Shown piece after piece: positions 1-64,000 of a stretch of 64,000 nucleotides of DNA. The position numbers were made by a program, and so were the translations under genes. The stretch is taken from positions 6,373-70,372 of the forward strand of contig CAZSPD010000001.1 of the NCBI GenBank assembly GCA_964608765.1. The letters are read 5' to 3'. The DNA comes from Candidatus Woesearchaeota archaeon. Its GTDB lineage: Archaea; Nanobdellota; Nanobdellia; Pacearchaeales; GW2011-AR1. Numbering within the stretch: position 1 is the first letter of the stretch; the number at the start of each line of letters is the position of its first letter. A model generated the notes under the pieces. The model searched no databases. It was given only the letters and a program-made list of their open reading frames with translations, and had not been told where the DNA came from.

Positions 1-7
1 TCCTACT

Positions 8-2302
8 GTGTGGGGATATGTTAGAGATATTTTAGATGTTCCCTTGAAAGAAACAACAATTTATCTTGCAGGAGAATTAACAACAACCGATGAATACGGG
101 TATTATTCATTAACCCCTCAAATTTTACCCCAAAATTATCCAATAATTGCAACTCATATAGGATATAATAACTATTATGAAGTTTTATCTTTCTACTCTG
201 ATACAACTAGCATAAGCCATAATATCACAATGACATTGATGAATCTCGGGCAAACAAGTAATCCTTATGAAACAGGGCCATATACTGATGAGCCTGGAGA
301 GGACATGCAAGCTATTATGGATGAAATAGTTGAGCAAGGTGAAGATTATTGGATAAGCACAAAAGAGATTTTCAAAGAGATAAGACAAAATACCTTTGTT
401 GAAGACACTATTGGAATCTATAATTTTAAAACTTCAAATATGAATTTACTTGTCTCACTTTCTCCTGAGATAAATGATTTTATAAAATTAAATAGAGACG
501 CTGTGATAATCGAGCCCATGAAAGCAGGAGAAATAAAAATAACTTTCTATGGCACTAAGCCTATAGGGACATATTCTGGAATATTAAAGATTTCAGGAGA
601 TGTTGAACAAGAAATACCCATAACAATAAAAATAATAGAAAATAGGCTCCCAATTGAGACTCTTTTATTATCAATAGATTTATTTAAAAATACAGTTAGT
701 CCAGGAGAAGACCTTAATTATAAACTAAATTTACAAAATCTTCTAATTGATCAAGAGTATAAAATTTCTTTGGAAAAATTAATTTTAGGTGAAGAAGATC
801 ATGAAATATATTATAGAGAGTCCCAAGATGTTGAAATTAAAAAAGCTTTATCAATAGTAGATAGGATAAACATCCCTTCTAATTTTTCAGAAGGGAATTA
901 TTTATTTGTAGTAAATGCAAAATATTTAGGATTTTCTTCAAGTGTTACTGCTCCATTTTCAATTCGTAAACCAATTTACCTTTACTCTTTTCTAGGAATT
1001 CCTTTATGGGTCTTCTTTGCCATATTTTCTTTTATAAGTTTTATTCTCCTAAATATATTTGTCTATAAAAGGTATAAAGATAAAAGAAAAAGATATGGCA
1101 TTTCTCTAGATTTGTCTGCAATTCCAAAAGCAGACAAGAGTTTTTTCAAATTAGGATTAATTGCAGAAACTAAACACCCTGTTTATCTAGAACCAGAAAA
1201 GCTTAAAACACATACCATTGTTGCAGGAGCAACAGGAATGGGTAAGAGTATTTCTGCTCAAGTATTAGTCGAGGAAGCTTTAATAAAAAATGTTGCAGTT
1301 ATTGTATTTGATCCAACTGCTCAATGGTCCGGATTGTTAAGAAAGTGTGAAGACAAAAAGATGATATCGTTTTATCCTAAATTTGGACTAAAGCCTTCAG
1401 ATGCAAGAGCATTTCCAGGTAATATAAGACAGATTTCACATTCAAGAGAAGTAATTGAAATAGAAAAATACATTAATCCAGGACAAATTCACATATTTGC
1501 ACTCAATAAGCTAGATCCAAGTGAGATTGATATATTTATTGCAAGTGTTATAAGACAGATATTTAAGTCAGATCCTAAAGAGGCACAGGAATTAAAAGTA
1601 TTATTGGTTTTTGATGAAGTTCATAGACTACTTTCTAAGTTCGGTGGAAGTGGAGAAGGATTTTTACAAATTGAAAGAGCATGTAGAGAGTTTAGGAAAT
1701 GGGGAATGGGAGTAGTTTTAATTTCTCAGGTATTAAGTGATTTTGTTGGAGAAGTTAAAGCAAATATTAATACTGAAATTCAAACAAGAACAGTAGAAGA
1801 ATCAGATTTGGAGAGAATTAAAACAAAATATGGAGAGGAATTTTTAAAATCTCTTGTTCGAGCTGAAGTTGGAGTTGCAATGTTCCAGAATGCAGAGTAT
1901 AATAAGGGTAAACCTTACTTTGTAAACTTTAGACCAATCCTTCATAATACACGAAGACTTTCAGATGAGGAGCTTGGAAAATATAATAAATATAATGATA
2001 TTATTGATGACTTTGAAAATCAAATAAACCAATTAGAAAAAGAGAAAGTAGATATATTTGATTTAAAGATGGAATTAAAGCTAATTAAAGATAAGTTAAT
2101 GACTGGAAATTTCTCTGTTGTAGACATTTATGTAGAAGGGCTTGGACCAAGACTTCAAAAACAATGGGAAAAACTAGGAAAGAAACCTAAGAAACTTGAG
2201 AAGAAGTTATTAGATGAATCTGAAATCCAAAAATCTGTTGAAGAGGCTAAAAAAGCAAGAGCTGTTTATGAAAAAGAAGAACAGAAGAAACAAAATAAAT
2301 AA
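8..2302 (+). CDS. Membrane-anchored HerA/FtsK-superfamily (DUF87-like) P-loop ATPase, 5'-truncated by the window edge. An N-terminal extracellular CarboxypepD_reg-like beta domain and one TM helix precede a cytoplasmic ATPase.
   Basis: Walker A HTIVAGATGMGKSIS is followed by the DUF87/HerA-type VIVFDPTAQW motif, and Walker B is LLVFDEVHRL. A single hydrophobic helix (LWVFFAIFSFISFILLNIFVY) lies ahead of the ATPase. The N-terminal segment GELTTTDEYGYYSL...IGYNNYY is typical of carboxypeptidase-regulatory-like beta-sandwich domains. The ORF runs to the window start. Confidence 0.7.
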   Translation: MWGYVRDILDVPLKETTIYLAGELTTTDEYGYYSLTPQILPQNYPIIATHIGYNNYYEVLSFYSDTTSISHNITMTLMNLGQTSNPYETGPYTDEPGEDMQAIMDEIVEQGEDYWISTKEIFKEIRQNTFVEDTIGIYNFKTSNMNLLVSLSPEINDFIKLNRDAVIIEPMKAGEIKITFYGTKPIGTYSGILKISGDVEQEIPITIKIIENRLPIETLLLSIDLFKNTVSPGEDLNYKLNLQNLLIDQEYKISLEKLILGEEDHEIYYRESQDVEIKKALSIVDRINIPSNFSEGNYLFVVNAKYLGFSSSVTAPFSIRKPIYLYSFLGIPLWVFFAIFSFISFILLNIFVYKRYKDKRKRYGISLDLSAIPKADKSFFKLGLIAETKHPVYLEPEKLKTHTIVAGATGMGKSISAQVLVEEALIKNVAVIVFDPTAQWSGLLRKCEDKKMISFYPKFGLKPSDARAFPGNIRQISHSREVIEIEKYINPGQIHIFALNKLDPSEIDIFIASVIRQIFKSDPKEAQELKVLLVFDEVHRLLSKFGGSGEGFLQIERACREFRKWGMGVVLISQVLSDFVGEVKANINTEIQTRTVEESDLERIKTKYGEEFLKSLVRAEVGVAMFQNAEYNKGKPYFVNFRPILHNTRRLSDEELGKYNKYNDIIDDFENQINQLEKEKVDIFDLKMELKLIKDKLMTGNFSVVDIYVEGLGPRLQKQWEKLGKKPKKLEKKLLDESEIQKSVEEAKKARAVYEKEEQKKQNK

Positions 2303-2326
2303 AAACTAAGCTCTTGTCTATAGTTT

Positions 2327-2650
2327 ATGAATGAATTAAAGAGGATGAAAGAATTAGCTATTTCATTTATTGATAAAGAAAAATACAAAAAAATCAATAA
2401 AATAAAAGATAAAGAAGAAAAACTACACATTTTTCAAAACACTCTGACGTCTGAGTTAAAAATAAAGCAACTTGACTTAGATTTAGAGATTAAACAAATA
2501 TCAGAAAGGCAAGTAAGAAACATTTTATCTATAAAATCCAATATAATTCATTCAAAAATACTTTTATTGAAAACAGACTTCAATGAGAAAGATTTTAAAA
2601 AAATCATTTCCTTACTAGATAAGCTAAAAACAGAGGTATCCCATGTTTAA
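2327..2650 (+). CDS. Small coiled-coil protein (hypothetical)
   Basis: Heptad-rich K/E/L composition. Its stop overlaps the next start by 8 bp (ATGTTTAA), consistent with translational coupling. Confidence 0.5.
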   Translation: MNELKRMKELAISFIDKEKYKKINKIKDKEEKLHIFQNTLTSELKIKQLDLDLEIKQISERQVRNILSIKSNIIHSKILLLKTDFNEKDFKKIISLLDKLKTEVSHV

Positions 2651-3500
2651 TTTTTTAAAGTCAAAGAAAAAAAAAGAAGGCGACGAATTAACAGATGAGG
2701 CTCAAGAAGAAGAAACAGGCTCAGTAAAAAAAGAATCACATGAAGAAAAATCTCTAACTTCTCTTAATCCATCTGATTCTCAAACTGTTCTTAAACTAGC
2801 AACAGAAATAGATAGATTAAAAGCAAGCCAAGAAGCATTTCAAGAAGTAAGAAAATCATTTACTGAAAGATTTACTCGTGTTAGCGAACAAATCGGAGAA
2901 TTAAGGTCAATGATTCTTGAGAGAGACAGAACAATACAGACAATGGAATTGAGAGCCGTAAAAGCAATAGACTTAGTCGAGTCAATAAAGCCTGACAAAT
3001 TTATGATGGACTTAGAGAGGCAAAATGTTAAGATAGAAGCATTAAAAGCAAATTTAGAAGGAAACGAGGCAATTATAGATCAAGTAATGGAAGAACTAAA
3101 AGATATGCGAAGAAAGATGAGTTTTTTTAGAGGAATTGAGGAAATAATAAAATTAAGCGAAGAAATAAAAAAAGAACTTATAGGAATAAAAAAGATAGAG
3201 GGGACAATAAGTATTCAGACAGATAAAGTACAGACAATTTATAGCGATATGAGAAAAAAGATGCAAGAATTAGATAGCTTTAACTCTCAATTACAAGAAT
3301 CCAAAGCAGGCATTGAACAAAACTCAAAAGACATTGAATTTCTCAAAGCAAAAGCAATTAACTTTGCAGAAAAAGAAGAATTAGATAATATTTTAAATAA
3401 GCTCCAAAAATATACTGATGCACTTAAAGAAATTCAAAAAAAGAGTCCTTTATCGAGGGATATTGAAAGACTTAAAACCCTTTTAGGAGAAATCAATTAA
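2643..3500 (+). CDS. Coiled-coil protein (hypothetical), 285 aa
   Basis: Long E/K/L-rich heptad segments. It follows the ATPase and may be a structural partner. Confidence 0.55.
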   Translation: MFNFLKSKKKKEGDELTDEAQEEETGSVKKESHEEKSLTSLNPSDSQTVLKLATEIDRLKASQEAFQEVRKSFTERFTRVSEQIGELRSMILERDRTIQTMELRAVKAIDLVESIKPDKFMMDLERQNVKIEALKANLEGNEAIIDQVMEELKDMRRKMSFFRGIEEIIKLSEEIKKELIGIKKIEGTISIQTDKVQTIYSDMRKKMQELDSFNSQLQESKAGIEQNSKDIEFLKAKAINFAEKEELDNILNKLQKYTDALKEIQKKSPLSRDIERLKTLLGEIN

Positions 3501-3544
3501 TTTAAAAAGAAAAGATTATAAAGTGCTTTTTATTTATTTTATCG

Positions 3545-4339
3545 ATGGTGAACAAGGTAAAAATTAAGATTTTAATTGCCTTTATCTTTGTCTTTTTGGG
3601 GTGTATTAATTTAATAATTGCTGTTGAACCCTTCGGGGCAGAAATTGTGGATGTTGTTTCTTCAAGCAGAGCAACACCTGATGCTCCAACAGGAATTCCT
3701 GCACAGGCAGGAAATGTAACTGAGTTGAACATATTTGGATATTCTTCTACACAATCTTGGCAAGGTTATTATGGTAATGTTTCAGGTACAATCATTTTGT
3801 CTGACAGCAACGAAAATATGATGTACAATTGGTCCCTTGCTTCTCCAAGAGGGGAAATATATGCGTCTACAAATGATTCTATAAGTTGGGGAAATATTCA
3901 GTGTTTTAATTTTAATGCAGACGGAACTTATTCAGGAGAAGAAATCCCTGGAGAAACAAATCAATATGGAACAAATTTAAACATGTTAGAAGAAATGTTT
4001 GGAATTTCTTCAGATGATGTTGATGGAGTTGATGAAACATTTACACTCTTTGGAGTAGGGGGACATAAAACTTTTTACACAAATAATTTAGAGTTTTCAG
4101 AAGGGGAGTGTATGAGTACGAGAGTATTTACTAGTTCAGGACAAGGAGAACAAGGGAAGTTTGAAGAAGTTCTTTTATATGACCCTCTAACATATAGCTT
4201 AGTTTTTGCTTCTTTACTCAATCAAGATGAAACTGGTTTTGATAATAATCCTCATGACTTTGAAATGCTTGTCTTAGAGAATGGACATAAATCAGATGTA
4301 TCTACAACACCTTACTATTTTTGGGTTGAACTAGAGTAA
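3545..4339 (+). CDS. Secreted protein, member of a three-paralog family that shares a C-terminal YY(F/L)(W/Y)VEL(E/D) motif with the giant protein
   Basis: Sec-type signal peptide followed by AVEPFGA. A conserved core SWQGYYGNVSGTIIL and the C-terminus FEMLVLENGH...YYFWVELE match the paralogs at 23060 and 23918. Confidence 0.65.
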   Translation: MVNKVKIKILIAFIFVFLGCINLIIAVEPFGAEIVDVVSSSRATPDAPTGIPAQAGNVTELNIFGYSSTQSWQGYYGNVSGTIILSDSNENMMYNWSLASPRGEIYASTNDSISWGNIQCFNFNADGTYSGEEIPGETNQYGTNLNMLEEMFGISSDDVDGVDETFTLFGVGGHKTFYTNNLEFSEGECMSTRVFTSSGQGEQGKFEEVLLYDPLTYSLVFASLLNQDETGFDNNPHDFEMLVLENGHKSDVSTTPYYFWVELE

Positions 4340-4440
4340 TTCTTTTAGGGGTTTATAAAAAACATTTAAATATGCTTTTTAATAATCATTTTTATGGACT
4401 TTTGTTTATATACTATTTTAAACTTTGGGGCTAAAGAAAA

Positions 4441-5541
4441 ATGCTAGATTTTTTATTTTTAATAAACATTTTAATTTCTTTAAGCATATCTATATTTATT
4501 TTAATAAATATTTTTAGAAACTATCGCAAATACCTCCAACTTAGGAAAATATTTTATTTATTCTCAATAATTGGATTTATTTTTATTTTATACTCTATTA
4601 TATTCTCTTTATGGCTTTTGAACTTTACAACCTATAATCCCCAAGATTTTTTATTTGTGCATTCTATTTTAGTTTCAATAGAAGCGATCCTTCTTTTAAG
4701 TATAATCTATTATTTAAGAAAGAATAAAAAAATATTTTATTTATTATTTATTTATTCAATATTTCTTTTCTCGTTTATTATGGGATGGAATTTTACAAAC
4801 TTCCTTCTAATCTCTTCTTTAATGCTAATATTGATTTTATTTATATTATTTATTTCAGTCCCAAATTTTACAAGAATCTCTAAATTTGCAATATTTTACT
4901 GCTCTGTTTCTCTTTTATTGGAATCTACTTTTTTGTTTAAGGATCAACCTTCCCCTGTAATGAGCTTGGTTTCTAATCTATTTTTCTTCTTATTTATATT
5001 CTTCTTTTTAATGGATGTAAGGAATATTTCTCTTTCAGACTCAGACAAGAAAATAAAGTACAGAAAGAGCAATTATTTGTTTGATTTTATGAGATATTTT
5101 ATATTTATAGTAATCTTAACTAATTTTGTTTTTATAGGGACACTTGCAATACATGAGGCAGGGCACTTTTTTATGTCTAAATTTAATCCTAATTGTGAGT
5201 TAGAAAAAATAGTTTATGAGGGAGACCTTCCCCGCACAGAGATTTTATGTGATGGTTCTCCAGAATACATGAACTTAATTATCTTTGGAGGAATTCTTTT
5301 GCCCATTCTAGTAGCACTCTTATTATTTTTTGGAGGAGGGACATTCATGAAAGAAATTTCATTTTTAATAGCAGGATTCAATATCTTAATATCTTATAGA
5401 GATTTTGTTGATTTAGGATTTTCTTCATCAATATCTATATTTTTCTCAATGTTTGGGGCAGGAATAATCATTTTAGCAATATTACTTCTTGCAAAATCTA
5501 GGACAACTGAAGAAGAATTTATTTACTTAGCAAATAACTAG
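4441..5541 (+). CDS. Polytopic membrane protein carrying an HExxH motif (possible intramembrane/M50-like zinc metalloprotease)
   Basis: About 8 hydrophobic helices. HEAGH sits within LAIHEAGHFFM, and a CDG/LDG-like element occurs downstream. Metalloprotease function is an inference from the motif only. Confidence 0.5.
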   Translation: MLDFLFLINILISLSISIFILINIFRNYRKYLQLRKIFYLFSIIGFIFILYSIIFSLWLLNFTTYNPQDFLFVHSILVSIEAILLLSIIYYLRKNKKIFYLLFIYSIFLFSFIMGWNFTNFLLISSLMLILILFILFISVPNFTRISKFAIFYCSVSLLLESTFLFKDQPSPVMSLVSNLFFFLFIFFFLMDVRNISLSDSDKKIKYRKSNYLFDFMRYFIFIVILTNFVFIGTLAIHEAGHFFMSKFNPNCELEKIVYEGDLPRTEILCDGSPEYMNLIIFGGILLPILVALLLFFGGGTFMKEISFLIAGFNILISYRDFVDLGFSSSISIFFSMFGAGIIILAILLLAKSRTTEEEFIYLANN

Positions 5542-5575
5542 AAAATCTTTTATAGTTATAATTCATTTTTAGACT

Positions 5576-6967
5576 ATGAAAATTGTTTTAAGATTATCTT
5601 TAATTTTATTACCCTTAATTATTTTTTTATTAAATCTTAATTTAGTTAGCTCGAGTTTTGTTTGTGGGATTGTTAATGACTCCTTAACTTCATCTTCAGA
5701 TTGGGTAAACGTAAAAGTTTATTTTGAAGAGAATATCTCGGATTTTACAGAATGCCAAGTGAACCCAGAAAAAAAATTCTGTTGTGATATTGAAAATATT
5801 TCTTCTGTAAATGTTGAAGTTGGAAAAAAAGCATATGCAGAAGTTTATGACACTAAAAGAAAATTGACTGCGGGACCCATTTTTATTTATTTAACAGACG
5901 AAGGATACAATATTTTCCCTACAATGAATTTAGAGGAATTACCTTCATTTAATATATCCAATAATGAGATAACTGTAAACGATTCTTTTATTTATCTAAG
6001 CTTTTCTTCATCTAAAAACGCAAACAATTTTTCATACAAAATTGATTTACCTGACAAGGAAATCAAAGAAAGATTGAATGATAACAATAATAATATTCCA
6101 AATGTTTCAATCCCTCTGTCTAAAGGAGAAAATGAGCTTTTTTTAATTTCAGAAAATATAGATAGAGAAGAATTTGAAAGATTTTTAATATATAACTTAG
6201 ATTATTTTGATTTAGGAGTAAATATATTTTGTAACAAATGTAAAATAAAAAATAATTTTTTGTATGCTCCTTCTAATAAAGAAATAATAATGAATTTATA
6301 TTTTAATTCTTCACACAATATTTCAGGAGAATTTTTAACTTACTTGCCTCAAGATTGGACAGTTATGGATCACTCTGATCTTTCTGAAGTTAGTCTAACT
6401 CACAAGGCAATAGCCCACAAAGTTAATAACGAATCTTATTTTTCAGTAAATTACACTGTTAAATTACCTCAAAGATTAATTAAACAAGATTATTTTATCT
6501 ATCAAAAAGTAAATAATTACAATAAACAAACAAAATTAAGGTCATTTAGTATAGGTTTTTTACCTTTTCATAAATTCAATAGGCTTGAAGAATCTTTTCC
6601 AAAAGAAACTTTAGAACAGAGTACTTCTCCTAAAAACCCTCTCATCTTAAAAAATCAAGGTAAAGGAACATTAGAAACTGTTGCAATATTCCCAAATTCT
6701 GAAATTTCTTCTTCTTACTCTTATATTGACTACCAAGTTAAGAAAAAAAAATTGGCAAACATTGAAGAATTTAATATTTTAACAACGTTACCAGATAAGA
6801 AAATAGAAAAAATATTCTTGATATTTAAAATTAAAAAAGAAAATTTTATTGAAGTTTATTATAAAAATTCATTGTTAGAATTAGATATTTATGATGAAGA
6901 TGACTCTTATAATTATTATTCGGTTTATATTCCAGGAAAAGGGCACTTTTCAACTAAGATTTTCTAA
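5576..6967 (+). CDS. Secreted Asn-rich protein (hypothetical), 463 aa
   Basis: N-terminal signal peptide and many N-x-S/T sequons. No recognisable catalytic motif. Confidence 0.5.
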   Translation: MKIVLRLSLILLPLIIFLLNLNLVSSSFVCGIVNDSLTSSSDWVNVKVYFEENISDFTECQVNPEKKFCCDIENISSVNVEVGKKAYAEVYDTKRKLTAGPIFIYLTDEGYNIFPTMNLEELPSFNISNNEITVNDSFIYLSFSSSKNANNFSYKIDLPDKEIKERLNDNNNNIPNVSIPLSKGENELFLISENIDREEFERFLIYNLDYFDLGVNIFCNKCKIKNNFLYAPSNKEIIMNLYFNSSHNISGEFLTYLPQDWTVMDHSDLSEVSLTHKAIAHKVNNESYFSVNYTVKLPQRLIKQDYFIYQKVNNYNKQTKLRSFSIGFLPFHKFNRLEESFPKETLEQSTSPKNPLILKNQGKGTLETVAIFPNSEISSSYSYIDYQVKKKKLANIEEFNILTTLPDKKIEKIFLIFKIKKENFIEVYYKNSLLELDIYDEDDSYNYYSVYIPGKGHFSTKIF

Positions 6968-7009
6968 ATTCAAAAAGTATTTAAACAAATAATTCTTGCG
7001 ATAGATAGT

Positions 7010-7249
7010 ATGGTTAAAAGTAAGATTAATCGTACGATTAATCGCAAAAAAGAGGATGTTTTGGAGTTAGGAATAATTGCTTCTTTGTCTAATTCTATTA
7101 CTCCCAAATCTACTCAAGAAATTGCAGATGAGATGAATAAACCTTGGCATTCTGTTCAAACACGCTGCTTAAGGCTCCAATTAAATAACAAGCTAATAGG
7201 GTTTAGAGTTGGAAGAATAAACCTTTGGCAGATAAAAAAGAGAAAATGA
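7010..7249 (+). CDS. Small putative winged-helix DNA-binding protein
   Basis: 79 aa, basic, with an HTH-like segment (TQEIADEMNKPWHSVQTRCLRL). Its stop overlaps the giant gene start as ATGA at 7246-7249. Confidence 0.45.
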   Translation: MVKSKINRTINRKKEDVLELGIIASLSNSITPKSTQEIADEMNKPWHSVQTRCLRLQLNNKLIGFRVGRINLWQIKKRK

Positions 7250-10200
7250 ATAAAAAAGGAATAATAAAATTAAGTTTGTTTTTTTTAGTTTTATTCTTAA
7301 TTTTAGCAATAGTGTTCTTTTCTATTTTTAGCTCTGCATCTGTTTCTTACAACAAAGAAAATTATTTTGTGGGAGAAGAGATTAATCTAGATTTTTCAGG
7401 ACATAGATATTGCTTTATTGATATTAAAACTCCTTCAGATAAATTAAACTTTGAATGCAGTGAAAGACTTTCTTTTGTATTTGAAGAACCAGGAGAGTAT
7501 ATTTTTAATATAGATTATTTAAATGAATTTGAGAAATTTGAGATTAATGTCTTAGATAAAGATTTTTCTCAAGAAGATTTAGGAAATTTGGTTCAAGAAT
7601 ATAAAAATTACACTTTAAACACTCCTCTAATAAACACTCAAGATTACTTTATCTTTGATTTTAAGAATAAAAATTCTTACACTCTAAATAGCAGTTTAGA
7701 GTTTAATTTTAGAGAAATAGGAAATTATGAGCTAATAGTGTTTTTTCCATCTGGAAAAAAAATCTCTAGACTGGGGTCTAACGACAGATATCTTTTAAAC
7801 CTTTTAGAAGAAGGAGAGTATCTTGTAGAAATAGTGGGTGGAAACAGGAAAACAACTTACACTTTTTTATCTATTAAGGATTTTAAAAAAAATTTAGTTC
7901 AAGGGAAGGCTGAGATAGGAAAACCTGTTAAATGGATTAAGGAGTTGGATTTAATTGAAGAAGGAAACTTCATAGAGATTCCTACTCTTTCTGGAATTAA
8001 AATAGAAAATGAAAATGGAGAAACATTTAATGAATATTCATTAGTTGAGTTAGATAATAAAAGTTATATTTTAATTGATAGTGAATCTCCAGAAAAATTA
8101 TTTTTAGAATATATTACTGAATCACCTTCATTAGATGAAGAAATTATCTCAGAAACAAGAAAACAGGTAACTATATTTTCTCCTGAAGAATTCCACTATA
8201 GAGATGTTTTGTCTTACACTTCAATACCCGAAAGATTGTCTGCAGGACAAGAAAATCTGATAAAAATTTATTGGATAGAAGAAGACACCTATTTAGATTT
8301 TAATGCTTTAGATACAGATAGTAATGGATTTTTAGACTATGTTGAATGGATTGTCCCACATTTATCTACACAAACGTTTGAAATAATAATTATCACAAAA
8401 GCAGACCATCTTGGCTCAAATAAAGAATTTATCTCAGATATTTATAATGAAGTTAGAACTCTTGATAATGTTTGGTCAGAAGAAATAAATGATGGAGAGT
8501 ATGTAAGAGTTGTATTTGAAATTCCTTTAAGTAATTTAAAAGACATCACAATTTTTCCAAAAGTTATTTCAGGGAATCCAGTTGTTGAAGTTTATGAAGT
8601 AGATTCAAATGAAAAAATAACTGAATTTTCAAATTTAATTTCAGAAGAGTATAATAAAATTTATCTTGAAAACTTAATCTCAGATACTCAAGACACTTTT
8701 GATTTAAAGATTGTGGGGGGGAGCTTACAGTTTGACCATATTATAGACCCTACAGGCGGATGCATAGGTGGAATATGCACTTACAATTTCACATATAGTG
8801 AAACTTGGCAAGTCCCAAATAATGTCCTAAATAATAATATTACAGTAAGAGTCTGGGGAGGAGGTGGAGCAGGTGCAGGAAGAACCAATAATGGAAGAAC
8901 TGGCGGAGGTGGAGGAGGTGCATTTGCATCTTCTAATATAGTTGTAACTCCAGGAGAGAATCTAAGAATATCTGTAGGAGATTCTGTTGCAGGAGGAACT
9001 GGAAATGGTGCAAATGGAATTCAAAGTAATGTCTCATGGCAAAATAATACTGTTGCAGTTCGTGCTGCTGGAGGAAACGGAGGAACAACAACTGCAGGAG
9101 GTTCAGGAGGAACAGTTGCAAATAGTTTAGGTACAATAAGATATGCAGGAGGAAATGGAGCCTTTACAAGTTCTGGAAATGGAGGGGGTGGAGGAGGTGG
9201 AGCAGGGACAACAGGTGCAGGAGCAAGTGCCACATCTTCAACAGGAGGAATAGGAAATTCATTATATGGGGGCAATGGAAGTAATGGAGCTGGAAATGCT
9301 AATGCTCCTTCAGGATTTATTTATGGAGGGGGTGGAGGAGGAGTAAGTAGAACCTCGGGGAGTAGAAGTGGTGGAGCAGGAGCACAAGGTTTTGTACAAA
9401 TAATCTACCAAGAAATCCCAGATACAACCCCTCCAACCTATAATAGTGTTTCAATAGATAATATTTATTCAGGGGAACAAACAACATTTTCAATTAGAGT
9501 TTCAGATAACGAAGTACTTCATCCAATAGGGGGATATATCTTCTCAACAAATAATTCAGGTTCATGGACTAATGATACATTCGTTATTTTCACTGAAACT
9601 CCTTCATGGGCAAATGTAACTAAGCTACTTAATACAAATGTTAAGACAGCCGTGGGTTATAGATGGTATCTTAATGATTCTTCTGGAAATACTGCTTCAA
9701 CTCCAATTTATACTTTAACTACTTTAAAACTTCCCCAAACTTTTGTTTATAATTTCACAGTAAGTGAAATTTGGCAAGTCCCGAATAATATCCTAAATAA
9801 TAATATTACAGTAAGAACATGGGGAGGTGGTGGAGCAGGTGCAGGAGCAACTTCCAATTTAAGAACAGGTGGAGGTGGAGGAGGTGCATTTGCATCTTCT
9901 AGTATAATTGTAACTCCTGGAGAAAATTTAACAATAAGAGTTGGGGGTTCTGTTGCAGGAACAACTGGAAATGGTGCAAATGGAATTCAAAGTAATGTTT
10001 CGTGGCAAAATAATACTGTTGCAGTTCGTGCAGCGGGTGGAACAGGAGGAGCAACAAATGCAAGAGGGACAGGAGGAACAGTTGCAAATAGTTTAGGTAC
10101 AATTAGATATGCAGGAGGAGATGGATATTATGTTTCAAATTCAGGAAATGGAGGTGGTGGAGGTGGTGGAGCAGGAACAACAGGGGCAGGAGCAAGTGCT

Positions 10201-13200
10201 ACATCTTCAACAGGAGCAACAGGAACTTCATTATACGGAGGTAATGGAGGAACAGGATCACAAAATCCTGCAGGAACTTCAGGAAATGGAAGTAATTATG
10301 GAGGTGGTGGTGCAGGATTAAGAAGAACTTCTGGAAATAGAATTGGTGGAACAGGAGCACAAGGTTTTGTACAGATAATTTATCAAGAGACTCCGGACAT
10401 AACTCCTCCAACTTATAATAGTGTTTCAGTAGATACGATTTATTCAGACACACAAGCAACTTTTTCAATTAATGTTTTAGATAATTCAAATATTCATCCT
10501 ACAGGAGGATACATATTTTCAACAAATAATTCAGGTTCATGGACTAATGATACATTCGTTATTTTCACTGAAACTCCCTCGTGGGCAAATACAACCAAAT
10601 CACTTAATCCAAATCCAGGAACGAATGTAGGTTATAGATGGTATTTTAATGATTCTTCAGGAAATACTGCCTCAACTCCAATTTATACTTTAAGAACAGA
10701 AAAAGAACCAGGTTCAAAATACACTATTAATTCAACAGGAAGTGCATCTGTTTATGCTGTGGGAACAACTTCTTCAAATAGATGGGCAGCAGGAACAGCT
10801 TCGAGTGTTGCTCAACGAGCAAACATGTCCTTGATTGATAATAGGTATGCAAGGGTTGCAACAACAGCAAATAATAGATATCCTTTTTACAGATTTAATT
10901 TTACAATAGAAGAACAAGTTTTTACAATTTCTTCTATTTTCATAAGATTCACAGGATATAAAACTTCTAGTCAAACAGCAACACTTTATGTATGGAATTT
11001 TGCAACTAGAAATTGGGTTCTGATAAGTGATATCCCAGACTCCCCTTCAGATGTAACATTAAACATAACAAATAATATTGGAGATTATATTGATGATAAT
11101 CAACAATTAGTAATTATTGCAGAAGGTAATCGTTTTTCAGCTAGAGGGAATTCAATATTTGTAGATTATGTAAGTGTTAATGTCCTTTATGAAGAAGATA
11201 CAACCCCCCCAACTTATAACAGTGTTTCAATAGATAATATTTATTCAGGGGAATTAACAATATTTTCAATTAATATTTCAGATAATGCAGCGCTTCATCC
11301 AAATGGAGGATACATATTCTCAACAAATAATTCAGGCTTATGGGTGAATGATTCATTTGTTAGCTTTACTGAAACTCCCTCGTGGGCAAATACAACCAAA
11401 TCACTTAATCCAAACAAAGAGACAGCTGTAGGTTATAGATGGTATCTTAATGATTCTTCTGGAAACACTGCTTCAACTCCAATTTATACTTTAACTACTT
11501 TAAGGCTTCCCCAGATTTTTATTTATAATTTTACAGGGAGTGGAACTTGGAGAGTTCCAGATAATGTTGAAAACAATAATATTACAGTAAGAGTGTGGGG
11601 GGGCGGGGGAGCAGGTGCAGGATTAACAGCTACTGGATATGGAGGTGGTGGAGGTGGCGGAGCATTTGCATCTTCTAATATAATTGTAACTCCGGGAGAA
11701 AACCTAAGAATATATGTAGGAGGTTCTGTAGCAGGAACAACTGGAAATGGTGCAAATGGAATTCAAAGTAATGTCTCGTGGCAAAATAATACTCTTGCAG
11801 TTCGTGCTGCTGGAGGAAACGGAGGAACAACAACTGCAGGAGGTACAGGAGGAACAGTTGCAAATAGTTTAGGTACAATAAGGTATGCAGGGGGAAACGG
11901 TTTTAGACCAACATCTGGAACAACAGGTGGAGGAGGTGGAGGGGGTGCAGGAACAACAGGTACAGGGGGAAGCTCTACTTCTCAAATAGGTGGAACAGGA
12001 ACTTTAGAATTCGGAGGAGATGGTGGAAATGGAGGGGCTTTAAACGGTAATGGTAATCCAGGACAAAGTTATGGAGGAGGTGGTGGAGGTACTAGAAGAA
12101 CTTCTGGAAATAGAGTTGGTGGGGGAGGAGCACAAGGTTTTGTACAAATAATATATTTTGGTGAAGAAGATATAACACCTCCAACATACGGGGACCCTTC
12201 AACTGATAATATTTTTTCAGGAGAATTGACAACATTTTCTATTGAAGTTTCAGATAATGCAGCACTTCATCCAAGAGGAGGATACATATTTTCAACAAAT
12301 AACTCAGGTTCGTGGGTTAATGATTCATTTGTTAGCTTTACTGAAACACCTTCATTAGCTAATTCAATAAAAACTCTCCACTCAACTGTTGGAGCAGTTG
12401 TAAGTTATAGATGGTATTTTAATGATTCTTCAGGAAATACTGCCTCAACTCCAATTTATACTTTAAGAACAGAAAAAGAACCAGGTTCAAAATACACTAT
12501 TAATTCAACAGGAAGTGCATCTGTTTATGCTGTGGGAACAACTTCTTCAAATAGATGGGCAGCAGGAACAGCTTCGAGTGTTGCTCAACGAGCAAACATG
12601 TCCTTGATTGATAATAGGTATGCAAGGGTTGCAACAACAGCAAATAATAGATATCCTTTTTACAGATTTAATTTTACAATAGAAGAACAAGTTTTTACAA
12701 TTTCTTCTATTTTCATAAGATTCACAGGATATAAAACTTCTAGTCAAACAGCAACACTTTATGTATGGAATTTTGCAACTAGAAATTGGGTTCTGATAAG
12801 TGATATCCCAGACTCCCCTTCAGATGTAACATTAAACATAACAAATAATATTGGAGATTATATTGATGATAATCAACAATTAGTAATTATTGCAGAAGGT
12901 AATCGTTTTTCAGCTAGAGGGAATTCAATATTTGTAGATTATGTTGGAGTTACTACATATTATGTAAAAGATGTTATTCCTCCATCTTATAGTAGTGTTT
13001 CTGTAAACAACACTGAACCAGATGAGCCTGCAAGATTTTCAATTAGAGTTTCAGATAATATTGCACTTCATCCAAGAGGAGGATATATCTTTTCAACAAA
13101 TAATTCAGGTTCATGGATGAATGATTCATTTGTTAGTTTTACTGAAACTCCTTCATGGGCAAACGTGACAAAGATATTATCTCAAGAGGAATTAATACCT

Positions 13201-16200
13201 ATTGGTTATAGATGGTATTTTAATGATACTTCTGGAAATACGGTTTCAACTCCAATTTATACTTTAAGAACAGATGCTTATCCCCCTTCTGCATCTCAAG
13301 TTCAATGTGAGAGAGCAGGTTCTTGGAGAGATTGTAGTACATTTAAATTTTCAGATACAATTACTAGAGTTAGAATTAGCTGTGGAGGAGAAGTTATAAA
13401 TGCAGGATTTAATTTAATTAATATCCCAGATTCTCGAACTTTTTTTAATTCAAACTCAACTTCAAATGAGGGGAATTGGTGGATATATGATAATGCAGAT
13501 TTAATTATAAATGATTCAGGAACATTTAACTTAACTGGGGTGTGTTATGGCCCTTCTTCTCAAACAGAAAGCTTCGTAAATTGGACTGTTCCTTGGGGAA
13601 GATTAGAGGTAGACTTAGTTAATCCAAATATGAATACAAATGTAAACCCTAATGAATTTTTTGATTTTACAGCAAGTGTAAGATGTGTTGAAGGAGAGTG
13701 TGGATTTGTGAATATTACTTTAGATCCTACTGACTCCTGGTGGAATAAAGAGTATGAAAATAGGAGATTGATAAACATAACTAATCCAAGTAATTCAATT
13801 TTAGTTCAAAACTATACGATGCTTGTTGTTGTAGATACAACAGGAGAAGAATTCAAATCTAATGGAGATGATTTAAGAATAGTATACTGGAACGGTACTC
13901 ACAATATAGAAATAGATAGATACAACAGCACATCATTTGATGACCCTTCAACAGAGATTTGGTTTAGGATACAATCTAATATTTCATCTAGGGGGTATAG
14001 TGATAATTATTACATATACTATAATAATAAAGATGCATTAAATCCTCCAAGCAATGGAAGTAGAGTCTTTGAATTTTTTGATGATTTTAATAGACCAAAT
14101 AGTGGGACAATAGGAAATGGGTGGACAGAAACTTCAGGAACATGGGATATTTTAAATGGAAAAGTAAGAAATACTTATGGAGGAGATAGTGATTTAACAA
14201 GAACAACCATTACAGACAATCACTCTTTAAGAGCAATAGCAACCCCTGTGGTTTATGATGCAGATTTTAAACTTTCAATACGTTCTTCGACTTCTTTTAC
14301 ATCTGGATACACTTTTGGTTATCAAAATAATTACATGGAGCTAACCACAGAAGGACACACTACAAACAATTTAGGCTCTTCACCTTTTTCAATAATTGAA
14401 GGAAATACTTATGAAATAGAAATAAATACTGTGGGGAATAGAATAGTTGCATATGCAAACGGAAATATTATTTTTAATTTGACCAACACTGCTTTTTCTT
14501 CAGGAAGAATGCTTCTTCATTCATGGGATATTACTGATTTTGATGATGTTTGGCTAAGAAAATTAATTGACATAGAGCCAGTTTATTCTTTAGGAGCACA
14601 AGAAAAAGTTTCAAAAGGAATTTTATCTACTGTCGTAGGAGATATTCCATTTTACACCACTTCAAGAAATCCCATGGATTATAGAGGAACAAGTTGTTTA
14701 TCAGATATGAAATCAGGAGATGTTTGCGATGTAACTTGGCACGTGAATTCAACAGGAAAAATAGGTTCTATATGGGAGTTTTTTGTCTTTGCAAACACAA
14801 CTAATTATACAAATTATTTTAATTCTAGTGATACTTCTTCTTATATAAATATCACTATTGGAAATCTTCCTCCAGAAATCCCAGAATTAAATTTTCCTGC
14901 AAACAACAGTGCTCTAACAACTATTGGAGAATTTAATTGGAGTAATTCAAGAGACCCTACAGGAGATACTGTATATTATATGATTCAAATAAGTAATTCC
15001 CCTGAATTTACTAATTTAATTTACTCAAATTATAATATTCCAGAACAAGACACTATTACAGGGATCACTCCAACAGGAATCACTCAAGAAGGAGCATACT
15101 ATTGGAGAGTTTTAGCAACTGATTTAAAATCAAATTCTTCATGGAGTGAAACAAGAATATTTTATTATGATTTAAGCCCTCCAATAGTTAATTTAATTTC
15201 ACCAGAGCATAACTCAATTATAACTTACTCAAATACAATAGACTTTATATTTAATGTAAATGATTTATCAGATATTCAAAGATGTGATTTAATTATTAAT
15301 GACTCTGTAAGAGATACTTTAATAGATGTTGAGAAAAATACTAATGTAACATTTACTTTTTCTCTTTTAAATTCATTTTATAATTGGAGAATAACTTGTG
15401 CTGATTCAGCAGGTAGAGAAGGATATTCTGAGACTAGACTTTTAAATGTAGATGTTTCAAATAATCCTCCAAAAGTGGGGAAAATAGAGTGTGAGAAAAA
15501 AGGAGTCTGGCAAAATTGTAGCTCAATAGTATTTGGAGATACACTAACAAGAGTAAGAGTATTTTGCTCAGATCCAGAAGAATCAGTAGGAGAAGGAGTA
15601 GTAAATGCATCTATTAATTTAACAAATATTCCAGATGCACATACTTTCTTTGAGGAACTTAGTTTTGAAGAAGATGGATATGGTTTTTGGATGTTTAATA
15701 ATCTTAATTTTAAAATAAATGACTCAGGAGAATTTATTATTTATGCTACATGTTATGATGAGGATGCTCTCTCAGGAACAAACTCTACAAGTTGGAATGT
15801 TCCCTGGGGAACATTTGCTATTGATTTAATTAATCCCAACTCAGATATAAAAGTTCTGAAAGATAACTTTTTTACATTTAGCTCAAGAATAAAATGTATT
15901 AATGGAGAGTGTGGAAATGCAAATGTAACTCTAGACCCCCCTAATTGGTGGAATGAAACATGGAGTTCTAGAAAAACAATTAATATTACTAACTCTGGAG
16001 AAACTTCTCTTTTAAATTTCCCAATTTATATTAACTTATCTAAAGAACCAGAAATGCAAGCAAACTTTAATGATATTAGATTCATCAATGGTTCTTGTGG
16101 TTCTACAGGTAATTATTTGTATTTAGATTATGAAATAGAAAACTATACTTCTTCAAAAGCAGATGTCTGGATAAATATTCCTCGTTTTTCTCCAGGAGTA

Positions 16201-19200
16201 AATCAAATTTGTATGTATTATGATAATCAATTTGCACTGTCTGGACAAAATCCAATTAGAGTCTGGGATAATAGTTATTTGACTGTACAACACTTAGAAG
16301 AAACAGGAACAGGAATAAGGTATGATAGTAAATATAGAAGAAATTTTACTACAACAGGGTATGATAATGATGAAAATGTTTTTGGGATAATTGGAGGAGC
16401 AGACTTATTAGATGGAGTTAATGATGCACTTACTTCAGGAAATAGTTTCTTAAATAATTTGGGAGCATTCACAATTGAAGGATGGATTAAACCCCGTGCA
16501 TGGGGTTCAAGAGTTAGTTTTGTTGGACAAAATGATCTTGTAGAATTTTTCTTAGATGGTTCAAACACCATCTCAATCTGGACAGCTAATGGTGGAAGTA
16601 CTTCTACTTCTTATCCTTTCTCATTAAACACCTGGCATTATTTATCTGCAACTGGAACAGGAAGCAATATTTTAATTTACCTCGATGGAGTACAAGTAGC
16701 TTCAGGAGGTTCAAGCACTTCTAATTATGGAACTTCAACATATCACGTTAAAATTGGTGAAGGTGTAGTAGATGCATCTGGAGGATTTTTTAATGGTACA
16801 ATGGATGAAGTACGTATATCAAACATTTCCAGAAGTGCAGACTGGATTAGTCAATCTTATCAAATAATTAATAATCAATCTAATCTTGTTTCATTTGGGA
16901 TTAAAGAAGAAAAAACAAAAGGAATAATATCCACAGTAGCAGGAACAACTCCTTTTTACACAACAACTCCTAATCCTTTAGATTCAACAACATTTAGTTG
17001 TTTAGAAAATATGAAATCTTCAGGAGGTTCTTGTGATGTAAGCTGGAATGTTAATGCAACAGGAGAATTAAATTCAGTATGGAAGTTTTTTGTTACATCA
17101 AATAACTTGAATAACCAAGAATATTATAATACAAGTTCAAAATCTAAAGAAATAAACATTACAATATCCAGCCAAATACCTCCGACTGTACCTCAACTCT
17201 ATCGTCCATTAAATAATACAGCATATCCTGTAATTCCTAATTTAAATTGGACAAACTCAACAGATCAAAATAGAAGTAAAATATATTATATAATTGAAGT
17301 TAGTGATAATTATGATTTTTCAACAATAGTCTTTGCTAACTACAGTATTCCAGAGACTTCATCACCTACAGGAATTACCCCTACAGGAATAAGTCAAGAA
17401 GGAGCATATTATTGGAGAGTTAAATCTTCAAATTTAAATTCAAATTCTTCTTGGAGTGAAACAAGAGTATTTTATTACGATACTTCTGCACCTCAAATAA
17501 ATTTTATTAATCAAACAGGAGAAGATAATCGTCACATTAACAATACTAATTGGCTAAATAGGGGAGAGAATCTGACAATCTTTATTGATGTAACTGATAT
17601 TAATACAAATTATGTTTGGGTTGTAGTGTGGCAATCTATTGTAGGAGGAGTAGAAAAATTAAAGATATTCTTTAATAAAATAGGGGATTCATTATGGAAA
17701 GCAGAAATTTCAACAAATCAAACTTGGGATGATTCTTACAATTATACAATTTACGCAAATGATACTGTTGGACATCTAACAAATTATACATCTAATTTTA
17801 CTGTTTTAGGAGGAAACACTTCAATTTACTTAACTGAAGATTATGTAGTTCCTCCTTCAAATGTCTCTGTTTACGGGCACGCTTATCTTTCAAATTCAAC
17901 AGCTCTTTCAAATCATCCAATTAATATTTGGGTGGATGGAAAGTTTTTATTTTTACAAAATTTAACTCCTGAAGGAGAAGATTATATATTCTATAAACAA
18001 TTTTTAGAAACTTCTAACTCTGAATTTTCTCAAGGAACTTTTTATAATACAGAGGTTCAAAACAATCAAAATTTAATTTTATCAGATGGAGAAGCTTATG
18101 GGGAATTTACTAAAATATTAGATGCAGGAGCAATAGTGCATTGGGATAATCTCTCTTGGAATTTTCAAGGAGCCTCTTGTTCAGGAGTTTATACTTATCA
18201 ACACGGAGACACTAATGGATATTTAGGAACTGAGGATAGTTATATCAGTAGTGGATTCCCAAACATTAATTATGGTTCTAGTAATTCAATAATAGTTGAT
18301 GGTTCACCAACTTCTGAAAGAGGGTTAATTTTATTTAAAAATATAATTGGAAAAAGATTTAATCAAATCCCTGAAAATTCAACAATAAATAGTGCGAATT
18401 TAGCTTTTTATATTTCAGATACTGGAGACCAAGTTGGAGTTTACCAAGTTTTAGAAGAGTGGAATGAAAATTCAGTTACATATAATAATAGAGGAACAGG
18501 AAGCCCGTGGAGTTCTGCAGGATGCAGTGGAAGTCCTTCCCGTGCTATAATGCCTGATGATACTTTTACTGCAATAGTCCTTGGAAAATACACTGTAAAC
18601 ATTACAAATTCTTTAAAGAACTGGGTTTCAGGGCAAGAAAATTATGGATGGGTATTTAATATGCCTACAAGTAATGGTATTGAAATTAGAAGTAAAGAAT
18701 ATATTGAACTTTCAGAGAGACCTCTTTTAACAGTAGATTACGAGTCAGATGAATGTACTGATGTTCGAGTGTATATTAGAACTTCTAATAATAAACTAAC
18801 TTGGACAGAGTGGAGAGAAGTGTCTAATTTAGATTCAATAAATGATCCTAATATTTATAGCAGATATCTTCAGTATAAAGTAGAGCTATCTTCAACTAGC
18901 ACTTCTTTAACACCTACACTTGAAGATTTAACTTTCCATTATACTGCTTTAACAACAGACTCAAATGGTGATTACAATTACACCCTTGTATCACCATCAG
19001 GATTTGGATATCATAATGTAACTGTTAATACTGGTTTTAGTACAATATTTATTGAGAATACTACTAGCTTTTTTGTTCAAGCAGGATTACCTCCAAATGT
19101 TTCTTTAATTTACCCTGGAAACAATCACTGGTTCTCAGAGGAAGAGTTAACATTAATTTATAATGCATCTGACTTAAATGATGATATTATTCTTTCTGAA

Positions 19201-22200
19201 TTAATTATTAATGGGGTGGTTAATAGAACAAATTCTACTCCTATAATAAATAATGAGTATAATGAATTTATAATTAATCTTGAAAGTGGAGTGTATAATT
19301 GGACAGTCAATGTAACAGATAGTTCTGGATATACTGCCACAGCCCCTTTAAGAATATTTTATGTTGATTTAATTAATCCAAATATTTCCTTAGTATATCC
19401 TAGAGAAGGAGATTCGTTTGTTCTTAGTGAATTGAATTTAAGCTTTAATGTAACAGATAATATGGCAACTAACTTGAGTTGTAGTGTTACACTTGATGGA
19501 GAAGTAATTCATCCTTTAATTTGGGCAACAAGCCACACTATAACCAATGTTTCTTCTGGACCACTCACAGGAGGAGCCCATTATTGGAATGTAACCTGTA
19601 CTGATAATGCCTTGAGGAGTTTTACAAGTCCAACACTTAGCTTTGACATTTCAGATACTCCTCCAGAAGTTGTTTTAATTTTACCTGAGCCGGATTATTT
19701 AGATAGTGATGGAGAAGTTTCATTTACATACACTGTATCAGATAATTCAGGAATTTTAAATTGTAGTCTTTATATAGATAATGTCTTTAAACAAGCAAAT
19801 TCAACACCTGTGATAAATAATCAAGAAAACACTTTTAATATTCAGGGACTTTCAGAAGGAATTCATAACTGGACTGTTGAGTGTTTTGATTTAAGTTCAA
19901 ATTCTCATAAACCGTCTCCACTTAGTTTAAGAGTAGATTTATACAGCCCTTCTATAACTCTTAATTATCCAATGAATCTAGGAACTTCACTAACTTCAAA
20001 TGTTTATTTTAATTTTACAGTTGTTGACAGCTTTGACCCTTATTTAGATTGTAATTTAACAATAAATGGTTTAGTAGTAGACACATTTAATGCAACTTCA
20101 GGAGTAATGACTTCAAGATTAATTGAAAAACTTGCCGATGATACTAAGCTTTGGAGTGTGAGTTGTGTGGATGAAGCAGGGCATCTTGGAACTAGTTTAA
20201 CTTGGAGAGTAAATATAACAGAAGCTCCTAAAGTTGTACTTAACACATTAAATAATTCAAGATATAATTCTAATACAATTACTTTAAATTACACCCCTAG
20301 TGATAATACAGGTATAAGCTCGTGTAGCTTATATTTAAATGGGAATTTAAATCAAGTAAATCAGTCTCCTGTTTTAAATAAAATGCAAAACTCTTTTTCA
20401 GTTAATAGTCTTCCAGAAGGAATATATAATTGGTATGTTGAATGTAAAGATTATATAGGATTATCTAATCAATCTGAAACAAGAATATTTTACATAGATA
20501 GAACAGGCCCACTAATTGAAGTATTTTATCCTAGAGGAGATGATGTTTACAATTCAAATATTACATTTAACTTTACTGCAATAGATTATCTTGATACAAA
20601 TATACATTGTAATATTACAGTAAATTCTTCTGTAGTTGATTCAAATATCCTTGTATCTAATGGAACTCTTATAAGTAGAGAAGTTTCAGGAATAAGTGAT
20701 GGATACAATGTCTGGAGTGTAACTTGTTGGGATAGTTTAGGAAATGCAAATACTAGTCCAATCTTTGATTTTATAAGATACACTCATCCAAAAGTAACTT
20801 TAATTTCTCCTGAAAATAATACTTGGTTTAATACAAGTTCTTTTAATTTAACTTATTTCCCTGAAGATGATGGAGGTATAATTAGTGCTTCTCTTTATAT
20901 AAATGGAATTCATAATAGAAGTAATTCAACTATTATAACTAATAGAGCAAATAATGTATTTGAGATAAATGGATTCCCAGAAGGTTCTTACTTTTGGAAT
21001 GTAAATGTTACTGATACAACTTATTTAACTGGAATAGATGAAGAAAGAAGATTCTATGTGGATACAACTCCTCCAAACATTCAATTAAACTCACCTTATG
21101 AATCAGAAGTAATAACCACAAATAATGTTACATTTGATTTCAAAGTCTGGGATAATCTTGCAGAACACATTACTTGTGAATTTACCTTAAATGAAGAATT
21201 AGAATCTTCTAGAGTTTACATTAATGATTCAGGAGCACAATTTTATTCTATTTTAAGAGATGGAGATCACTCTTGGAGTATTAGGTGTATAGATAATGCA
21301 TCTAACCATGTTTATAGTGGAGAGATTGAGTTTAGTGTTAAAGCTCCCCCAATAGTTTCTTTAATAAGTCCAGAAAATAATTCAAGAACAGCAAGCTCAG
21401 AGATTGATTTTTCATACATCCCTTATGATTTAATAGGAATTACAAGTTGCAGATTTTACTTAGACGGAGAACTAAATTCAACAAATAGTCTTATCTCAGA
21501 GAATATAATCAATAATTTTAATATAAAAGGAATTTCAGAAGGAATTCATAGTTGGACTGTAAACTGTAGTGATTCAGATAATAATTGGAACTGGTCTGAA
21601 GAAAATATTTTTTATAGAGACATAACTCCTCCTTCAATTATTCTACACACACCTGAAAATGATACTGGCATTGATTCTAATTTAGACAGAATTTATTTTA
21701 ACTGGACTGCAATAGATATTTTAGATGATTCTCTTCAGTGTAATTTAACACTAGATGGAATAACTAGGAAACAAGATATTTGGATAACAAGTGGTATTTC
21801 AAATAGAGAGTATATTTTTACTTCAACTTTAGAACAAGGAGCACATTACTGGAATGTAACTTGTTGGGACCAAGTAGGAAATGCAAATACAAGTGAATTA
21901 AGAGTGTTTAATTTAACCTACCCTGATTTTTTAGTTAGTGACTCTGAAATATTTTTAAATGAAAGTTTACCTAAGGAAAACCAGCCTATTGAAATCACTG
22001 CAACAATACGTAATCTCGGAGGAGTAGATGTAGGAAATGTAACGGTCAGTTTTTATATAGGAGATCCTGATTTAGGAGGATATAAATTATCTCCAGATAC
22101 ATTTATAGCTATTACTAAATTCGGTGCAGTTAATGTTACTAAGTCTTGGACTCCTGAAATAGGTTCTTCAGAAGTGTTTGTTATTGTAGACCCTCCACTT

Positions 22201-22851
22201 ATTACAAATGGAACTTACAAAGAATTAAATGAATCAAATAATAAAGCAAGAAAAGAAATTAATGTTGGTTCGTGGCATTTCTTTTACGGAGATGTTTTTT
22301 CATCAAGTAATCTTGTTTTAGCAAATAATAATTCAAAGAATTTAATTAACTGGGATGCTGAAACACTTAACAAAGGGAATGTGTATGTAGTTGATTATGA
22401 TTCTCAAATATCTTGGACAAGTTTACAAGCAATAGGTAAAAATAAAGCGGGACAAATTAGTAATTCAGATTTTTCAGAAATAGATTCAGCATTAAACACA
22501 ATTGAATTTGAAGATTCTGTTTATAATGTTTATACTGATTTAGGAACTCCAAAATATTTTAGAGATATTATAGTATTTAGACATTTAATAGAAGAAGTCC
22601 CTATAATTAACTCTACAAATAATTCTAATTTTGTAACAGGAATACTTTGGGATACTTCAGATGACACAGGAGGGGCATCAGGAGAGTTTGATTTAACAGA
22701 TAGAGAAGATTTAGTGTTTATCTCTCCAATTAATAAACACGAGCAAGGAGCCTACGGAGTGTATGATTATGAATTAAGAGTCCCAGCAAGATTAAGAGAG
22801 TATAAGACAGGAGATTTAAAGAGTGCATCATTCTACGTAGAGCTTTTCTAG
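7225..22851 (+). CDS. Giant secreted multi-domain surface protein (5,208 aa in the track; the likely start is the ATG at 7246)
   Basis: One uninterrupted 15.6-kb ORF. The N-terminus is a signal peptide (MNKKGIIKLSLFFLVLFLILAIVFF). Modules, in order: Gly/Ala/Thr-rich x3, PPTYNSVS...GYRWY x5, TEKEPG x2, a duplicated ~1,000-aa super-module (Cys-rich, LamG/concanavalin-like with a DEVRIS motif, GIISTV, and FN3-like with YYWRV), a DNRLRE-like domain (WNENSVTYNNRG), about 13 Ig-like Big repeats (LISPENN...INGxxxxxNxT...EGxYNWTVxCxD), a CARDB-like domain (NLTYPDFLVSD...IRNLGG), and a C-terminal FYVELF. Confidence 0.85.
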   Translation: MADKKEKMNKKGIIKLSLFFLVLFLILAIVFFSIFSSASVSYNKENYFVGEEINLDFSGHRYCFIDIKTPSDKLNFECSERLSFVFEEPGEYIFNIDYLNEFEKFEINVLDKDFSQEDLGNLVQEYKNYTLNTPLINTQDYFIFDFKNKNSYTLNSSLEFNFREIGNYELIVFFPSGKKISRLGSNDRYLLNLLEEGEYLVEIVGGNRKTTYTFLSIKDFKKNLVQGKAEIGKPVKWIKELDLIEEGNFIEIPTLSGIKIENENGETFNEYSLVELDNKSYILIDSESPEKLFLEYITESPSLDEEIISETRKQVTIFSPEEFHYRDVLSYTSIPERLSAGQENLIKIYWIEEDTYLDFNALDTDSNGFLDYVEWIVPHLSTQTFEIIIITKADHLGSNKEFISDIYNEVRTLDNVWSEEINDGEYVRVVFEIPLSNLKDITIFPKVISGNPVVEVYEVDSNEKITEFSNLISEEYNKIYLENLISDTQDTFDLKIVGGSLQFDHIIDPTGGCIGGICTYNFTYSETWQVPNNVLNNNITVRVWGGGGAGAGRTNNGRTGGGGGGAFASSNIVVTPGENLRISVGDSVAGGTGNGANGIQSNVSWQNNTVAVRAAGGNGGTTTAGGSGGTVANSLGTIRYAGGNGAFTSSGNGGGGGGGAGTTGAGASATSSTGGIGNSLYGGNGSNGAGNANAPSGFIYGGGGGGVSRTSGSRSGGAGAQGFVQIIYQEIPDTTPPTYNSVSIDNIYSGEQTTFSIRVSDNEVLHPIGGYIFSTNNSGSWTNDTFVIFTETPSWANVTKLLNTNVKTAVGYRWYLNDSSGNTASTPIYTLTTLKLPQTFVYNFTVSEIWQVPNNILNNNITVRTWGGGGAGAGATSNLRTGGGGGGAFASSSIIVTPGENLTIRVGGSVAGTTGNGANGIQSNVSWQNNTVAVRAAGGTGGATNARGTGGTVANSLGTIRYAGGDGYYVSNSGNGGGGGGGAGTTGAGASATSSTGATGTSLYGGNGGTGSQNPAGTSGNGSNYGGGGAGLRRTSGNRIGGTGAQGFVQIIYQETPDITPPTYNSVSVDTIYSDTQATFSINVLDNSNIHPTGGYIFSTNNSGSWTNDTFVIFTETPSWANTTKSLNPNPGTNVGYRWYFNDSSGNTASTPIYTLRTEKEPGSKYTINSTGSASVYAVGTTSSNRWAAGTASSVAQRANMSLIDNRYARVATTANNRYPFYRFNFTIEEQVFTISSIFIRFTGYKTSSQTATLYVWNFATRNWVLISDIPDSPSDVTLNITNNIGDYIDDNQQLVIIAEGNRFSARGNSIFVDYVSVNVLYEEDTTPPTYNSVSIDNIYSGELTIFSINISDNAALHPNGGYIFSTNNSGLWVNDSFVSFTETPSWANTTKSLNPNKETAVGYRWYLNDSSGNTASTPIYTLTTLRLPQIFIYNFTGSGTWRVPDNVENNNITVRVWGGGGAGAGLTATGYGGGGGGGAFASSNIIVTPGENLRIYVGGSVAGTTGNGANGIQSNVSWQNNTLAVRAAGGNGGTTTAGGTGGTVANSLGTIRYAGGNGFRPTSGTTGGGGGGGAGTTGTGGSSTSQIGGTGTLEFGGDGGNGGALNGNGNPGQSYGGGGGGTRRTSGNRVGGGGAQGFVQIIYFGEEDITPPTYGDPSTDNIFSGELTTFSIEVSDNAALHPRGGYIFSTNNSGSWVNDSFVSFTETPSLANSIKTLHSTVGAVVSYRWYFNDSSGNTASTPIYTLRTEKEPGSKYTINSTGSASVYAVGTTSSNRWAAGTASSVAQRANMSLIDNRYARVATTANNRYPFYRFNFTIEEQVFTISSIFIRFTGYKTSSQTATLYVWNFATRNWVLISDIPDSPSDVTLNITNNIGDYIDDNQQLVIIAEGNRFSARGNSIFVDYVGVTTYYVKDVIPPSYSSVSVNNTEPDEPARFSIRVSDNIALHPRGGYIFSTNNSGSWMNDSFVSFTETPSWANVTKILSQEELIPIGYRWYFNDTSGNTVSTPIYTLRTDAYPPSASQVQCERAGSWRDCSTFKFSDTITRVRISCGGEVINAGFNLINIPDSRTFFNSNSTSNEGNWWIYDNADLIINDSGTFNLTGVCYGPSSQTESFVNWTVPWGRLEVDLVNPNMNTNVNPNEFFDFTASVRCVEGECGFVNITLDPTDSWWNKEYENRRLINITNPSNSILVQNYTMLVVVDTTGEEFKSNGDDLRIVYWNGTHNIEIDRYNSTSFDDPSTEIWFRIQSNISSRGYSDNYYIYYNNKDALNPPSNGSRVFEFFDDFNRPNSGTIGNGWTETSGTWDILNGKVRNTYGGDSDLTRTTITDNHSLRAIATPVVYDADFKLSIRSSTSFTSGYTFGYQNNYMELTTEGHTTNNLGSSPFSIIEGNTYEIEINTVGNRIVAYANGNIIFNLTNTAFSSGRMLLHSWDITDFDDVWLRKLIDIEPVYSLGAQEKVSKGILSTVVGDIPFYTTSRNPMDYRGTSCLSDMKSGDVCDVTWHVNSTGKIGSIWEFFVFANTTNYTNYFNSSDTSSYINITIGNLPPEIPELNFPANNSALTTIGEFNWSNSRDPTGDTVYYMIQISNSPEFTNLIYSNYNIPEQDTITGITPTGITQEGAYYWRVLATDLKSNSSWSETRIFYYDLSPPIVNLISPEHNSIITYSNTIDFIFNVNDLSDIQRCDLIINDSVRDTLIDVEKNTNVTFTFSLLNSFYNWRITCADSAGREGYSETRLLNVDVSNNPPKVGKIECEKKGVWQNCSSIVFGDTLTRVRVFCSDPEESVGEGVVNASINLTNIPDAHTFFEELSFEEDGYGFWMFNNLNFKINDSGEFIIYATCYDEDALSGTNSTSWNVPWGTFAIDLINPNSDIKVLKDNFFTFSSRIKCINGECGNANVTLDPPNWWNETWSSRKTINITNSGETSLLNFPIYINLSKEPEMQANFNDIRFINGSCGSTGNYLYLDYEIENYTSSKADVWINIPRFSPGVNQICMYYDNQFALSGQNPIRVWDNSYLTVQHLEETGTGIRYDSKYRRNFTTTGYDNDENVFGIIGGADLLDGVNDALTSGNSFLNNLGAFTIEGWIKPRAWGSRVSFVGQNDLVEFFLDGSNTISIWTANGGSTSTSYPFSLNTWHYLSATGTGSNILIYLDGVQVASGGSSTSNYGTSTYHVKIGEGVVDASGGFFNGTMDEVRISNISRSADWISQSYQIINNQSNLVSFGIKEEKTKGIISTVAGTTPFYTTTPNPLDSTTFSCLENMKSSGGSCDVSWNVNATGELNSVWKFFVTSNNLNNQEYYNTSSKSKEINITISSQIPPTVPQLYRPLNNTAYPVIPNLNWTNSTDQNRSKIYYIIEVSDNYDFSTIVFANYSIPETSSPTGITPTGISQEGAYYWRVKSSNLNSNSSWSETRVFYYDTSAPQINFINQTGEDNRHINNTNWLNRGENLTIFIDVTDINTNYVWVVVWQSIVGGVEKLKIFFNKIGDSLWKAEISTNQTWDDSYNYTIYANDTVGHLTNYTSNFTVLGGNTSIYLTEDYVVPPSNVSVYGHAYLSNSTALSNHPINIWVDGKFLFLQNLTPEGEDYIFYKQFLETSNSEFSQGTFYNTEVQNNQNLILSDGEAYGEFTKILDAGAIVHWDNLSWNFQGASCSGVYTYQHGDTNGYLGTEDSYISSGFPNINYGSSNSIIVDGSPTSERGLILFKNIIGKRFNQIPENSTINSANLAFYISDTGDQVGVYQVLEEWNENSVTYNNRGTGSPWSSAGCSGSPSRAIMPDDTFTAIVLGKYTVNITNSLKNWVSGQENYGWVFNMPTSNGIEIRSKEYIELSERPLLTVDYESDECTDVRVYIRTSNNKLTWTEWREVSNLDSINDPNIYSRYLQYKVELSSTSTSLTPTLEDLTFHYTALTTDSNGDYNYTLVSPSGFGYHNVTVNTGFSTIFIENTTSFFVQAGLPPNVSLIYPGNNHWFSEEELTLIYNASDLNDDIILSELIINGVVNRTNSTPIINNEYNEFIINLESGVYNWTVNVTDSSGYTATAPLRIFYVDLINPNISLVYPREGDSFVLSELNLSFNVTDNMATNLSCSVTLDGEVIHPLIWATSHTITNVSSGPLTGGAHYWNVTCTDNALRSFTSPTLSFDISDTPPEVVLILPEPDYLDSDGEVSFTYTVSDNSGILNCSLYIDNVFKQANSTPVINNQENTFNIQGLSEGIHNWTVECFDLSSNSHKPSPLSLRVDLYSPSITLNYPMNLGTSLTSNVYFNFTVVDSFDPYLDCNLTINGLVVDTFNATSGVMTSRLIEKLADDTKLWSVSCVDEAGHLGTSLTWRVNITEAPKVVLNTLNNSRYNSNTITLNYTPSDNTGISSCSLYLNGNLNQVNQSPVLNKMQNSFSVNSLPEGIYNWYVECKDYIGLSNQSETRIFYIDRTGPLIEVFYPRGDDVYNSNITFNFTAIDYLDTNIHCNITVNSSVVDSNILVSNGTLISREVSGISDGYNVWSVTCWDSLGNANTSPIFDFIRYTHPKVTLISPENNTWFNTSSFNLTYFPEDDGGIISASLYINGIHNRSNSTIITNRANNVFEINGFPEGSYFWNVNVTDTTYLTGIDEERRFYVDTTPPNIQLNSPYESEVITTNNVTFDFKVWDNLAEHITCEFTLNEELESSRVYINDSGAQFYSILRDGDHSWSIRCIDNASNHVYSGEIEFSVKAPPIVSLISPENNSRTASSEIDFSYIPYDLIGITSCRFYLDGELNSTNSLISENIINNFNIKGISEGIHSWTVNCSDSDNNWNWSEENIFYRDITPPSIILHTPENDTGIDSNLDRIYFNWTAIDILDDSLQCNLTLDGITRKQDIWITSGISNREYIFTSTLEQGAHYWNVTCWDQVGNANTSELRVFNLTYPDFLVSDSEIFLNESLPKENQPIEITATIRNLGGVDVGNVTVSFYIGDPDLGGYKLSPDTFIAITKFGAVNVTKSWTPEIGSSEVFVIVDPPLITNGTYKELNESNNKARKEINVGSWHFFYGDVFSSSNLVLANNNSKNLINWDAETLNKGNVYVVDYDSQISWTSLQAIGKNKAGQISNSDFSEIDSALNTIEFEDSVYNVYTDLGTPKYFRDIIVFRHLIEEVPIINSTNNSNFVTGILWDTSDDTGGASGEFDLTDREDLVFISPINKHEQGAYGVYDYELRVPARLREYKTGDLKSASFYVELF
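10631..11171. repeat. Direct repeat copy 1 (541 bp), apparently identical to 12404..12944
   Basis: The encoded 180 aa (YRWYFNDSSGNTASTPIYTLRTEKEPGSKY...NSIFVDYV) are identical in both copies. The antisense pseudo-ORFs 10774..10974 and 12547..12747 are 66/66 identical. The offset is exactly 1773 bp. Confidence 0.85.
12404..12944. repeat. Direct repeat copy 2 (541 bp), identical to 10631..11171
   Basis: See copy 1. The copies diverge immediately outside the boundaries (gtaG/gtaA upstream, aag/tgg downstream). Confidence 0.85.
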
Positions 22852-23045
22852 TTTTTTTCAAAATAATTTTTTAATTTTTATAAAATTTTACAAAACTTTT
22901 TTTAATTTTTTTAATTTTTTTTAATAATCATTTATAAACCCCTTAAATTTTAAATAAATTCAATAATAGTTACATTTTTGGAAACATTTATAAATTCAAA
23001 ATATTATTTTACTATATAATATCAAAAGTTAGGAGAAGATTTGAA

Positions 23046-23052
23046 AGGAGGT
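23046..23052 (+). promoter_or_regulatory. Shine-Dalgarno-like AGGAGGT 10 nt upstream of ATG 23063, with an A/T-rich TATA-like TATATAAT about 45 nt upstream
   Basis: Read directly. Supports use of Shine-Dalgarno-led initiation in this genome. Confidence 0.4.
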
Positions 23053-23059
23053 AAAAAAG

Positions 23060-23839
23060 GTGATGATTAACAAATTAAGTAAATTATTCCTAGTAACAAT
23101 TGTTTTAGGAATATTCTTGTTTGGATTTGTAGCAGCTGTTGAGCCATTTGGTGCTAATGTTACTGCAGTAGATACGTCTAGGTCTGACCCTTTGAATTAT
23201 CCTGCGGGAACTCACGAAGCTTGGGCAGGAAATGTAACTGAACTAACAATAGAGGGAGTTTCAGTAACTCAGTCTTGGCAAGGTTATTATGGTAATGTTT
23301 CAGGTACAATAATCTTAGCAGATAGTGATGAATATAGAATGTATGATTGGTCTCTCGCTAACCCGGAAGGTGAAGTGTACGCATCTCCATCTGGTTCTAT
23401 TTCGTGGGCTGACGTGCAATGTTACAGTAAAGATTTGGATAGTGTTTTAGGTGATGCATATGGGATAGCAGTTGATGATGTAGATAGAGTAAGTAATACT
23501 TTCTCAGTTGGAGGTACCCACGAAAAGGGAGGGGGTTTTGTTCACGACACTTTTTATACTGCTAATATAGAATTTGCTACTGGAACATGTGCAAGCACAC
23601 ATTTATTTACAGCAGGTGGAGTAGTAACATCAGGAACTTTTCAAGAGGTGTTGTTAGAAGATGCAGTTACAACGGATGGTGATGAACACGTAATTTTCGT
23701 ATCTATTTTAGATGAAGAAAGGCCTGATGGTTTCAATGGAAAACAAAGTATATACAACTTCCAAATGCTTGTCCTAGAAGATGGGCATACGACCAATGCA
23801 ATTCATACTACCTATTACTTCTGGGTAGAGTTAGAATAA
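23060..23839 (+). CDS. Secreted protein, paralog of 3545..4339 with the C-terminal YYFWVELE motif
   Basis: Signal peptide followed by AAVEPFGANV. The core SWQGYYGNVSGTIILADSDEYRMYDWSLA and the C-terminus FQMLVLEDGH...TYYFWVELE match the family. A Shine-Dalgarno AGGAGGT lies 10 nt upstream of the ATG at 23063; the track's first Met is a GTG. Confidence 0.7.
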   Translation: MMINKLSKLFLVTIVLGIFLFGFVAAVEPFGANVTAVDTSRSDPLNYPAGTHEAWAGNVTELTIEGVSVTQSWQGYYGNVSGTIILADSDEYRMYDWSLANPEGEVYASPSGSISWADVQCYSKDLDSVLGDAYGIAVDDVDRVSNTFSVGGTHEKGGGFVHDTFYTANIEFATGTCASTHLFTAGGVVTSGTFQEVLLEDAVTTDGDEHVIFVSILDEERPDGFNGKQSIYNFQMLVLEDGHTTNAIHTTYYFWVELE

Positions 23840-23917
23840 AATTTCATTTTTTATTTTTATATTTTTTTTAAGGAGTAAAGCAAAAGCGAATGAGGGGGAA
23901 AAAGAAAAACAAAAAAT

Positions 23918-24661
23918 ATGCACAAAAAAGAGAAAAAGATTATTCTATCTGGAATTTTACTAATCGGAGTTTTTTTAACTCTAATATTCATATTTTCAAA
24001 TGAATTAGTTTCTGCAGATCCTGAAGGTCCGAGTAGTGTTATTTCAGTTTGGAATAGTACTAAAAATGCAACTTCTTCTGCAATGGTTAATATTTCAGGA
24101 GGACAGATTGCAGCATTAAACCTCACTATTTCTTCTCAAAATACTCACTGGAAAGCATTTGTAGGATGGGTAAGTGGAGCTTTTACATTAGATGATGCTT
24201 CTGGTTCTACAATTTACGATTGGAAATTAAGTACTACAACAGGTAGAGTTTACACTACTAGAGACAGTTCAACAGTAGAGTGGAATTTACTTCAGTGTGC
24301 AAATACTGAAACGAACCTTGAAGCTGAAAATGTTGCCATGTTCCATAATAGAACTTCAGATAACATTACAGCAACTTTTAGTCATCCTGGAACACATAGT
24401 GCTTTTTGGGTTGCAGGGAGAAATATTGGTGCAAACACTTGTCCTACTTTAAACACATATGTTAATGATTTAAGCCAAGATGATGACTTTGAAGAAATGG
24501 CACTCTATGATGGCACCAGTATAATTTATGCCACAATCTTAGAAGATAATTTAGTAGGTTACGATGGCCAGCCCTATGATTTCCAGATGCTAGTTCCAGA
24601 GAATGGTTCTCAGGGTTTCACAGGTGCAACCCCGTATTACCTCTATGTGGAGCTAGACTAA
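23918..24661 (+). CDS. Secreted protein, more divergent paralog of the same family (C-terminal PYYLYVELD)
   Basis: Signal peptide. The segment WVSGAFTLDDASGSTIYDWKLS aligns with the YGNVSGTIIL..MYDWSLA core. The C-terminus is FQMLVPENGSQGFTGATPYYLYVELD. Confidence 0.65.
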   Translation: MHKKEKKIILSGILLIGVFLTLIFIFSNELVSADPEGPSSVISVWNSTKNATSSAMVNISGGQIAALNLTISSQNTHWKAFVGWVSGAFTLDDASGSTIYDWKLSTTTGRVYTTRDSSTVEWNLLQCANTETNLEAENVAMFHNRTSDNITATFSHPGTHSAFWVAGRNIGANTCPTLNTYVNDLSQDDDFEEMALYDGTSIIYATILEDNLVGYDGQPYDFQMLVPENGSQGFTGATPYYLYVELD

Positions 24662-24662
24662 G

Positions 24663-25649
24663 ATGGAAATAAAAAAAAGAAATAGCTTAATCGCTTTTTT
24701 TGTACTTTTGGAGATTTTTTTATTTGTAATATTCTTTTCTTTTTTTCCTCAAGGGGTCTTTGCAGGAGTAGGGGAAAACGTTACTGTAACAACACTTTTG
24801 TCTATTGGAAACGCATTTCCAGAAGTATTGAATGTAACAATTCAAAATAATGAATCAAGTATTACTCTTGTTTTAAATGATACTCGAGAAATTTTTTGTA
24901 CAGGATTAGTTCGAGATTATAATGGGTGGGAAGATATTAATCATGCTACGGCCGTGTTTTTCCATCCTGGAAATTCAACTTATGAGGGTACAGATGATAA
25001 TAATCACCATTACACAAATCACTCTTGTGATATAATTCAAGATGGAATTTACACTGCAATAGTTAATTGTACATTTGATATTTGGTATTATGCTAATCCA
25101 GGAACAACAACTAATGCTTGGAATTGTACAATAAGAGTAAATGACTCTTTAAATAAAGAAGCACTTGGTAGTGGAAGGATTGCTGTTTCACAATTATTAG
25201 GATTAGGAGTACCTGATTTTATAGACTATGGTGAAGTTAATGCTTCAGAAGTTTCTTTAGAGGTTCCTTCAGATGTAATTAATTATGGGAATGTTATGTT
25301 TAATTTATCATTAAATGGGTATGGATTCGTTCTAGGAGATGGTAATGCTATGAATTGCACTTTAGGAGCAATAGGGAATATTTCAATTCAACACGAGAAA
25401 TACAATTTAACAAATAGTAATCCAGGAGTTATAGATTTGGCTCAAGCTAATGCAAATTACACTAATCTAACTTCTAGTTTAGTAGTCCCTGCAGCTGCAA
25501 TAAAGAAATTTATGCTTGCACCTAGACAAGACGATGTGTCCAATGATGCAATTAAACCAGTTTACTGGAGAATTTTTGTTCCATCTGGAGTTGCAGGAAC
25601 TTGCCAAGGAAATATTATCTTTGGGGCAACAACAGCTAGAGGAAATTAA
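24663..25649 (+). CDS. Secreted, heavily N-sequon-decorated protein (hypothetical), translationally coupled to the upstream paralog
   Basis: Signal peptide (LIAFFVLLEIFLFVIFFSFF) and more than 20 N-x-S/T sequons. Its start lies 2 nt after the upstream stop. Confidence 0.55.
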   Translation: MEIKKRNSLIAFFVLLEIFLFVIFFSFFPQGVFAGVGENVTVTTLLSIGNAFPEVLNVTIQNNESSITLVLNDTREIFCTGLVRDYNGWEDINHATAVFFHPGNSTYEGTDDNNHHYTNHSCDIIQDGIYTAIVNCTFDIWYYANPGTTTNAWNCTIRVNDSLNKEALGSGRIAVSQLLGLGVPDFIDYGEVNASEVSLEVPSDVINYGNVMFNLSLNGYGFVLGDGNAMNCTLGAIGNISIQHEKYNLTNSNPGVIDLAQANANYTNLTSSLVVPAAAIKKFMLAPRQDDVSNDAIKPVYWRIFVPSGVAGTCQGNIIFGATTARGN

Positions 25650-25886
25650 TCTCCCTGGGGTCTTTGAACAATGGTTAATCTAAGATTATTTTTTGTTTCA
25701 CTGTTAGCACTTATTTGTTTAATTTTAGCATTTGTGTTGAATCCTTGGTTTATTGCAGGAGCAGTGATTCTTGCACTAATTAACCAAAAGGAATTGATGA
25801 AGACTACAAACAAAAAATAATTTTGAATATATTTAAATATCTTTAATTAATTTGTATTAGATATATAAGATTATATTAGGGGAGAT

Positions 25887-26720
25887 ATGAATAAAGAGGA
25901 TTTTTTAAAAAAACTTGAAATAGAATTAAAGATATCTAAAAATTCAGGTTACACCATTAGAAATTATTTAGACTGCAATAGAAGGTTTTTAGAATACACA
26001 AAAAAAAATACCCAAGATATCACACAAGATGATGTTAAACTTTATCTTGTAGAAAATTTAAGCGAGTATTCATCATCATCTTTGATTGTATTTCTTTCAG
26101 CTTTAAAATACTCATTTTCAAATATTTTACACAAAGATATCACCTTGAATATTAAACGCCCAAAAAGAGAAAAGAGGATACCTTCTGTTTTAACTAAAGA
26201 AGAAATAAAGAATTTAATTGATTCAATAGCTTCCCAAAAATCTAAACTTATGGTATCAATGATGTATGCATGCGGGTTTAGAGTTTCAGAATTAATTAAT
26301 CTTAAAATAGATGATTTAGATTTTCAAGAAAAAGTTGGGAATATTAGACAAGGGAAAGGAAAAAAAGATAGAATATTCAATATTCCAGAATTTTTATTAG
26401 AGGATATTATCTCACACTCAGAAAAACAAAAAAAACAAAAAAAACACTACCTTTTTACTGGTCCAAAAGGAAAATTATCTGAGAGAAATTTGCAGAAGAT
26501 AATATCGGGTGCAGCAAAACGTGCAGGAATAAATAAAAATGTACACTGCCACACTCTAAGACATAGTTTTGCAACACACCTTTTAGAAAATGGAGTGGAT
26601 ATAAGGAAAATACAAGAATTATTAGGACACAGTGATTTGTCAACAACTCAAATTTACACTCATATTTCAAAAGAAGAACTTAAAAAAATAAAATCCCCTT
26701 TAGATGAGGTAATGAAATAA
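25887..26720 (+). CDS. xerA: Tyrosine site-specific recombinase (XerA/XerCD-like integrase)
   Basis: Canonical C-terminal catalytic motifs HTLRHSFATHLLENGVDIRKIQELLGHSDLSTTQIYTHI (R..H..R..Y), plus an N-terminal SAM-like core-binding domain. The 277-aa size is typical of archaeal XerA. Confidence 0.85.
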   Translation: MNKEDFLKKLEIELKISKNSGYTIRNYLDCNRRFLEYTKKNTQDITQDDVKLYLVENLSEYSSSSLIVFLSALKYSFSNILHKDITLNIKRPKREKRIPSVLTKEEIKNLIDSIASQKSKLMVSMMYACGFRVSELINLKIDDLDFQEKVGNIRQGKGKKDRIFNIPEFLLEDIISHSEKQKKQKKHYLFTGPKGKLSERNLQKIISGAAKRAGINKNVHCHTLRHSFATHLLENGVDIRKIQELLGHSDLSTTQIYTHISKEELKKIKSPLDEVMK

Positions 26721-26721
26721 A

Positions 26722-27141
26722 ATGAAATGTCCAAAATGTGGCCACACTTTTGAAATAGATGAGACTTCTGCTGAAAATAGAGGAAAATCCCAGAAAAAAG
26801 GAATGATAAAAAAATTTTATGAAGGAAAGCATGTTTCAAGAGCTCCTTTTGGTTATGAATGGGATTTAAAATTAAAATTACTTGTTCCTGCTAAAAACTC
26901 TAGGGAAGTTGAAGAGATATTTGAGGAGTTTTTAAAACCAGATGTAACTCTTTCAAGTCTTGCACAAAAACATAAACTTTCTGTAAATGGATTAAAAAAG
27001 GTTTTAAGAAATTTTGTGTATGTTGGAAAAGTTATGTTTGAAGGGCAACTTAGAGAAGGCAAACACACTCCATTAGTTTCTACAATTCTATTTAATCATG
27101 TTCAAGATAAATTAGAAAAACTCAAGATAAAAAAAAGCTAA
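26722..27141 (+). CDS. Zn-ribbon plus serine-recombinase-type Recombinase domain (PF07508-like) protein that lacks a resolvase catalytic domain
   Basis: N-terminal CPKCGHTF zinc ribbon. The segment APFGYEWD...LVP...EEIFEEF...LSSLA..H...NGLKKVLRNFVYVGKV matches the hallmark pattern of the recombinase domain (PFGY..LvidE..VrriF..g.Sl..IA..Ln..G....G..W....V..IL.N..Y.G). Its start is 1 nt after the xerA stop. Confidence 0.5.
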   Translation: MKCPKCGHTFEIDETSAENRGKSQKKGMIKKFYEGKHVSRAPFGYEWDLKLKLLVPAKNSREVEEIFEEFLKPDVTLSSLAQKHKLSVNGLKKVLRNFVYVGKVMFEGQLREGKHTPLVSTILFNHVQDKLEKLKIKKS

Positions 27142-27165
27142 ATATAAAGAAAAACTAATTAGAAA

Positions 27166-27468
27166 CTACTCTATCTTGTTCATTTCTTTTTTAATCTCTT
27201 TAAAAGGAAATGGTCTTTCATTTGTTGAAAATGTCATATACCTAAAGAAATAATATTGCTGAGTATTCCAAGATTCTGACATCCTTGCTAAATCATCTAT
27301 TCTTTTCCCACTAAATATTTTATAAAAAAAGTTTATTAAAAAAAACACTCCAATTAACCAAGCCCACACATAAATTATTATTCCAGATACTATTCCAATA
27401 GGAATTCTCATTAATGCTTCACTTTTCTCGTTTTTTATTTTATCACTCTCTTTTTTCTTTTTAGCCAT
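27166..27468 (-). CDS. Small membrane protein (hypothetical)
   Basis: One or two TM helices. The MAKKKKESDK N-terminus resembles that of the TM2 protein two genes upstream. Confidence 0.4.
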   Translation of the reverse strand: MAKKKKESDKIKNEKSEALMRIPIGIVSGIIIYVWAWLIGVFFLINFFYKIFSGKRIDDLARMSESWNTQQYYFFRYMTFSTNERPFPFKEIKKEMNKIE

Positions 27469-27803
27469 TCTCTTTTTTGTGTTTTATATTTTATAAATTC
27501 TTTGTTAAAATCATATACAATAAATAAAATCATAATTCCTAAAACTACTATAGATAAAGGATTAAAATCAATTGCCCTTTGAAACTCTCCTCTCAATAAG
27601 CATGAAACTCCCCTGGTTATTCCAACAGAATAACAATATTTTCCAAATATCTTAGAACAAATAGAAAATTCATGTGTTTTTTCAATAATGTAAAATGGGA
27701 GTGCTCTTAATAATATTAAAACACCTAAAAAAGTAAAAAATCTGTATTTTGGATAACTTAAACTAATTAGTTTAGAAAAAAAATTCTTTAATCGTGAACC
27801 CAT
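27435..27803 (-). CDS. DUF2752-like small membrane protein
   Basis: C..C..G..C....G.TRG pattern (FSICSKIFGKYCYSVGITRGVSC) between two TM helices, as in DUF2752 proteins, which often accompany TM2-domain proteins. Confidence 0.45.
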   Translation of the reverse strand: MGSRLKNFFSKLISLSYPKYRFFTFLGVLILLRALPFYIIEKTHEFSICSKIFGKYCYSVGITRGVSCLLRGEFQRAIDFNPLSIVVLGIMILFIVYDFNKEFIKYKTQKREWLKRKKRVIK

Positions 27804-28054
27804 TTAATACCTTTAAATGGATGTTTTGTAGCAACAAGTATTAAGTCAACTAACCACCAAACTCCACACCCTCCAAAAGTTATTAGCTTGAGTATTCCTA
27901 GTCCAACATGTCCCATAATGAATCTATCTACACCTAATCCTCCAAATATAATTGACATAATTAATGTTAATACCCAATTAACTTCTCTTTCATTTTTAGG
28001 AAGATTTTTTTTAGTGCTCTGTTTTTTATCTTCACCTTTTTTCTTTTTAGCCAT
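27788..28054 (-). CDS. TM2-domain protein
   Basis: GGLGVDRFIMGHVGLGILKLITFGGCGVWWLVDLILVA matches the TM2 (G.H+FY.G....G) two-helix motif. Confidence 0.6.
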   Translation of the reverse strand: MAKKKKGEDKKQSTKKNLPKNEREVNWVLTLIMSIIFGGLGVDRFIMGHVGLGILKLITFGGCGVWWLVDLILVATKHPFKGIKWVHD

Positions 28055-28083
28055 GTATTTACTAATGAACTCTCCTTTATAAA

Positions 28084-28485
28084 TTATCTATATGAAGTTT
28101 GTCTCTTAGCTCTAGCTTTAGAATCACCTGGTTTATTAGCTTCTTTTCTCCTTACATCTGCAACTAAAAGATGTTTATCATACTCAAAAAATACATCTTC
28201 TAGTTTTTCTGAGTTTGTGAATTTAATAATTGCTCTGGCTATAGCTAATCTTGCAGCATCAACTTGTCCTTTTTCTCCACCACCCTTCACAGATACCTTA
28301 ATATCAAAATTTATTTTTCCAAGTATTTTTTCTGCAATTATTATTGGCTCTTTTATTCTTAACATATCAAATTCATGCATATTTTCATAATTGATTTTAT
28401 TTAGAGTTATTTTTCCTGTTCCTTCTTTTATTTCTGCTTTTGCAATAGCAGTTTTTCTTTTACCTGATGCAATTATTTTACTCAT
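28084..28485 (-). CDS. rps9: 30S ribosomal protein S9 (uS9)
   Basis: GKRKTAIAKAEIKEGTGKITLN and the C-terminal KARAKRQTSYR are typical of uS9. It overlaps rpl13 by 4 bp. Confidence 0.9.
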   Translation of the reverse strand: MSKIIASGKRKTAIAKAEIKEGTGKITLNKINYENMHEFDMLRIKEPIIIAEKILGKINFDIKVSVKGGGEKGQVDAARLAIARAIIKFTNSEKLEDVFFEYDKHLLVADVRRKEANKPGDSKARAKRQTSYR

Positions 28486-28874
28486 TTTGATAAATGCTCT
28501 ACTTTAATATGTTTTATTTCCTCCTTTTTATCCAATGAAATAGATTCCATGTCTTTTAGTTCTTGAGGCACACCTTTATAGCATATTATTCTTTTAAATG
28601 CCTCTTTTCCTCTTCCCCTCCTATGATCAGGAAGCATGCCTCTTATCGCTCTCTTCACTATTCTTTCACTTGACCTTGAAACTTTAGGTCCTATTTGCCT
28701 TGTTCCAACTCTACTTCTTTTTTGAAGAAATGCTTTTTCTGTAAATTCTTTATTTCCTGTTATAATAACCTTTTCACAATTAATTATTCTTATCTCTTCA
28801 CCTTTAAGAGACTCTTTAGCAACAAAACTAGCTAATCTTCCCAAAGCAGTATTTTCCCCATTAATTATCTTCAT
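28482..28874 (-). CDS. rpl13: 50S ribosomal protein L13 (uL13)
   Basis: MKIINGENTALGRLASFVAKESLKGEEIRIINCEKVIITGNK matches the uL13 N-terminal region. Confidence 0.9.
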   Translation of the reverse strand: MKIINGENTALGRLASFVAKESLKGEEIRIINCEKVIITGNKEFTEKAFLQKRSRVGTRQIGPKVSRSSERIVKRAIRGMLPDHRRGRGKEAFKRIICYKGVPQELKDMESISLDKKEEIKHIKVEHLSK

Positions 28875-29242
28875 TTTTTTAGTATCTTTATTCCTTTTCC
28901 ATTAGGATTTGATTTAATTTCGTCATGAATATATGATATTTGGCATTTTGAACTTAATAACTTTTCTTTAGCTTTATCTGAAAAATTTAATGCAATTATT
29001 TTAACTTTTTTATTTAATTCACCTTGAGAAAGAACTTTTCCTGGAATAAGTATTACCTCTCCTTCTTTTGATTGTTTATCTATATCATCAAGGTTCATGC
29101 ATATTCTCTTTCTTTTCGGAGTAGACAACATCCCAGCTACTGCAATCCATGCTTCTTGTTTTTTTGCACTATTAATTGTTTCAATTAATTCTGTATTGCT
29201 TTTTTTCTCTGTTTGTTTTGAGATTTTTGTTTTTGATTTCAT
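28871..29242 (-). CDS. rpl18e: 50S ribosomal protein L18e
   Basis: Sits upstream of rpl13-rps9 in the conserved archaeal order. The basic, ~120-aa sequence with a WIAVAGMLSTPKRKR segment is consistent with eL18. Confidence 0.8.
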   Translation of the reverse strand: MKSKTKISKQTEKKSNTELIETINSAKKQEAWIAVAGMLSTPKRKRICMNLDDIDKQSKEGEVILIPGKVLSQGELNKKVKIIALNFSDKAKEKLLSSKCQISYIHDEIKSNPNGKGIKILKK

Positions 29243-29410
29243 TTTTATTTATTCAATGAACAACAAACTAGTAAAGTTTAGAAATTAACTCTACTATCGC
29301 TTGCGCTCGCAGACAAATTGGTTAATTTTATTGGATTTATAAATTATTCGGTTCACAGTTAATTTGTTTAATTGAGTTATTTTAACAATCCGAACAATTT
29401 TCTTTTTTTA

Positions 29411-29494
29411 TGTGGGTGCTAGGATTCGAACCTAGGAAAGCACTAAGCTAAGAGATTTTGAGTCTCTCCCGTTTGACCGCTCCGGCACACCCAC
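29411..29494 (-). tRNA. tRNA-Leu (anticodon CAA), type II with a long variable arm
   Basis: Reverse complement folds as acceptor GUGGGUG/CACCCAC, anticodon stem AGAGA/UCUCU, loop CUCAAAA (anticodon CAA), a long variable arm, and T-arm CUAGG-UUCGAAU-CCUAG, with discriminator A. Confidence 0.8.
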
Positions 29495-29604
29495 ATTTAC
29501 CACATAAAATTAAAATTCTATAAAAACCTTTATTTTAATTTGATGTAATTGTACAGTAGGAACAAAATAAAAAGGTTTATAAATATTACAGCTAGTCTAT
29601 AATC

Positions 29605-30060
29605 ATGAACCTAAAAAAAATTAACTTAAATTCACTAAAAGAACTTGAAAAACCTGGAATATCTCCTTTTTCAGAGAGTAAAGCATTTGATATGATAGGT
29701 CAAGAGAGAATAATTTCTTTAAAAAAAGCTATTTTTGAGATAAAGCAACTTATTGAAGAAAGAAAGCAATTGAGCTTAGGTTTCATAAATGAAGGGGAAG
29801 CAATAAAATCTGAAATAAGTAATCTAATACTCGCAAATGAAAGCACAATTAGAGCGCTCGGGCAAAATGAGGCTCTTATTGAAAAAAATGCTTTAAGAAA
29901 TAAAAAAATTGAAATTTCTGAACTACAATTAAATGAGAAAATTGATTGCTGGAAAGACATAGCCCTTCTAAAAAAGGAGCTTAGAGTATATGAGAAAGAA
30001 TTAAGTGAAAAAGAAAGCAGAGTTAAGGAATTAAATAATATTTTAGAAGGAGAAGATTAA
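29605..30060 (+). CDS. Coiled-coil protein (hypothetical), first gene of an antisense operon
   Basis: E/K/L-rich heptads. It is followed by two genes at 1-bp spacing. Confidence 0.5.
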   Translation: MNLKKINLNSLKELEKPGISPFSESKAFDMIGQERIISLKKAIFEIKQLIEERKQLSLGFINEGEAIKSEISNLILANESTIRALGQNEALIEKNALRNKKIEISELQLNEKIDCWKDIALLKKELRVYEKELSEKESRVKELNNILEGED

Positions 30061-30061
30061 A

Positions 30062-30397
30062 ATGAAAACTCTAATAAAAACCCCTGATTTTTACCTTCAA
30101 AAAGAGTTAGCAGATTCTTATTTATGGGAACTTGATTTTCAAGAAAAAATTATTGACAAATCTACAAAATACAATTCAGAAGACTTCCTAGAAAAAGCAA
30201 TAGGGCTCTATAAGAACATCTTTAGTTTAAAGGAAGGAGATTCTTATCTAGAGTATGTTTGCGGACATCTTGGACTCAATAAACAATCTATCCTTAAAAC
30301 TCTTGGAAAATTATACTCTGAACAATTATCTCTTTTAAGAAAAATAGGTATAAAAAATGCTTCTTATCCAGATAAACTAGAGGATTTAATAATTTAA
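30062..30397 (+). CDS. Hypothetical protein, 111 aa
   Basis: ORF tightly packed between the coiled-coil gene and the ATPase gene. Confidence 0.45.
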   Translation: MKTLIKTPDFYLQKELADSYLWELDFQEKIIDKSTKYNSEDFLEKAIGLYKNIFSLKEGDSYLEYVCGHLGLNKQSILKTLGKLYSEQLSLLRKIGIKNASYPDKLEDLII

Positions 30398-30398
30398 A

Positions 30399-32426
30399 GT
30401 GAATTACAATAAACAAATTTCAGTAGAAGAAATAAGTTCAAAACTTAAACCGATACTTGGAAGGAGAATAGATGAACTTTATTTTAGATATTCTGTTTCT
30501 GAATCGCAAGAAGAAAGAATTCAAATTATTCAAATTTTAAGTGCATTATATCAAAAATATTTGGGGCAATTTTTAGACAAGAAAGTATTACTTGAGCCCC
30601 CTAAACAAACAGATGTTTCAGGAGAATATGAACTTTCAAAAGTAATTTATGCAGAAAAAGAATTATTTCCTTTTGCATTAAGAGAAGAAGATTGGCCTAG
30701 ACACGTTTGTATAAGTGGAATGAGTGGTTCAGGAAAAACTACTTTTGCATTTAATATTCTTAAGGAATTTATTAAAAAAGATAAACCTTTTTTAGTGTTT
30801 GATTGGAAAAAGAGCTTTAGACCGTTAATTAATCATGATCCCAATGTAATGTGTTTTACAGTTGGAAATAACTCTATAAGTAATTTATTTAAAACAAATA
30901 TTAATATACCTCCAAAAGGGGTTTCACCTAAAGAGTGGATTAACACACTATGTGATTTAATAACTGAAAGTTTTTGTGTTTCATTCGGAGTTCATAAAAC
31001 ACTCTTAGAGACTCTTGATGAAGTTTTTGAGGGATGGGGTGTTTACAAAGGTTCTACACACTATCCAAATTGGCAACATATTAAGAAGATGCTTGAGATA
31101 AAGTCTAGAGAAGCAAGAGGAAGAGAAGCAGCTTGGTATGAAAGCGCCCTTAGGATAGCTACAGTTTTGACTTTTGGAGATTTTGGAAAAGTTATTAATT
31201 ATGAAGGTAAGAAGAGCATATCTATTGAAGAGATATTTGATAAGAAAATAATTTTTGAACTAAACTCACTTAGTAATATAGAAAAGAAGTTTTTTTCAGA
31301 ATATGTTTTATCATATATTTTTAAATTAAAAAAATCTAACTCTGAAAAAACAATAAATGAATTTAATCACGCAATTTTAGTGGATGAAGCCCATAATATT
31401 TTCCTTAAAGAAAAAACGCATTTTGTGTCAGAGTCTATTACAGATGTAATATATAGAGAGATGAGGGAGTATGGAACTTGTTTAATATGTTTGGACCAAC
31501 ATGTATCTAAATTAAGTGATACAGTAAAAGGAAATAGTGCGTGCCATGTTGCATTTCAACAACAATTACCTCAAGATATATACGATATAAGTTCTATAAT
31601 GCAATTATCTGAAAAAAGAGATGTTTTTACACATCTTCCAGTAGGATATGCAATTGTTAAGCTTTCTGAAAGACACACTCGTCCTTTTTTAATAAAAGCC
31701 CCATACATTGATTTAAAAAACTCTTCTATTCCAGATAATAAAATTTCGACTAAAATGGATTATATAGCAAGGATAGCAGAAGTTGAGAAGGATGATTTAG
31801 AATTTAAAAAAGCATTGATCGATGTAGCTACACCTTCAACAATAAATTCAATATCTATGGTATCTAATATCCAACCCAAATCAACTACTCCAAAACTAGA
31901 CAAGGATCTGTCTTCAAATAAACAATCCAGAAAAGAAGCTAAGCTAACAAGTACACAAGAAGTCCTTTATGAATTTATACAAAAACAAGTTAAAGTGAAT
32001 GGACTTCAAATAAAAGAAGCAGAGAGAACATTAGAAAAAGGACTTTCAGAGGGTCTTTACAAAGAATTAGATATACTTCTTGCAACAAACTATTTCTTTG
32101 AAAAAGAAATGAGTAATAAATATTATTTAGATTTAGAATTTAAAGAGAACAAGGACTATTGCATAGATGATACATTTAGTCAAAAAAATATTTTAAATAA
32201 TAATATTGTAGACAAGGTTCAATACTCTGCTGATGAGCAAGCACTTTTAAGCTTCTTATACAAAAATCCTAATCATTATTTAAGTACAGTTGAATTATAT
32301 AAACATGCAAGTGTTTCTTCAAGAAAAGGAAATATTGCTAAAAATAATTTATTACTCAAAGGAAAAATTAAAATACATGAAGAAAGAAGTAATACGGGAT
32401 GGAAAAAAATAATAAGATTAATATAA
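30399..32426 (+). CDS. Soluble HerA/FtsK-superfamily (DUF87-like) P-loop ATPase with a ~230-aa C-terminal extension (possible winged-helix domains); GTG start
   Basis: Walker A HVCISGMSGSGKTTFAFN is followed by FLVFDWKKSF (HerA-type hhhhD.kgEy) and Walker B ILVDEAHNIF. No TM segments. The C-terminal region is basic and helix-rich. Confidence 0.7.
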   Translation: MNYNKQISVEEISSKLKPILGRRIDELYFRYSVSESQEERIQIIQILSALYQKYLGQFLDKKVLLEPPKQTDVSGEYELSKVIYAEKELFPFALREEDWPRHVCISGMSGSGKTTFAFNILKEFIKKDKPFLVFDWKKSFRPLINHDPNVMCFTVGNNSISNLFKTNINIPPKGVSPKEWINTLCDLITESFCVSFGVHKTLLETLDEVFEGWGVYKGSTHYPNWQHIKKMLEIKSREARGREAAWYESALRIATVLTFGDFGKVINYEGKKSISIEEIFDKKIIFELNSLSNIEKKFFSEYVLSYIFKLKKSNSEKTINEFNHAILVDEAHNIFLKEKTHFVSESITDVIYREMREYGTCLICLDQHVSKLSDTVKGNSACHVAFQQQLPQDIYDISSIMQLSEKRDVFTHLPVGYAIVKLSERHTRPFLIKAPYIDLKNSSIPDNKISTKMDYIARIAEVEKDDLEFKKALIDVATPSTINSISMVSNIQPKSTTPKLDKDLSSNKQSRKEAKLTSTQEVLYEFIQKQVKVNGLQIKEAERTLEKGLSEGLYKELDILLATNYFFEKEMSNKYYLDLEFKENKDYCIDDTFSQKNILNNNIVDKVQYSADEQALLSFLYKNPNHYLSTVELYKHASVSSRKGNIAKNNLLLKGKIKIHEERSNTGWKKIIRLI

Positions 32427-32759
32427 GTTAATTACACTATTGCCCTTAGTCAAAATCATATTCACACACATCGAACCAAGAAATAACCCTTCATTTCAAA
32501 TATACTGAAATCGAAAATAAAGAAGATTTCATATAAATTTGATTTGAATTTACACCTTGTTGAACCAAACAACGTGAAATACCTTGTAATGTCACTCAGA
32601 CACAAACCAAGAAACTGAAAACACAAAATAAAATAAAATTACTCAAAATTTACTTAGTGGATATCTTGTTCTTTACCTGAAATATCCTGAAAAACCCTGT
32701 AATAACCTCGATAAAAGCTTCTAATATATTCTAGCTAATAACTAATAATAACAATAATC

Positions 32760-33056
32760 ATGAAAACATTTTTTATAAATTTACTCAAAGTAATGATGTA
32801 TTCTTCATTTACTTTAAGTGTTCTATTTGTCCTTCTTTTTCCTTTTTTAGAAATAGAAGCAACAGAAACTACTCCTTGCTACGAGTCTCCCATTCAATTT
32901 TGGGATACTTTAAAAAACATAATAGATCATCTTTTTAATTCTCTTAAAATAGATTTTAGAGTAACCCAATTAGAGATTTTTATATTTTTACTTGCCTTTT
33001 CTTTAGCCTTTGGGTTTCTTTTTAAGTGGATATTAAGAAGACTTGAAAATATGTAA
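32760..33056 (+). CDS. Small membrane protein (hypothetical)
   Basis: Two hydrophobic helices in a 98-aa ORF. Confidence 0.4.
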   Translation: MKTFFINLLKVMMYSSFTLSVLFVLLFPFLEIEATETTPCYESPIQFWDTLKNIIDHLFNSLKIDFRVTQLEIFIFLLAFSLAFGFLFKWILRRLENM

Positions 33057-33274
33057 AATTAATTTAATACTAACTAAAATTTTAACTTATGGAAAACGAG
33101 AAAGATTATTATTCTAAAAAATCTCCTAAAAAAGATTTGTCTGAGTTTATTGTCCCCTCTTTTCTCGCCCACACAAACCGTATAGGTAAACAGGAGAGAA
33201 AAACATCATCTAAAGCAACAAAGCTTTCAAAGAAAAAACCAAATGACCAATGATTTTAAGAAAGGGCCTTTGTT

Positions 33275-33694
33275 ATGGCTGAGATTAAAGATATTTCTCA
33301 CGATGAGATTATTCTCATCCCTGCAAAAAGCAGCTTTGAAGATTTAGATTACCCCTTTTCCCGCTATAAAGGAAATTTTTGCGGAGATAATGGAGAGTGT
33401 ACAACAACAGCGCACATAATATTGTTTAATTGTGCAGATGTAGCCAGAATTCCTTTTTTAGTTAATTTAGAGATTCAATGTCTAGAAAAATACATTTCAG
33501 AGAACCCTTACATCGAAGAAATTAGATTCCAGCTTGAATTTTTCCTAGCTTTAAAAGAGTATTTGATTGAAAGTTCTTTACAATATTCTCCTTCAGATAA
33601 TCTTATCCAGTTTATTTCTGAAAAATGCGTTCCCTCCATAAAAAAAGAAAATGTTATTTTTTTAAAGGGAGTTAAATGCTTAACAGGAGAATAA
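33275..33694 (+). CDS. Hypothetical protein, 139 aa
   Basis: ORF followed by a 12-bp inverted repeat. Confidence 0.4.
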   Translation: MAEIKDISHDEIILIPAKSSFEDLDYPFSRYKGNFCGDNGECTTTAHIILFNCADVARIPFLVNLEIQCLEKYISENPYIEEIRFQLEFFLALKEYLIESSLQYSPSDNLIQFISEKCVPSIKKENVIFLKGVKCLTGE

Positions 33695-33703
33695 TTATTT
33701 TCT

Positions 33704-33759
33704 GAAGGCTTCTGACTGAACTGTTTTTTCCCTATTTGATTTTCTTTTCAGAAGCCTTC
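33704..33759 (+). terminator. Inverted repeat GAAGGCTTCTGA ... TCAGAAGCCTTC (12-bp arms, ~32-nt loop) with an internal T6 run
   Basis: Perfect reverse-complement arms read directly, located 10 nt after the stop at 33694. Confidence 0.4.
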
Positions 33760-33905
33760 TTTAAATGAAATTTCATTACTAAATGATAAATAACTAAAAT
33801 AAGTAACATTCAAAAAAAAGGGAAATTAAAACAGTTCAAAAATGGGGTGAACTCCCACATGATTCTTGAGAATTTTTAATTGTTTAATTTTTAAATCTTA
33901 AAAAA

Positions 33906-34433
33906 ATGAAAAAGATTTTATTTTTAGCAGTGATTTTTGCTCTTGCTCTGGGAGCAGGCTGCAAAAGGAAAGTTGAACAAGCTCCTCCACCTCCACCTCC
34001 TACGCCTGTTGAAAAACAGAGTCAGCAGGAAATGATGAAGAGCTTTGTTCAGATTGTCTCCAATCTCAAACTAGGAGAAGTAATCCACTTTAAGGTAGAT
34101 AGGGAGAAATTCATCTCAGATTACTCTGCATTTGATGTCTCACTCTTTCCTACTGAGTTCTTTACTTCATCAGAAGAAAAGTATCTTTTGAAGTATATGT
34201 TTCCATCTGTTGTTTGGAGATGGGACGAGTTTCAGCTTCAGGTTTTAAATCTCGAGGAATATTATATTCACAGAGAAGATGGAGGGAAAGTTTGGATATT
34301 GAAAGAATCTCCAAAAGGAACACCTCCATTCAAAAATATTCCAACTGTTTTAGCTGAAGCAAGAGACGGAAACTTCTGGGTTCTTGATCAGAATGGAAAT
34401 GAGATGCCTCTCCGAGCTAATTTCGGAAAGTAA
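33906..34433 (+). CDS. Putative lipoprotein with a Pro-rich linker
   Basis: Signal peptide ending LALGAGC (lipobox-like Cys), followed by APPPPPPTPVEKQ. Confidence 0.5.
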   Translation: MKKILFLAVIFALALGAGCKRKVEQAPPPPPPTPVEKQSQQEMMKSFVQIVSNLKLGEVIHFKVDREKFISDYSAFDVSLFPTEFFTSSEEKYLLKYMFPSVVWRWDEFQLQVLNLEEYYIHREDGGKVWILKESPKGTPPFKNIPTVLAEARDGNFWVLDQNGNEMPLRANFGK

Positions 34434-34470
34434 TCTTATCTATCTAATTCTAACATTGACTCGTAAAATT

Positions 34471-34505
34471 GCCTGATAGAGTATAAATAAATCAGGCTTT
34501 TTTTT
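34471..34505. terminator. Hairpin GCCTGAT-(13 nt)-ATCAGGC followed by T8, between convergent genes
   Basis: 7-bp perfect stem plus an oligo-T tract read directly. Archaeal termination at T-tracts is established. Confidence 0.5.
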
Positions 34506-34577
34506 GATTAAACATATGAAAATAAATTCATATATTATTACATCCAAAAATACTTTTAGTCATAAAACACCTAAAAT

Positions 34578-35285
34578 CTATTTTCCTAGTTTTTTAGAAA
34601 TATCAACTAAGTCTTTTTTTAAACATTCAATTGATTTAGTAAATATTGCCTTAGGGTCAATATGCCCAAATGATTCTAATTCAATTATCATCTCTTTATT
34701 TGGTTTTACTTCAATTTTTTTTCCTAATTTTTCTGCAACACCGTCACAAATATCTGTTATTTCTCTTTCTTTATTATCTATTAAAATATATTTATCTCCT
34801 TTTTGTTTTATTTCAGTATCAGGTAATAGGCTTTTTATTTTTTCAGCAGTTTCTTTATCAACATAGATTTCAGAAGCCTCTCTATAATTTAATAGTCCAG
34901 GAGTAAATTTAGCGTGGTCTTGTCCTTTACCCATTTTAATATTAGCTACAATTTCTATTTCTTGTTCCTCGTCAAGTATAGTAAGAGGTATTCTATCATA
35001 AGCCACTTCAAAATCCCCTTTTAATAACTCTGAGTAAACTGTTCCTTTGTTCTTAGTATTTAATTTTAATTTACCCTCTTTTTTTGAATTTTGTTTTAAA
35101 GGAACTAACCCTAATCTATGAGCGAGTGTTTCATCATATAAAGGAGAATCATTTTTAGATATTTCAACTTCATCAATTGCAGCAATTAATATTTGTCCAA
35201 CATATCTTCTTATTGAATTAATTAAACTATCCTCTATTTCTGCTTTGAAAATATACTTATCTTTTGTTTTATTTATTGTTTCCAT
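34578..35285 (-). CDS. rpoD: DNA-directed RNA polymerase subunit D (Rpo3/RpoD)
   Basis: N-terminal SLINSIRRYVGQILIAAIDEVEI and ETLAHRLGLVPL are typical of the Rpb3/RpoD dimerisation domain. It lies immediately downstream of rps11, as in the conserved archaeal cluster. Confidence 0.8.
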   Translation of the reverse strand: METINKTKDKYIFKAEIEDSLINSIRRYVGQILIAAIDEVEISKNDSPLYDETLAHRLGLVPLKQNSKKEGKLKLNTKNKGTVYSELLKGDFEVAYDRIPLTILDEEQEIEIVANIKMGKGQDHAKFTPGLLNYREASEIYVDKETAEKIKSLLPDTEIKQKGDKYILIDNKEREITDICDGVAEKLGKKIEVKPNKEMIIELESFGHIDPKAIFTKSIECLKKDLVDISKKLGK

Positions 35286-35750
35286 TTAAACTCTACGTCC
35301 TCTTCTTCCTCCCTTCTTCTTTGGTCCCCCGCGCGGAACTCTTGTTGTATCTAATATATTTATTATTTTAAATCCTTCCCTTGATAGACTTTTTATAATA
35401 GCATTAGCGCCAGGCCCTGGACCAGTATTCCCTGTTTTAGCTCTTATTCTTACATATAGGGATTTAATTCCTTTATCTTTCATTTCTTCTGAAATTCTTT
35501 TTGCAATGAACATTGCGATTGTAGGATTTGCCTTTAATCTACTATGTTTTGTAACCATCCCTCCTGAGACTTTAGAGATTGTTCTTCCAGATGCATCAGT
35601 TACATGAGCTATTGTGTTATTAAATGAAGTGTAAATATTAAGAACAGCTTCTATTTCCTTTTCTTTTTTCTTAATAATTTGCTTTTTTTCAAGTTCTTTA
35701 TCTGGAGTTTCTTTTTCTAAATCTTTTTCTTTTATTTCTTCTTGTGCCAC
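35286..35750 (-). CDS. rps11: 30S ribosomal protein S11 (uS11)
   Basis: AHVTDASGRTISKVSGGMVTKHSRLKANP...TGPGPGANAIIKSL are uS11 signatures. Confidence 0.9.
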   Translation of the reverse strand: MAQEEIKEKDLEKETPDKELEKKQIIKKKEKEIEAVLNIYTSFNNTIAHVTDASGRTISKVSGGMVTKHSRLKANPTIAMFIAKRISEEMKDKGIKSLYVRIRAKTGNTGPGPGANAIIKSLSREGFKIINILDTTRVPRGGPKKKGGRRGRRV

Positions 35751-35751
35751 T

Positions 35752-36246
35752 TTATTCCTTATCTCCCTTTTCTATTTTTTTATCTTCTTTTTTTAGAGTT
35801 TTTTTATTTTTTAAAGTTATTTTATTTTCAAGTTCAACTGGAACAATATACGAGGGTGCGCTTACTGCTCTTCCATTAACTAAAATTTTTTTGTGTACAA
35901 TTAATTGTCTAGCTTGTTTAGTGCTATAAGCTATTTTATTTGTAAATACTACTGTCTGCAATCTTCTTTTAAGGTAGTCTTTTTTATCTAAAGATAAAAC
36001 AGATGAAATTGAATCTACATTTAATCCTATTTTATTTAATTGGTCAAATAATGCTTGCTGCTCTTCAGGTTTAGCTGAGATTAATTTTTTAGCCTTTTCC
36101 CTCATTGTTTTTATTTTTGCTTCAGCTTTCCAGATTTCTTTTTTATTCTTTAATCCAAATTCCTCAATTATTTCTCCTTCCTCACTTATCCTTGATTTGT
36201 CAAAAGGTCTCTTCGGTTTTGAGTATCTTTTATGTTTTCTTTTCAT
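35752..36246 (-). CDS. rps4: 30S ribosomal protein S4 (uS4)
   Basis: N-terminal KRKHKRYSKPKRPFDK and S4-domain residues. It lies between rps13 and rps11. Confidence 0.85.
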   Translation of the reverse strand: MKRKHKRYSKPKRPFDKSRISEEGEIIEEFGLKNKKEIWKAEAKIKTMREKAKKLISAKPEEQQALFDQLNKIGLNVDSISSVLSLDKKDYLKRRLQTVVFTNKIAYSTKQARQLIVHKKILVNGRAVSAPSYIVPVELENKITLKNKKTLKKEDKKIEKGDKE

Positions 36247-36247
36247 T

Positions 36248-36769
36248 TTATTTCTTCATACCTACTACACTCCTCACCGGAGTAGTTTCTTTTATATTTT
36301 TTCTTTTAATGCCAGAACCCTTCTTCCTATTACGTCTGAAATTTGCTTTAGTTCTTTGTCCTCTTAATGGAAGTCCTCCAGTATGTCTTAATCCTCTATA
36401 ACTTCTTATCTTTTTCAATCTCTTAATATCAAAATCTTTTCTTAAATCTAAATCTGTTCCAGTAAGATGTTTCTCGTCTCCTTTTTCTAAATCTCTTCTT
36501 CGGTTTAATATATAATCAGGTAAGTCTGGGTTTTTTATAAATTCTGAAATCTTTTGAATTTCTTCTTCAGTAAGACTTCCTATTGTTCTTCTTTTATCTA
36601 TTTTTAATTTTTTACACACTGCATTTGAAAATGACCATGAAACTCCTTTAATTTTAGCTAACCCTGGATAAACCTTCATTCTTCCTTCTATATCTTTGGA
36701 TAGGATTCTAATTAGTTTTTCTTCTCGTTTTTCTTGTTGCTGCATATGAGGGTTTTTATTTTCAGCCAT
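36248..36769 (-). CDS. rps13: 30S ribosomal protein S13 (uS13)
   Basis: IRILSKDIEGRMKVYPGLAKIKGVSWSFSNAVCKKL and the C-terminal GLRHTGGLPLRGQRTKANFRRN are uS13 signatures. Confidence 0.9.
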   Translation of the reverse strand: MAENKNPHMQQQEKREEKLIRILSKDIEGRMKVYPGLAKIKGVSWSFSNAVCKKLKIDKRRTIGSLTEEEIQKISEFIKNPDLPDYILNRRRDLEKGDEKHLTGTDLDLRKDFDIKRLKKIRSYRGLRHTGGLPLRGQRTKANFRRNRKKGSGIKRKNIKETTPVRSVVGMKK

Positions 36770-36770
36770 T

Positions 36771-37316
36771 TTATTGTGTTTTATTTGTAAAAAGATTGTA
36801 TCTTTCTATCTGAGTTAATTCTTGAAAGATTCTTCTTTCAATAGCTTTTTCAGGATCAGGGAGATTTTGAATTCTCTGTTTCATTTCCTGAAAAGATTCA
36901 AATTCTTTTTCTTTTCTTTGTTTTAATATTTCCTGCATGTGCTTTTTCCCTAATCCAGGTAATAATTCTATCTGATGAATTCTTTTGTTTATTGCATCAG
37001 ACTTGTTGAAAAATTCAACATATTCTTTCTCTTTTTCTTTAATAACTTGCTTTATAAATTCTCCTAATTGGTACTTTGCACTTTCTGTGAGCTTTTCTCT
37101 ATGTAATCTCCCAAGAATATAATATATTTTTTCCCGTTTACCTTCGCCAATATAAACTTTCTCACCTATTTTTAATTCAATTCCTCTTCTAGGAACAAGT
37201 TCAAGAAGAACCAATGTATTTTCCCCTATAGCCTGCGCTATAGGCATCATTTTTTTCTCCAACGGATATCCGTTCGGGAGATATTCTAAGATTATTGCAT
37301 TTTCTTCTTTTCCCAT
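36771..37316 (-). CDS. DUF655-like putative RNA-binding protein (OB-fold plus HhH)
   Basis: N-terminal OB-like segment (AIILEYLPNGYP...) and a C-terminal HhH-like segment (ELLPGLGKKHMQEILKQR). Its position between rps13 and rpoF/rpl21e matches the conserved archaeal synteny. Confidence 0.55.
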   Translation of the reverse strand: MGKEENAIILEYLPNGYPLEKKMMPIAQAIGENTLVLLELVPRRGIELKIGEKVYIGEGKREKIYYILGRLHREKLTESAKYQLGEFIKQVIKEKEKEYVEFFNKSDAINKRIHQIELLPGLGKKHMQEILKQRKEKEFESFQEMKQRIQNLPDPEKAIERRIFQELTQIERYNLFTNKTQ

Positions 37317-37321
37317 ATTCT

Positions 37322-37627
37322 TTATATGAATCCTTTAATTGTGTCAAGTATCTTTTTTGTTTCATTCTCATCTAAGCTAATATCAATAAATATTTTATTT
37401 ATTTCTTCTGGCTTTTCTGGAAGAATGTCAATAAGTTTTGAGATATTCATTGTATTAAGTTTAATTATATCTAACTCTTCAAGTTTCTTTCTGAGTTCCT
37501 TAGCTTTTTTAGAGGTTAGTTTATTAAATTTTTTAGCAAACTCTAAAACAGGTTTTTCAGCTTTTTTCTCCTTCTCCATATATTCTAGGGATTCTGCCAT
37601 GCTTAGGGGAGTCATACTGTTTATCAT
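37322..37627 (-). CDS. Possible RNA polymerase subunit F (Rpo4/RpoF)-like protein
   Basis: About 100 aa, acidic and helical, with AKELRKKLEEL...ISKLIDILPE resembling Rpb4/RpoF helices. The L21e-RpoF-DUF655 synteny supports the call. Assignment is tentative. Confidence 0.4.
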   Translation of the reverse strand: MINSMTPLSMAESLEYMEKEKKAEKPVLEFAKKFNKLTSKKAKELRKKLEELDIIKLNTMNISKLIDILPEKPEEINKIFIDISLDENETKKILDTIKGFI

Positions 37628-37628
37628 T

Positions 37629-37889
37629 TTATTTATTATCTTTTATCTTTTTTAAGTGTATTGGGGAGATTATGAATGTCTTTTCCTTTTTCAAATCCAT
37701 TATTTTTACAGCGTAACTTCTTCCAATTTTTTTATCTATTTTCCCTGTTCTTCCTTGTAATCTCTTTGGGAATGAAGTGTTTAATGATTTTTCAACTACA
37801 ACTGCAACAAAATCTCCTTCTTTAAATTTTTGAAAATACTTGCTAAGTTGGATTTTTCCCCTAGTTCTTACAGGCTTTCTCTTTGTCAT
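37629..37889 (-). CDS. rpl21e: 50S ribosomal protein L21e
   Basis: KRKPVRTRGKIQLSKYF...GDFVAVVVEKS...LQGRTGKI matches eL21. Confidence 0.8.
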   Translation of the reverse strand: MTKRKPVRTRGKIQLSKYFQKFKEGDFVAVVVEKSLNTSFPKRLQGRTGKIDKKIGRSYAVKIMDLKKEKTFIISPIHLKKIKDNK

Positions 37890-37926
37890 ATAATACCCAG
37901 AAAAATTCTATTTAAAAAACTATCCT

Positions 37927-38184
37927 TTACATGAAACTTATTCTAGAATTACCTAGTTTTGCAGGAGGTTCATTCAATCCAACATTAGAATTACACAAGT
38001 CTCCTTTTTCATTAGCCTCTTCCATATTTTTTAAAATAGCGTTAAACATTTTTTCTCCCCAGACTCCAACCCCACATCTATTACACACATCAAGAGTTCT
38101 ATCATCAGTAATTTCTCCTTTACAATAAATACATTTTTTAGTCATTTTACACCCTTTTTTAATTTCAATTCTCTCTTTAATCAA
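37927..38184 (-). CDS. Cys4 zinc-ribbon protein (hypothetical)
   Basis: CIYCKGEI...(17 aa)...CNRCG. Confidence 0.4.
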   Translation of the reverse strand: MIKERIEIKKGCKMTKKCIYCKGEITDDRTLDVCNRCGVGVWGEKMFNAILKNMEEANEKGDLCNSNVGLNEPPAKLGNSRISFM

Positions 38185-38299
38185 AATTGGTTTTTAAATT
38201 TTTGTGTAATTGCTTATGCAATTTAAATACATTTTTTATAAAGATACTATCAAAAAAAGGCATAGTAAGCTTTAAAAATATCATTTAAGCATTAATTAT

Positions 38300-38497
38300 A
38301 TGATAATTCCAGTTAGATGCTTCTCATGCGGAAAACCAGTAGGGCACTTATGGGAAGAATATAAGAAACGTGTAGCTCAAGGAGAAAATTCTAAAAAAGT
38401 CCTTGATGAATTAGGGGTAGAAAGATTTTGTTGCAGAGCAATCTTTTTAGGACAAGAAGATCATTTAGAGTTGGTTGCTAAATTTAAAAAATCCTAG
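38300..38497 (+). CDS. rpoN: DNA-directed RNA polymerase subunit N (Rpo10/RpoN)
   Basis: MIIPVRCFSCGKPVGHLWEEY...LGVERFCCRAIFLGQEDHLELV matches Rpb10/RpoN, including the CFSCGK and RFCCR motifs. Confidence 0.85.
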   Translation: MIIPVRCFSCGKPVGHLWEEYKKRVAQGENSKKVLDELGVERFCCRAIFLGQEDHLELVAKFKKS

Positions 38498-38500
38498 ATA

Positions 38501-39547
38501 ATGAGAATTAAAGTTTTATTCTCTTTATTATCTCCATTATTCTTTATTATTTTTTCTAGTGTTTTTATCTCAAGTAGTGAATTAGTTCACAATAAAACAA
38601 TAAATTTATCTGAATTAAGTTTAGAAGAGAAAGTGGGACAACTGATGTTTGTAAAACCTTCAGGATTAAATTTAGATTATTTAAATGAATTACATGTTGG
38701 AGGTATTTTCCTCAATAATTTTAATTCTGAAGAAGAGTATAAAGAAGTAATCTCTTTTTATCAATCTAATTCTAAAATTCCTCTTTTTGTTGCAACTGAT
38801 TTAGAAGGGTATTGGAATCCTTTTAATAGTTTTTATAATTCTCTTTCTTTTGGAGATATTCAATCAAGCAAAGAAGCATATGATTTAGGAAAATCTCATG
38901 GAGAAATTTTAAAAGAATTAGGGTTTAATTTAGATTTTTCACCTATTGTTGAAACTAAGAATAATGTTTGGAATTACAGAACATTTACAGGGGCACCAGA
39001 GGAGATTAAAGGAAAAATTTCTAATTATATTAAAGGGCTTCACGATGAAGAAATATTTGCAACAGCTAAGCACTATCCAGGAGGAAGTTTGATTAAAGAC
39101 CCTCATAAATTTAAATACAAAGCAAATATCTCAGAAGAAGAACTTTCTTATTTTGATTTTGCAATTTCTCAAAAAGTTGATTTTGTAATGGTCGGACACC
39201 CTGTTGTCTATGGCTCAATAAATTCTAAAAATAAACAAGCTTCAATTTCTCCAGAAGTAATAAACACTCTAAAAACTAAATTTAATGGGATTATAATCAC
39301 AGATGCAATTACAATGAATGGATTAAGAGTTTCATATTTACTTAATTTTAAAAAAGTGTATCCTGACTTAGTTTTAGCAGGAAACGATATTATATTAGAT
39401 ACACATAAAAGATCTAGTTACAAACATTTAGTAAAACGAAGGAACAAACTTCTAAAAGATGTTTTAAATAAGAAAGTTTCTATTGAAAGAATAGATGAGT
39501 CCCTTGAAAAAATCCTTAAATTAAAGGGATATACTATAGTAAAGTGA
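38501..39547 (+). CDS. Secreted glycoside hydrolase family 3 N-terminal-domain protein (beta-N-acetylhexosaminidase/NagZ-like)
   Basis: Signal peptide plus GH3 motifs (GGIFLNNF, ATDLEGYWNPF, AKHYPGG, GHPVVYG). Confidence 0.65.
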   Translation: MRIKVLFSLLSPLFFIIFSSVFISSSELVHNKTINLSELSLEEKVGQLMFVKPSGLNLDYLNELHVGGIFLNNFNSEEEYKEVISFYQSNSKIPLFVATDLEGYWNPFNSFYNSLSFGDIQSSKEAYDLGKSHGEILKELGFNLDFSPIVETKNNVWNYRTFTGAPEEIKGKISNYIKGLHDEEIFATAKHYPGGSLIKDPHKFKYKANISEEELSYFDFAISQKVDFVMVGHPVVYGSINSKNKQASISPEVINTLKTKFNGIIITDAITMNGLRVSYLLNFKKVYPDLVLAGNDIILDTHKRSSYKHLVKRRNKLLKDVLNKKVSIERIDESLEKILKLKGYTIVK

Positions 39548-39572
39548 GTCATTAAATCAGATTAAAATATTT

Positions 39573-39684
39573 AAGACAGCTTGCTATTTTCCCATCTTTT
39601 CGGACAGTACAGATAACAACATAGGGTGCTTAACTTCTGTGTTCGGAAAGGGAACAGGTGTTACCAACCTATTATGGCTGTCTC
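39573..39684 (-). rRNA. rrf: 5S ribosomal RNA
   Basis: The reverse complement contains the universally conserved loop-B/helix-III element UUCCCUUUCCGAACACAGAAGUUAAGCACC. The terminal helix-I pairing is GACAGC/GCUGUC. Length about 112 nt; the exact ends are +/- 5 nt. Confidence 0.65.
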
Positions 39685-39746
39685 AAAAATTCAATTTCTT
39701 TCTGGTTTATAAACCTTTTTATAGACTTAATTTCTTATTTTTTCAA

Positions 39747-39830
39747 GTGGGGTTGCCGGAGTGGTCAAACGGGCGAGATTAAGGCTCTCGTAGCTTAGTG
39801 CTTACACAGGTTCGAATCCTGTACCTCACA
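39747..39830 (+). tRNA. tRNA-Leu, type II. The anticodon loop UUAAGGC reads as AAG at canonical positions.
   Basis: Acceptor GUGGGGU/ACCUCAC, D-arm CCGG-AGUGGUCAAA-CGGG, anticodon stem CGAGA/UCUCG, a long variable arm, T-arm ACAGG-UUCGAAU-CCUGU, and discriminator A. The sequence closely resembles the tRNA-Leu(CAA) at 29411. Confidence 0.75.
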
Positions 39831-39893
39831 TTAATTTTGTATTATATTCTCAATAAGATATAACTTTAAAAGAAAGTATTTTTTGTAAATAAA

Positions 39894-40850
39894 ATGAGGA
39901 TATTAGTTACTGGAGGAGCAGGATTTATTGGAAGCCATCTTTGCAGATTCCTTCTTGAAAAAGGAAATGAGGTAATTTGTTTAGATAATTTTTTTACAGG
40001 GAGGAAAAGAAATGTGGCTCCTTTGTTAAATAATCCTAAATTCAAGATAATTCCTCATGATATTACAGATACTCAGGTAAGATTGGATCAAAAAATACCT
40101 CAAGGAGTAGATCAAATTTATAATCTTGCTTGTCCTGCAGCCCCAATCCATTATCAATTTGATCCAATAGAAACAATTAAATCAAACACTATTGGAGTAA
40201 TAAATGTTTTGGAATTCGCAAAATTAAACGGAGCAAGAGTTCTTCAGGCGTCAACTTCAGAGATTTATGGAGAACCTTTAGAACACCCTCAAAAAGAAAC
40301 ATATAATGGAAACGTTAATACTCTTGGACCAAGAGCATGTTATGATGAAGGAAAAAGAGTGGCAGAGGCATTATTTACAAGTTATCATAGAAAATATAAA
40401 TTGCCTATAAGAATAGCAAGGATATTTAATACTTATGGGCCAAACATGAACAAAGAAGATGGAAGAGTCGTGAACAATTTCATTATTCAGGCATTGCAAG
40501 GAGAACCTCTTACAATTTATGGAGAAGGGAATCAAACTAGAAGTTTTTGTTATGTTGATGATCTAATTGAAAGTTTATACCGTATGATGAACCAAACCCA
40601 AACAATCGGTCCAATAAATCTGGGGAATCCAGGAGAATTTACAATAAATGATTTGGCAAAAAAAGTGATAAAAATGACTAAATCTAATTCAAAGATAATT
40701 TACAAAGAATTACCTCAAGACGACCCAACTCAAAGAAAACCAGATATAACTTTAGCAACTAATATACTAAAATGGAAACCTCGAATAAATCTTGACAGGG
40801 GTTTATCTAAAACTATTCCCTACTTTAAATCAATTCTTTTTCTTAAGTAA
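39894..40850 (+). CDS. uxs: UDP-glucuronate decarboxylase (UDP-xylose synthase), SDR family
   Basis: [17 protein letters not shown]...[15 protein letters not shown] and the downstream YDEGKR match UXS/ArnA-type decarboxylases along the full length. Confidence 0.8.
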
Positions 40851-40897
40851 CCGGCTTATAGCAGTTTTTTTAAATGGTAATTGTTCTTAATAATTAT

Positions 40898-40972
40898 GCA
40901 TCCGTAACTCAGTCCGGATAGAGTACCTCCGTCCTAAGGAGGGAGTCGAAGGTTCAAATCCTTCCGGATGCA
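40898..40972 (+). tRNA. tRNA-Arg (anticodon CCU)
   Basis: Acceptor GCAUCCG/CGGAUGC, D-arm ACUC/GAGU, anticodon stem CCUCC/GGAGG with loop GUCCUAA, T-arm GAAGG-UUCAAAU-CCUUC. Confidence 0.75.
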
Positions 40973-40979
40973 CTTACTC

Positions 40980-41465
40980 TTATCGCATAGCAGAGTTTAT
41001 TATTAACCAGAAAGTAACTGCTACGGCTTCTGTAGCTAGTAAATAACTCCAAGATATTTTATAATTCCCTCTCATTTTAAATAATAAATATATAAGAATA
41101 ATTGATTGTAAAACTATAACATGAAAATATATAAAAAATTCAGTAAAAAAATATTCTGCCCATCTGTATATATGAGGGCTAGTGAAAGCAGCTATTACTA
41201 AAGTAATTAAAAATCCAGAAAAAAAATCCCCTTTTTTCTTTCCTTCTTGCTTAGTCTTTTTTGAAAATAATGTGAATAATCCTATTTGAAGAGAGTTAGA
41301 GAAAGCATATGCAAGGCTAAGTCCTATAAACCACGAAAACGAGGATTGTATTAATTCAAATACTTCTTTAAACAGACTGAAATTATATTTTTCAAGAAGA
41401 GTTATTACACTCATAAGGAAGAAAATTATTGCTTCTATTATAAGAAACTTTTTTAATTTCCTCAT
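40980..41465 (-). CDS. Membrane protein (hypothetical), about 5 TM helices
   Basis: ORF with multiple hydrophobic helices. Confidence 0.4.
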   Translation of the reverse strand: MRKLKKFLIIEAIIFFLMSVITLLEKYNFSLFKEVFELIQSSFSWFIGLSLAYAFSNSLQIGLFTLFSKKTKQEGKKKGDFFSGFLITLVIAAFTSPHIYRWAEYFFTEFFIYFHVIVLQSIILIYLLFKMRGNYKISWSYLLATEAVAVTFWLIINSAMR

Positions 41466-41557
41466 CTAATAAATTATTTTTAAGGGTTAATAAATATGTC
41501 TTTACACTATTTTCAAAACAAAAACCTTTAAAACACTCTTAAATAAGAATATATTGT

Positions 41558-41628
41558 GCGTGGGTAGTTCAGCGGCAGAATCTCTGGCTTCCAACCAGAT
41601 GACCCGGGTTCGAATCCCGGCTCGCGCA
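41558..41628 (+). tRNA. tRNA-Gly (anticodon UCC)
   Basis: Acceptor GCGUGGG/CUCGCGC, anticodon stem UCUGG/CCAGA with loop CUUCCAA, T-arm CCGGG-UUCGAAU-CCCGG, 71 nt. Confidence 0.75.
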
Positions 41629-41640
41629 TATGAACCTAAA

Positions 41641-42543
41641 ATGGAAGAAAATACAAAACCCAAATTTAAATTAGGAGAATGGCATGATAAGCATCATAAA
41701 AAATTGCTTTTAATTCCACTATCTCTTTTAATATTTTCACTAGTTTATTTAGGTGTTTTTTATTCTCAACACGGAGACATTTTTTTAAAAGACATTTCTC
41801 TTTCAGGAGGAACTTCTGTAACAATTAATGGAGAATTAGATAAAATATCCCTTGAAAAAAGTTTAATTGATGAGTTTGGAGATGCAAATATTAGAGTAAT
41901 CTCTGATTTAATAACAGGAGAGCAATTAGCAACAATTATTGAAGTTAGTGCAGAAACAGAGGAAACAAAAGCATTTTTAGAAGATTATTTAGGATATAAA
42001 TTAACAGAGGAAAATAGTAGCTTCGAGTATTCTGAATCTTCATTCACAAAAGATTTGTATAGACAATTAATGCTTTCACTTGCTTTAGCATTTTTACTTA
42101 TGACTATTGTGGTTTTTATTTTATTTAGAAGTTTCGTGCCTTCAATAACAGTAGTTATGTGTGTTTTAATAAATATTATTATGACTATTGCAGTAGTCAA
42201 CTTGTTTGGAATAAAAATATCAACTGGAGGAATAATTGCATTTTTAATGCTTATAGGGTATTCTGTTGATACAGACATTCTACTTACAAATAGATTATTA
42301 AAAAGAAGAGATGGAACATTAAATCAAAGAATTGCAGGTTCTGTTAAAACTGGGATTACAATGACACTCACTTCTTTATTTGCTATTTTAGCTTCACTTT
42401 TCGTAGTAAAATCCTTCTCATCAATTTTAACTCAAATATTCTTAATAATTTCAATAGGTTTATTTTTTGATTTAATTAATACTTGGATTACAAATGTTTC
42501 AATACTTAAATGGTATATTAATTCAAAGGAGAATAAAAAATGA
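41641..42543 (+). CDS. secF: Protein-export membrane protein SecF. The track ORF begins at 41554 but its first 29 codons overlap tRNA-Gly; the likely start is ATG 41641.
   Basis: SecD/SecF-type C-terminal 6-TM domain (FRSFVPSITVV...GYSVDTDILLTNRL). It is followed, with a 4-bp overlap, by the larger SecD. Confidence 0.7.
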   Translation: MEENTKPKFKLGEWHDKHHKKLLLIPLSLLIFSLVYLGVFYSQHGDIFLKDISLSGGTSVTINGELDKISLEKSLIDEFGDANIRVISDLITGEQLATIIEVSAETEETKAFLEDYLGYKLTEENSSFEYSESSFTKDLYRQLMLSLALAFLLMTIVVFILFRSFVPSITVVMCVLINIIMTIAVVNLFGIKISTGGIIAFLMLIGYSVDTDILLTNRLLKRRDGTLNQRIAGSVKTGITMTLTSLFAILASLFVVKSFSSILTQIFLIISIGLFFDLINTWITNVSILKWYINSKENKK

Positions 42544-44075
42544 AAAAATTAGGATTTAAGATTTGGCTTTACATAATTGTTTTAACACTAACAATTATGT
42601 CTATTTTTGTATCTTCAAATGGTATAACTTTCCTTCAAAAAGGAGTTTTAATAACAAGTGTAGAACAAAATTCAAGTGCATTTGAAGCTGGACTTAGACA
42701 AGGACAAATAATAACAGAGATTAATGGGTATAAAATAGATAATTTACAATCTTACACAGAATATCTTCAAGATAATTTCCCTTATGAACAAGAAACAAAA
42801 ATAATTATAAAAACAAAAAATGATGAAGCACTGCTATACACTAAACACTCTCCAAATATAACAGTATCATCTATCCCTAAATCAACTCTAAAAACAGGGC
42901 TAGATTTATCTGGAGGTGCAAGAGCAATAATTAGTGCAGAGGGAGTTGAATTAACTAGTCAAGAAGCAAAAGATTTATCTGATATAATATCAAATAGAAT
43001 AAACTACTATGGGCTTAAAGATATTCAAACAGCTCCTTTCTCAGATTTGTCAGGGAATAATTACATAAGAATAGAAATTGCAGGTGCTACACCTAAAGAT
43101 TTAAGCTCTATGATTGAAAGCCAAGGTAAATTTGAAGCTAAAATAGGAAACGAAACAGTATTTATTGGGGGAGAGAGAGATATATCCTCTGTATGTAGAA
43201 ATGATGCTACTTGTTCATACATTCAATCGTGCGACCAAATTTCTCCAAACGAATATGCTTGTAGATTTATATTTACAATTTATTTAAGTCAAGAAGCTGC
43301 AGAAAGACACGCAGCAATAACAGGTAATGTTTCTATAAACTCTTCAAACCCAGAATATTTATCTGAACCTTTGAATTTATATCTTGATAATGTTCTTGTT
43401 GAGACTCTTTTAATAAGCAAAAATCTTAAAGGAGAAGTTACAACTCAGATAGCTATTTCAGGTTCAGGAGTAGGTTCTACAAACGAAGAAGCATATGATG
43501 CTGCTAAAGAGAGCATGCGTAACCTTCAAACAATTTTAATAACAGGAAGTTTCCCATACAAATTAAAAATATTAAAATTAGATGTTATCTCTCCTAATTT
43601 GGGAAGTAATTTCACCAAAGCAATTTTTCTTGCGGGATTTTTTGCTCTGTTTTGCGTAGCTTTAGTAGTGTTCTTTAGATATAGGAAAATAAAACAATCT
43701 TTTGCAGTATTGGGAATAGGAACATCTGAGATAATAATAACTTTAGGTATTGCTGCATTCTTAAATATAAATTTAGATTTATCCGCAATAGTAGGAGTTT
43801 TAGCAGCAATAGGAACAGGAGTTAATGATCAAATTGTTATGTTAGATGAAGCTAAAAGAAAAACATCTTCTTCAAGTATAAAATCAAGAATAAAAAACGC
43901 ATTTGAAATTATTATGGGTGCGTATTTAACACTTGTAGCAGCAATGATACCGCTTTATATTGTAGGAGGGGGTTTATTGAAAGGATTTGCTTCTACAACA
44001 ATTATTGGACTAACATTAGGTATACTTGTAACAAGGCCTGCATTTGGAGAAATGTTAAAGAGAATGGAAGAATAG
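42540..44075 (+). CDS. secD: Protein-export membrane protein SecD
   Basis: N-terminal TM, a large extracytoplasmic domain, and a C-terminal 6-TM SecD_SecF domain (GIGTSEIIITLG...GTGVNDQIVMLDEAKR). Confidence 0.7.
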   Translation: MKKLGFKIWLYIIVLTLTIMSIFVSSNGITFLQKGVLITSVEQNSSAFEAGLRQGQIITEINGYKIDNLQSYTEYLQDNFPYEQETKIIIKTKNDEALLYTKHSPNITVSSIPKSTLKTGLDLSGGARAIISAEGVELTSQEAKDLSDIISNRINYYGLKDIQTAPFSDLSGNNYIRIEIAGATPKDLSSMIESQGKFEAKIGNETVFIGGERDISSVCRNDATCSYIQSCDQISPNEYACRFIFTIYLSQEAAERHAAITGNVSINSSNPEYLSEPLNLYLDNVLVETLLISKNLKGEVTTQIAISGSGVGSTNEEAYDAAKESMRNLQTILITGSFPYKLKILKLDVISPNLGSNFTKAIFLAGFFALFCVALVVFFRYRKIKQSFAVLGIGTSEIIITLGIAAFLNINLDLSAIVGVLAAIGTGVNDQIVMLDEAKRKTSSSSIKSRIKNAFEIIMGAYLTLVAAMIPLYIVGGGLLKGFASTTIIGLTLGILVTRPAFGEMLKRMEE

Positions 44076-44113
44076 AGTTAGAGTATTTGTAAAATATTTT
44101 ACAATTTTAAATT

Positions 44114-46495
44114 CTAAGATGTATCTAATCTTGATTTATCTTTTTCTTGTAACCCGTATTTTTCTAGCTGCTCTAAATCACTATTTATCATCATCTTAAC
44201 AAGTTCTTTGAATTTTGTTTTAGGTTTCCATCCTAGAACTTTTCTTGCTTTTGAAGGGTCAGCTAATAAATAATCAACTTCAGCAGGTCTATAAAATTGA
44301 GGACTAACCTTCACTACCATTTTTCCATTACATTTTCCAATCTCATTTATTCCTTTACCTTCCCATTTCACAGACATTCCAACACACTTGAATGACTCTT
44401 CTATAAATTCTCTAACTGAGTGAGTTTCACCTGTACCTATAACATAATTATCTGACTTGTCTTTTTGCATCATCATCCACATTGCTTCAACATAATCTCC
44501 TGCATATCCCCAATCTCTTTTTGCATCCATGTTTCCAATTTCAAAATACTCTTGGTATCCTAATTTTATTTTTGCAACAGAGTGAGTTATTTTACGAGTT
44601 ACAAATTGCTTCCCGCGTTTTGGAGAATTAGAAATAACTATTGTCCCCACACCAGCCATTAATTTTCCAGAAGCAGTTTCAATATCAAATACCCATTCTG
44701 GTTGATTTTCATGATAGAATATATTTTTAACTTCATTGTTTAGTTTAGCTAAATGATGGCAAATTTGAATTTGATTATTATTTTGTACTTTTCTTATAAA
44801 TGACCTTGAAATTCCTGTTTGTTTACAAATTTCTCTTTGGGAAATTTCATCATTTAATAATTCTTTAATTCTCTTTTCTTTCATCAAATTATTTGTAGGA
44901 GATAATAAATTTATTGAGTAATAACCATATCTCCCCTCTCTTTTTTCAAAGCTAATATTATAGTTTTGATTTGTAGTTTCTTTAATAAGAAAAATTAATC
45001 CTTGGGCAAGCAAAATAGAATTTGTTTTAAAATTTTTAAATTCGTAAATGCAGGGATTAGATTTCAATCCATCTGTCAGGTTATATCCAACTAAAAAAGA
45101 AAGTTTTATTTCTTTATCTGCATTTAAAATTCTGTTAGGAATTTTTTTAAAACCATCTTGTGTATAAATCTCTTTCCTTATAACCTTAAGATAACTAGAA
45201 TTTTTGTTTAACTTTATCTGCGTAGCAGTTCCATATTCTGTTTTATAATTTCTTTCTGTTATTGAACCTAAAGCTATTTTTTCCCATAATTTGGTTATTA
45301 ATTCCCTTATTTCTTTATTATTGTTGGTGAATTGCCCTTTTCCCTCCTCACTTACATATCCATCTCCAACCATCATTCCTAAAAACATAGCTTCTTCTTT
45401 TGATAACACTGATATTGTCTCTATTTTTGGAAATTCCCTTTGAAGGAGTTTTGTACCTATTTTTACTTCTTTAGATTTTAATTTATCTTTATTTTCATCA
45501 AACATATTATGATGATTTGTAGCTTCAATTATTCCATTTTTAGTGTTTATAGTTTTACAATGAAAATCCTCTTCTTGCTTTTTTCTTCTTGTAGCAGTCA
45601 TACAGTTTAAATCTACAAAATTTTCACCGTCCCATATTTCAGTGTTGCTTAATATCCATTGTTGGATATTTGATCCCTTTTCCTTAGGTTTTCTTATATC
45701 CTTTACTCTTACTATTGAGATTATATTAGATTTTTTCTCCCTAATTATTAGTGGAGTATTTTCAGATATACATTCATGGTTAAATAAAATTCCGTTACAA
45801 GCAAAAATATTATAACTTTCTCTATAATTTTGAGTTATATAGTATCCAAATGCTTTTGAAGCAGCATACGGGCTTCTAGGATGAAATGGAGTTGTTTCTT
45901 TCTGAGGTGTCTCTTGAACCTTTCCAAACATCTCTGATGTGGAAGCTTGATAAAATTTTATTTTTGGATTTAATATTCTTATAGCCTCTAGTATGTTTAT
46001 TACACCCAAGGCATTAATTTGTACAGTAGATATTGGTTGAGTCCAAGAATCAGGAACAAATGATTGTGCAGCTAAATTATAAATTTCATCAGGGTTTATC
46101 ACCCTTATTATCCTTATTATTGAGCCAAAATCTGTTACATCACCTGCAACTAATTTTATTTCCTTTCTTAAATGCCCAATTCTATCAAAAACATCCATGC
46201 TTGTTCTTCTATGTAATCCGTAAACTTCATACCCTTTTTTTATTAATAGTTCTGCAAGGTATGCTCCATCTTGTCCTGTGATGCCTGTAACAAGGGCTTT
46301 CTTCCCATTAGATTGTTCTTTATTATCTTTCATATTACTTTCCTGAGAAAGTTTAGGCTTTAATAAAGATATCTCGTCTTTTAATAATTCTATATCTTGC
46401 CTAACTCTAGAAAATGATTTCCTAATGTCCTTTTCATCCATGAATTCCTTAAAAAAGCGACATTTAAAAGTATATATGACTGTAAATATATACAT
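44114..46495 (-). CDS. gmd: GDP-mannose 4,6-dehydratase interrupted in-frame by a 382-aa intein. The track ORF carries a probably spurious ~54-aa N-terminal extension; the likely start is MKDNKEQ.
   Basis: Exteins align end to end with Gmd: ALVTGITGQDGAYLAELL...FACNGILFNHE | SPKRGKQFVTRKIT...GNMDAKRDWGYAGDYVEAMWMMMQ...FYRPAEVDYLLADPSKA. The inserted block begins with Cys and ends with Asn, followed by Ser. Confidence 0.85.
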   Translation of the reverse strand: MYIFTVIYTFKCRFFKEFMDEKDIRKSFSRVRQDIELLKDEISLLKPKLSQESNMKDNKEQSNGKKALVTGITGQDGAYLAELLIKKGYEVYGLHRRTSMDVFDRIGHLRKEIKLVAGDVTDFGSIIRIIRVINPDEIYNLAAQSFVPDSWTQPISTVQINALGVINILEAIRILNPKIKFYQASTSEMFGKVQETPQKETTPFHPRSPYAASKAFGYYITQNYRESYNIFACNGILFNHECISENTPLIIREKKSNIISIVRVKDIRKPKEKGSNIQQWILSNTEIWDGENFVDLNCMTATRRKKQEEDFHCKTINTKNGIIEATNHHNMFDENKDKLKSKEVKIGTKLLQREFPKIETISVLSKEEAMFLGMMVGDGYVSEEGKGQFTNNNKEIRELITKLWEKIALGSITERNYKTEYGTATQIKLNKNSSYLKVIRKEIYTQDGFKKIPNRILNADKEIKLSFLVGYNLTDGLKSNPCIYEFKNFKTNSILLAQGLIFLIKETTNQNYNISFEKREGRYGYYSINLLSPTNNLMKEKRIKELLNDEISQREICKQTGISRSFIRKVQNNNQIQICHHLAKLNNEVKNIFYHENQPEWVFDIETASGKLMAGVGTIVISNSPKRGKQFVTRKITHSVAKIKLGYQEYFEIGNMDAKRDWGYAGDYVEAMWMMMQKDKSDNYVIGTGETHSVREFIEESFKCVGMSVKWEGKGINEIGKCNGKMVVKVSPQFYRPAEVDYLLADPSKARKVLGWKPKTKFKELVKMMINSDLEQLEKYGLQEKDKSRLDTS
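44627..45772 (-). mobile_element. Intein with a LAGLIDADG homing-endonuclease domain inside gmd (host residues 242-623), inserted between E and S of the NHES motif
   Basis: Block A starts with Cys1 (CISENTPLI), block B is TNHH, the LAGLIDADG-like motifs are FLGMMVGDGY and FLVGYNLTDG, block F/G is VFDIETASG...GTIVISN, and the +1 residue is Ser. Confidence 0.75.
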
Positions 46496-46526
46496 AATTT
46501 TGATTAATCCAGATATTTAAAAATAG

Positions 46527-48059
46527 GTGTCATCTAATATACTTATGAGTCAAAGTTTAAAGAAACAAAACCTTTCAAAATTGGTTTTAAAAAATTCAGG
46601 ATATTTATTTTCTACAAATATTATTTTAAAATTTGGAGGGTTAATATTTACATTATTAATTGCAAGGCTTTTACTTCCTGAATTATTTGGTATTTATGCT
46701 TTAGCACTATCAATAACTGTTTTAGCTTTAACATTTACTGATTTGGGAATAAATAATACTTTTCTAAGATATTTTTCAGAGTCGTATGGAAAAGGTGATA
46801 ATGCCAAGTCCAAAGCATATATTAATCATATTTTAAAAATCAAATTTTCTTTAATTTTTGTAGTTGTACTACTTTTAGCAGTTTCCTCAAAATTTATTGC
46901 TTACACAATATACAATAAGCCCTTTTTATTATATCCTCTTCTTTTTTCATGTCTTTTTGTATTAGTTGAATCTATATGGTCTTTATGGTCAACAGCATTC
47001 ATAGCCACTAATAATCTTAAACCACTTCCTCCACTTAATTTATTACTCCAATTTTCAAAAATTTCATTTTCAGTTTTAGCTATATTATTATTTTCATACA
47101 ATTTTAAAGTCCCAGGAATATTCATAAGTTTTTTTGCATCTGGGTTAATAGTTCTTATTTTAGCATCTATAATATTATATAAAAGAAATAAGGAAATTAT
47201 AAAATCTAGACCTAAGAAAATTAATCTATCTAGAATAAATAATTATTGGAAGTTTATGATTTTATCCAGTATATCTCTTGCATTTTTTACTTCAATAGAT
47301 ACATTAATTTTAGGAGGGGTTGTATCTTCAGAGTATATCGGATACTATCGGGCTTCTTCAAGTTTAATCTTTACTATTGCATCTTTACTTTCTTTATCTG
47401 GTGTTTTTTTACCTATATTCACTCAAATTAAAGGGGAGAGATTTGAAAGAGGAGTTAATAAAACTCTAAGGTATCTATTGTCAATTTCAATACCTGCAAC
47501 ACTGGGAATAATTGTTCTTGGGAGGTATTTAGTGTTTTTTATATACGGGAAAGAATATATGGGTGCAGTTCTTTCATTATATTCTTTATCTTTAATAATT
47601 TTCTCAAATCCCCTAATTGATTTATATTCCACACTATTACAATCTAAAGAAAAACCTAAAATAGTAGGGAAGTCAATATTATACACTTTATTTTTGAATA
47701 TTGTTTTGAATATTTTAGCAATTTTCTTATTTAAAGATTCTCCACAAATGATTGTTGTGGGTGTTGGGGCTTCTACTGCTATAAGTAGGTTTATTCTTCT
47801 AGGAATCTTAGTATTTTATTCAAAAAAATATTTTAATTTAAAACATCAGAATAATAAATTTTATACAATAATTTTGTCTTCATTAATAATGTTTGTGCCA
47901 GTATTTTTGTTTTACAAATTAGCAGACATAAATTTAATATCTGGAATTATAGGAATATTTATTGGGATAGCAATTTATTTACTAGCAATGATTTTATTAA
48001 AAGGTTTTTCTAGAGAAGATATAAACTTATTAAAGTCAATTGTAAAAAGAAAAAGATGA
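46527..48059 (+). CDS. Polysaccharide/oligosaccharide flippase of the MOP superfamily (Wzx/AglR-like)
   Basis: About 14 TM helices in a 510-aa protein, located in a glycosylation cluster. Confidence 0.65.
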   Translation: MSSNILMSQSLKKQNLSKLVLKNSGYLFSTNIILKFGGLIFTLLIARLLLPELFGIYALALSITVLALTFTDLGINNTFLRYFSESYGKGDNAKSKAYINHILKIKFSLIFVVVLLLAVSSKFIAYTIYNKPFLLYPLLFSCLFVLVESIWSLWSTAFIATNNLKPLPPLNLLLQFSKISFSVLAILLFSYNFKVPGIFISFFASGLIVLILASIILYKRNKEIIKSRPKKINLSRINNYWKFMILSSISLAFFTSIDTLILGGVVSSEYIGYYRASSSLIFTIASLLSLSGVFLPIFTQIKGERFERGVNKTLRYLLSISIPATLGIIVLGRYLVFFIYGKEYMGAVLSLYSLSLIIFSNPLIDLYSTLLQSKEKPKIVGKSILYTLFLNIVLNILAIFLFKDSPQMIVVGVGASTAISRFILLGILVFYSKKYFNLKHQNNKFYTIILSSLIMFVPVFLFYKLADINLISGIIGIFIGIAIYLLAMILLKGFSREDINLLKSIVKRKR

Positions 48060-49084
48060 GCAAATTAAATAAAAAGAAAATAATCAAGATTAATTTCAAG
48101 TATTTTTTTGAAGGGTTTAATCCAGAAGATAATTTTTTTACTAATACTCTTAGAGAAATGTATGAAGTTAAAATAAGTGATAATCCTGATTACATATTTT
48201 ATTCAGTTTATCCAGATATATCTTATAAAAGAAGTTTAACAAAGAAAGGAGATTTTGTGAAGAGAATTTCTCCAAGAGTATATATCTTTTTAAGAAAATT
48301 GTACTCTCAGATAATTTTATCTTTTAAAAGAAAACAAGAATTACCTGAAGTTCCAAAAGGGAATTTTGTAAAAATATTTTATGGGGCAGAACATACTAAG
48401 CCAAATATGAGAGAGTGTGATTGGGCATTTTCTACTTATTTTGAAGAAGAAATAAATAACTCTAGATACATGAGAATACCTCTTGTTTTATCAAATGATT
48501 ATCAATTAAAGAATTTAGGAGTACCTTCTCTTAAAAAACCAATTAATTTTAAAGGGATTAAAAAGAAAAAGACTAAATTTTGTAATTTTATTTATTCTCA
48601 AGAAATCTTAGAAAGAAATAATTTTTTTAAGACTCTTAATAAGTATAAAAGAGTAGATTCTCCTGGAAGGTGTATGACAAATATGCCCCCCATAAAGGGA
48701 AAAAATGCAAAAGAATCAAGAATATCCTATAATTGGGTGCTGGATAAATTAGATTTTTTAGAAGAGTATAAGTTCACTATAGCCTTTGAGAACTTCTCTA
48801 AGCCAGGGTGGGTAACAGAAAAACTAACTCATCCTATGTTAGTTAATAGTATCCCTATTTACATAGGATCTAAAGATATTTCTAAAGAGTTTAACACTAA
48901 GAGCTTCATAAATTATTCTGATTTTAAAAATATGAAGGAATTTATTGATTACATAATTAAAGTAGATAATGATGATAAGCTTTATGAAAAAATATTAAGT
49001 GAACCTTGGTATAAAGATAATAAACTCCCTAGAGATTGGGATATAGATAGGATAAAAAAACAGTTTAAAGAGATTTTTGGTTAA
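48056..49084 (+). CDS. GT10-like alpha-1,3-fucosyltransferase family glycosyltransferase
   Basis: The segment TIAFENFSKPGWVTEKLTHPMLVNSIPIYIG matches the FEN(S)..GYVTEK(L/I) acceptor/donor motif of GT10 fucosyltransferases. Confidence 0.6.
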   Translation: MSKLNKKKIIKINFKYFFEGFNPEDNFFTNTLREMYEVKISDNPDYIFYSVYPDISYKRSLTKKGDFVKRISPRVYIFLRKLYSQIILSFKRKQELPEVPKGNFVKIFYGAEHTKPNMRECDWAFSTYFEEEINNSRYMRIPLVLSNDYQLKNLGVPSLKKPINFKGIKKKKTKFCNFIYSQEILERNNFFKTLNKYKRVDSPGRCMTNMPPIKGKNAKESRISYNWVLDKLDFLEEYKFTIAFENFSKPGWVTEKLTHPMLVNSIPIYIGSKDISKEFNTKSFINYSDFKNMKEFIDYIIKVDNDDKLYEKILSEPWYKDNKLPRDWDIDRIKKQFKEIFG

Positions 49085-49119
49085 AATTTATTAGTTATTT
49101 GAATATTTAAAGATAAATA

Positions 49120-50094
49120 TTATTTGTAAGGAATTTTATTTTTGCTAACTTGTTTTTCAATCCAATGATAAGTTTCACGCATTCCTTCTTCTAAAGAATA
49201 TTTTGGTTTCCACCCCAATGAAGATATTTTTTTATTTGAGAAATACCTTGCTTCAACTCCGACAGGACCTTTAATATGTTTAATCCTAATGTTTTTATTT
49301 GCAACTTTTGCAATAATTTTAGCTAATTCATTAATTGAGATGTCTTTTGAGGGCCCGATATTAACTGCACTTTTTATATTTGAATGCATTAACAAGTTTA
49401 TAGCGTCTAATAAATCACTAACATAAACAAACACTCTCCTGGCTTTACCATCTCCCCAAACATCTATTTCTCCAGAACTTCCTTTTATTTCAGCTATTTT
49501 TCTTGATAAAGCTGCAGGAACTTTTTCTCTTCCTCCCCTCCAAGTTCCTTCAGGCCCATAGCAGTTTTGGAATCTGGCTATTTTTATTTCTGTTCCGTAT
49601 TTTTTTCCAAATGCTTGATATATTCTTTCTGAGTAAAGTTTTTCCCACCCATATTCATTATCCGGATTAGCAGGTATAGCTTCTTCTTCACTTATTTCTT
49701 TTTCTCCTTTTTCCATATTTCTGTATACACACACAGAAGAAGAAAAGAAAAGCTTTGGAACTTTAAACTCTTTTATAGCTATATGAGCCATATTAATATT
49801 TATTAGTGCATTATTATGCATTATATCGCATTCTTCTGAATGAATAAATCCCATACCTCCCATATCTGCTGCTAATTGATACACTTCATCAAACCCCCCT
49901 CCTATTGAAAGTGCTTTTCTACAATTTCCTCTTCCCCTTAAATCTAATATTAAAAATTCATCTGCTTTTGTTTTAGAAAATTCAGGGTATTTTATATCTA
50001 CACCCCTTACCCAATAACCTTCTTTTTTTAAATAAGTAACAAGATGACTTCCAATAAATCCTCCTGCTCCACAAACCAACGCCTTTTTCATCAA
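49120..50094 (-). CDS. gme: GDP-mannose 3,5-epimerase (SDR family)
   Basis: Full-length match to GME signatures: CGAGGFIGSHL, QLAADMGGMGFI, YGPEGTWRGGREKVPAA, WGDG..RR. Confidence 0.75.
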   Translation of the reverse strand: MMKKALVCGAGGFIGSHLVTYLKKEGYWVRGVDIKYPEFSKTKADEFLILDLRGRGNCRKALSIGGGFDEVYQLAADMGGMGFIHSEECDIMHNNALININMAHIAIKEFKVPKLFFSSSVCVYRNMEKGEKEISEEEAIPANPDNEYGWEKLYSERIYQAFGKKYGTEIKIARFQNCYGPEGTWRGGREKVPAALSRKIAEIKGSSGEIDVWGDGKARRVFVYVSDLLDAINLLMHSNIKSAVNIGPSKDISINELAKIIAKVANKNIRIKHIKGPVGVEARYFSNKKISSLGWKPKYSLEEGMRETYHWIEKQVSKNKIPYK

Positions 50095-50179
50095 TTTTTT
50101 TAAGCTTTTAGATTTTTAAGCTTTTATACTCTTATAGAGCATAATTAATTTTATATACCTTTTTTAAATAGAGTATCTT

Positions 50180-51115
50180 ATGGAAAACCCCACAATATCT
50201 GTAATAATGCCCGCATACAATACGGAAAAATATTTAGAAGAAAGCATCAAATCAATATTAAATCAAACCTTTACAAATTTCGAGTTTATAATAATAAATG
50301 ATGGTTCGAAAGATAACACTAAAAAGATTATAGAGATCTACAAGAAAAAAGATAAGAGGATAATTCTTTTAAACAATCCAAAGAATCTAGGATTGCAAGT
50401 TTCCTTAAATAGGGGTTTAAAATTAGCAAAAGGAAAGTATATCGCAAGAATGGACTCAGATGATATCTCTCTTTCGAATCGTTTTCAAATACAGATAAAC
50501 TTTCTTAATAGGAATAAAGATATATTTCTAGTAGGAGGATCGGCTATTGTAATTAATGAAAAAGGAGAAAAAGCAGGATGTTTTATTAAGAACGATAGTT
50601 CAAAAAGGATAAAAAAGAAACTTTTAAAATCAAATCCTTTTATTCACCCCTCAATTATGTTTAGAAATGAAAGGGTATATTACAGAGAAAAATTTGTGTG
50701 TTCAGAAGATTACGATCTTTATTTAAGATTATTGACTGATAATAAAAATATGAAAAATTTACCCAACGTCTTAATAAAATACAGGATAAGGAAAGATTCT
50801 TTTGTTTCAACAATGCCTTATCAAGAATTCTATTTCAGAAAGGCAAAAGAATTTTATCTTCAGAGAAAAAAAGATAATAAAGATGCTTATGAAAACCTTA
50901 AACCCCCCTCTAGTTCTCCAAATAATATTGATTTTGATAAACTTAATCAAAGAACAAAAATAATTGTTAAATTCCAAGATAACCAGATGAAAGAAGTAAG
51001 AAAAGAAATAAGAAAATATTTTAATAAATACGGATTTAACAAAAGATATGCAATGTACTATCTATTAAGTTTTTTACCCTTTAAAATAATAAAACTATTG
51101 AGAAAAATATTCTAA
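50180..51115 (+). CDS. Family 2 glycosyltransferase
   Basis: ISVIMPAYNTEKYLEESIKSILNQTFTNFEFIIINDGSKD together with DSDD are the GT-A/DXD signatures. Confidence 0.75.
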   Translation: MENPTISVIMPAYNTEKYLEESIKSILNQTFTNFEFIIINDGSKDNTKKIIEIYKKKDKRIILLNNPKNLGLQVSLNRGLKLAKGKYIARMDSDDISLSNRFQIQINFLNRNKDIFLVGGSAIVINEKGEKAGCFIKNDSSKRIKKKLLKSNPFIHPSIMFRNERVYYREKFVCSEDYDLYLRLLTDNKNMKNLPNVLIKYRIRKDSFVSTMPYQEFYFRKAKEFYLQRKKDNKDAYENLKPPSSSPNNIDFDKLNQRTKIIVKFQDNQMKEVRKEIRKYFNKYGFNKRYAMYYLLSFLPFKIIKLLRKIF

Positions 51116-51149
51116 TTTAGGAGAGATTGCCCTGTTTTATATTTTATTC

Positions 51150-51335
51150 CTTGACACACCAAACTTCAATTTAGTCTTCTATTTTTTTTTAAGAATCACT
51201 AATATCTCCTTCCTGCAAGCCATATCTCAATTAAGTAATGTCTCCAGATATTTTTTACCCCACTTATCTAGTGATAGTTCTTTTATGGTTTTTATAGATT
51301 CGTTTATTATTTTGTTCATTTTTCTATTGTAAGCT
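51150..51335 (-). pseudogene. Decayed 3'-end fragments of a second methyltransferase copy (~51150-51185) and a second GT4 copy (~51241-51330)
   Basis: The segment 51241-51322 is about 85% identical to 52330-52410, which is the 3' end of the GT4 gene. The segment 51156-51182 repeats the 3' end of the methyltransferase gene (CACCAAACTTCAATTT) with an in-frame stop. Confidence 0.5.
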
Positions 51336-51377
51336 TTAAACTCTTTCTTTTTTAAGCATTATTCTTATAGAAACCAT

Positions 51378-52316
51378 TTAATTTGAACACCAAACTTCAA
51401 TTTGATCCCCGATTTTAAGCACATTAACTGCCCACGTTAGGGGAGTGAATATAATTTCTAAAAATTTATTGAACACTTCTTTTCTTTTTTTAATTCCTAA
51501 TAAGAAATATAAAGAAATAACAAATTGATTTGGTCGTGAATTGTATCTTATCTTAGATATTTTAAATCCGTAATTTTCTAAGAGAAATTTTAAATTTTTA
51601 TCTGAATAATTAATTAAATGCCTTGGAACATCTAGTTGGTGCCAGTTTTTCCTAAATATTTTGTAAGCCAGTGAATTGCTATTTGGAACACCTATTATTA
51701 ACACTCCTTTTTTTTTCAATATTCTCTTAATTTCCATTATTACTTCGTGAGGATTATTTGTATGTTCAAGAACATGATTCATTGTTATTATATCAAAAGA
51801 ATTTTGGGGGTATCTAGATTTTATCAAATCTAATTTTTTTATATTAAGGCTATATCTTTTATTTTCTTCTGCACTAAAATCTCCTGGTTCAATTCCTCCT
51901 ACATCTAAACCCAAAGCTTTCATCTCATACAAAAATTGCCCGCTTCCAGAGCCTATGTCTAATAATTTTAACCCTGGTTTAATGTTTGTTCCTCTTGACA
52001 TAAACTTTAGAGGAAATAGCCCTGCTTTTAATAAAAAGTTTTTATTTTTTTTATCAAAATAAGTTTTATACAACAGCATCTTTATCTTTAATTTTTTAGA
52101 GTTAGTATCTATTTTTTTTAGAGAATAATATTTTTTTGAGGGGTAGTATTTTTTAAGTTCAGAATTTGATGGAGATGGATTTAAAAATATAGATTTACAT
52201 CTCTTACATTTATATAGAGAAAATATCTGGGGAATATTAAGATTTTTATCATATTGTTTAAAAATTAGCCTTATATTTTTGCTTCCACATATCTCACATT
52301 TATTTATAAAATTCAT
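51378..52316 (-). CDS. Class I SAM-dependent methyltransferase with an N-terminal zinc ribbon
   Basis: CEICGS...CKRCKS zinc ribbon, followed by the LDIGSGSGQF motif I of SAM methyltransferases. Confidence 0.7.
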   Translation of the reverse strand: MNFINKCEICGSKNIRLIFKQYDKNLNIPQIFSLYKCKRCKSIFLNPSPSNSELKKYYPSKKYYSLKKIDTNSKKLKIKMLLYKTYFDKKNKNFLLKAGLFPLKFMSRGTNIKPGLKLLDIGSGSGQFLYEMKALGLDVGGIEPGDFSAEENKRYSLNIKKLDLIKSRYPQNSFDIITMNHVLEHTNNPHEVIMEIKRILKKKGVLIIGVPNSNSLAYKIFRKNWHQLDVPRHLINYSDKNLKFLLENYGFKISKIRYNSRPNQFVISLYFLLGIKKRKEVFNKFLEIIFTPLTWAVNVLKIGDQIEVWCSN

Positions 52317-52317
52317 T

Positions 52318-53469
52318 TTATTTTAGTAAGATATCTAGATATTTTTTACCCCACTTATCTAATGATAATTCTTTTACAGTATTTATAGATTCTTCTATAA
52401 TCTTATTTTTAATGTTTTTATTATTTAATATTGTAATTGCCTTAGTAGAATCATTTTTATCAAAAAACTCAATAATTATACCGTTTTTATTATCTTTAAT
52501 TATTTCTTGTTTTGAGTCTTTTGAACAAACCAACATGCAGCCAGAAGCCATTGCTTCAGATACAACAAGGGTGGGGGCCCCTCCTTCATACCTTGATAAG
52601 CAAAAGAAGATATCCGAAGCATTGTAGTAATAAGGTATTTTTTCTCTAGAGACATTTTCTCTATAGATTATAAATTTTTCATTTAGAAATTGTTTATTTT
52701 TTTTATAGTCTGCACCAACAACTATGAGCCTATAGTTTTTATTTAATTTGTATATTTCTTTAGATATTTTAACTACTCTATCCAATCCCTTTATCCAATA
52801 TCCTGCTTTTGAAAGATGCAACCCATAAATGTTGTTCTCATTCAATTGAAGCTCTTTTCTCATTTTCTTTTTATTTCGATATTTAAAATCCTTTAATTTT
52901 ACACCTGTTCTTATGACAATTAAATCTTTTCTTCCTTTGTAAGTTTTATTTATTTCTTCTTTTACTCTATTTGATACACTTATTATTTTATCTGCATGTT
53001 TTGTTGGAGGTTTTTCAATAAGATACCCGTATAATAACATGGGGGAAAGGAATATCTTTTTTATTAGATTAAATCTTTGTAAGTGCACTTTATAATATGG
53101 GTAAGTTGCCCCGTGATAGGTATGTATTACTCTTTGATTTTTTTGTTTTTTGTAGTTACTCATCCAATATCCCCAAACAGCATGAGAATTTATTATATCA
53201 AAATAATTATTTTTTAAATATCTTCTAACTTTTCTATTAAACAATATATCGTCTATAAAAATTGGAGTTTTGCACTTTAATCCAATATATTTTATGTTTT
53301 TTTCATTAACTATTTCATTTTTATCTGATTTGTATATCCAAGTAATTTGAACATCCAAATCTTCGTTTTTTACGTAGTCAATTAGATTTTGTTGATATAG
53401 ACTCACTCCCCCTACAAATTGAGGTCCAGAACCGGTTATAAAACATATTTTTGTTTTTTTATTTTTCAT
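52318..53469 (-). CDS. Family 4 glycosyltransferase (GT-B)
   Basis: C-terminal EGGAPTLVVSEAMASGCMLVCS resembles the GT4 E-x7-E region. Confidence 0.7.
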   Translation of the reverse strand: MKNKKTKICFITGSGPQFVGGVSLYQQNLIDYVKNEDLDVQITWIYKSDKNEIVNEKNIKYIGLKCKTPIFIDDILFNRKVRRYLKNNYFDIINSHAVWGYWMSNYKKQKNQRVIHTYHGATYPYYKVHLQRFNLIKKIFLSPMLLYGYLIEKPPTKHADKIISVSNRVKEEINKTYKGRKDLIVIRTGVKLKDFKYRNKKKMRKELQLNENNIYGLHLSKAGYWIKGLDRVVKISKEIYKLNKNYRLIVVGADYKKNKQFLNEKFIIYRENVSREKIPYYYNASDIFFCLSRYEGGAPTLVVSEAMASGCMLVCSKDSKQEIIKDNKNGIIIEFFDKNDSTKAITILNNKNIKNKIIEESINTVKELSLDKWGKKYLDILLK

Positions 53470-53470
53470 T

Positions 53471-54382
53471 TTATTCTAAAATTTTGTTATATTTTTTTGA
53501 TGAAAACGAAATAATCCATAAACCTAAATTTCTTACGAAGTTTTTTCTTATAGTTATGTTTCTTATGCCTTTATCTGTATCCCTTTTCTTTTTAAGTATA
53601 GCTACACTAGGCAGTAAAATATAAATCCTAAAAAATTTATTCCATACTTTTAAATGTCTTCTTGAAAAAATTATATCATTCTTAAATCTTATTAATAATT
53701 TTCTCTTATCTTCTTGAGAATCAATGCTTTTACCTTTTTTGTGGATTATCTTCACAAAAGGAATTGAAACTATTTTCCATTTTTTTTCTTTTGCTCTTAA
53801 ACAATAATCTGTATCTTCCAATAAGTATGGAGAATACTTTTCATCTAATAATCCTATTTCTTTTATAACTTCTTTTTTTATTATAAAACACGCCCCCATA
53901 ACATGGTCCACTTCAAATATTTCTTTTTTATTATCATACAATTCTAAACTTATCTTCCATCCTTTAATATATCCTCCAATGTTTTGCAGGCTTCCATCAG
54001 GATATCTTATATTACATCCCAATATGCCTACATTTTTATTTTCCTCTCCAACTTCAATAATCTTATCTAACCAATATTTCTCAATAATCTCACAATCATC
54101 ATTCAAAAGAATAAAGTAATCTGGATTATACTCCTTTATTGCTTTTTTCATCCCAATATTATTTGACTTTGAGAAGCCTAGATTTTTATTATTTGAAATT
54201 ATATCTACCCATTTAAACTCTTTTTTTATTTTTTTAGCTATTTCGCCCTTTCCACTATCATCAACAAAATAAACTTTATAATTTTTATAATGCGTTTTTT
54301 TCTTTAAACTTAAAAGGCACTCTTTAGCTAGTTTTTCTTGATTATAAGTACTGATTATTATTGCAATTTTTTTTTCTTTCAT
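53471..54382 (-). CDS. Family 2 glycosyltransferase
   Basis: IAIIISTYNQEKLAKECLLSL...VYFVDDSGKG, and a DXD motif. Confidence 0.7.
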   Translation of the reverse strand: MKEKKIAIIISTYNQEKLAKECLLSLKKKTHYKNYKVYFVDDSGKGEIAKKIKKEFKWVDIISNNKNLGFSKSNNIGMKKAIKEYNPDYFILLNDDCEIIEKYWLDKIIEVGEENKNVGILGCNIRYPDGSLQNIGGYIKGWKISLELYDNKKEIFEVDHVMGACFIIKKEVIKEIGLLDEKYSPYLLEDTDYCLRAKEKKWKIVSIPFVKIIHKKGKSIDSQEDKRKLLIRFKNDIIFSRRHLKVWNKFFRIYILLPSVAILKKKRDTDKGIRNITIRKNFVRNLGLWIISFSSKKYNKILE

Positions 54383-54401
54383 TTCATTTTAGAATTTTTT
54401 A

Positions 54402-55205
54402 TTATCCAAACCAATATCCTAATTTATATGGAATTCCCCTTAATATTCTTAATAAGAAACTCTTAAGGCTCCATCTCAAGTGTTTGAACTTAAATTTTCT
54501 AAATCTATCTTTTTTAGTTATCAAATCTCTGTAAAGCCCAGTCTTGTAAAAATCTTTTGTTGTTTTTCCCCATCTCCACTGCTTTTTGAAAAGCAGCTTC
54601 AGAGTATCTGGCTCCATATGTTCTACAGCATTCTTAATCATTCCATTCTTATTTGTAATTTTTTTAAACTCATACCAAGTTATTATGTGGTCTTGGGCAG
54701 CACATATGTTTATGTACTTTTTAGGGATATTTTTATGAGCTTTCATTAATAATTTTCTTTTAAAAAATCTGGGTAAAACAATATCATCATCAGGTTCCCA
54801 ATATGTCTGAACAAGCATTCTATCTGCATCATAAAGAGAAGGTAAAAACTTTTTTCGATTATACGCCCTTTCCCAAAACCATAAACTATCATACTCTTTC
54901 ATTTTTTTAACTGCTCTTTCAATAGCTGTTTTTTCTAATATTTGATCAGAATCAAGTAATAAAACATATTCCCCTTTACTTTTCTCAGTTCCAAGAATTC
55001 TAGCTTCAAGAAGTTTCCCTTTACACATAATTATTTTTGCTTTAAACTTCTTTGCAATTTCAAGAGTTTTATCTTTACTATAACTATCAACAATAATTAT
55101 CTCAATATTTTTATATGTCTGATTTTTAACTGCATTTAAACACTGCTCAAGTGTACTCTCAGAGTTGTATGTTGGAATATTTATCGAAACTAATTTTTTT
55201 GCCAT
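54402..55205 (-). CDS. Family 2 glycosyltransferase
   Basis: VSINIPTYNSESTLEQCLNAVKNQTYKNIEIIIVDSYSKD. Confidence 0.7.
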   Translation of the reverse strand: MAKKLVSINIPTYNSESTLEQCLNAVKNQTYKNIEIIIVDSYSKDKTLEIAKKFKAKIIMCKGKLLEARILGTEKSKGEYVLLLDSDQILEKTAIERAVKKMKEYDSLWFWERAYNRKKFLPSLYDADRMLVQTYWEPDDDIVLPRFFKRKLLMKAHKNIPKKYINICAAQDHIITWYEFKKITNKNGMIKNAVEHMEPDTLKLLFKKQWRWGKTTKDFYKTGLYRDLITKKDRFRKFKFKHLRWSLKSFLLRILRGIPYKLGYWFG

Positions 55206-55241
55206 ATTCTATTTCTATTTAATAAATGTTTATAAATATTA

Positions 55242-56393
55242 TTAATTGCATGATAATGTTTTTTTGATTTTTTCAATAAAATTACTTGTGCTAGAGACAA
55301 TGTTGAGTATCTTTTTTGGTTTTACTTTTGATTTTATAAAATTTTCTAGTGTTTCATTTATACTTTTAATCATCTTTTTATCGTCGTATACTTCTTTTAT
55401 TTTGTAAAATTGAGGTATATCTTTTACTAAATTATAGTATCCTCCTTTGTCTACAGCTATTAATGGTTTCCCTAAACTTAATGCTTCAAATGGAACTATC
55501 CCAAAATCTTCTACAAATGGGATAAATATTACTGCATTACATTCTTCATATAATTTCAGAAATTCTTTATTCTCTAAATTTATTTTTATTTCAATATTTT
55601 TACATCCTTCAGATAATTCTTTTATTTTTTCATAATATTTTTTATTTTCCATATTTCCTGCAATTATCAACTTTTTATTAGGATGTTTTTTAGAAAAAAC
55701 TTTCCAAGATTCAATTAATAAGTCCTGTCTTTTAGGGGGATTTATACGAGAAGGATATAAAAAATAATCTTTATTCTTTGTATTTACTTTTTTGGATTTA
55801 CCTATATCTGTAGGAGGATAAATTACACTAACTTTTTTATTTTTAATTAAATTTCTTTTTTTTGCTCTCTCTAAACTTAATTCTGAATTAAATATAGCAT
55901 AATCTATTTTTTTCCAAGCAGTTTTTTCAAATATTTTATATATTTTTACAACAGAAACATAAAATGCTTTTGAAAAAATATTTTTGTATTTTTTATTTAA
56001 ATTCCACTTTACTATTTCTTCACTAGCATCTCTCAAAGGAGTGTGGATATATGCATATGTTTTCCCAGGCTTATAATTTCTAAATAAAATAAATTCTCCA
56101 ACACCTGAAGTTGATATTAAAAATAAATCATATTTTTTTAAGGGAATTTTAGAAAATAAAGAACTTATTAAAAACACTCCTCTCAATATATTTGAATGTG
56201 AAAACTTCCTAAAAAACTTATTTCCAATAATATTTATTTTAAATTTTTTAAATTCTTCAAAAGTATTTTCTTTTTCATACACCCAAGTATATAATTCAAT
56301 ATTTTCAAAATTTTTTAATAATTCAAGAACAGTTTTCTCTGCACCCCCCCTACTTTTTATCCAAGGATGAAATATTGCTATTTTCTTTTTCAT
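55242..56393 (-). CDS. Family 4 glycosyltransferase (GT-B)
   Basis: FIPFVEDFGIVPFEALSLGKPLIAVDKGG is the GT4 C-terminal signature. Confidence 0.7.
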   Translation of the reverse strand: MKKKIAIFHPWIKSRGGAEKTVLELLKNFENIELYTWVYEKENTFEEFKKFKINIIGNKFFRKFSHSNILRGVFLISSLFSKIPLKKYDLFLISTSGVGEFILFRNYKPGKTYAYIHTPLRDASEEIVKWNLNKKYKNIFSKAFYVSVVKIYKIFEKTAWKKIDYAIFNSELSLERAKKRNLIKNKKVSVIYPPTDIGKSKKVNTKNKDYFLYPSRINPPKRQDLLIESWKVFSKKHPNKKLIIAGNMENKKYYEKIKELSEGCKNIEIKINLENKEFLKLYEECNAVIFIPFVEDFGIVPFEALSLGKPLIAVDKGGYYNLVKDIPQFYKIKEVYDDKKMIKSINETLENFIKSKVKPKKILNIVSSTSNFIEKIKKTLSCN

Positions 56394-59071
56394 TTTATAA
56401 AAGTCATGTTATCTAATCCAGCATACTCTCCAGAAACAGCACTAAATTCTTCTAATACCCTTATATCTTCAGGGGAATCAATCTTCCATATTTTTAATGG
56501 ACCTCTTAATCCTGAAAAATAAAAGAATTCATTTAACTTCATTCCCCCATATGTTTCAAGATATGTTTTTAATGGATCTGGCTCAGAGTGAGCTAATTTC
56601 ACGCCCCTATACTCTTTATTTGGATCATTCATTAAATATAATTTAGAAATAAGACTATCCACAACTCTTGGAGATAAGTAAATTAATGCTCCTTCATTAT
56701 CTAATTGAACTCCTAACTCTGTTTGAGACAATAATGGAATAATATATGCTGCACTATTTATGCCCTCTTCAAAATCATATAGCGTACCATCATAGTAAAC
56801 ATACCTCATAGGTATACTTATTTGATTTCCATTGTAAATATAAACAGCATTTGGTTGTTTAAATGTTCCATTTTCCTTTTCAAGAATTATTCCTCCTATT
56901 CCAGAATACTCTTTAGGGATAAATATTTTTTTTCCATCTTTTTCATAAACAATATCATCTTCTATTCCATACCCTCCATTGTAGATTCTTATTGTTCCAT
57001 TTTTTGTTTCTTGAGTTTGACTTGGATTAGATGCCATAACAGGAATAAATGAAAACCTATCTTTATTTTTCTCATCACTTCCAATACTACTATATGCAGA
57101 ATATTTTCCAATATCTGTTGGGTCAATTAGTAAATATGATACATTTTGAGATTTCATGAAGCTTAATGCAGTTACAGGTTTAGGAGTTGTTAATAAGTAT
57201 CTTCCTATAAGATGATCCCAGTACAAGTTAGCATGTCCGCCATCAGTTACAGTTGGCCTCTCTCCTAAATACTGCACCCAATATCCATAATCCCACCAGT
57301 GAACAAATATATCTTCTGAATTTGTATTTTCTCGTACCCATTCCATTGAATACTGCCATTGTAAATTTGCAGAAGATCCAATCTGTACTGATTGTGCTTT
57401 AATTATTTTTATGTAATTAACTGATGTAAATATAAGTAATATTAATACTCCAATTAAAGCAGCATAAATAACTAATTTGATTATATCATCTTTAACTAAT
57501 TTAGAATATTCATACACCTTTATAACACCATAAATTCCAATAAAACAAATAACAGGAGAAAGAATAAATAATAATCTAACTGCACTTATACCTGCTATAG
57601 TCATAAAAAACACTAAAAGAATAATTATAATATTTTCACTCTTAGTTTCTATTTTATCTTTAAAGTATATGTGTACAAATACAGCAAAAAATAAGAATAT
57701 GCTTCCAATATAAAATAATTTACTAATAAATGAATCTCCATTTAATATCGATTCTGTAGAATATCTATGGAAAAATATTCCAACAACCATCAATACCCAA
57801 GATAATGAAAATAATGTTTTATTTTTCTTTTTATCTATTCCTTTTGAAAATTCAATTCCTACTATTGAAGCTCCAAATATAAATAACCAGAAAAATAATT
57901 TTCCAAATTGGCCCATTACATCTAAAGTATAAGGTATAGCATTCTCAGCAACAGTTTCACCAACTCTTCCACCTCCAAAAGGTCTCAATATGTTTTGAAT
58001 TATCCCAGATAAAGAGAATCCTGTACTTTGATTAAGCATTAAACTAATAATTATAGCAAATATTATTGAAAGCCCAACACTTATAATTATCCTATATTTA
58101 CCTATTTCTTTTAATTTTTTATTTTTTGATTTTAACAGAAGATAGTCAATTAAAGTGAAAATTAATACAAAGGGAACTATTATTCCTTTTACACTTAAAA
58201 TCAGTCCCGCTATTGAACTAAGAGGATAAGAAAAAATAAAACTTAAAAGTATAAATGAAATAAACCAGAAAATATAGAATAAAAGATACTCTTTGAGATT
58301 ATTCCTATTTTCTTCATTATTCATTTTATTTGTAATCCACAATAATAATACAGTTAAGGGAATTATTAGTAAAGTGAATGCTGCAACACCACTCCAAGCA
58401 ACAATATTAAATATTGTAAAAAATCCAGTTACAATTCCTAACACTATTGCCATCTTTACTGAATTTTTCTTTTCAATTTTTTGCATAGCTATAACAAAGG
58501 ATAATAATGCAAGGAAAAATGCAAACATTCCTAAAGGTTCGTGATCAGATACTCCAGCCATAGTCCTAAATAAATAAGCAGGGATTATTGCAAGGAAAAA
58601 ACTAGATAAAAGTGCTGTAAGTCTTGAATTAGTAAGTTTCAATATTAAAAAGAAAAATACTAACATTCCTAAAGCAAAGAATATTACCGGATATATTATA
58701 TTAACATATCTTAAGCTAATCTCACTTGAAAATTTACTCATTATTTTATACATAAAGACTATTGTGTGTGGAAGGAGTTCTCCGCTGTACGGGACTTTAA
58801 GTGAAGGGTACCTCATTGAATCATATTCAGGATAACTACCATGCTCATTTAAAACTTCAGCAAGTCTTAAAAAATAAAATGCATCTAAATCAGCTGTAAC
58901 ATATTCATCTGTTGTAGCATCTTTAAGCAAATGCATATTATTTGTTCTTATTACTGTAGTAAAAGCTATAACTGCAATAAGCAAAATAGCAGTTAGAATA
59001 ACAAGAACTTTTTTTTGATTAATAAAATCAAAAACTCTTTTAGCTACCTTTTTTACTTTTTCTTTACTCAT
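56390..59071 (-). CDS. aglB: Archaeal oligosaccharyltransferase AglB (STT3 homolog)
   Basis: 13-TM N-terminal domain, the catalytic WWDYGYW motif (FVHWWDYGYWVQ), and a C-terminal soluble domain. Confidence 0.9.
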   Translation of the reverse strand: MSKEKVKKVAKRVFDFINQKKVLVILTAILLIAVIAFTTVIRTNNMHLLKDATTDEYVTADLDAFYFLRLAEVLNEHGSYPEYDSMRYPSLKVPYSGELLPHTIVFMYKIMSKFSSEISLRYVNIIYPVIFFALGMLVFFFLILKLTNSRLTALLSSFFLAIIPAYLFRTMAGVSDHEPLGMFAFFLALLSFVIAMQKIEKKNSVKMAIVLGIVTGFFTIFNIVAWSGVAAFTLLIIPLTVLLLWITNKMNNEENRNNLKEYLLFYIFWFISFILLSFIFSYPLSSIAGLILSVKGIIVPFVLIFTLIDYLLLKSKNKKLKEIGKYRIIISVGLSIIFAIIISLMLNQSTGFSLSGIIQNILRPFGGGRVGETVAENAIPYTLDVMGQFGKLFFWLFIFGASIVGIEFSKGIDKKKNKTLFSLSWVLMVVGIFFHRYSTESILNGDSFISKLFYIGSIFLFFAVFVHIYFKDKIETKSENIIIILLVFFMTIAGISAVRLLFILSPVICFIGIYGVIKVYEYSKLVKDDIIKLVIYAALIGVLILLIFTSVNYIKIIKAQSVQIGSSANLQWQYSMEWVRENTNSEDIFVHWWDYGYWVQYLGERPTVTDGGHANLYWDHLIGRYLLTTPKPVTALSFMKSQNVSYLLIDPTDIGKYSAYSSIGSDEKNKDRFSFIPVMASNPSQTQETKNGTIRIYNGGYGIEDDIVYEKDGKKIFIPKEYSGIGGIILEKENGTFKQPNAVYIYNGNQISIPMRYVYYDGTLYDFEEGINSAAYIIPLLSQTELGVQLDNEGALIYLSPRVVDSLISKLYLMNDPNKEYRGVKLAHSEPDPLKTYLETYGGMKLNEFFYFSGLRGPLKIWKIDSPEDIRVLEEFSAVSGEYAGLDNMTFIK

Positions 59072-59107
59072 TAAAACTAAAGAAAATCACTATTTAAAAA
59101 CCTTAGT

Positions 59108-60106
59108 CTAAAATTTGATAAACAATAAAAATCCCAATATAATTATAATTATCTGGAAAATATTTATAAGATTTACAACTTCATTTTCATAAACTTTTTT
59201 ATTTGGTTTTATCTTTTTTAATAAATATATTGAAAGGTGTTCTAACCCATATATTTTATCATACAATAAATCTAAGCTTCCATCTGGATTTGGTTTTCCA
59301 AAACTCTGTTTTTTTAATCCCCCCCTTAATTTTAAGATAGTTTCAAGTATATATGGGATAAAGAAAAATAAAGTTATTTTTTCAACATTCCCTAGTATTG
59401 CCATACACGCAATAGCTGCACCTATTGCATAGGTTAATGTGTCTCCTGGGAATACTTTTGCTGGATTTGCATTAAACATGTAAAATGCAATTAAAGAAAC
59501 AATTAAACAAAGCCCTACAACACTCAACCAAGAATTACCTGTTAAATAAGTAACTAAAGACATAGCTCCTATAAGGAGTATTCCCTGCCTTGCCTCTAAT
59601 CCATTAAATCCTGCTAAAAAATTAAATGTAGTTGTTGCACCTATCATTCCAAGAGGTATAATAAGGAGAGGGAACAGCAACCCTAGTTCCATCCCCAAAA
59701 CAGATGACTCTCCTGCATTAATCACCATTAATGGAATAGCAGAAATAAATACTAAAGCTATTCTAGAACGCTTGGACAACCCCCCTTTTTTCCACCCAAA
59801 TAAATCATCTATTAATCCTACTCCTGAAACTAATAATAAACTAGTAGTCATAGCAAATATCTTTATAGAAACTTCATCAAGTCTTTTAAAATAAAATGTT
59901 TGAAGTGCAATATATGTCAGTATCCCTATTATTGCCCCAATAACTACAATTATGCCTCCAGAACCAGCAACATTTTTTTGTTTATCATATTTATTCATAT
60001 CCTCCCAAAGCAATCCTATTTGTTTTGCTTTTTTTATCCAAAAAGGCATTGCAAGATATGTACAGAAAAAGCTTATAAAAACAGTCAAGATTATCAAAGG
60101 TTCCAT
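59108..60106 (-). CDS. aglH: Dolichyl-phosphate sugar-1-phosphate transferase of the MraY/WecA/GPT family (AglH-like)
   Basis: Polytopic protein with GLIDDLFG (a DDxxG-type Mg-binding motif) and the MraY/GPT loop signatures. Confidence 0.7.
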   Translation of the reverse strand: MEPLIILTVFISFFCTYLAMPFWIKKAKQIGLLWEDMNKYDKQKNVAGSGGIIVVIGAIIGILTYIALQTFYFKRLDEVSIKIFAMTTSLLLVSGVGLIDDLFGWKKGGLSKRSRIALVFISAIPLMVINAGESSVLGMELGLLFPLLIIPLGMIGATTTFNFLAGFNGLEARQGILLIGAMSLVTYLTGNSWLSVVGLCLIVSLIAFYMFNANPAKVFPGDTLTYAIGAAIACMAILGNVEKITLFFFIPYILETILKLRGGLKKQSFGKPNPDGSLDLLYDKIYGLEHLSIYLLKKIKPNKKVYENEVVNLINIFQIIIIILGFLLFIKF

Positions 60107-60137
60107 GTTTATTTCATACCTTTCTAACTTTTAAATT

Positions 60138-60995
60138 TTATCTAAATATTAATGGAGTTATATACACTTCAATAAGTGCAGCAATTATTAAAATCACTAG
60201 TGCTAAAAATATTAATGTAATAACGTTTTCAAGGACTTTTAAGAATCTTTTATCTTTTATTCCATTTCTTACTAATCCTACCCCAAACATTCCCCCTGCA
60301 AGAGCAGTAATAAAGTATGCTGCAATTTCAGGTAATCCATGAATAGCATATCTTGCAATTCCAGCAGGTATTTCAGCTAAATTATATCTTGCAAATATTC
60401 CAACTGCAGCTGCAATAACACTTGCATTCCAAACTAAAATAAAGAGAGCTCCTGCCCCAAATATCAAAGAAAATACTAAAGTAAATATCATCACATATAC
60501 ATTATTTTCAATTATAGATAAAAACCTCATACCTCCTATTGAAGAGCCTGTTAAATTGATTTTTCCAGATGAATATTGTTCAACACATCCACTTACATCT
60601 CCTGGACTATTTATCTGGCAGTAAGTTTGAATTTGGAAATTCAAAAGATTTGCATCTTGTAATACAATATTCCAAAATGAAAACGCAACAACAAATCCTA
60701 AAAATAACCACATAAATGCATATATTGCATCTTTATGAGCTTGCCAGATATTAACAATTCCTTCAACTTCTTCATTTTCTTTTTCTTCTCTTTTTATTAT
60801 ATAATACATAAAAGGAAAACTAAACATAATACAAAATAAAACAACTAATACTCCAGAGGCATTAGATAGATTAGGATCTTTTGAAAAAAACCAGTGTACA
60901 AGTAAAAGTGAAAGAGAAGCATAAACTAGTCCAACAAAAAACATCTTCCATTCACTTCTTTCAATTTTTTTAGGGTTTACAATCGCCTCAAGCAT
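60138..60995 (-). CDS. Membrane protein, DUF95/SpoIIM-like
   Basis: About 6 TM helices, and YAIHGLPEIAAYF resembles the conserved HGipElpA motif of the DUF95 family. Confidence 0.45.
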   Translation of the reverse strand: MLEAIVNPKKIERSEWKMFFVGLVYASLSLLLVHWFFSKDPNLSNASGVLVVLFCIMFSFPFMYYIIKREEKENEEVEGIVNIWQAHKDAIYAFMWLFLGFVVAFSFWNIVLQDANLLNFQIQTYCQINSPGDVSGCVEQYSSGKINLTGSSIGGMRFLSIIENNVYVMIFTLVFSLIFGAGALFILVWNASVIAAAVGIFARYNLAEIPAGIARYAIHGLPEIAAYFITALAGGMFGVGLVRNGIKDKRFLKVLENVITLIFLALVILIIAALIEVYITPLIFR

Positions 60996-61045
60996 ATCTC
61001 TATTAAAAAAAGAGAATTTTTAAATGTTAAGGCACTAAACACTAT

Positions 61046-61861
61046 ATGAGTAAAGAAAAGAGGTTCAATGAAATTCTAGAAAAAATAAAAAAAATAGAAA
61101 TTCAAGGAGCAAGAAATGTAGCAAAGTCTGCACTTGAAGCATATTCTATTGTACCTTCCAAAGATTCCAAAAAAAAACTTTTATCTTCAAGACCCACAGA
61201 ACCAATGATGGCAAGAGTTTTAGATTTAGCTGAAAAAGGTGTTTCAAAAAAAGACATCCTTAATCATTTTAATTACTCTCAGGATAAAATAAACAAACAT
61301 GTTTTCAAGTTAATTAATCGTAAGGATATAATATTTACTCACTGCCATTCAACTAATGTAGTTAATTCACTTATTTATTCTACAAAAAAAGGAAAAAAAT
61401 TCAAAGTTTATAACACTGAAACTCGCCCTTTATTTCAGGGAAGAAAAACAGCACAAGAACTAAGAGCAAAAGGAATAGATGTTACAATGTTTGTAGATTC
61501 TGCAGCTGCTTTTGCAATTAAGAAAGATAGTAAGGAGGATAAAATATATGCAACTAAGATTTTCTTAGGTGCAGATGCGCTTTTAAAAAAAGGCATAATA
61601 AATAAAATTGGAAGCGGGATGTTTGCTGAAATTGCATTTAAAAATAAAATACCTGTGTATATAATAGCAGATTCTTGGAAATTTACACCTAAAAAAACAC
61701 CTATAGAGCAGAGAAATATAAATGAGGTTTGGGATAAAGCTCCAAAAAACATAAAAATAAAAAATCCTGCATTTGAATTTGTAAAAAAAGAATATATCTC
61801 AGGGATTATAACTGAATTTGGTTTAATGAAGTATAATGATTTTTTAAAAATAGCTAAATAA
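61046..61861 (+). CDS. eIF-2B alpha/beta/delta family protein (aIF-2B-like or ribose-1,5-bisphosphate isomerase-like)
   Basis: IIFTHCHSTNVVNSL, FKVYNTETRPLFQGRKTAQEL..GIDVT, KIFLGADAL and GSGMFAEIA are motifs of the eIF-2B/MtnA-like family. Confidence 0.7.
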   Translation: MSKEKRFNEILEKIKKIEIQGARNVAKSALEAYSIVPSKDSKKKLLSSRPTEPMMARVLDLAEKGVSKKDILNHFNYSQDKINKHVFKLINRKDIIFTHCHSTNVVNSLIYSTKKGKKFKVYNTETRPLFQGRKTAQELRAKGIDVTMFVDSAAAFAIKKDSKEDKIYATKIFLGADALLKKGIINKIGSGMFAEIAFKNKIPVYIIADSWKFTPKKTPIEQRNINEVWDKAPKNIKIKNPAFEFVKKEYISGIITEFGLMKYNDFLKIAK

Positions 61862-61887
61862 AATTAATCAAATTATTCTTAACTTCA

Positions 61888-62346
61888 TTAATGATTGCAC
61901 TCACAATCTTCATCTCCACACTCGCATCCATGATGATTATTTTCATTTGGTTTTTGATATTTCATAAAGACATTTGTTAATTCAGTATTTATTTTCTCTA
62001 ATTCTTTATTTAATTCTTCTTTTGCATTTTTTAGTTTTTTAGTTTGTTTTTGAAGTATTGTTTTTGTTTCAGGGATAGATTTTTTAACAAAGTTTTTATT
62101 TCCAATATCAACTAAAAGTTCCTCAGAAATTAATTTAGCACTAGCATATATACCCCTTCCAATAGGAGCTATTATTTCTTTATCTTTTTTTCCAACTAAT
62201 TCATCTAACTCAAAATTTAAACTTTCTAAATCAACAATTACCTGTTCAACTGCTTGGATTTGCTCTTGTATAATCCTTATTTGTTGTTCAAACATTTGAA
62301 ACTGCATTATCAGTTCTTGTTGTGAAGCATTATTTTCTTTTTTCAT
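61888..62346 (-). CDS. pfdA: Prefoldin alpha subunit with a C-terminal Cys/His-rich tail
   Basis: Coiled coil, two beta-hairpins (EIIAPIGRGIYASAKL...LLVDIGNKNFVKKS), coiled coil. The tail HHGCECGDEDCECNH is appended. Confidence 0.6.
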   Translation of the reverse strand: MKKENNASQQELIMQFQMFEQQIRIIQEQIQAVEQVIVDLESLNFELDELVGKKDKEIIAPIGRGIYASAKLISEELLVDIGNKNFVKKSIPETKTILQKQTKKLKNAKEELNKELEKINTELTNVFMKYQKPNENNHHGCECGDEDCECNH

Positions 62347-62391
62347 GTTTAAATCAGAATAAGATGCTTTTTAAGATTTAGGGTTTTAAGT

Positions 62392-62967
62392 TTATGCAAC
62401 ATTAAACATTTTTTTGCTTCTTAAAACAGAGCTAATTATCATAGTAAATATAAAATAAAACCAAAACCAGCTTAATCCAAGCCAGAATTTTGGACTACCT
62501 AAACTAGTAAAGTAATCATTAAACCATCTAAAAAATAATATGAAAGGTATTCCAGTATACATTATTGGCCTCATACCTAATTTCATTTGTTTGGGCATCA
62601 TTGCAAACTGCTTTTTTTGAAGTTCCATTAATTTTTCAGGTTGATTTTGAAATTCTTTCATTTGTGCTTGAATTTCTTTTTGTTCTCTTTTTATTTCTCT
62701 TAGTGCATCTTGATCTGTAGCATATTTCTGAACAAGAGTTGTCATCAAAGAAATAGCAAAGACAACAATTAACATTCCAAGATTTAAATTCCAACTTAAA
62801 AGAAATCCTGCTGTAGGATTAAGTAGATAATGTATTGAATTTTTTATGAATGGGAGTTTATCCCACAATCCTGCAATAACTAATGAAATTATTAAAAATA
62901 TAAACAAAGGTCTGAAACTTCCCTCTTTTTTAGGTTTTTTTTCTTTTGGTTTTTTTTCCTCTCCCAT
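62392..62967 (-). CDS. DUF106 family membrane protein (archaeal YidC/Oxa1-like insertase homolog)
   Basis: TM1, a coiled-coil loop and a Met-rich segment (FAMMPKQMKLGMRPIM), then TM2/TM3. The gene lies next to secY, as in many archaea. Confidence 0.65.
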   Translation of the reverse strand: MGEEKKPKEKKPKKEGSFRPLFIFLIISLVIAGLWDKLPFIKNSIHYLLNPTAGFLLSWNLNLGMLIVVFAISLMTTLVQKYATDQDALREIKREQKEIQAQMKEFQNQPEKLMELQKKQFAMMPKQMKLGMRPIMYTGIPFILFFRWFNDYFTSLGSPKFWLGLSWFWFYFIFTMIISSVLRSKKMFNVA

Positions 62968-62971
62968 TTTC

Positions 62972-64000
62972 TTAATTACTACTTATGAATTTTCTCATAG
63001 CAGGATTCATATCTGTCATGTGCTGCTCTGCTATCTTTTGGTAAAACTGATACATTATCATTATTACAAGTAATATTGCAGTTCCAGATGATAATGCTCC
63101 TAGTAAGTCTGTTGCAGCAGCAAGTAAACCTATTGCTGCACCCCCCATTACTGTTAACGGCATAATATATCTGTCTAATACACTCTCTAATACCCTTACA
63201 TCTTGTCTAAATCCTGAAATTTGTAATCCAGATGAGGAAATTTTTTGTGCTTGTTCTTTTGCACCCATTCCTGATGTTTTAACCCAGAATACAGAGAACA
63301 ATGTAGCAAGTGCAATATAGGATAATATGTGTGTTAATCCTTGTATTAAGTATCTAGGTAAAAATCCTCCTCTTATTATTAGTTCAAGAAGGTTTGTGTG
63401 CCCAAGCCAGAATGCAAATCCAGAAACTGCATGTCCATCTTGGAAATGCCCTAAAAATGTAGGGTGTCCTGCCCAAGTCTCTAATAATCCTCCAAATAAC
63501 TGGATATTTGCAATTAATGCTGCAGTTAAAATAATAGGAATAACAGATGCATAGAAAAATTGCAGAGGCCATTTAATAGAATATCCCCTTATTCTTCCAA
63601 AGCTTAAAGGTATTTCCACTTTAAGGCTTTGTGCCCATACTACAAGAAGGAATATCACAACTGTAGCAATTAATGCACCTAATGCAGATGCAAATTCAAC
63701 TGGATATTTATTTATAATTGATTGTATTAACACTAAAACTTTTCCAGAGCACGCTGTTCCACTGAAATCAAGTAAACAGTTTCTTCCCTGAGCATTTACA
63801 AATTGGAATGCACTGGTGAATAATCTCCACGAAACTCCTGCAGCAATGAATATACTTACTCCAGAACCAAAGCCCCATTTCTCACAAAGCTCATTCATAT
63901 AATAAATCGCAATTCCTCCAAGTATTAATTGAAATATAACTAGTCCAGCATATCCTGGGACAGCTTCTAATCCTTTCATTAAAACATACACAACTGATTC
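62972..64000 (-). CDS. secY: Preprotein translocase subunit SecY, C-terminal ~340 aa; the N-terminus lies beyond the window edge
   Basis: SecY TM6-TM10 region, including GFGSGVSIFIAAGV and the C-terminal cytoplasmic loop. The ORF is open to the window end. Confidence 0.85.
   Translation of the reverse strand, partial: ESVVYVLMKGLEAVPGYAGLVIFQLILGGIAIYYMNELCEKWGFGSGVSIFIAAGVSWRLFTSAFQFVNAQGRNCLLDFSGTACSGKVLVLIQSIINKYPVEFASALGALIATVVIFLLVVWAQSLKVEIPLSFGRIRGYSIKWPLQFFYASVIPIILTAALIANIQLFGGLLETWAGHPTFLGHFQDGHAVSGFAFWLGHTNLLELIIRGGFLPRYLIQGLTHILSYIALATLFSVFWVKTSGMGAKEQAQKISSSGLQISGFRQDVRVLESVLDRYIMPLTVMGGAAIGLLAAATDLLGALSSGTAILLVIMIMYQFYQKIAEQHMTDMNPAMRKFISSN

What the first reader, a model, noticed from the sequence alone, without database searches (positions are those of the whole stretch)
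22762..24661. The giant protein and three flanking small secreted paralogs share a conserved C-terminal ~30-aa module ending Y(Y/F)x(W/Y)VEL(E/D/F)
Giant protein C-terminus: DYELRVPARLREYKTGDLKSASFYVELF. Paralogs: DFEMLVLENGHKSDVSTTPYYFWVELE (3545-4339), NFQMLVLEDGHTTNAIHTTYYFWVELE (23060-23839) and DFQMLVPENGSQGFTGATPYYLYVELD (23918-24661). All four end exactly at this motif, with no C-terminal TM or PGF-CTERM. The shared pattern D-(F/Y)-(E/Q)-(M/L)-x-V-(L/P)-E...G......YYxWVEL is consistent with a common extreme-C-terminal sorting, anchoring or assembly signal; alternatives such as a donor-strand or a partner-docking module cannot be distinguished from sequence. The three paralogs also share an N-terminal A-VEPFGA segment right after the signal peptide and an SWQGYYGNVSGTIIL core, and they flank the giant gene on both sides. 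I do not recognise this C-terminal signal from known archaeal systems (PGF-CTERM, PEF-CTERM, PIP-CTERM).
Basis: seen in the sequence. Interest (0 to 1): 0.75.

Follow-up and report, generated by a model that had tools for sequence, protein, structure and literature searches.

The report
New C-terminal surface-assembly domain in DPANN archaea
The shared 30-residue ending is real, but it is the last beta-hairpin of an undescribed ~190-residue extracellular domain found in three small secreted proteins, at the tail of a 5,200-residue adhesin and (in related genomes) on the outer face of a membrane ATPase, so it probably ties a giant adhesin to a cell-surface machine in tiny symbiotic archaea.

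Summary
Four proteins in the window end in [FY]Y..VELx. There are no other matches in six frames, and shuffles give 0.003 terminal matches.

The unit is not a 30-aa signal. Profile comparison aligns about 173 columns between the paralogs and the giant's C-terminus (93%, E 3e-7). AlphaFold2 places the motif as the last two strands of a beta-rich domain.

The family has at least 1,244 clusters at 50% identity. All organism-labelled records but one are DPANN MAGs. It has no Pfam, NCBIfam or PDB relative. In 134 of 144 representatives and in 31 of 31 giant orthologues, the protein ends exactly one residue after E[LI].

The genes sit in a conserved cluster: FtsK/HerA-like membrane ATPase, two coiled-coil proteins, paralog(s), HExxH membrane protein, secreted protein, giant, two paralogs, secreted protein.

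Full-length orthologues of the ATPase carry a fourth version of the domain in their extracellular loop (95.7%, E 1e-8). There the last strand is internal.

Best reading (inferred, about 0.45): a homotypic docking or assembly domain links free subunits and the giant adhesin to the ATPase ectodomain. Rivals that remain open are a donor-strand filament, a lectin, and a processed sorting signal.

The parts
22261..22848 (+). C-terminal domain of the giant protein (type III copy, about aa 5013-5208), directly after a CARDB domain
   Evidence: hhalign of the paralog profile against 32 giant C-termini: 93%, E 3.4e-7, 173 columns. The family HMM hits ORF aa 5022-5110 with E 3.4e-5. CARDB covers 21922-22248.
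22765..22848 (+). Terminal hairpin of the giant, DYELRVPARLREYKTGDLKSASFYVELF
   Evidence: Read directly from the sequence. Conserved as YDYE[LIMV][RK][VI]PA.LR.Y...[FY]Y.E[LIV]x-stop in 31 of 31 orthologues.
7225..22851 (+). Giant surface protein of 5208 aa. The likely start is the ATG at 7246. It has an N-terminal signal or anchor helix, Gly_rich_2 x3, GH114_assoc, DUF2341, Big_7, Laminin_G_3, Big_13 and CARDB, followed by the new C-terminal domain.
3545..4339 (+). Paralog A (type I, gene position P1). Signal peptide aa 1-26, conserved segment VEPFGA... aa 27-56, beta-rich core to aa 264. The terminal hairpin is at 4256-4336.
   Evidence: Family HMM E 2e-112. Position after the second coiled-coil gene is conserved in 35 loci.
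23060..23839 (+). Paralog B (type I, position P3, directly after the giant). The terminal hairpin is at 23756-23836.
   Evidence: HMM E 9e-102. AF2 model pLDDT 77, pTM 0.71. Position is conserved in 38 loci.
23918..24661 (+). Paralog C (type II, position P4). The terminal hairpin is at 24578-24658.
   Evidence: HMM E 6e-68. All 31 position-P4 genes fall in the type II clade, and all P1 and P3 genes fall outside it.
8..2302 (+). C-terminal 764 aa of a two-TM FtsK/HerA-like ATPase. The gene begins upstream of the window. This part holds CarboxypepD_reg-like ectodomain segments, TM2, the DUF87 P-loop domain and a coiled-coil tail.
   Evidence: Pfam DUF87 E 9e-12. Full-length orthologues are 1120-1262 aa and have a paralog-like domain at aa ~59-250.
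2327..3500 (+). Two overlapping genes for cytosolic coiled-coil proteins (107 and 285 aa), always found between the ATPase and paralog P1
   Evidence: No TM segment.
4441..5541 (+). Polytopic membrane protein with about 9 hydrophobic segments and HEAGH at aa 238-242 (5152-5166). It is weakly similar to M50 proteases.
   Evidence: Invariant H238, E239, H242, C252, C270 and D321 across 20 orthologues. Weak Peptidase_M50 hits in 4 of 20. No PDB sequence hit.
5576..6967 (+). Secreted 463-aa protein of unknown family, syntenic between the HExxH protein and the giant
   Evidence: Not homologous to the paralogs.
24663..25649 (+). Secreted 328-aa protein of unknown family that follows P4 in every locus extending past it
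   Evidence: Not homologous to the paralogs. No Pfam or PDB match.

Best explanation
The shared ending is the last beta-hairpin of a previously undescribed ~190-residue extracellular, beta-rich domain.

The domain occurs in four forms within one conserved gene cluster of Pacearchaeota/Woesearchaeota-type DPANN archaea:
- free single-domain proteins of type I (paralogs A and B);
- free single-domain proteins of type II (paralog C);
- the C-terminal domain of the giant adhesin, and of smaller cargo proteins in other genomes;
- a copy in the extracellular loop of a two-TM FtsK/HerA-type ATPase. This copy lies outside the window and is seen in all 13 full-length orthologues.

Proposed mechanism, with shown and inferred steps marked:
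1. The paralogs and the giant are exported by Sec. For the paralogs the signal peptide is cut at V-x-A. The motif statistics are shown; the cleavage is inferred.
2. They fold outside the cell, with one likely disulfide and N-glycans at two conserved sequons. The conservation is shown; the modifications are inferred.
3. The domain copies bind one another. The ATPase ectodomain copy acts as the membrane-fixed base, the free paralogs act as stacking or spacing subunits, and the giant's C-terminal copy plugs the adhesin into the assembly. This whole step is inferred.
4. The terminal strand and its free carboxylate lie in an inter-subunit interface, which would explain why types I-III never carry anything after E[LI]x. 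This step is inferred.

The ATPase and the two coiled-coil proteins would form the cytoplasmic part of the same machine. What the ATPase moves is unknown.
For: - Whole-domain homology. Paralogs against giant C-termini: 93%, E 3.4e-7, 173 columns. Paralogs against ATPase ectodomain: 95.7%, E 9.7e-9, 170 columns. Every other pair of cluster families scores below 2%, apart from four pairs that score higher only through N-terminal signal-peptide stretches or overlapping extracted segments. This acts as an internal control.
- Fold. The AF2 model is beta-rich from aa 58 to 259, and the motif forms strands 234-239 and 253-258.
- Position. The domain is obligatorily terminal in 134 of 144 representatives, including 20 proteins of 343-1635 aa, and in 31 of 31 giants.
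- Cargo-less members. Most family members are 225-300 aa and consist of the domain alone. That fits a structural subunit better than a tag.
- Fixed gene order across 86 loci: ATPase, cc1, cc2, P1(-P2), HExxH protein, sec463, giant, P3, P4, sec328. Type II paralogs occupy position P4 in 31 of 31 loci.
- Co-occurrence in divergent clusters. Cargo proteins of 330-979 aa with the giant-type C-terminal domain also sit next to free paralogs.
- Extracellular hallmarks. V/A/I-x-A precedes the mature N-terminus in 103 of the 114 (of 120) homologues that carry the mature-N-terminus motif. Sequons AGN[VI][ST] and GN[VI][ST]G are present in 117 and 119 of 120. Exactly two Cys occur in the mature part in 117 of 120.
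Against: - No interaction between domain copies has been shown.
- The only complex-like prediction was a direct A+B fusion in which only the A half had alignment depth. It gave pTM 0.47 and no confident inter-domain arrangement.
- The ATPase copy shows that the fold tolerates a C-terminal continuation. The strict terminal position could therefore be historical rather than functional.
- The window genome lacks the P2 paralog that most relatives have, so the set of subunits is not fixed.
- The ATPase ectodomain copy could not be checked in the window's own genome, because the gene is cut by the window start.
Confidence: 0.45

Rival explanations
1. Strand-exchange filament. The paralogs are pilin-like subunits that polymerise by donating a strand to the next subunit. 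The donated strand would be either the conserved N-terminal segment V(E/Q)PFGA... (as in chaperone-usher pili, archaeal threads, bundling pili and cannulae) or the C-terminal hairpin (as in type V pili). The giant would be the tip adhesin, with a pilin-like C-terminal domain that lacks the N-terminal segment, as FimH does.
For: - Sec signal peptide with a signal peptidase I site, followed by a conserved mature N-terminus.
- That segment (aa 24-58) is conserved, with P29 and G31 invariant, yet AF2 leaves it unplaced at pLDDT below 50. AF2 monomer models of thread subunits likewise leave the tail extended (paper 10.1101/2022.04.26.489512).
- The giant's C-terminal domain starts after this segment.
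- Several paralogs sit next to an adhesin gene.
Against: - In the A+B fusion prediction both N-terminal segments stayed below pLDDT 50, and each C-terminal hairpin stayed in its own domain. This is weak evidence, because the B half had no alignment depth.
- In fusion proteins of 343-1635 aa the 'N-terminal' segment is internal.
- I could not inspect coordinates for an acceptor groove.
Confidence: 0.2
2. Ligand-binding (lectin-like) domain. The domain binds a glycan or protein on the host or on the cell's own envelope. The giant carries it at its distal end, and the small paralogs are separate secreted binders. Domain copies do not bind one another. The terminal hairpin is conserved only because it is core structure.
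For: - The invariant positions are rich in aromatic residues: W73, W97, W116, F148, F165 and Y252, with Y253 and F254 nearly invariant.
- The fold is a beta-sandwich with only generic resemblance to carbohydrate-binding or Ig-like modules.
- The giant carries other adhesin-type domains, namely LamG, Big and CARDB.
- The giant and the mid-size fusion proteins have N-terminal hydrophobic helices that could act as the membrane anchor, which would leave the C-terminal domain distal.
Against: - Binding modules normally occur at varied positions in proteins. Here the position is terminal in more than 93% of members.
- Signal-peptide-cleaved single-domain binders would diffuse away unless they dock on something.
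- The fixed paralog types at fixed gene positions, and the copy on a membrane ATPase, are not explained.
Confidence: 0.2
3. True C-terminal sorting or processing signal. The ending is recognised after export, or by the cytoplasmic FtsK/HerA-type ATPase in the way that T4SS and T7SS substrates are. It would then be cleaved or used for covalent anchoring by a dedicated enzyme such as the HExxH membrane protein.
For: - Strictly terminal position and strong conservation.
- The HExxH membrane protein and an FtsK/HerA-family ATPase are co-conserved in the same cluster.
- The ATPase gives weak matches to TraD/TrwB-type coupling proteins.
Against: - The ending has no TM helix or basic tail. It is modelled as two strands inside a folded domain.
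- Most members have no cargo.
- All members have Sec-type signal peptides and extracellular hallmarks, so recognition by a cytoplasmic ATPase is unlikely.
- The protease's only family signal is to M50 enzymes, which cut TM helices.
- No NCBIfam or Pfam sorting-signal model matches.
Confidence: 0.07

Closest known systems
Chaperone-usher tip adhesins and their pilins (FimH with FimG/FimF/FimA)
   Same: An adhesin whose C-terminal domain is homologous to small free subunits encoded beside it. The free subunits have an extra conserved N-terminal segment that the adhesin's copy lacks. All are Sec-exported.
   Different: This is an archaeon with no outer membrane, and no chaperone or usher homologue is detected. 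No structural similarity to usher-type pilins was found. Strand donation was not predicted. The membrane partner here is an FtsK/HerA-type ATPase that carries its own copy of the domain.
Archaeal donor-strand filaments: Sulfolobus threads (Saci_0406), Pyrobaculum bundling pili (AbpA, TasA-like) and Pyrodictium cannulae (CanA)
   Same: Subunits of about 200 aa that are beta-rich and N-glycosylated, with a signal peptidase I site and a conserved N-terminal tail. They sit in a small gene cluster with a homologous accessory subunit and no known assembly machine (papers 10.1101/2022.04.26.489512 and PMC9245690).
   Different: No sequence or fold match. The strict C-terminal motif is not a feature of those families. 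Here a giant adhesin and a membrane ATPase carry the same domain.
Type IX secretion C-terminal domains (Por_Secre_tail) of Bacteroidota cargo such as SprB
   Same: A folded beta-sandwich domain at the extreme C-terminus of Sec-exported proteins of very different sizes, including giant adhesins. It acts as a sorting or anchoring module rather than a linear peptide signal.
   Different: That system is bacterial and depends on an outer membrane. Its domain is about 80-100 aa rather than ~190 aa. No model match was found. Here most members have no cargo, and no T9SS-like components are present.
Archaeosortase-type signals (PGF-CTERM, PEF-CTERM, PIP-CTERM)
   Same: A conserved motif at the extreme C-terminus of archaeal surface proteins.
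   Different: Those signals are tripartite, with a motif, a TM helix and a basic tail. This ending has no hydrophobic segment and is part of a globular fold.
C-terminal beta-signal of bacterial outer-membrane proteins; C-terminal knob domains of C1q/TNF and viral fibres
   Same: A last beta-strand or terminal beta-sandwich that is both structural and needed at the very end of the chain for recognition or oligomerisation. C1q uses three adjacent paralogous genes.
   Different: This is analogy from general knowledge only. No sequence or fold relationship was detected.

Membership tests
Archaeosortase / PGF-CTERM-type sorting signals | Motif followed by a C-terminal TM helix and a short basic tail | tested here: not met
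   Hydropathy scan finds no C-terminal hydrophobic window in A, B, C or the giant. The sequences end ...VELE...VELD or ...VELF.
Archaeosortase / PGF-CTERM-type sorting signals | Match to curated sorting-signal models | tested here: not met
   NCBIfam scan at E<=0.1 gives 0 families for paralogs A and C and nothing relevant for the giant's C-terminus. Pfam gives none.
T9SS C-terminal domain | Folded beta domain at the extreme C-terminus of Sec-exported cargo | tested here: met
T9SS C-terminal domain | Sequence match to Por_Secre_tail-type models, and T9SS components nearby | tested here: not met
   No Pfam or NCBIfam hit. No cluster protein matches a T9SS family. The host is an archaeon.
Donor-strand-complemented pilins (chaperone-usher, threads, TasA-like, cannulae) | Sec signal with a signal peptidase I site and a conserved N-terminal extension | tested here: met
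   VxA, AxA or IxA in 103 of the 114 (of 120) homologues that carry the mature-N-terminus motif. The extension is conserved but unplaced by AF2.
Donor-strand-complemented pilins (chaperone-usher, threads, TasA-like, cannulae) | Incomplete fold with an acceptor groove, filled by a neighbour's strand | tested here: inconclusive
   The A+B fusion model shows no insertion, but the B half had no alignment depth and coordinates could not be inspected.
Donor-strand-complemented pilins (chaperone-usher, threads, TasA-like, cannulae) | Fold similarity to known members | tested here: not met
FtsK/HerA superfamily ATPases (for ORF 8-2302) | P-loop domain matching DUF87/HerA/FtsK models | tested here: met
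   PF01935 E 9e-12 and PF05872 E 1e-9, both above their cut-offs. The subfamily is unresolved: CedD, HerA and TraD all score far below their cut-offs.
Peptidase M50 (site-2 protease) for ORF 4441-5541 | HExxH within a membrane segment plus a downstream conserved Asp as third ligand | tested here: inconclusive
   H238, E239, H242 and D321 (in DF.DLG) are invariant in 20 orthologues. Whether these residues lie in the membrane was not modelled.
Peptidase M50 (site-2 protease) for ORF 4441-5541 | Score above the Pfam gathering threshold, or a match to a solved S2P | tested here: not met
   The window protein gives 0 hits. Only 4 of 20 orthologues hit, best E 1e-3. The profile gives no hit against PDB.

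The most novel reading that the evidence does not exclude
The cluster encodes a previously unrecognised archaeal cell-surface machine. A ring-forming two-TM FtsK/HerA-type motor would carry extracellular copies of this domain that nucleate a stack or tube of paralogous subunits (types I and II), capped or decorated by a giant adhesin joined through its own copy of the domain. Pacearchaeota/Woesearchaeota-type symbionts would use it to hold on to a host, and perhaps to move DNA, protein or other material across the contact.
Probability: 0.2. Interest if true: 0.9.

Novelty: new variant of a known kind. Interest (0 to 1): 0.66.

Why it matters
DPANN archaea of the Pacearchaeota/Woesearchaeota type are abundant, uncultured and thought to live attached to hosts. 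How they attach and exchange material is an open question.

This finding gives a defined and widely conserved gene set to test by multimer modelling, heterologous expression, metaproteomics and cryo-ET. The set comprises a membrane FtsK/HerA-type ATPase, coiled-coil partners, a membrane HExxH protein, 3-5 small secreted paralogs and a giant adhesin. One domain family with no database entry ties them together.

It also adds a large family (at least 1,244 clusters at 50% identity) whose members almost all end at the same residue. That gives a simple, mutable handle: extend or delete VELE.

Tried and rejected
- Pfam and NCBIfam scans of the paralogs, the giant tail and the neighbouring genes gave no family for the domain.
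- Sequence-profile searches against PDB gave nothing for the paralogs, the HExxH protein or the 328-aa protein.
- A direct fusion of mature A and mature B was accepted by the AF2 tool. MAFFT placed all homologues on the A half. The model (pLDDT 64.7, pTM 0.47) showed no strand exchange. I treat this as a weak negative only.
- Mean-field DCA on about 360 family members was dominated by gap and subfamily signal. It could not be benchmarked without coordinates, so I did not use it.
- hhalign tests of whether the 328-aa or 463-aa secreted proteins are divergent paralogs were negative.
- I tried to recover the missing 5' part of the window's own ATPase gene by exact-protein look-up. The result was either not on record or a 1.5-kb contig.
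- A homologue search with the ATPase ectodomain profile returned only fragments.
- Seven literature look-ups found no description of this domain or cluster.
- I considered a mobile-element origin because of the Xer-like integrase. I rejected it because the cluster and the integrase are syntenic next to the rpS9/rpL13 genes in many genomes.

Full report
**What is in the window**

The window has about 30% G+C. From position 8 to 25649 it carries one uninterrupted + strand array of genes:
- 8-2302: the 3' part of an FtsK/HerA-like ATPase gene (Pfam DUF87 E 9e-12).
- 2327-2650 and 2643-3500: two coiled-coil proteins.
- 3545-4339: paralog A.
- 4441-5541: a polytopic membrane protein with HEAGH.
- 5576-6967: a secreted 463-aa protein.
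- 7225-22851: a 5208-aa protein with Gly_rich_2, GH114_assoc, DUF2341, Big_7, Laminin_G_3, Big_13 and CARDB domains.
- 23060-23839: paralog B.
- 23918-24661: paralog C.
- 24663-25649: a secreted 328-aa protein.

A Xer-like integrase gene and ribosomal-protein genes follow.

**Checking the observation**

The pattern [FY]Y.{0,2}VEL occurs four times among 789 six-frame ORFs, always one residue before the stop. Shuffling residues within ORFs gives 0.15 matches anywhere and 0.003 terminal matches per window. None of the four proteins has a C-terminal hydrophobic segment.

Two details need correcting. The VEPFGA and SWQGYYGNVSGTIIL blocks are exact only in A and B, which are 51% identical. Paralog C is about 30% identical to A and B and has ADPEGP and HWKAFVGWVSGAFTL at those positions.

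**The unit is a whole domain, not a 30-residue module**

- BLASTP already aligns paralog A with the giant's tail over SW..G..NW..G.VY..SW..Q (E 1e-6).
- A family HMM finds only four copies in the window. The giant's copy starts at SWHFFYGDV, window ~22270.
- I collected 31 orthologous giant C-termini from related loci. Profile-profile comparison with 63 paralogs gives 93% probability, E 3.4e-7, over 173 columns, from TQSWQGY to YVEL.
- An AlphaFold2 model of paralog B with a 63-sequence alignment (pLDDT 77, pTM 0.71) is beta-rich from residue 58 to the end.
- Residues 24-58 are unplaced at pLDDT below 50, even though they include the invariant P29 and G31 and the nearly invariant AGNVT.

**The family**

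A homologue search found at least 600 relatives of paralog B. The 120 listed are 225-295 aa long, have no Pfam domain and carry no name beyond 'hypothetical'. Of these, 119 end YYF[YW]VE[LI][EQ] or a close variant.

An exhaustive profile search of 1.84 billion representatives found 1,244 clusters with E<=1e-3. Among the 144 listed proteins that match the profile's end:
- 134 stop exactly at the profile end;
- 7 have one extra residue;
- 3 have two to four extra residues.

Twenty of the listed proteins are longer (343-1635 aa) and carry the domain at their C-terminus. In those, the 'N-terminal' segment (GANVT...RAP.D...AGNVTEL) is retained but internal.

All 31 giant orthologues end ...YDYE[LIMV][RK][VI]PA.LR.Y...[FY]Y.E[LIV]x-stop.

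Records that name an organism are Pacearchaeota, Woesearchaeota, Nanoarchaeota/Nanobdellota or unclassified archaeal MAGs. The single exception is a partial protein labelled Bacteroidota.

Family statistics point to Sec export and an extracellular location:
- V-x-A, A-x-A or I-x-A precedes the mature N-terminus in 103 of the 114 (of 120) homologues that carry the mature-N-terminus motif.
- The sequons AGN[VI][ST] and GN[VI][ST]G are present in 117 and 119 of 120.
- The mature part has exactly two cysteines in 117 of 120.

**No known relative**

**Genomic context**

In 86 related loci the gene order is conserved:

ATPase, cc1, cc2, paralog P1 (often a second paralog P2, which this window lacks), HExxH membrane protein, 463-aa protein, giant, P3, P4, 328-aa protein, Xer.

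Clustering the paralogs splits them into type I (positions P1, P2 and P3) and type II. All 31 genes at position P4 are type II.

In more divergent clusters, proteins of 330-979 aa that end in the giant-type domain also have free paralogs nearby.

The 328-aa and 463-aa proteins are not detectably related to the domain.

The HExxH protein has invariant H238, E239, H242, C252, C270 and D321. Its only family signal is weak similarity to M50 site-2 proteases, in 4 of 20 orthologues with best E 1e-3. It has no PDB match.

**A fourth copy on the ATPase**

The window starts inside the ATPase gene. The 13 full-length orthologues recovered (1120-1262 aa) have this layout:
- a basic cytosolic N-terminus;
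- TM1;
- a TG[FY] motif;
- an ectodomain of about 620 aa;
- TM2;
- the cytosolic P-loop domain and a coiled-coil tail.

The first ~190 residues of the ectodomain are homologous to the paralog domain. hhalign gives 95.7%, E 9.7e-9, over 170 columns. The matching blocks are:
- SEAGYISELNV with AGNVTELNI;
- YWHGLYGLALRV with SWQGYYGNVSGTI;
- GGREIYASTS with PEGEIYASTN;
- VNFQMLLP with HDFEMLVLE;
- TYYFFTDPYDxCPxGG with TYYFYVELE-end.

In an all-against-all control, every other pair of cluster families scored below 2%, apart from four pairs that score higher only through N-terminal signal-peptide stretches or overlapping extracted segments.

In the ATPase copy the last strand is internal. The fold therefore does not require a free end.

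**Interpretation**

Shown:
- One new domain is present in four forms in one conserved cluster.
- Three of the forms are strictly C-terminal.
- The domain has Sec-type signals and extracellular hallmarks.

Inferred:
- The copies bind one another.
- The ATPase-borne copy is the membrane-fixed base.
- The free type I and II proteins are subunits.
- The giant is attached through its own copy.
- The terminal strand and its carboxylate lie in an interface.

I put this model at about 0.45.

A donor-strand or strand-swap filament is the main sub-rival, at 0.2. It has the right hallmarks: a signal peptidase I site, a conserved unplaced N-terminal segment, and an adhesin copy that lacks that segment. 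These compare with archaeal threads. However, my only complex-like test did not predict it. That test was a direct A+B fusion in which only the A half had alignment depth, and it gave pTM 0.47. In addition, the fold resembles no known pilin.

A lectin-like binder with no inter-domain assembly (0.2) fits the conserved aromatic residues. It does not explain the strict terminal position, the fixed paralog types, or the copy on the ATPase.

A processed sorting signal (0.07) is unlikely. The ending is inside a folded domain, there is no TM helix, most members have no cargo, and the only candidate protease resembles enzymes that cut TM helices.

**Verdict**

It is wrong about extent and kind: the unit is a whole domain, not a 30-aa signal.

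The domain and the cluster appear undescribed. I file it as a new variant of a known kind, namely an adhesin that shares an assembly domain with small neighbouring subunits. There is a real chance (about 0.2) that the cluster is a new archaeal surface machine.

Noticed in passing
Outside the window, e.g. L025:5351-8710 (aa ~59-250). The window ORF 8-2302 is the 3' part of the same gene.: Full-length orthologues of the cluster's FtsK/HerA-like ATPase have two TM helices. Between them lies a ~620-aa extracellular loop whose first domain is homologous to the paralog domain (hhalign 95.7%, E 9.7e-9). In this copy the 'terminal' strand is internal (YYFFTDPYDxCPxGG).
   Followed up: yes
window 4441-5541: Polytopic membrane protein with invariant HExxH, two Cys and an Asp. 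It is always found between the upstream paralog(s) and the giant. Similarity to Peptidase_M50 is weak (4 of 20 orthologues, best E 1e-3), and the profile has no PDB sequence match.
   Followed up: partly
window 4339-4441, compared with L024, L025, L027, L029, L040 and others: Most related genomes have a second type I paralog (P2), and sometimes a type II paralog or a 328-aa-type gene, between P1 and the HExxH gene. This window has only 100 bases there, so its subunit set is smaller.
   Followed up: yes
window 8781-13330 (inside the giant gene): Three families of direct repeats, each with a 300-nt reference copy and 62-86% identical copies at spacings of about 800-975 nt (one gap of 1776 nt). 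They correspond to three Gly_rich_2 domains and to repeated blocks that include two apparently near-identical ~150-aa segments (EKEPGSKYTINSTGS...NSIFVDYV). This looks like recent internal duplication in the adhesin.
   Followed up: partly
window 24663-25649: Secreted 328-aa protein that follows the type II paralog in every locus extending past it. It has 46 invariant positions, including four Cys, and its own conserved end (...CQGNIxFGATxAxGx). It has no Pfam or PDB relative and is not related to the paralog domain.
   Followed up: partly
window 29605-30060 and 30399-32426: A 151-aa ORF followed by a second DUF87/Zot-like ATPase of 675 aa. In at least 10 related loci this pair is conserved downstream of the cluster, beyond the rpS9/rpL13 genes. 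Whether it belongs to the same system is unknown.
   Followed up: no
window 25887-27141: A Xer-like tyrosine recombinase (277 aa) and a 139-aa protein with a weak Recombinase-domain match. They sit between the cluster and the ribosomal-protein genes in many genomes. This looks like a conserved chromosomal arrangement rather than a sign of a mobile element.
   Followed up: partly
L025 ATPase aa ~53-57; proteins P0126, P0145 and P0165: A TG[FY] motif follows the N-terminal TM helix both in the ATPase and in mid-size (530-801 aa) proteins that end in the paralog-type domain. Its meaning is unknown.
   Followed up: no
window 7225-7246 and 23060-23063: The start codons listed mechanically are probably a little too far upstream. 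The giant more likely starts at the ATG at 7246 (MNKKGIIKL...). Paralog B more likely starts at the ATG at 23063, which matches the 258-aa database entry P0001.
   Followed up: partly

What the first reader, a model, noticed from the sequence alone, without database searches (positions are those of the whole stretch)
29243..34577. A ~5-kb antisense gene block with a second DUF87 ATPase splits the conserved rps13-rps4-rps11-rpoD | rpl18e-rpl13-rps9 operon next to tRNA-Leu(CAA)
In archaea rpoD is normally followed directly by rpl18e-rpl13-rps9-rpoN. Here six plus-strand genes and a minus-strand tRNA-Leu sit between rpoD (34578, minus) and rpl18e (29242, minus). The six genes are: coiled-coil 151 aa, a 111-aa protein, a 675-aa soluble HerA/FtsK-like ATPase with C-terminal wHTH-like domains, a small membrane protein, a 139-aa protein and a lipoprotein. 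In addition, rpoN lies about 9 kb away on the opposite strand. Insertion into one of the most conserved archaeal operons at a tRNA suggests an integrated element or a defence or conjugation-related island. ATPase plus coiled-coil cassettes recur in anti-phage systems and in DNA-translocation machinery.
Basis: partly seen in the sequence, partly recalled or inferred. Interest (0 to 1): 0.65.

Follow-up and report, generated by a model that had tools for sequence, protein, structure and literature searches.

The report
Ancient DNA-motor cassette splitting ribosomal operon
The block that splits this archaeon's ribosomal-protein/RNA-polymerase operon is not a recently inserted mobile element: it is an old arrangement shared by a whole lineage, made of a highly conserved DNA-pump-like ATPase with a helical partner protein, a previously unnoticed array of short phased DNA repeats, and a fast-changing set of surface-protein genes.

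Summary
Between rpl18e (28871-29242, -) and rpoD (34578-35285, -) lie tRNA-Leu(CAA) and seven (not six) plus-strand ORFs, including a soluble 675-aa DUF87 ATPase.

- 43 related species-level loci (ATPase 54-93% identical) have the same order: S9-L13-L18e | tRNA-Leu | partner-ATPase ... | rpoD.
- ATPase identity tracks ribosomal-protein identity (r=0.84; means 61% and 62%).
- There is no att repeat, no compositional deviation and no integrase in the block.
- The tRNA belongs to the canonical archaeal cluster.

A sister clade carries the same cassette beside L35Ae-L10e instead.

The cassette is a coiled-coil partner (divergent DUF8104) plus a HerA/FtsK-clade ATPase with a C-terminal winged helix. 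More distant homologues in bacteria and Lokiarchaeia add a nuclease-like domain and sit beside Orc/Cdc6 and integrase genes, matching predicted "HerA/FtsK capture" defence neighbourhoods. The DPANN version therefore looks domesticated.

Two features are new. A ~340-nt spacer after the ATPase carries direct TGAAATACC copies spaced in multiples of ~10.6 bp. Downstream lies a hypervariable, co-directional array of exported-protein genes.

Best guess: a sequence-guided dsDNA translocase with a housekeeping role.

The parts
28871..29242 (-). rpl18e, first gene of the L18e-L13-S9 half of the split cluster
   Evidence: Pfam Ribosomal_L27A/L18. Found upstream of and divergent from the cassette in 43 of 43 group A loci.
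29410..29495 (-). tRNA-Leu(CAA), a native resident of the rpoD-L18e junction rather than an integration target
   Evidence: ARAGORN and Rfam tRNA at 56.6 bits. Present at the same junction in 39 of 40 group A loci, inverted in 9. The canonical cluster includes tRNA(Leu) (PMC10833476). No partial copy elsewhere in the block.
29577..29586 (+). TATA-like box TTTATAAATA about 24 nt before the ATG of the first cassette gene; implies a leaderless operon mRNA (inferred)
   Evidence: Read directly from the sequence. Not tested.
29605..30060 (+). 151-aa helical partner protein (divergent DUF8104-like), always upstream of the ATPase
   Evidence: Found in 79 of about 85 DPANN loci. Profile-profile match to the ~167-aa partner of the distant family: 97.9% probability, E 4.9e-13, 125 columns. 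Partners in L088 and L170 hit Pfam DUF8104.
30062..30397 (+). 111-aa fast-evolving accessory gene wedged between partner and ATPase, with 1-nt gaps on both sides
   Evidence: 80% identical in L001 but only 31-41% in loci where the ATPase is 61-71% identical. Absent in 34 loci, where the partner abuts the ATPase directly. No family hits.
30399..32426 (+). 675-aa soluble HerA/FtsK-clade ATPase. Layout: N-terminal helical domain, P-loop core with an inserted 4-helix bundle, disordered linkers, a 3-helix domain and a C-terminal winged helix
   Evidence: Walker A 107-114, Walker B D329/E330, R353/R356 and sensor-1 Q367 are invariant in 36 sequences. AlphaFold pLDDT 78.6. Foldseek top hits are DndH-C 7es4, HerA 4d2i and VirB4 4ag6. 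The winged helix matches MarR/PadR folds. 209 GTDB species carry a relative.
32427..32759 (+). conserved non-coding spacer, G-poor on the + strand, carrying direct TGAAATACC-type repeats
   Evidence: The spacer exceeds 250 nt in 64 of 75 loci, median 341 nt. GAAATACC is enriched 46-fold: 134 of 208 + strand copies in 1.4 Mb lie within 650 nt of the ATPase stop. Copy spacings fall on multiples of 10.6 bp, Rayleigh R=0.80.
32548..32610 (+). two-hairpin element, with an exact GAAATACC at 32576-32583 between the hairpins; preceded by a TATA-like CATATAAAT at 32530-32538
   Evidence: The covariance model finds it only downstream of the ATPase on the + strand. Helix 1 is invariant; helix 2 has compensatory changes in 6 of 8 pairs. 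No Rfam family matches.
32675..32708 (+). tandem 10-nt units ACCTGAAATA x3.4, just upstream of the first array gene
   Evidence: Tandem Repeats Finder. The same tandem block aligns in 9 loci.
32760..33056 (+). 98-aa membrane protein, first gene of the variable array
   Evidence: KD19 maximum 2.27. Homologues in 6 loci only.
33089..33253 (+).
   Evidence: Conserved in 6 loci. Homology with the closest relative L001 ends exactly at its 3' end.
33275..33694 (+). 139-aa protein of unknown function, variable-array member
   Evidence: Homologues in 5 loci. L001 has a different lipoprotein gene at this position.
33906..34433 (+). 175-aa lipoprotein, last array gene
   Evidence: Signal peptide plus LGAGC lipobox. 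Homologues in 11 loci.
34578..35285 (-). rpoD, last gene of the S13-S4-S11-rpoD half of the split cluster
   Evidence: Pfam RNA_pol_A_bac and RNA_pol_L. Found on the minus strand downstream of the array in all 19 loci that reach it.
38300..38497 (+). rpoN, displaced from its canonical place after S9
   Evidence: The translation MIIPVRCFSCGKPVG.... Same position and strand in L002 and L003.

Best explanation
The block is a fixed, vertically inherited feature of one clade of Pacearchaeota-like DPANN archaea. It is not a recent insertion.

In the ancestor of that clade a chromosomal cassette landed, in reverse orientation, between rpoD and the native tRNA-Leu of the S13-S4-S11-rpoD-tRNA(Leu)-L18e-L13-S9 cluster. 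The cassette has four parts: (1) a helical DUF8104-like partner; (2) in this genome, a fast-evolving 111-aa accessory protein; (3) a soluble HerA/FtsK-clade ATPase ending in a winged helix; (4) a ~340-nt non-coding region with direct TGAAATACC repeats phased at about one DNA turn. Behind it lies a co-directional array of mostly exported or membrane proteins that turns over rapidly.

The cassette descends from the two-gene module (partner plus ATPase-wHTH-nuclease) found in Orc/Cdc6- and integrase-linked mobile or defence neighbourhoods. In DPANN it has lost the nuclease domain and the Orc/Cdc6 partner, and it now evolves as slowly as ribosomal proteins.

Inferred mechanism: the ATPase forms a hexameric ring that pumps double-stranded DNA. 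Its winged helix loads or orients it on the phased repeat array next to its own gene, as TraB does on clt and FtsK on KOPS. The helical partner scaffolds or tethers it. The role is a housekeeping DNA transaction: chromosome segregation or resolution, or DNA transfer across a cell-cell contact.

Shown: the anatomy, the conservation, the homologies and the repeat phasing. Inferred: ring formation, DNA pumping, winged helix-repeat recognition and the cellular role.
For: Lineage-wide arrangement:
- L001-L003, L005 and L006 share it.
- 43 of 43 loci that have L18e show the divergent L18e | cassette layout, and 19 reach rpoD on the minus strand.
- tRNA-Leu(CAA) is at the junction in 39 of 40 loci.

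Vertical inheritance:
- ATPase identity against S9/L13/L18e identity gives r=0.84 (n=41), with means of 61.0% and 61.6%.
- Two clean clades: 73% identity within each, 64% between them.
- The sister clade has the cassette in another housekeeping context, L35Ae-L10e-RNA methyltransferase.
- Further DPANN clades also place it among housekeeping genes.

Active HerA/FtsK-clade ATPase:
- Walker A and B, arginine finger and sensor-1 Q are invariant.
- The fold matches DndH-C, HerA and VirB4.
- The P-loop core contains a 4-helix insertion, as described for one HerA/FtsK version in PMC10853773.
- The winged helix is confirmed and its recognition-helix residues are invariant.

Origin from a mobile or defence-type module:
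- Homologues 33-40% identical occur in Planctomycetota, Thermodesulfobacteriota, Acidobacteria and Lokiarchaeia.
- They carry an extra C-terminal PD-(D/E)xK-like motif.
- 61 of 80 loci have an overlapping ~167-aa partner, 21 of 80 have Orc/Cdc6 downstream, and 9 have an integrase.
- The partner is homologous to the window's 151-aa protein.

cis element.

Analogy: TraB recognises direct 8-bp repeats in clt through its C terminus, and it is followed by diverse, translationally coupled spd genes (PMC4447253).
Against: - No experiment or expression data exist for any family member.
- Binding of the winged helix to the repeats is inferred only from adjacency and co-conservation.
- The phasing statistic is inflated by relatedness among the loci.
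- The same 8-mer also occurs in the 5' coding part of the partner gene, where it encodes EIP. That could be an operator or a coincidence.
- The spacer also holds a hairpin element with covariation, which fits an RNA as well as a DNA site.
- The rpoD-L18e junction of the sister clade and of outgroups could not be retrieved, so the direction of the change rests on the canonical archaeal order from the literature.
- How many genomes of the lineage lack the gene was not measured.
- A nuclease-less but still defensive role is not excluded.
Confidence: 0.55

Rival explanations
1. Recent integration of a mobile element, defence island or conjugative island at tRNA-Leu.
For: The block interrupts a highly conserved operon next to a tRNA. 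A tyrosine recombinase lies 3 kb away. Distant ATPase homologues sit beside integrases. One relative (L014) does carry a restriction-modification pair plus a transposase inserted between L18e and the tRNA.
Against: 43 species-level relatives share the arrangement and diverge in step. No att repeat. Composition is typical of the window. The block lies on the 5' side of the tRNA. The recombinase scores as XerA and is syntenic in the relatives. No relatives on viral contigs. The tRNA is native to the cluster.
Confidence: 0.03
2. The cassette is still an anti-invader system: a vertically retained, nuclease-less HerA/FtsK 'capture' module whose effector is supplied in trans, for example by the fast-evolving 111-aa protein or by array genes.
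For: The closest relatives outside DPANN match predicted counter-invader neighbourhoods containing Orc/Cdc6, HerA/FtsK, wHTH and REase. PADLOC gives weak mad8 and HerA hits. The accessory gene between partner and ATPase evolves fast.
Against: Sequence conservation at ribosomal-protein level and fixed housekeeping synteny are unusual for defence genes. No nuclease domain and no Orc/Cdc6 gene lie in or next to the DPANN cassettes. No PADLOC system model is met.
Confidence: 0.17
3. The ATPase is an ATP-dependent regulator, or an assembly or secretion motor, for the adjacent array of surface proteins. The repeat array would then be an upstream activating site for the array promoter, comparable to EssC with its variable downstream effectors.
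For: A co-directional array rich in exported proteins follows the cassette in both genomic contexts: 52% of ORFs have an N-terminal hydrophobic segment against 13% in the flanks, and 22 against 2 are lipobox-like. The tandem repeats sit 50-100 nt upstream of the first array gene. The C-terminal domain has a MarR-like fold.
Against: Array proteins carry ordinary Sec or lipoprotein signals and need no dedicated motor. The ATPase is soluble and no membrane partner is conserved. Array content is almost entirely non-homologous between loci, with 593 of 661 clusters singletons, whereas the ATPase is nearly invariant. The HerA/FtsK clade is a family of DNA pumps.
Confidence: 0.15
4. The spacer encodes a small structured RNA or a 3' UTR element, and the repeats act at RNA level, for example as a protein sponge, with no link to the ATPase's DNA binding.
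For: A TATA-like box precedes a two-hairpin element that shows compensatory changes in helix 2. The element is strand-specific.
Against: Repeat spacings mix 10- and 11-nt units and follow a 10.6-nt period, which points to the face of a DNA helix. Helix 1 is invariant, so it gives no evidence either way. The covariation counts come from a model-fitted alignment of 15 related sequences. No Rfam family matches.
Confidence: 0.1

Closest known systems
Orc/Cdc6-coupled HerA/FtsK-wHTH-REase 'HerA/FtsK capture' neighbourhoods (predicted counter-invader systems; PMC10853773)
   Same: HerA/FtsK-clade ATPase with a 4-helix bundle inserted in the P-loop core, followed by a winged helix. The window's ATPase is 33-40% identical to members of a family that has a C-terminal PD-(D/E)xK-like domain and Orc/Cdc6 and integrase neighbours. 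The small upstream partner is homologous.
   Different: The DPANN proteins end after the winged helix, with no nuclease. They have no Orc/Cdc6 neighbour. They are vertically inherited in housekeeping contexts and are as conserved as ribosomal proteins. They have acquired a long spacer with phased repeats that the distant family lacks, where the median gap is 77 nt.
Streptomyces TraB-clt-spd plasmid transfer module (PMC4447253)
   Same: An FtsK-like motor with a C-terminal winged-helix-type recognition domain. Direct 8-9-bp repeats next to the motor gene. A downstream, co-directional, translationally coupled set of small, diverse, often membrane proteins.
   Different: TraB is membrane-anchored and plasmid-borne and belongs to the FtsK/SpoIIIE branch. 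Here the ATPase is soluble and chromosomal, belongs to another HerA/FtsK branch, and has a coiled-coil partner. This is a functional analogy only; no binding or transfer has been shown.
FtsK/SpoIIIE with KOPS/SRS guidance
   Same: A ring-type dsDNA pump whose C-terminal winged helix reads short oriented DNA motifs. XerA is encoded about 3.5 kb away in this clade.
   Different: No membrane domain and no FtsK alpha or gamma domains. Pfam FtsK_SpoIIIE does not hit the window protein. The motif is clustered at one locus rather than dispersed and skewed along the chromosome: only 6 exact copies in 64 kb.
HerA-NurA end-resection helicase
   Same: Same ATPase clade; HerA 4d2i is the second-best structural match.
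   Different: No NurA, Mre11 or Rad50 neighbours. An N-terminal helical domain replaces the HAS barrel. NCBIfam HerA models score 16-24 bits against cut-offs of 800.
CedD/VirD4-like and VirB4-like DNA transfer ATPases (PMC11823120, PMC11868833)
   Same: FtsK-HerA superfamily. Partial NCBIfam CedD match over the C-terminal half of the ATPase core. VirB4 is a structural match.
   Different: 59.6 bits against a cut-off of 600. No membrane anchor. No Ced, Ted or VirB genes in the neighbourhood.
tRNA-targeted genomic islands
   Same: Lies next to a tRNA gene; its distal half has variable gene content.
   Different: No integrase inside, no att repeats, on the wrong side of the tRNA, typical composition, and conserved across the clade.

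Membership tests
Integrated mobile element / genomic island at a tRNA | Direct repeat (att) copying the tRNA 3' end at the far boundary | tested here: not met
   No 12-20-mer of the tRNA (0-3 mismatches) occurs in 25-40 kb apart from the paralogous tRNA-Leu(AAG) gene. No matching repeat family. The block abuts the 5' end of the tRNA.
Integrated mobile element / genomic island at a tRNA | Presence/absence polymorphism among relatives (empty sites) | tested here: not met
   All 43 related loci that include L18e have the cassette at the junction. Junctions of the sister clade could not be fetched.
Integrated mobile element / genomic island at a tRNA | Own integrase or other mobility genes; atypical composition | tested here: not met
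   No recombinase in 29.5-34.6 kb. The nearby recombinase passes the XerA equivalog cut-off and is syntenic. GC is 0.291 against 0.296, and tetranucleotide distance is at the 29th percentile.
HerA/FtsK clade of P-loop ATPases | Walker A and B, arginine finger just upstream of strand 4, and glutamine sensor-1 at the end of strand 4 | tested here: met
   G107-T114, D329/E330, R353/R356 and Q367 are invariant in 36 sequences. These are the criteria stated in PMC10853773.
HerA/FtsK clade of P-loop ATPases | Fold similarity to solved members | tested here: met
   Foldseek probability 1.0 to DndH-C 7es4 (TM 0.74 by target length), HerA 4d2i and VirB4 4ag6. Profile hits to HerA chains.
HerA/FtsK clade of P-loop ATPases | Hexameric ring that translocates DNA | not testable with these tools
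   Only monomer models could be made.
Orc/Cdc6-HerA/FtsK-REase-wHTH capture systems (PMC10853773) | HerA/FtsK domain with inserted 4-helix bundle, plus wHTH | tested here: met
   Helices 177-192, 196-212, 225-238 and 242-258 lie between core strands. The C-terminal winged helix is confirmed.
Orc/Cdc6-HerA/FtsK-REase-wHTH capture systems (PMC10853773) | Active REase domain in the system | tested here: not met
   The protein ends after the winged helix. tblastn with 23 nuclease-domain sequences finds nothing in 86 DPANN loci or in the window.
Orc/Cdc6-HerA/FtsK-REase-wHTH capture systems (PMC10853773) | Linked Orc/Cdc6-family ATPase; mobile, patchy neighbourhoods | tested here: not met
   No Orc/Cdc6 next to any DPANN cassette. 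The neighbourhoods are conserved and housekeeping.
Known anti-phage systems (PADLOC-DB 2.0) | Component proteins match system models | tested here: not met
   Only weak single-protein hits: mad8 at 41 bits and HerA models at 18-29 bits. The other five proteins have no hit.
CedD / VirD4-like coupling ATPase | NCBIfam equivalog score; membrane anchor; Ced/Ted or T4SS partners | tested here: not met
   59.6 bits against a cut-off of 600. KD19 maximum 1.09, so no TM segment. No such neighbours.
FtsK/SpoIIIE | N-terminal membrane domain, FtsK alpha/beta motor, gamma domain reading dispersed skewed motifs | tested here: not met
   No TM segment. No Pfam FtsK_SpoIIIE hit. The motif is clustered at one site.
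TraB-clt type transfer module (functional analogy) | Motor with C-terminal DNA-recognition domain, and direct short repeats beside the motor gene | tested here: met
   Winged helix. Direct TGAAATACC copies concentrated within 650 nt of the stop codon in 60 of 79 loci.
TraB-clt type transfer module (functional analogy) | Specific binding of the motor to the repeats, and DNA transfer between cells | not testable with these tools
   Requires biochemistry or genetics.
Canonical archaeal alpha/L18e ribosomal cluster | Contiguous S13-S4-S11-rpoD-(tRNA-Leu)-L18e-L13-S9-rpoN | tested here: not met
   Split by 5.1 kb between rpoD and tRNA-Leu. rpoN is moved to 38300-38497 on the opposite strand. Reference order from PMC10833476.

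The most novel reading that the evidence does not exclude
Pacearchaeota-like DPANN archaea carry a previously undescribed, chromosomally fixed DNA-handling system, domesticated from a defence or mobile-element module. It consists of a soluble HerA/FtsK ring ATPase, a DUF8104 coiled-coil partner, and a dedicated cis site of helically phased TGAAATACC repeats read by the ATPase's winged helix. In effect it would be a new class of centromere-like or clt-like motor-plus-site pair. It would segregate the chromosome or move chromosomal DNA across the symbiont-host (or cell-cell) contact, and it would anchor a hypervariable surface-protein island.
Probability: 0.25. Interest if true: 0.8.

Novelty: new variant of a known kind. 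Interest (0 to 1): 0.55.

Why it matters
As an "insertion" the finding is ordinary: it is a lineage-specific rearrangement of a conserved operon.

What it uncovers is more useful. DPANN archaea have tiny genomes and unknown mechanisms of chromosome segregation and of exchange with their hosts. Here an uncharacterised ATPase-partner pair is as conserved as ribosomal proteins across at least 209 species-level genomes. It sits among translation genes. It derives from a defence or mobile-element-type module. It comes with a conserved, helically phased repeat array that provides a directly testable DNA target.

It also marks a reproducible hotspot where surface-protein genes turn over even between genomes whose ATPase proteins are 93% identical. 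That is relevant to host attachment and to strain diversification.

Tried and rejected
- att or direct repeats of the tRNA: none found.
- GC and tetranucleotide deviation of the block: none.
- PADLOC, Pfam and NCBIfam on all block proteins: only superfamily-level hits for the ATPase, nothing for the others.
- Relatives on viral contigs: none.
- Sequence search of the PDB with the single protein: uninformative.
- Integron reading (XerA-like recombinase plus cassette array): rejected. The recombinase passes the XerA cut-off and is separated from the array by the S9-L13-L18e genes. No attC-like repeats recur between array genes, and the motif is confined to the first spacer.
- T7SS/EssC-like secretion of array proteins: judged unlikely because they carry Sec or lipoprotein signals.
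- Separate nuclease or Orc/Cdc6 genes in DPANN loci: none.
- An equivalent repeat array in the distant bacterial and Loki family: none. Clades C and D (L170, L171) also lack the GAAATACC motif.
- Inteins in longer ATPase homologues: the extra length is linker only.
- Rfam on the block: only the tRNA.
- The rpoD-L18e junction of the sister clade: not obtainable.
- Literature searches for this DPANN ATPase found no description.

Full report
**1. Observation**

The window has 29.6% G+C. Its closest relatives are metagenome-assembled DPANN archaea labelled Pacearchaeota, Woesearchaeota or Nanoarchaeota.

ORF listing and ARAGORN confirm the described layout:
- rpl18e 28871-29242 (-)
- tRNA-Leu(CAA) 29410-29495 (-)
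- rpoD 34578-35285 (-), followed by S11, S4 and S13

Pfam confirms rpoD, L18e and a DUF87 domain in the 675-aa protein. That protein has no hydrophobic segment. The 98-aa protein has a TM segment, and the 175-aa protein has a signal peptide with a lipobox. rpoN is at 38300-38497 on the plus strand. The "first" DUF87 ATPase is the ORF at 8-2302. The canonical archaeal order is S13-S4-S11-rpoD-L18e-L13-S9-rpoN, and at least one genome has tRNA(Leu) between rpoD and L18e (PMC10833476). The operon really is split here. The tRNA, however, is a native member of the cluster, and the block lies on its 5' side.

**2. Is it an insertion?**

- No fragment of the tRNA recurs in 25-40 kb, apart from the paralogous tRNA-Leu(AAG) gene.
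- G+C (0.291 against 0.296) and tetranucleotide composition (29th percentile of same-size windows) are typical.
- No block protein matches a PADLOC system beyond weak mad8 and HerA hits for the ATPase.
- No relative was found on viral contigs.

The decisive result is comparative. The ATPase has full-length homologues at 55-93% identity in hundreds of protein clusters, and 209 GTDB species genomes encode a relative. Loci at 93%, 70%, 60%, 58% and 55% ATPase identity all show the order S9-L13-L18e(-) | partner-(x)-ATPase(+) ... rpoD-S11-S4-S13(-). They also share the same flanking XerA-like recombinase, the small Zn-ribbon/"Recombinase"-domain protein, the TM2/DUF2752/DUF4389 genes, and rpoN beyond L21e.

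I mapped 22 window proteins onto 86 loci.
- 43 loci ("group A", ATPase 53.7-93% identical) carry L18e divergently upstream of the cassette.
- All 19 loci long enough to reach rpoD have it on the minus strand.
- tRNA-Leu(CAA) sits at the junction in 39 of 40 loci scanned and is inverted in nine.
- ATPase identity tracks mean S9/L13/L18e identity (r=0.84, n=41), with equal means of 61.0% and 61.6%.

The nearby recombinase passes the NCBIfam XerA equivalog cut-off (241.9 against 220 bits), so it is the chromosomal dimer resolvase.

**3. A second context**

Eighteen loci with enough upstream sequence ("group B", ATPase 48.6-53.7% identical over the full length) have no L18e or rpoD within 10 kb. 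There the cassette follows L35Ae, L10e and an RMKL-like RNA methyltransferase, co-directionally. Over the conserved N-terminal 450 residues the two groups are reciprocal clades: 73% identity within each and 64% between them. More distant DPANN clades also place the partner-ATPase pair among housekeeping genes. L170 has it next to rpoL and AMMECR1. L171 has it among eIF5A, eRF1, L37ae, rpoP and prefoldin.

So the pair is a vertically inherited chromosomal module that has relocated a few times. In the ancestor of group A it landed between rpoD and tRNA-Leu. I could not retrieve the rpoD-L18e junction of group B, so the direction of the change rests on the canonical order.

**4. The ATPase and its partner**

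A 36-sequence alignment shows very strong constraint over residues 1-440. Walker A (107-114), Walker B (D329/E330), R353/R356 and Q367 are all invariant. These are the arginine-finger and glutamine sensor-1 hallmarks of the HerA/FtsK clade as stated in PMC10853773.

The AlphaFold model (pLDDT 78.6) shows the following layout:
- an N-terminal helical domain
- a beta-hairpin
- a P-loop core with a four-helix insertion (177-258)
- disordered linkers
- a three-helix domain (518-577)
- a helix-helix-helix-beta-beta domain (611-675)

Foldseek places the core nearest DndH-C (7es4), HerA (4d2i) and VirB4 (4ag6). A separate model of residues 512-675 matches MarR/PadR-type winged helices, and also ScpB, SSV1 F-93 and AspA, over about 66 residues at 1.6-2.5 Å. 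The recognition-helix region, S..RKGN..K..L, is invariant.

NCBIfam gives only sub-threshold hits: CedD at 59.6 bits against a cut-off of 600, and HerA_antiphage at 16 bits against 800.

The 151-aa upstream protein is present in 79 of about 85 loci. In 34 loci it abuts the ATPase directly. In the others a small, rapidly diverging gene, such as the window's 111-aa ORF, lies between them.

**5. Where the cassette comes from**

An exhaustive HMMER search finds 3063 representatives with E up to 0.001. Many are 650-700-aa proteins that are 28-40% identical over residues 8-455. Named members come from Planctomycetota, Thermodesulfobacteriota, Acidobacteria and Lokiarchaeia.

Their alignments continue past the winged helix into a PD-(D/E)xK-like motif...VD..A.K...A.E.ETGKSD. 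That motif has weak profile matches to Cas4 and AF1548.

In 83 such loci (80 of which carry the clustered ATPase ORF):
- 61 of the 80 have a ~167-aa gene overlapping the ATPase start
- 21 have an Orc1/Cdc6-family gene about 70 nt downstream
- 9 have a tyrosine recombinase
- the flanks hold restriction-modification, nSTAND and AbiE genes

The ~167-aa partner is homologous to the window's 151-aa protein (hhalign 97.9%, E 4.9e-13). Partners in L088 and L170 hit Pfam DUF8104.

This matches the "HerA/FtsK capture" neighbourhoods predicted to be counter-invader systems. Those contain an Orc/Cdc6 ATPase, REase domains, a HerA/FtsK domain (in one version with an inserted 4-helix bundle) and a wHTH (PMC10853773).

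The DPANN proteins lack the nuclease. No nuclease-domain or Orc/Cdc6 gene lies near any DPANN cassette. The DPANN version behaves like a domesticated core gene.

**6. A conserved cis element (new)**

In 64 of 75 loci from both groups the ATPase stop codon is followed by more than 250 nt without an ORF (median 341 nt). This stretch is G-poor on the coding strand. The distant family has a median gap of 77 nt.

The most widespread 8-mer in these spacers is GAAATACC (32 of 37 spacers).
- 134 of its 208 plus-strand copies in 1.4 Mb lie within 650 nt of the stop codon, a 46-fold enrichment and the highest of any frequent 8-mer.
- 60 of 79 loci have one to five exact copies.
- The extended consensus is TGAAATACC(T/C)T.
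- Spacings between copies fall at 10-11, 21-23, 31-33, 41-43, 53-55, 63-65, 73-75, 83, 93-97, 106-107 and 116 nt, with one off-phase spacing at 133 nt.
- The best period is 10.6 nt with Rayleigh R=0.80. The nominal p-value is inflated by relatedness, but nothing falls between the in-phase spacing classes below 120 nt.

In the window the copies are at 32480 (one mismatch), 32576 (exact) and 32679/32689/32699. The last three form a tandem 10-nt unit found independently by TRF at 32675-32708.

In the nearest sub-clade a ~63-nt element (window 32548-32610) precedes the tandem block. It consists of an invariant hairpin CACYTTGTTG...AAACAAWGTG, then GAAATACC, then a second hairpin with compensatory changes in 6 of 8 pairs. 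A TATA-like box lies upstream. A covariance model finds this element only downstream of the ATPase on the plus strand. Rfam has nothing there.

The same 8-mer also occurs near the 5' end of the partner gene in 25 cases, where it encodes EIP or EIPEIP. This could be an embedded operator or a coincidence of codon usage, and I leave it unexplained.

A mixture of 10- and 11-nt units averaging one helical turn is what is expected of a protein-binding DNA array. The invariant winged helix encoded next to it is the obvious candidate reader, but that is inference.

**7. The distal half is a variable island**

Downstream of the spacer every locus has a co-directional run of genes, from 2.15 kb (this window, the shortest) to more than 10 kb. 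The 820 ORFs fall into 661 clusters, of which 593 are singletons.

In the 20 loci bounded by rpoD:
- 52% of 211 array ORFs have an N-terminal hydrophobic segment, against 13% of flank ORFs (odds ratio 7, p=6e-23). For the rest of the window the figure is 27%.
- 22 array ORFs are lipobox-like, against 2 in the flanks.

Turnover is recent. L001 is 93% identical to the window at the DNA level through the spacer, the 98-aa gene and the 54-aa gene. Homology then stops abruptly at about 33250. There the window has the 139-aa gene, whereas L001 has a lipoprotein gene of a family that other relatives also carry at that place.

Because the array proteins carry ordinary export signals, a dedicated secretion role for the ATPase seems unlikely.

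**8. Mechanism and rivals**

The best-supported reading is that the ATPase is a ring-forming dsDNA translocase of the HerA/FtsK clade. It would be guided to or oriented on the phased repeat array by its winged helix, and scaffolded by the helical partner. It has been retained for a housekeeping DNA transaction.

The closest functional analogue is Streptomyces TraB. Its C terminus recognises direct 8-bp repeats in clt, and it is followed by diverse, translationally coupled spd genes (PMC4447253). FtsK with KOPS is a second analogue. Both are analogies, not memberships.

Rivals that remain open:
- a still-defensive, nuclease-less system
- a regulator of the adjacent surface-gene array, with the repeats acting as an upstream activating site
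- an RNA-level role for the spacer

A recent integration is effectively excluded.

**9. Verdict**

The mobile-island interpretation is not supported for this genome, although the cassette's ancestry lies in defence or mobile-type modules. The locus is a new variant of a known kind: a HerA/FtsK motor with a winged helix. Three properties had not been described, as far as the literature searches show: ribosomal-protein-level conservation in a DPANN lineage, a dedicated phased repeat array, and an attached hypervariable surface-protein island. Interest is moderate at 0.55. The finding as posed is explained, but it exposes a testable candidate DNA-handling system in organisms whose cell biology is largely unknown.

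Noticed in passing
window 8-2302, 2327-6967, 7225-22851, 23060-25649: A second locus built around a DUF87/HerA_C ATPase (8-2302, with an N-terminal CarboxypepD_reg-like domain). It is followed by several membrane or secreted proteins, a giant 5208-aa ORF, and three proteins with similar N-termini (...VEPFGA...). L001 and L002 have homologous genes upstream of XerA, so this locus is also syntenic. It may be a surface or attachment apparatus.
   Followed up: partly
window 25887-26720 and 26722-27141: XerA (above the NCBIfam equivalog cut-off) is followed, with a 1-nt gap, by a 139-aa Zn-ribbon protein that carries only the 'Recombinase' domain of large serine recombinases. The pair is conserved next to the S9 end of the operon in most group A loci. 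In L043 it lies inverted downstream of the ATPase.
   Followed up: partly
L005, L020, L021, L022, L024, L025, L030, L035, L065 (tRNA-Leu at the L18e-cassette junction): The junction tRNA-Leu(CAA) is on the opposite strand in nine group A loci, which indicates a small local inversion in one sub-clade. L033 lacks the tRNA altogether.
   Followed up: no
L014 4630-9310: One relative has about 4.7 kb inserted between L18e and the 3' end of tRNA-Leu: a putative restriction enzyme, a 359-aa N4/N6 DNA methyltransferase and a 300-aa transposase-like protein. This is a genuine lineage-specific insertion at this junction.
   Followed up: partly
L085 12720-13504; L061 16553-17355; L069 15546-18865: tRNA-like genes lie inside the variable arrays of some sister-clade loci. 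They include a suppressor-type tRNA (anticodon TTA) and several with odd anticodon loops. This is suggestive of virus- or element-derived cargo.
   Followed up: no
L080 12477-12911 and three paralogues: Four paralogous array proteins carry a bacterial-type prepilin N-methylation motif (Pfam N_methyl, GFTLVE...), which is unexpected in an archaeon.
   Followed up: partly
L047 and L038 (record titles): Contigs carrying this archaeal cassette are filed under a 'Desulfobulbaceae bacterium' MAG and a 'bacterium' MAG. In L047 the cassette is flanked by the archaeal ribosomal proteins L35Ae and L10e. These are probably mis-binned DPANN contigs.
   Followed up: no
window 29646-29663 and the 5' ends of partner genes in 25 loci: The spacer motif GAAATACC recurs in the first ~25 codons of the partner gene, where it encodes EIP or EIPEIP. 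The window has the degenerate form GAAAAACCTGGAATATC. This could be an operator embedded in coding sequence or a codon-usage coincidence.
   Followed up: partly
window 32452-32468 and equivalent positions in other spacers: A second enriched motif, (T)CATATTCAC, enriched about 20- to 31-fold depending on the 8-mer, lies 25-40 nt after the ATPase stop codon in many loci.
   Followed up: no
L171 11759-14457: In a more distant Woesearchaeota-like genome the ATPase is followed by 2.7 kb of 50% G+C sequence with no long ORF, no tandem repeats and no Rfam match.
   Followed up: partly
P0395 and P0396: Two paralogous ATPases of this family (54% identical to the P0133 query) are reported with the same longest contig (174 kb), so some DPANN genomes may carry two copies.
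   Followed up: no

Follow-up and report, generated by a model that had tools for sequence, protein, structure and literature searches.

When we searched the literature on GDP-mannose 4,6-dehydratase (Gmd) as an intein host, we found a single mention: a full-length, endonuclease-containing gmd intein in Thermosynechococcus sp. TA-1 / CL-1, for which neither the insertion site nor the sequence is given (PMC9403480, 2022). In the tables of Novikova et al. (2016), UDP-glucose/GDP-mannose dehydrogenase is listed among the intein hosts and Gmd is not. Other publications which pair an intein with GDP-mannose appear to be unrelated. Among the inteins of known structure, TliVMA and PhoVMA (7qss, 7qst), PI-TkoII (2cw7), PI-PfuI (1dq3) and PI-SceI (1vde) have a splicing (HINT) fold which is split by a double-motif LAGLIDADG endonuclease. 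PI-PfuI and PI-TkoII further carry a "stirrup", and PI-SceI a DNA-recognition region.

The DNA analyzed here, a stretch of 64,000 nucleotides which we call the window, carries an insert of 382 codons in its gmd gene. The insert is like the Thermosynechococcus intein in being full-length with an endonuclease domain, and its predicted architecture is that of the solved inteins, from which it differs by the host protein and by a sequence identity of only 11–16%. Its accessory DNA-binding element would be a small helix-turn-helix (HTH). We suggest, with a probability of roughly 85%, that gmd of this DPANN archaeon (Pacearchaeota/Woesearchaeota-like) houses an intein of the canonical class 1, with a LAGLIDADG homing endonuclease nested in it.

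The insert interrupts a conserved loop of Gmd

The open reading frame 44114..46495 on the minus strand encodes 793 amino acids and reads in translation ...GILFNHE/CISENTPL...GTIVISN/SPKRGKQF... The insert occupies positions 44627..45772 (minus strand; 1146 nt), is in frame and free of stop codons, and is bordered directly by FNHE and SPKRG. The codon for Cys1 is at 45770-45772 and that for Asn382 at 44627-44629. At the base composition of the window, 382 stop-free codons would be expected by chance with a probability of about 1.5e-14. The edges and the length given in a preliminary description of this DNA are correct.

The host gene matches the Gmd model TIGR01472 with 460.7 bits (cut-off 415) in two stretches on either side of the insert, and Pfam GDP_Man_Dehyd with E = 1.7e-135. 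Its N-extein (45773..46441, minus strand, ending in ...GILFNHE) contains in translation the NADP site GITGQDG and the catalytic Ser/Thr-x-Glu and Tyr-xxx-Lys motifs (STSEMFG and YAASK). The C-extein (44114..44626, minus strand) starts with Ser+1 (44624-44626) in SPKRGKQFVTRKIT and runs to the stop codon. If the insert is removed, the sequence aligns without gaps across ...GILFNHESP.RG... to the Aquifex Gmd (2z1m, 455 bits) and likewise to ten more solved Gmd proteins, including those from human, E. coli, P. aeruginosa and Arabidopsis. These gapless alignments delimit both exteins, bear out the earlier view that they are contiguous, and place the insertion point between NHE and S. NHES is a conserved loop of Gmd. 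Going by the extended short-chain dehydrogenases in general, it is probably a nucleotide-sugar-binding loop and not part of the catalytic Ser/Thr-x-Glu...Tyr-xxx-Lys set, so that the term catalytic motif used for it previously was loosely worded.

The translation start of gmd is probably Met19 at 46441. This would give a precursor gene of 44114..46441 (minus strand), a precursor of 775 amino acids and a spliced enzyme of 393 amino acids. We also considered Met55 (46333), as the intein-bearing relatives from DPANN archaea begin at M-KK-ALITG. This start was dropped in favor of Met19 since the N-terminal segment KSFSRVRQDIELLKDEISLLK is kept in those intein-less proteins that are most closely related (P0033, P0040, P0048, P0054) and a TATA-like sequence, catatatac, is found about 30 nt upstream of the ATG at 46441. 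The interrupted gene is a single gmd, predicted to be functional, and neither a gene fusion nor a pseudogene.

Splicing residues

To describe the conservation of the insert we used 76 family members. The N-terminal splicing half (residues 1–118; 45419..45772, minus strand) was delimited by conservation, by the AlphaFold (AF2) model and by Foldseek. It contains block B, TNHH (residues 85–88; 45509-45520, minus strand), of which Thr85 and His88 are present in 76 of 76 members. The C-terminal splicing half (residues 336–382; 44627..44767, minus strand), defined by the conservation in the family, holds block F (WVFDIETASGKLMAGVG, with Asp363 at 44684-44686) and block G, TIVISN, with Ser381 as the penultimate and Asn382 as the terminal residue. 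Trp360, Asp363, Glu365, Thr366, Gly374, Gly376 and Asn382 are invariant in the 76 members. The first residue is Cys in 59 members, Thr in 16 and Ser in one; in the window copy it is Cys. The +1 residue is Ser in the window copy and in all 75 complete related loci, where the C-extein begins without exception with S[PE].RG. Class 3 inteins are recognized by a non-nucleophilic residue 1 together with the triplet Trp(B)-Cys(F:4)-Thr(G) (PMC2807308). The Cys at residue 1 and Asp363 as the aligned block-F residue rule out this class.

At two positions the window copy deviates from the majority of the family. In 68 of the 76 members, His stands next to last; Ser takes its place in six and Ala in two, which belong to the DPANN subgroup and a few others, and the window copy has Ser381. 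At block-F position 372, 47 members have Cys, 16 have His and six have Met; here it is Met372. The penultimate His and the block-F Cys/His usually help the Asn to cyclize, and since both are missing, splicing could be slow or conditional. In the extreme, splicing would be defective or strongly dependent on conditions such as redox state or temperature, and gmd, and with it the supply of GDP-fucose, would be inactive or condition-dependent. In addition to Ser381 and Met372, the redox-sensitive nucleophile Cys1 and the conditional splicing reported for other inteins count for such a scenario. On the other hand, the combination of Cys1, Met372 and Ser or Ala at 381 is kept in the four DPANN loci L001–L004, whose reading frames are intact, which argues for function. 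Moreover, all remaining splicing residues are in place and the fucose-using genes downstream of gmd are intact. Splicing is known also of inteins without a penultimate His. We therefore consider a splicing defect or a strict conditionality improbable and keep to an ordinary class-1 intein.

Endonuclease domain, HTH module and predicted fold

Between the two splicing halves lies a double-motif LAGLIDADG homing endonuclease domain (residues ~119–292; 44897..45418, minus strand), which is outlined by Pfam, conservation, the structural model and Foldseek. Its two motifs are FLGMMVGDG with Asp137 (45362-45364) and FLVGYNLTDG with Asp234 (45071-45073). An acidic residue, Asp or Glu, occupies position 137 in 75 of the 76 members, and Asp234 is found in all of them. 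Thus Cys1, the TNHH block B, two LAGLIDADG-like motifs, a terminal Asn and Ser+1, as listed in the preliminary description, are indeed all present.

The domain is followed, ahead of block F, by a three-helix HTH module (residues ~293–335, EISQREICKQTGISRSFIRKVQ; 44768..44896, minus strand), assigned from weak profile matches and the model. The matches to HTH_28, HTH_7 and Trp repressor (E = 0.007–0.03) are all below the cut-offs and weak but mutually consistent, and SigK region 4 is weakly similar as well (E = 5.9e-4). In the AF2 model the three helices span residues 295–307, 312–319 and 323–330. The module is restricted to the DPANN and Thr1 subgroups (21 of the 76 members) and missing from the other 55. 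Presumably it adds DNA contacts for the endonuclease.

Standard profiles hardly respond to the insert. Pfam Intein_splicing (PF14890) does not match at E <= 0.1, and no intein-splicing model of the Pfam and NCBIfam libraries recognizes the insert, so that with these libraries by themselves the intein would have gone unnoticed; the intein-bearing NCBIfam models PRK14898 (E = 7.4e-7) and PRK07773 (E = 0.007) match weakly. As Pfam LAGLIDADG_3 too remains just below its cut-off (22.1 bits, gathering score 22.5, E = 1.9e-4), the recognition of the insert rests on the family alignment and the predicted fold. A sequence search of the PDB returned only a weak HTH match, the AcrIIA15 structure 8jfr (E = 0.022), and a comparison at the level of the predicted fold was therefore needed.

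The AF2 model of the whole intein has a pLDDT of 90.8 and a pTM of 0.88. Residues 1–118 are modeled as all-beta (pLDDT ~95), and helices 125–137 and 220–233 correspond to the LAGLIDADG motifs. With this model, the best Foldseek matches in the PDB are TliVMA (7qss, E = 7e-20), PhoVMA, PI-TkoII (2cw7), PI-PfuI (1dq3) and PI-SceI; the solved inteins range from E = 7e-20 to 2e-11, with probability 1.0. After the inteins, the free-standing endonucleases I-SceI and I-DmoI are ranked (E ~1e-7 to 1e-6). According to the model, the insert has the HINT fold.

The silent Pfam intein model could be taken to indicate that the insert is no intein at all but a DNA-binding or regulatory domain permanently inserted into Gmd, or an artefact of the assembly; nothing specific otherwise points in this direction. 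Several observations make this extremely improbable. The insert breaks a loop of the Rossmann-type core that is conserved and runs on uninterrupted in every solved Gmd structure. Every junction residue of an intein is present, and the predicted fold is intein-like. Further, the same in-frame insert is found in 75 independent genome assemblies, and the exact 793-aa product of the open reading frame also occurs in NCBI and Logan data.

The intein family at the NHE/S site

A scan of genomes matched 120 species genomes, of which 80 were retrieved for inspection. Of these 80, 75 carry an intact relative at exactly this site in Gmd, so that the intein is present in no fewer than 75 species-representative genomes. 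The carriers include DPANN archaea, Patescibacteria, Omnitrophota, Chloroflexota, Actinomycetota and the cultured Thiospirillum. A further protein search yielded about 900 clusters, and in 119 of the best 121 the site is occupied. Public NCBI and JGI records hold such proteins simply under the name GDP-mannose 4,6-dehydratase. Together with the Thermosynechococcus report (PMC9403480), these occurrences overturn the earlier suggestion of a possibly new insertion site in an uncatalogued host; the site is not newly found, and the window copy is an additional member of an existing, barely described family.

The other NHE/S inteins share with the window copy the insertion point, the sequence blocks and homology over the full length (E = 1e-48 to 1e-172). 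Examples which are unannotated in public data come from a nanoarchaeote (L001), from Pacearchaeota RIFCSPHIGHO2_01_FULL_37_14 (L002) and from Thiospirillum jenense DSM 216 (L026); many Solirubrobacterales also hold the intein, unannotated in public genomes and metagenomes. The window copy groups with the DPANN subgroup, to which it is 58–63% identical and whose length of 382 aa and HTH module it shares. This subgroup departs from the family norm in three ways: by the added HTH, by Ser instead of the penultimate His and by the lack of a block-F His/Cys. A sister clade from Patescibacteria and Omnitrophota combines Thr1 with a block-F His. The nearest non-Gmd relatives in sequence, as revealed by an exhaustive profile search, are inteins of family-B DNA polymerases (P0204, P0215, P0217, P0232). 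They match over the full length with E = 1e-60 to 1e-46, but reside in another host at another insertion site and score only ~170–220 bits, as compared to 230–467 bits for the full-length Gmd-sized representatives.

By itself the window copy establishes no new principle. The family extends the hosts of inteins beyond the usual replication, repair and ATPase genes to a sugar-nucleotide enzyme, and it means that public "GDP-mannose 4,6-dehydratase" records of 670–790 aa conceal an intein. That one site is common to DPANN archaea, Patescibacteria and many free-living bacteria is the outcome expected of homing into a near-invariant DNA target. Among the members, residue 1 is Cys, Ser or Thr, and the penultimate His and the HTH may each be present or absent, which makes them natural variants for studies of splice-site chemistry and of accessory DNA-binding modules. 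According to a wider proposition, the family, the window copy included, represents one large intein allele which spans both domains, is all but undescribed and varies naturally in its splice-site chemistry; its DPANN branch would have lost both residues that usually help the Asn to cyclize and acquired an HTH. This reading appears rather unlikely to us.

A second intein site in Gmd, YQA[S/G]/S[S/T]E, is occupied in P0189 and P0213, and there are Gmd clusters with two inteins. The InBase entries Ter Ndse-1/-2 (nucleoside-diphosphate-sugar epimerase of Trichodesmium) might correspond to this pair of sites; the literature search gave no result on "Ndse".

Empty sites and the history of the insertion

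The closest relatives of the host Gmd (85–90% amino acid identity) all have 342–405 aa and are thus intein-less, which sets this Gmd lineage apart from the other NHE/S hosts. Two loci, L081 and L082, have the gene order GH3-epimerase-SecF-SecD-gmd as in the window, with flanking proteins which are 73–81% identical. In both, the gmd site is empty exactly where the window has 1146 nt; the DNA of L081 reads ...GGAATTCTTTTTAACCATGAA/TCTCCAAAGAGAGGAAAACAA... at this point. The syntenic empty site agrees with the sequence blocks, the family conservation and the predicted fold in identifying the insert as a LAGLIDADG intein at NHE/S of Gmd, as had been proposed.

The nearest relatives of the intein sit in more distant Gmd genes. 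Its identity to the DPANN inteins of L001, L002 and L004 is 63%, higher than that of the respective exteins (49–57%). Intein-less closest Gmd genes together with the nearest inteins in distant Gmd genes are the pattern expected from homing.

The nearest sampled intein is only ~63–64% identical (the value of 64% refers to P0002 and a partial sequence), and the GC content of the intein, 26.8%, is close to the 29.6% of the host. The intein was therefore not acquired recently, and its endonuclease may now be inactive. Also, the flanks (±45 nt) share 83% identity with the empty allele as compared to 82.8% for the whole gene, so that no co-conversion tract is visible. All this would fit an intein late in the homing cycle, which still splices and leaves a working Gmd but is resident and vertically inherited, with an endonuclease that has ceased to drive homing. 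Several features run counter to this: both acidic residues of the LAGLIDADG motifs are kept, Gly132, Gly138, Lys209, Gly235, Thr250 and Ser252 are invariant or nearly so in the 76 members, and the endonuclease domain is of full length and modeled with confidence. Moreover, the sites of very close relatives are empty, which implies gain or loss within this lineage. We regard a retired endonuclease as a possible but minority explanation and prefer an intein whose endonuclease would still be competent for homing.

Proposed mechanism and gene neighborhood

By analogy with characterized class-1 inteins, we suggest the following steps, which would start from the translated 775-aa precursor. First, Cys1 would undergo an N-to-S acyl shift, aided by Thr85 and His88 of block B. 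The N-extein would then be passed to the hydroxyl group of Ser+1, and cyclization of Asn382, aided by Asp363 of block F, could free the intein. Finally, an O-to-N shift would re-form the FNHE-SPKRG peptide bond within the conserved NHES loop and yield an active Gmd of ~393 aa. The freed intein could act as a site-specific DNA endonuclease with Asp137 and Asp234 as catalytic residues and the HTH as an additional part. Its targets would be intein-less gmd alleles, cleaved at the conserved sequence ...TTTAACCATGAA/TCTCCA..., and repair of the cut would copy the intein into the allele.

A second Gmd equivalog could relax the selection on splicing, but none was found within the window; the open reading frames 39894..40850 and 49120..50094 encode other short-chain dehydrogenases (SDRs). 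On the 3′ side of gmd we find genes for a flippase, a GT10 fucosyltransferase, an Fcl-like SDR, glycosyltransferases and AglB/STT3. These neighbors and the lack of another Gmd in the window suggest that a working enzyme is required, in favor of an intein that splices. Gmd may supply GDP-4-keto-6-deoxymannose to the adjacent Fcl-like reductase, and thereby to the GT10 fucosyltransferase and the AglB N-glycosylation cluster. If the intein should splice by an unusually assisted or conditional route, the supply of GDP-fucose for N-glycosylation would be switchable post-translationally.

Identification of the insert

The longest open reading frame of gmd (793 codons, minus strand, 44114..46495) translates as ...YNIFACNGILFNHE|CISENTPLII ... 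AGVGTIVISN|SPKRGKQFVTRKIT..., with the minus-strand codons of Cys1 at 45770-45772, Asn382 at 44627-44629 and Ser+1, the first residue of the C-extein, at 44624-44626. These are exactly the insert coordinates of the preliminary description. The insert (1146 nt, 382 codons) is in frame and free of stop codons; the chance of an equally long open run is about 1.5e-14 at 29.6% GC and a stop-codon probability of 0.080 per codon. Both sides of the insert belong to Gmd. With TIGR01472 they reach 460.7 bits (curated cut-off 415), the two matching stretches bracketing the insert, and Pfam GDP_Man_Dehyd matches them with E 1.7e-135. Without the 382 residues the protein aligns gapless through ...GILFNHESP.RG..FVTRKIT... 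with Aquifex Gmd 2z1m (455 bits), and in the same way with ten other solved Gmd sequences.

Curated profiles barely detect the insert: in Pfam profile searches Intein_splicing gave no match and LAGLIDADG_3 reached 22.1 bits (cut-off 22.5). The identification comes instead from three independent lines. First, the insert has Cys1, T85-N-H-H88, FLGMMVGD137G, FLVGYNLTD234G, WVFD363IET and ...ISN382 followed by Ser+1. Second, in an alignment of the window copy with 75 complete relatives (76 sequences), Pro7, Thr85, His88, Gly132, Gly138, Lys209, Asp234, Thr250, Trp360, Asp363, Glu365, Thr366, Gly374, Gly376 and Asn382 are invariant, and 75 sequences have Asp or Glu at position 137. Third, AlphaFold2 modelling from 31 sequences (mean pLDDT 90.8, pTM 0.88) gives beta-rich N-terminal (1-99) and C-terminal (347-381) parts around an alpha/beta middle, in which the two LAGLIDADG helices span 125-137 and 220-233. 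In a Foldseek comparison with the PDB, intein-endonucleases rank first (TliVMA 7qss, E 7e-20; PhoVMA; PI-TkoII 2cw7; PI-PfuI 1dq3; PI-SceI), then free-standing I-SceI and I-DmoI, and then WhiA. As residues, conservation and predicted fold agree, the original proposal of a LAGLIDADG intein in Gmd was right, and we put the probability that the insert is an intein at about 0.97.

The model further contains three helices (295-307, 312-319 and 323-330; EISQREICKQTGISRSFIRKVQ) that separate the endonuclease domain from block F. The matches of this segment to HTH_28, HTH_7 and Trp repressor (Pfam, E 0.007-0.03), sigma-K region 4 (E 5.9e-4) and the AcrIIA15 HTH (E 0.022) are weak, but they agree with one another in pointing to a helix-turn-helix. 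As a module it is cleanly delimited: 21 of the 76 family members have it and the other 55 lack it. In the intein of a related protein, P0012, about 50 inserted residues directly ahead of LAGLIDADG motif 1 include the Cys/His pattern CCYCNHIFARKSNYDKHIDKC, which looks like a zinc finger; next to the HTH, the Gmd intein family would then have another kind of accessory module.

Distribution of the Gmd intein

Querying with the intein only returned 30 protein clusters, 28 with precomputed Gmd (GDP_Man_Dehyd) domains and two that are short fragments. Among 185,579 species, scanned with one genome each, 120 genomes encode a relative, and in 75 of the 80 loci retrieved from these the intein is intact and sits exactly at FNHE|x...N|S[PE].RG. 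Hosts span both domains: Nanoarchaeota/DPANN on the archaeal side, and on the bacterial side Patescibacteria (Saccharibacteria, Liptonbacteria, Peribacteria), Omnitrophota, Chloroflexota, many Solirubrobacterales and Thermoleophilaceae, Gemmatimonadales, Myxococcales, Zetaproteobacteria, Abditibacterium and the cultured Thiospirillum jenense DSM 216. When 1.84 billion representatives were searched exhaustively with a profile, 174 matched at E <= 1e-30. Among roughly the first 60 of these, the majority follow the Gmd pattern (650-770 aa, intein from near residue 180-200), and long polymerase-type hosts rank after them. A further search gave 908 clusters at E <= 1e-100, with the NHE|S site occupied in 119 of the top 121.

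The site is therefore not new, contrary to what the preliminary description considered possible. Nor is Gmd an uncatalogued host: some proteins of the 30 clusters are already in NCBI nr as 'GDP-mannose 4,6-dehydratase' (Woesearchaeota, Pacearchaeota, Omnitrophota), and a comparative genomics study of Thermosynechococcus from 2022 names Gmd as an intein host, the position not being given (PMC9403480). Our literature search found no other mention of Gmd as host and no characterisation of a Gmd intein; the main tables of the survey by Novikova et al. (2016) include UDP-glucose/GDP-mannose dehydrogenase and not Gmd. Thus the element is abundant in public data and noted in print, and the window intein adds a new and moderately divergent member to an allele that already exists, is widespread and is under-described.

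The family falls into three subgroups. The DPANN one (the window and loci L001-L004) has Cys1, 382 aa, the HTH, Met372 and a Ser-Asn or Ala-Asn ending. One centred on Patescibacteria and Omnitrophota (16 members, 387-404 aa, HTH present) begins with Thr (TVASFMPM...), and the large bacterial one (55 members, about 340 aa, no HTH) has Cys1 (one Ser), mostly Cys372 and mostly a His-Asn ending. The window copy, with its Ser-Asn ending and Met372, lacks the two residues that usually assist Asn cyclisation, and this is the main caveat on its splicing efficiency. However, the same combination is kept with intact frames in L001-L004, which argues that it is functional.

The more unusual features lie in the relatives, namely a Thr1 clade and a second Gmd site. 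The Thr-first inteins ('T[VI]ASFMPM', ending His-Asn|Ser; 16/76: L005-L018, L020 and L045, e.g. L006 2998-4167) carry His at position 372 of block F, in place of the Cys or Met of Cys1 members. Thr1 was unobserved among natural inteins in InBase as of 2009 (Tori et al.; PMC2807308). The Gmd proteins P0189 (1087 aa) and P0213 (1043 aa) carry two inteins each, at NH[E/S]|S and at YQA[S/G]|S[S/T]E, so that Gmd has at least two insertion sites. The second intein directly precedes the catalytic Ser/Thr-x-Glu motif (YQAS|SSEMFG, YNAG|SSEEFG); P0302, P0307 and P0317 are probably also two-intein Gmd. In locus L068 (OY970157.1, a complete Solirubrobacteraceae chromosome) the N-extein frame is broken by a stop some 11 codons ahead of FNHE ('I*PARDLGRSFNHE') and the intein is intact. 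Here gmd may be a pseudogene that kept its intein, or the stop may stem from a long-read frameshift error.

Evidence for mobility and proposed mechanism

The best 120 matches to the spliced extein, which include sequences of 85-90% identity, are all 320-405 aa long and hence intein-less. One of them, P0042 (88% identical), is encoded on two contigs with the GH3-epimerase-SecF-SecD-gmd order of the window and flanking proteins 73-81% identical. Their DNA has the uninterrupted site ...TTTAACCATGAA|TCTCCAAAG... exactly at the position of the 1146-nt insert. The closest intein relatives are 63% identical, but their Gmd exteins only 49-57%; greater similarity in the intein than in the host gene is a hallmark of horizontal acquisition. 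This acquisition is not recent, since no sampled donor exceeds about 64% intein identity, the composition is host-like (GC 26.8%, GC3 17.5%) and the 90 nt flanking the empty site show no co-conversion signal (75/90 nt identical, against 82.8% for the whole gene).

We suggest that splicing would follow the class-1 pathway: acyl shift at Cys1, transfer to Ser+1, cyclisation of Asn382 and finally an O-to-N shift. A class-3 mechanism is ruled out by Cys1 and the aligned block-F residue Asp363 (cf. PMC2807308). Our data show the anatomy, the conservation, the predicted fold, the common site and the empty allele, while catalysis is inferred; the window copy very probably splices productively. The released intein would be a LAGLIDADG homing endonuclease with accessory HTH, directed at the nearly invariant gmd DNA encoding GILFNHESP.RG; that the endonuclease is still active is only somewhat more likely than not.

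Start of gmd and genomic neighbourhood

In intein-carrying relatives Gmd starts directly at M-KK-ALITG. A conserved N-terminal extension of roughly 35-45 residues, in contrast, is common to the closest relatives without an intein (e.g. ...VKESFFKVKQDINELKREISSIK...), and the window segment DIRKSFSRVRQDIELLKDEISLLK matches it. Because of this conservation and a TATA-like 'catatatac' about 30 nt ahead of the ATG (46441), we place the start at Met19, giving a precursor of 775 aa and a mature enzyme of 393 aa; the first 18 codons of the longest frame are probably untranslated. The extension (46334..46441, minus strand; also P0033, P0040, P0048 and P0054) resembles an amphipathic or coiled-coil segment (...[KE]SFSKVKxDIxxLKxEIxSLK...). 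It is particular to Gmd of this archaeal lineage and absent elsewhere.

Upstream of gmd lie genes for a GH3 hydrolase, an SDR epimerase/dehydratase, SecF and SecD. On its other side a divergently transcribed glycan cluster begins, with a Wzx-type flippase (46527..48059), a GT10 fucosyltransferase (48056..49084), an SDR (49120..50094), GT2 and GT1/GT4 enzymes, a methyltransferase, AglB/STT3 (56390..59071) and a GT4 phosphosugar transferase (59108..60106). The best match of the SDR, GDP-L-fucose synthase, is weak (132.8 bits, cut-off 500). AglB/STT3 fits an archaeal host, and the named close relatives are Pacearchaeota, Woesearchaeota and Diapherotrites. As the 64-kb window contains no second Gmd equivalog, the fucose supply of the cluster appears to depend on gmd splicing.

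Compared with the syntenic intein-less contigs L081 and L082, the glycan side (46527..60106) is variable, with differing gene content and a flippase only 49% identical, whereas the SecD/SecF side is conserved (73-81%). Thus gmd borders on a hypervariable surface-glycan island. The longest SecF frame starts at 41554 (plus strand) and overlaps tRNA-Gly(TCC) at 41557-41629, so the real start lies downstream; translation from 41638 gives 301 aa with a SecD_SecF_C match. Elsewhere the window holds two HerA/DUF87-type ATPase genes (8..2302 and 30399..32426, both plus strand) and a single frame of 5208 codons (7225..22851, plus strand) encoding a giant protein.
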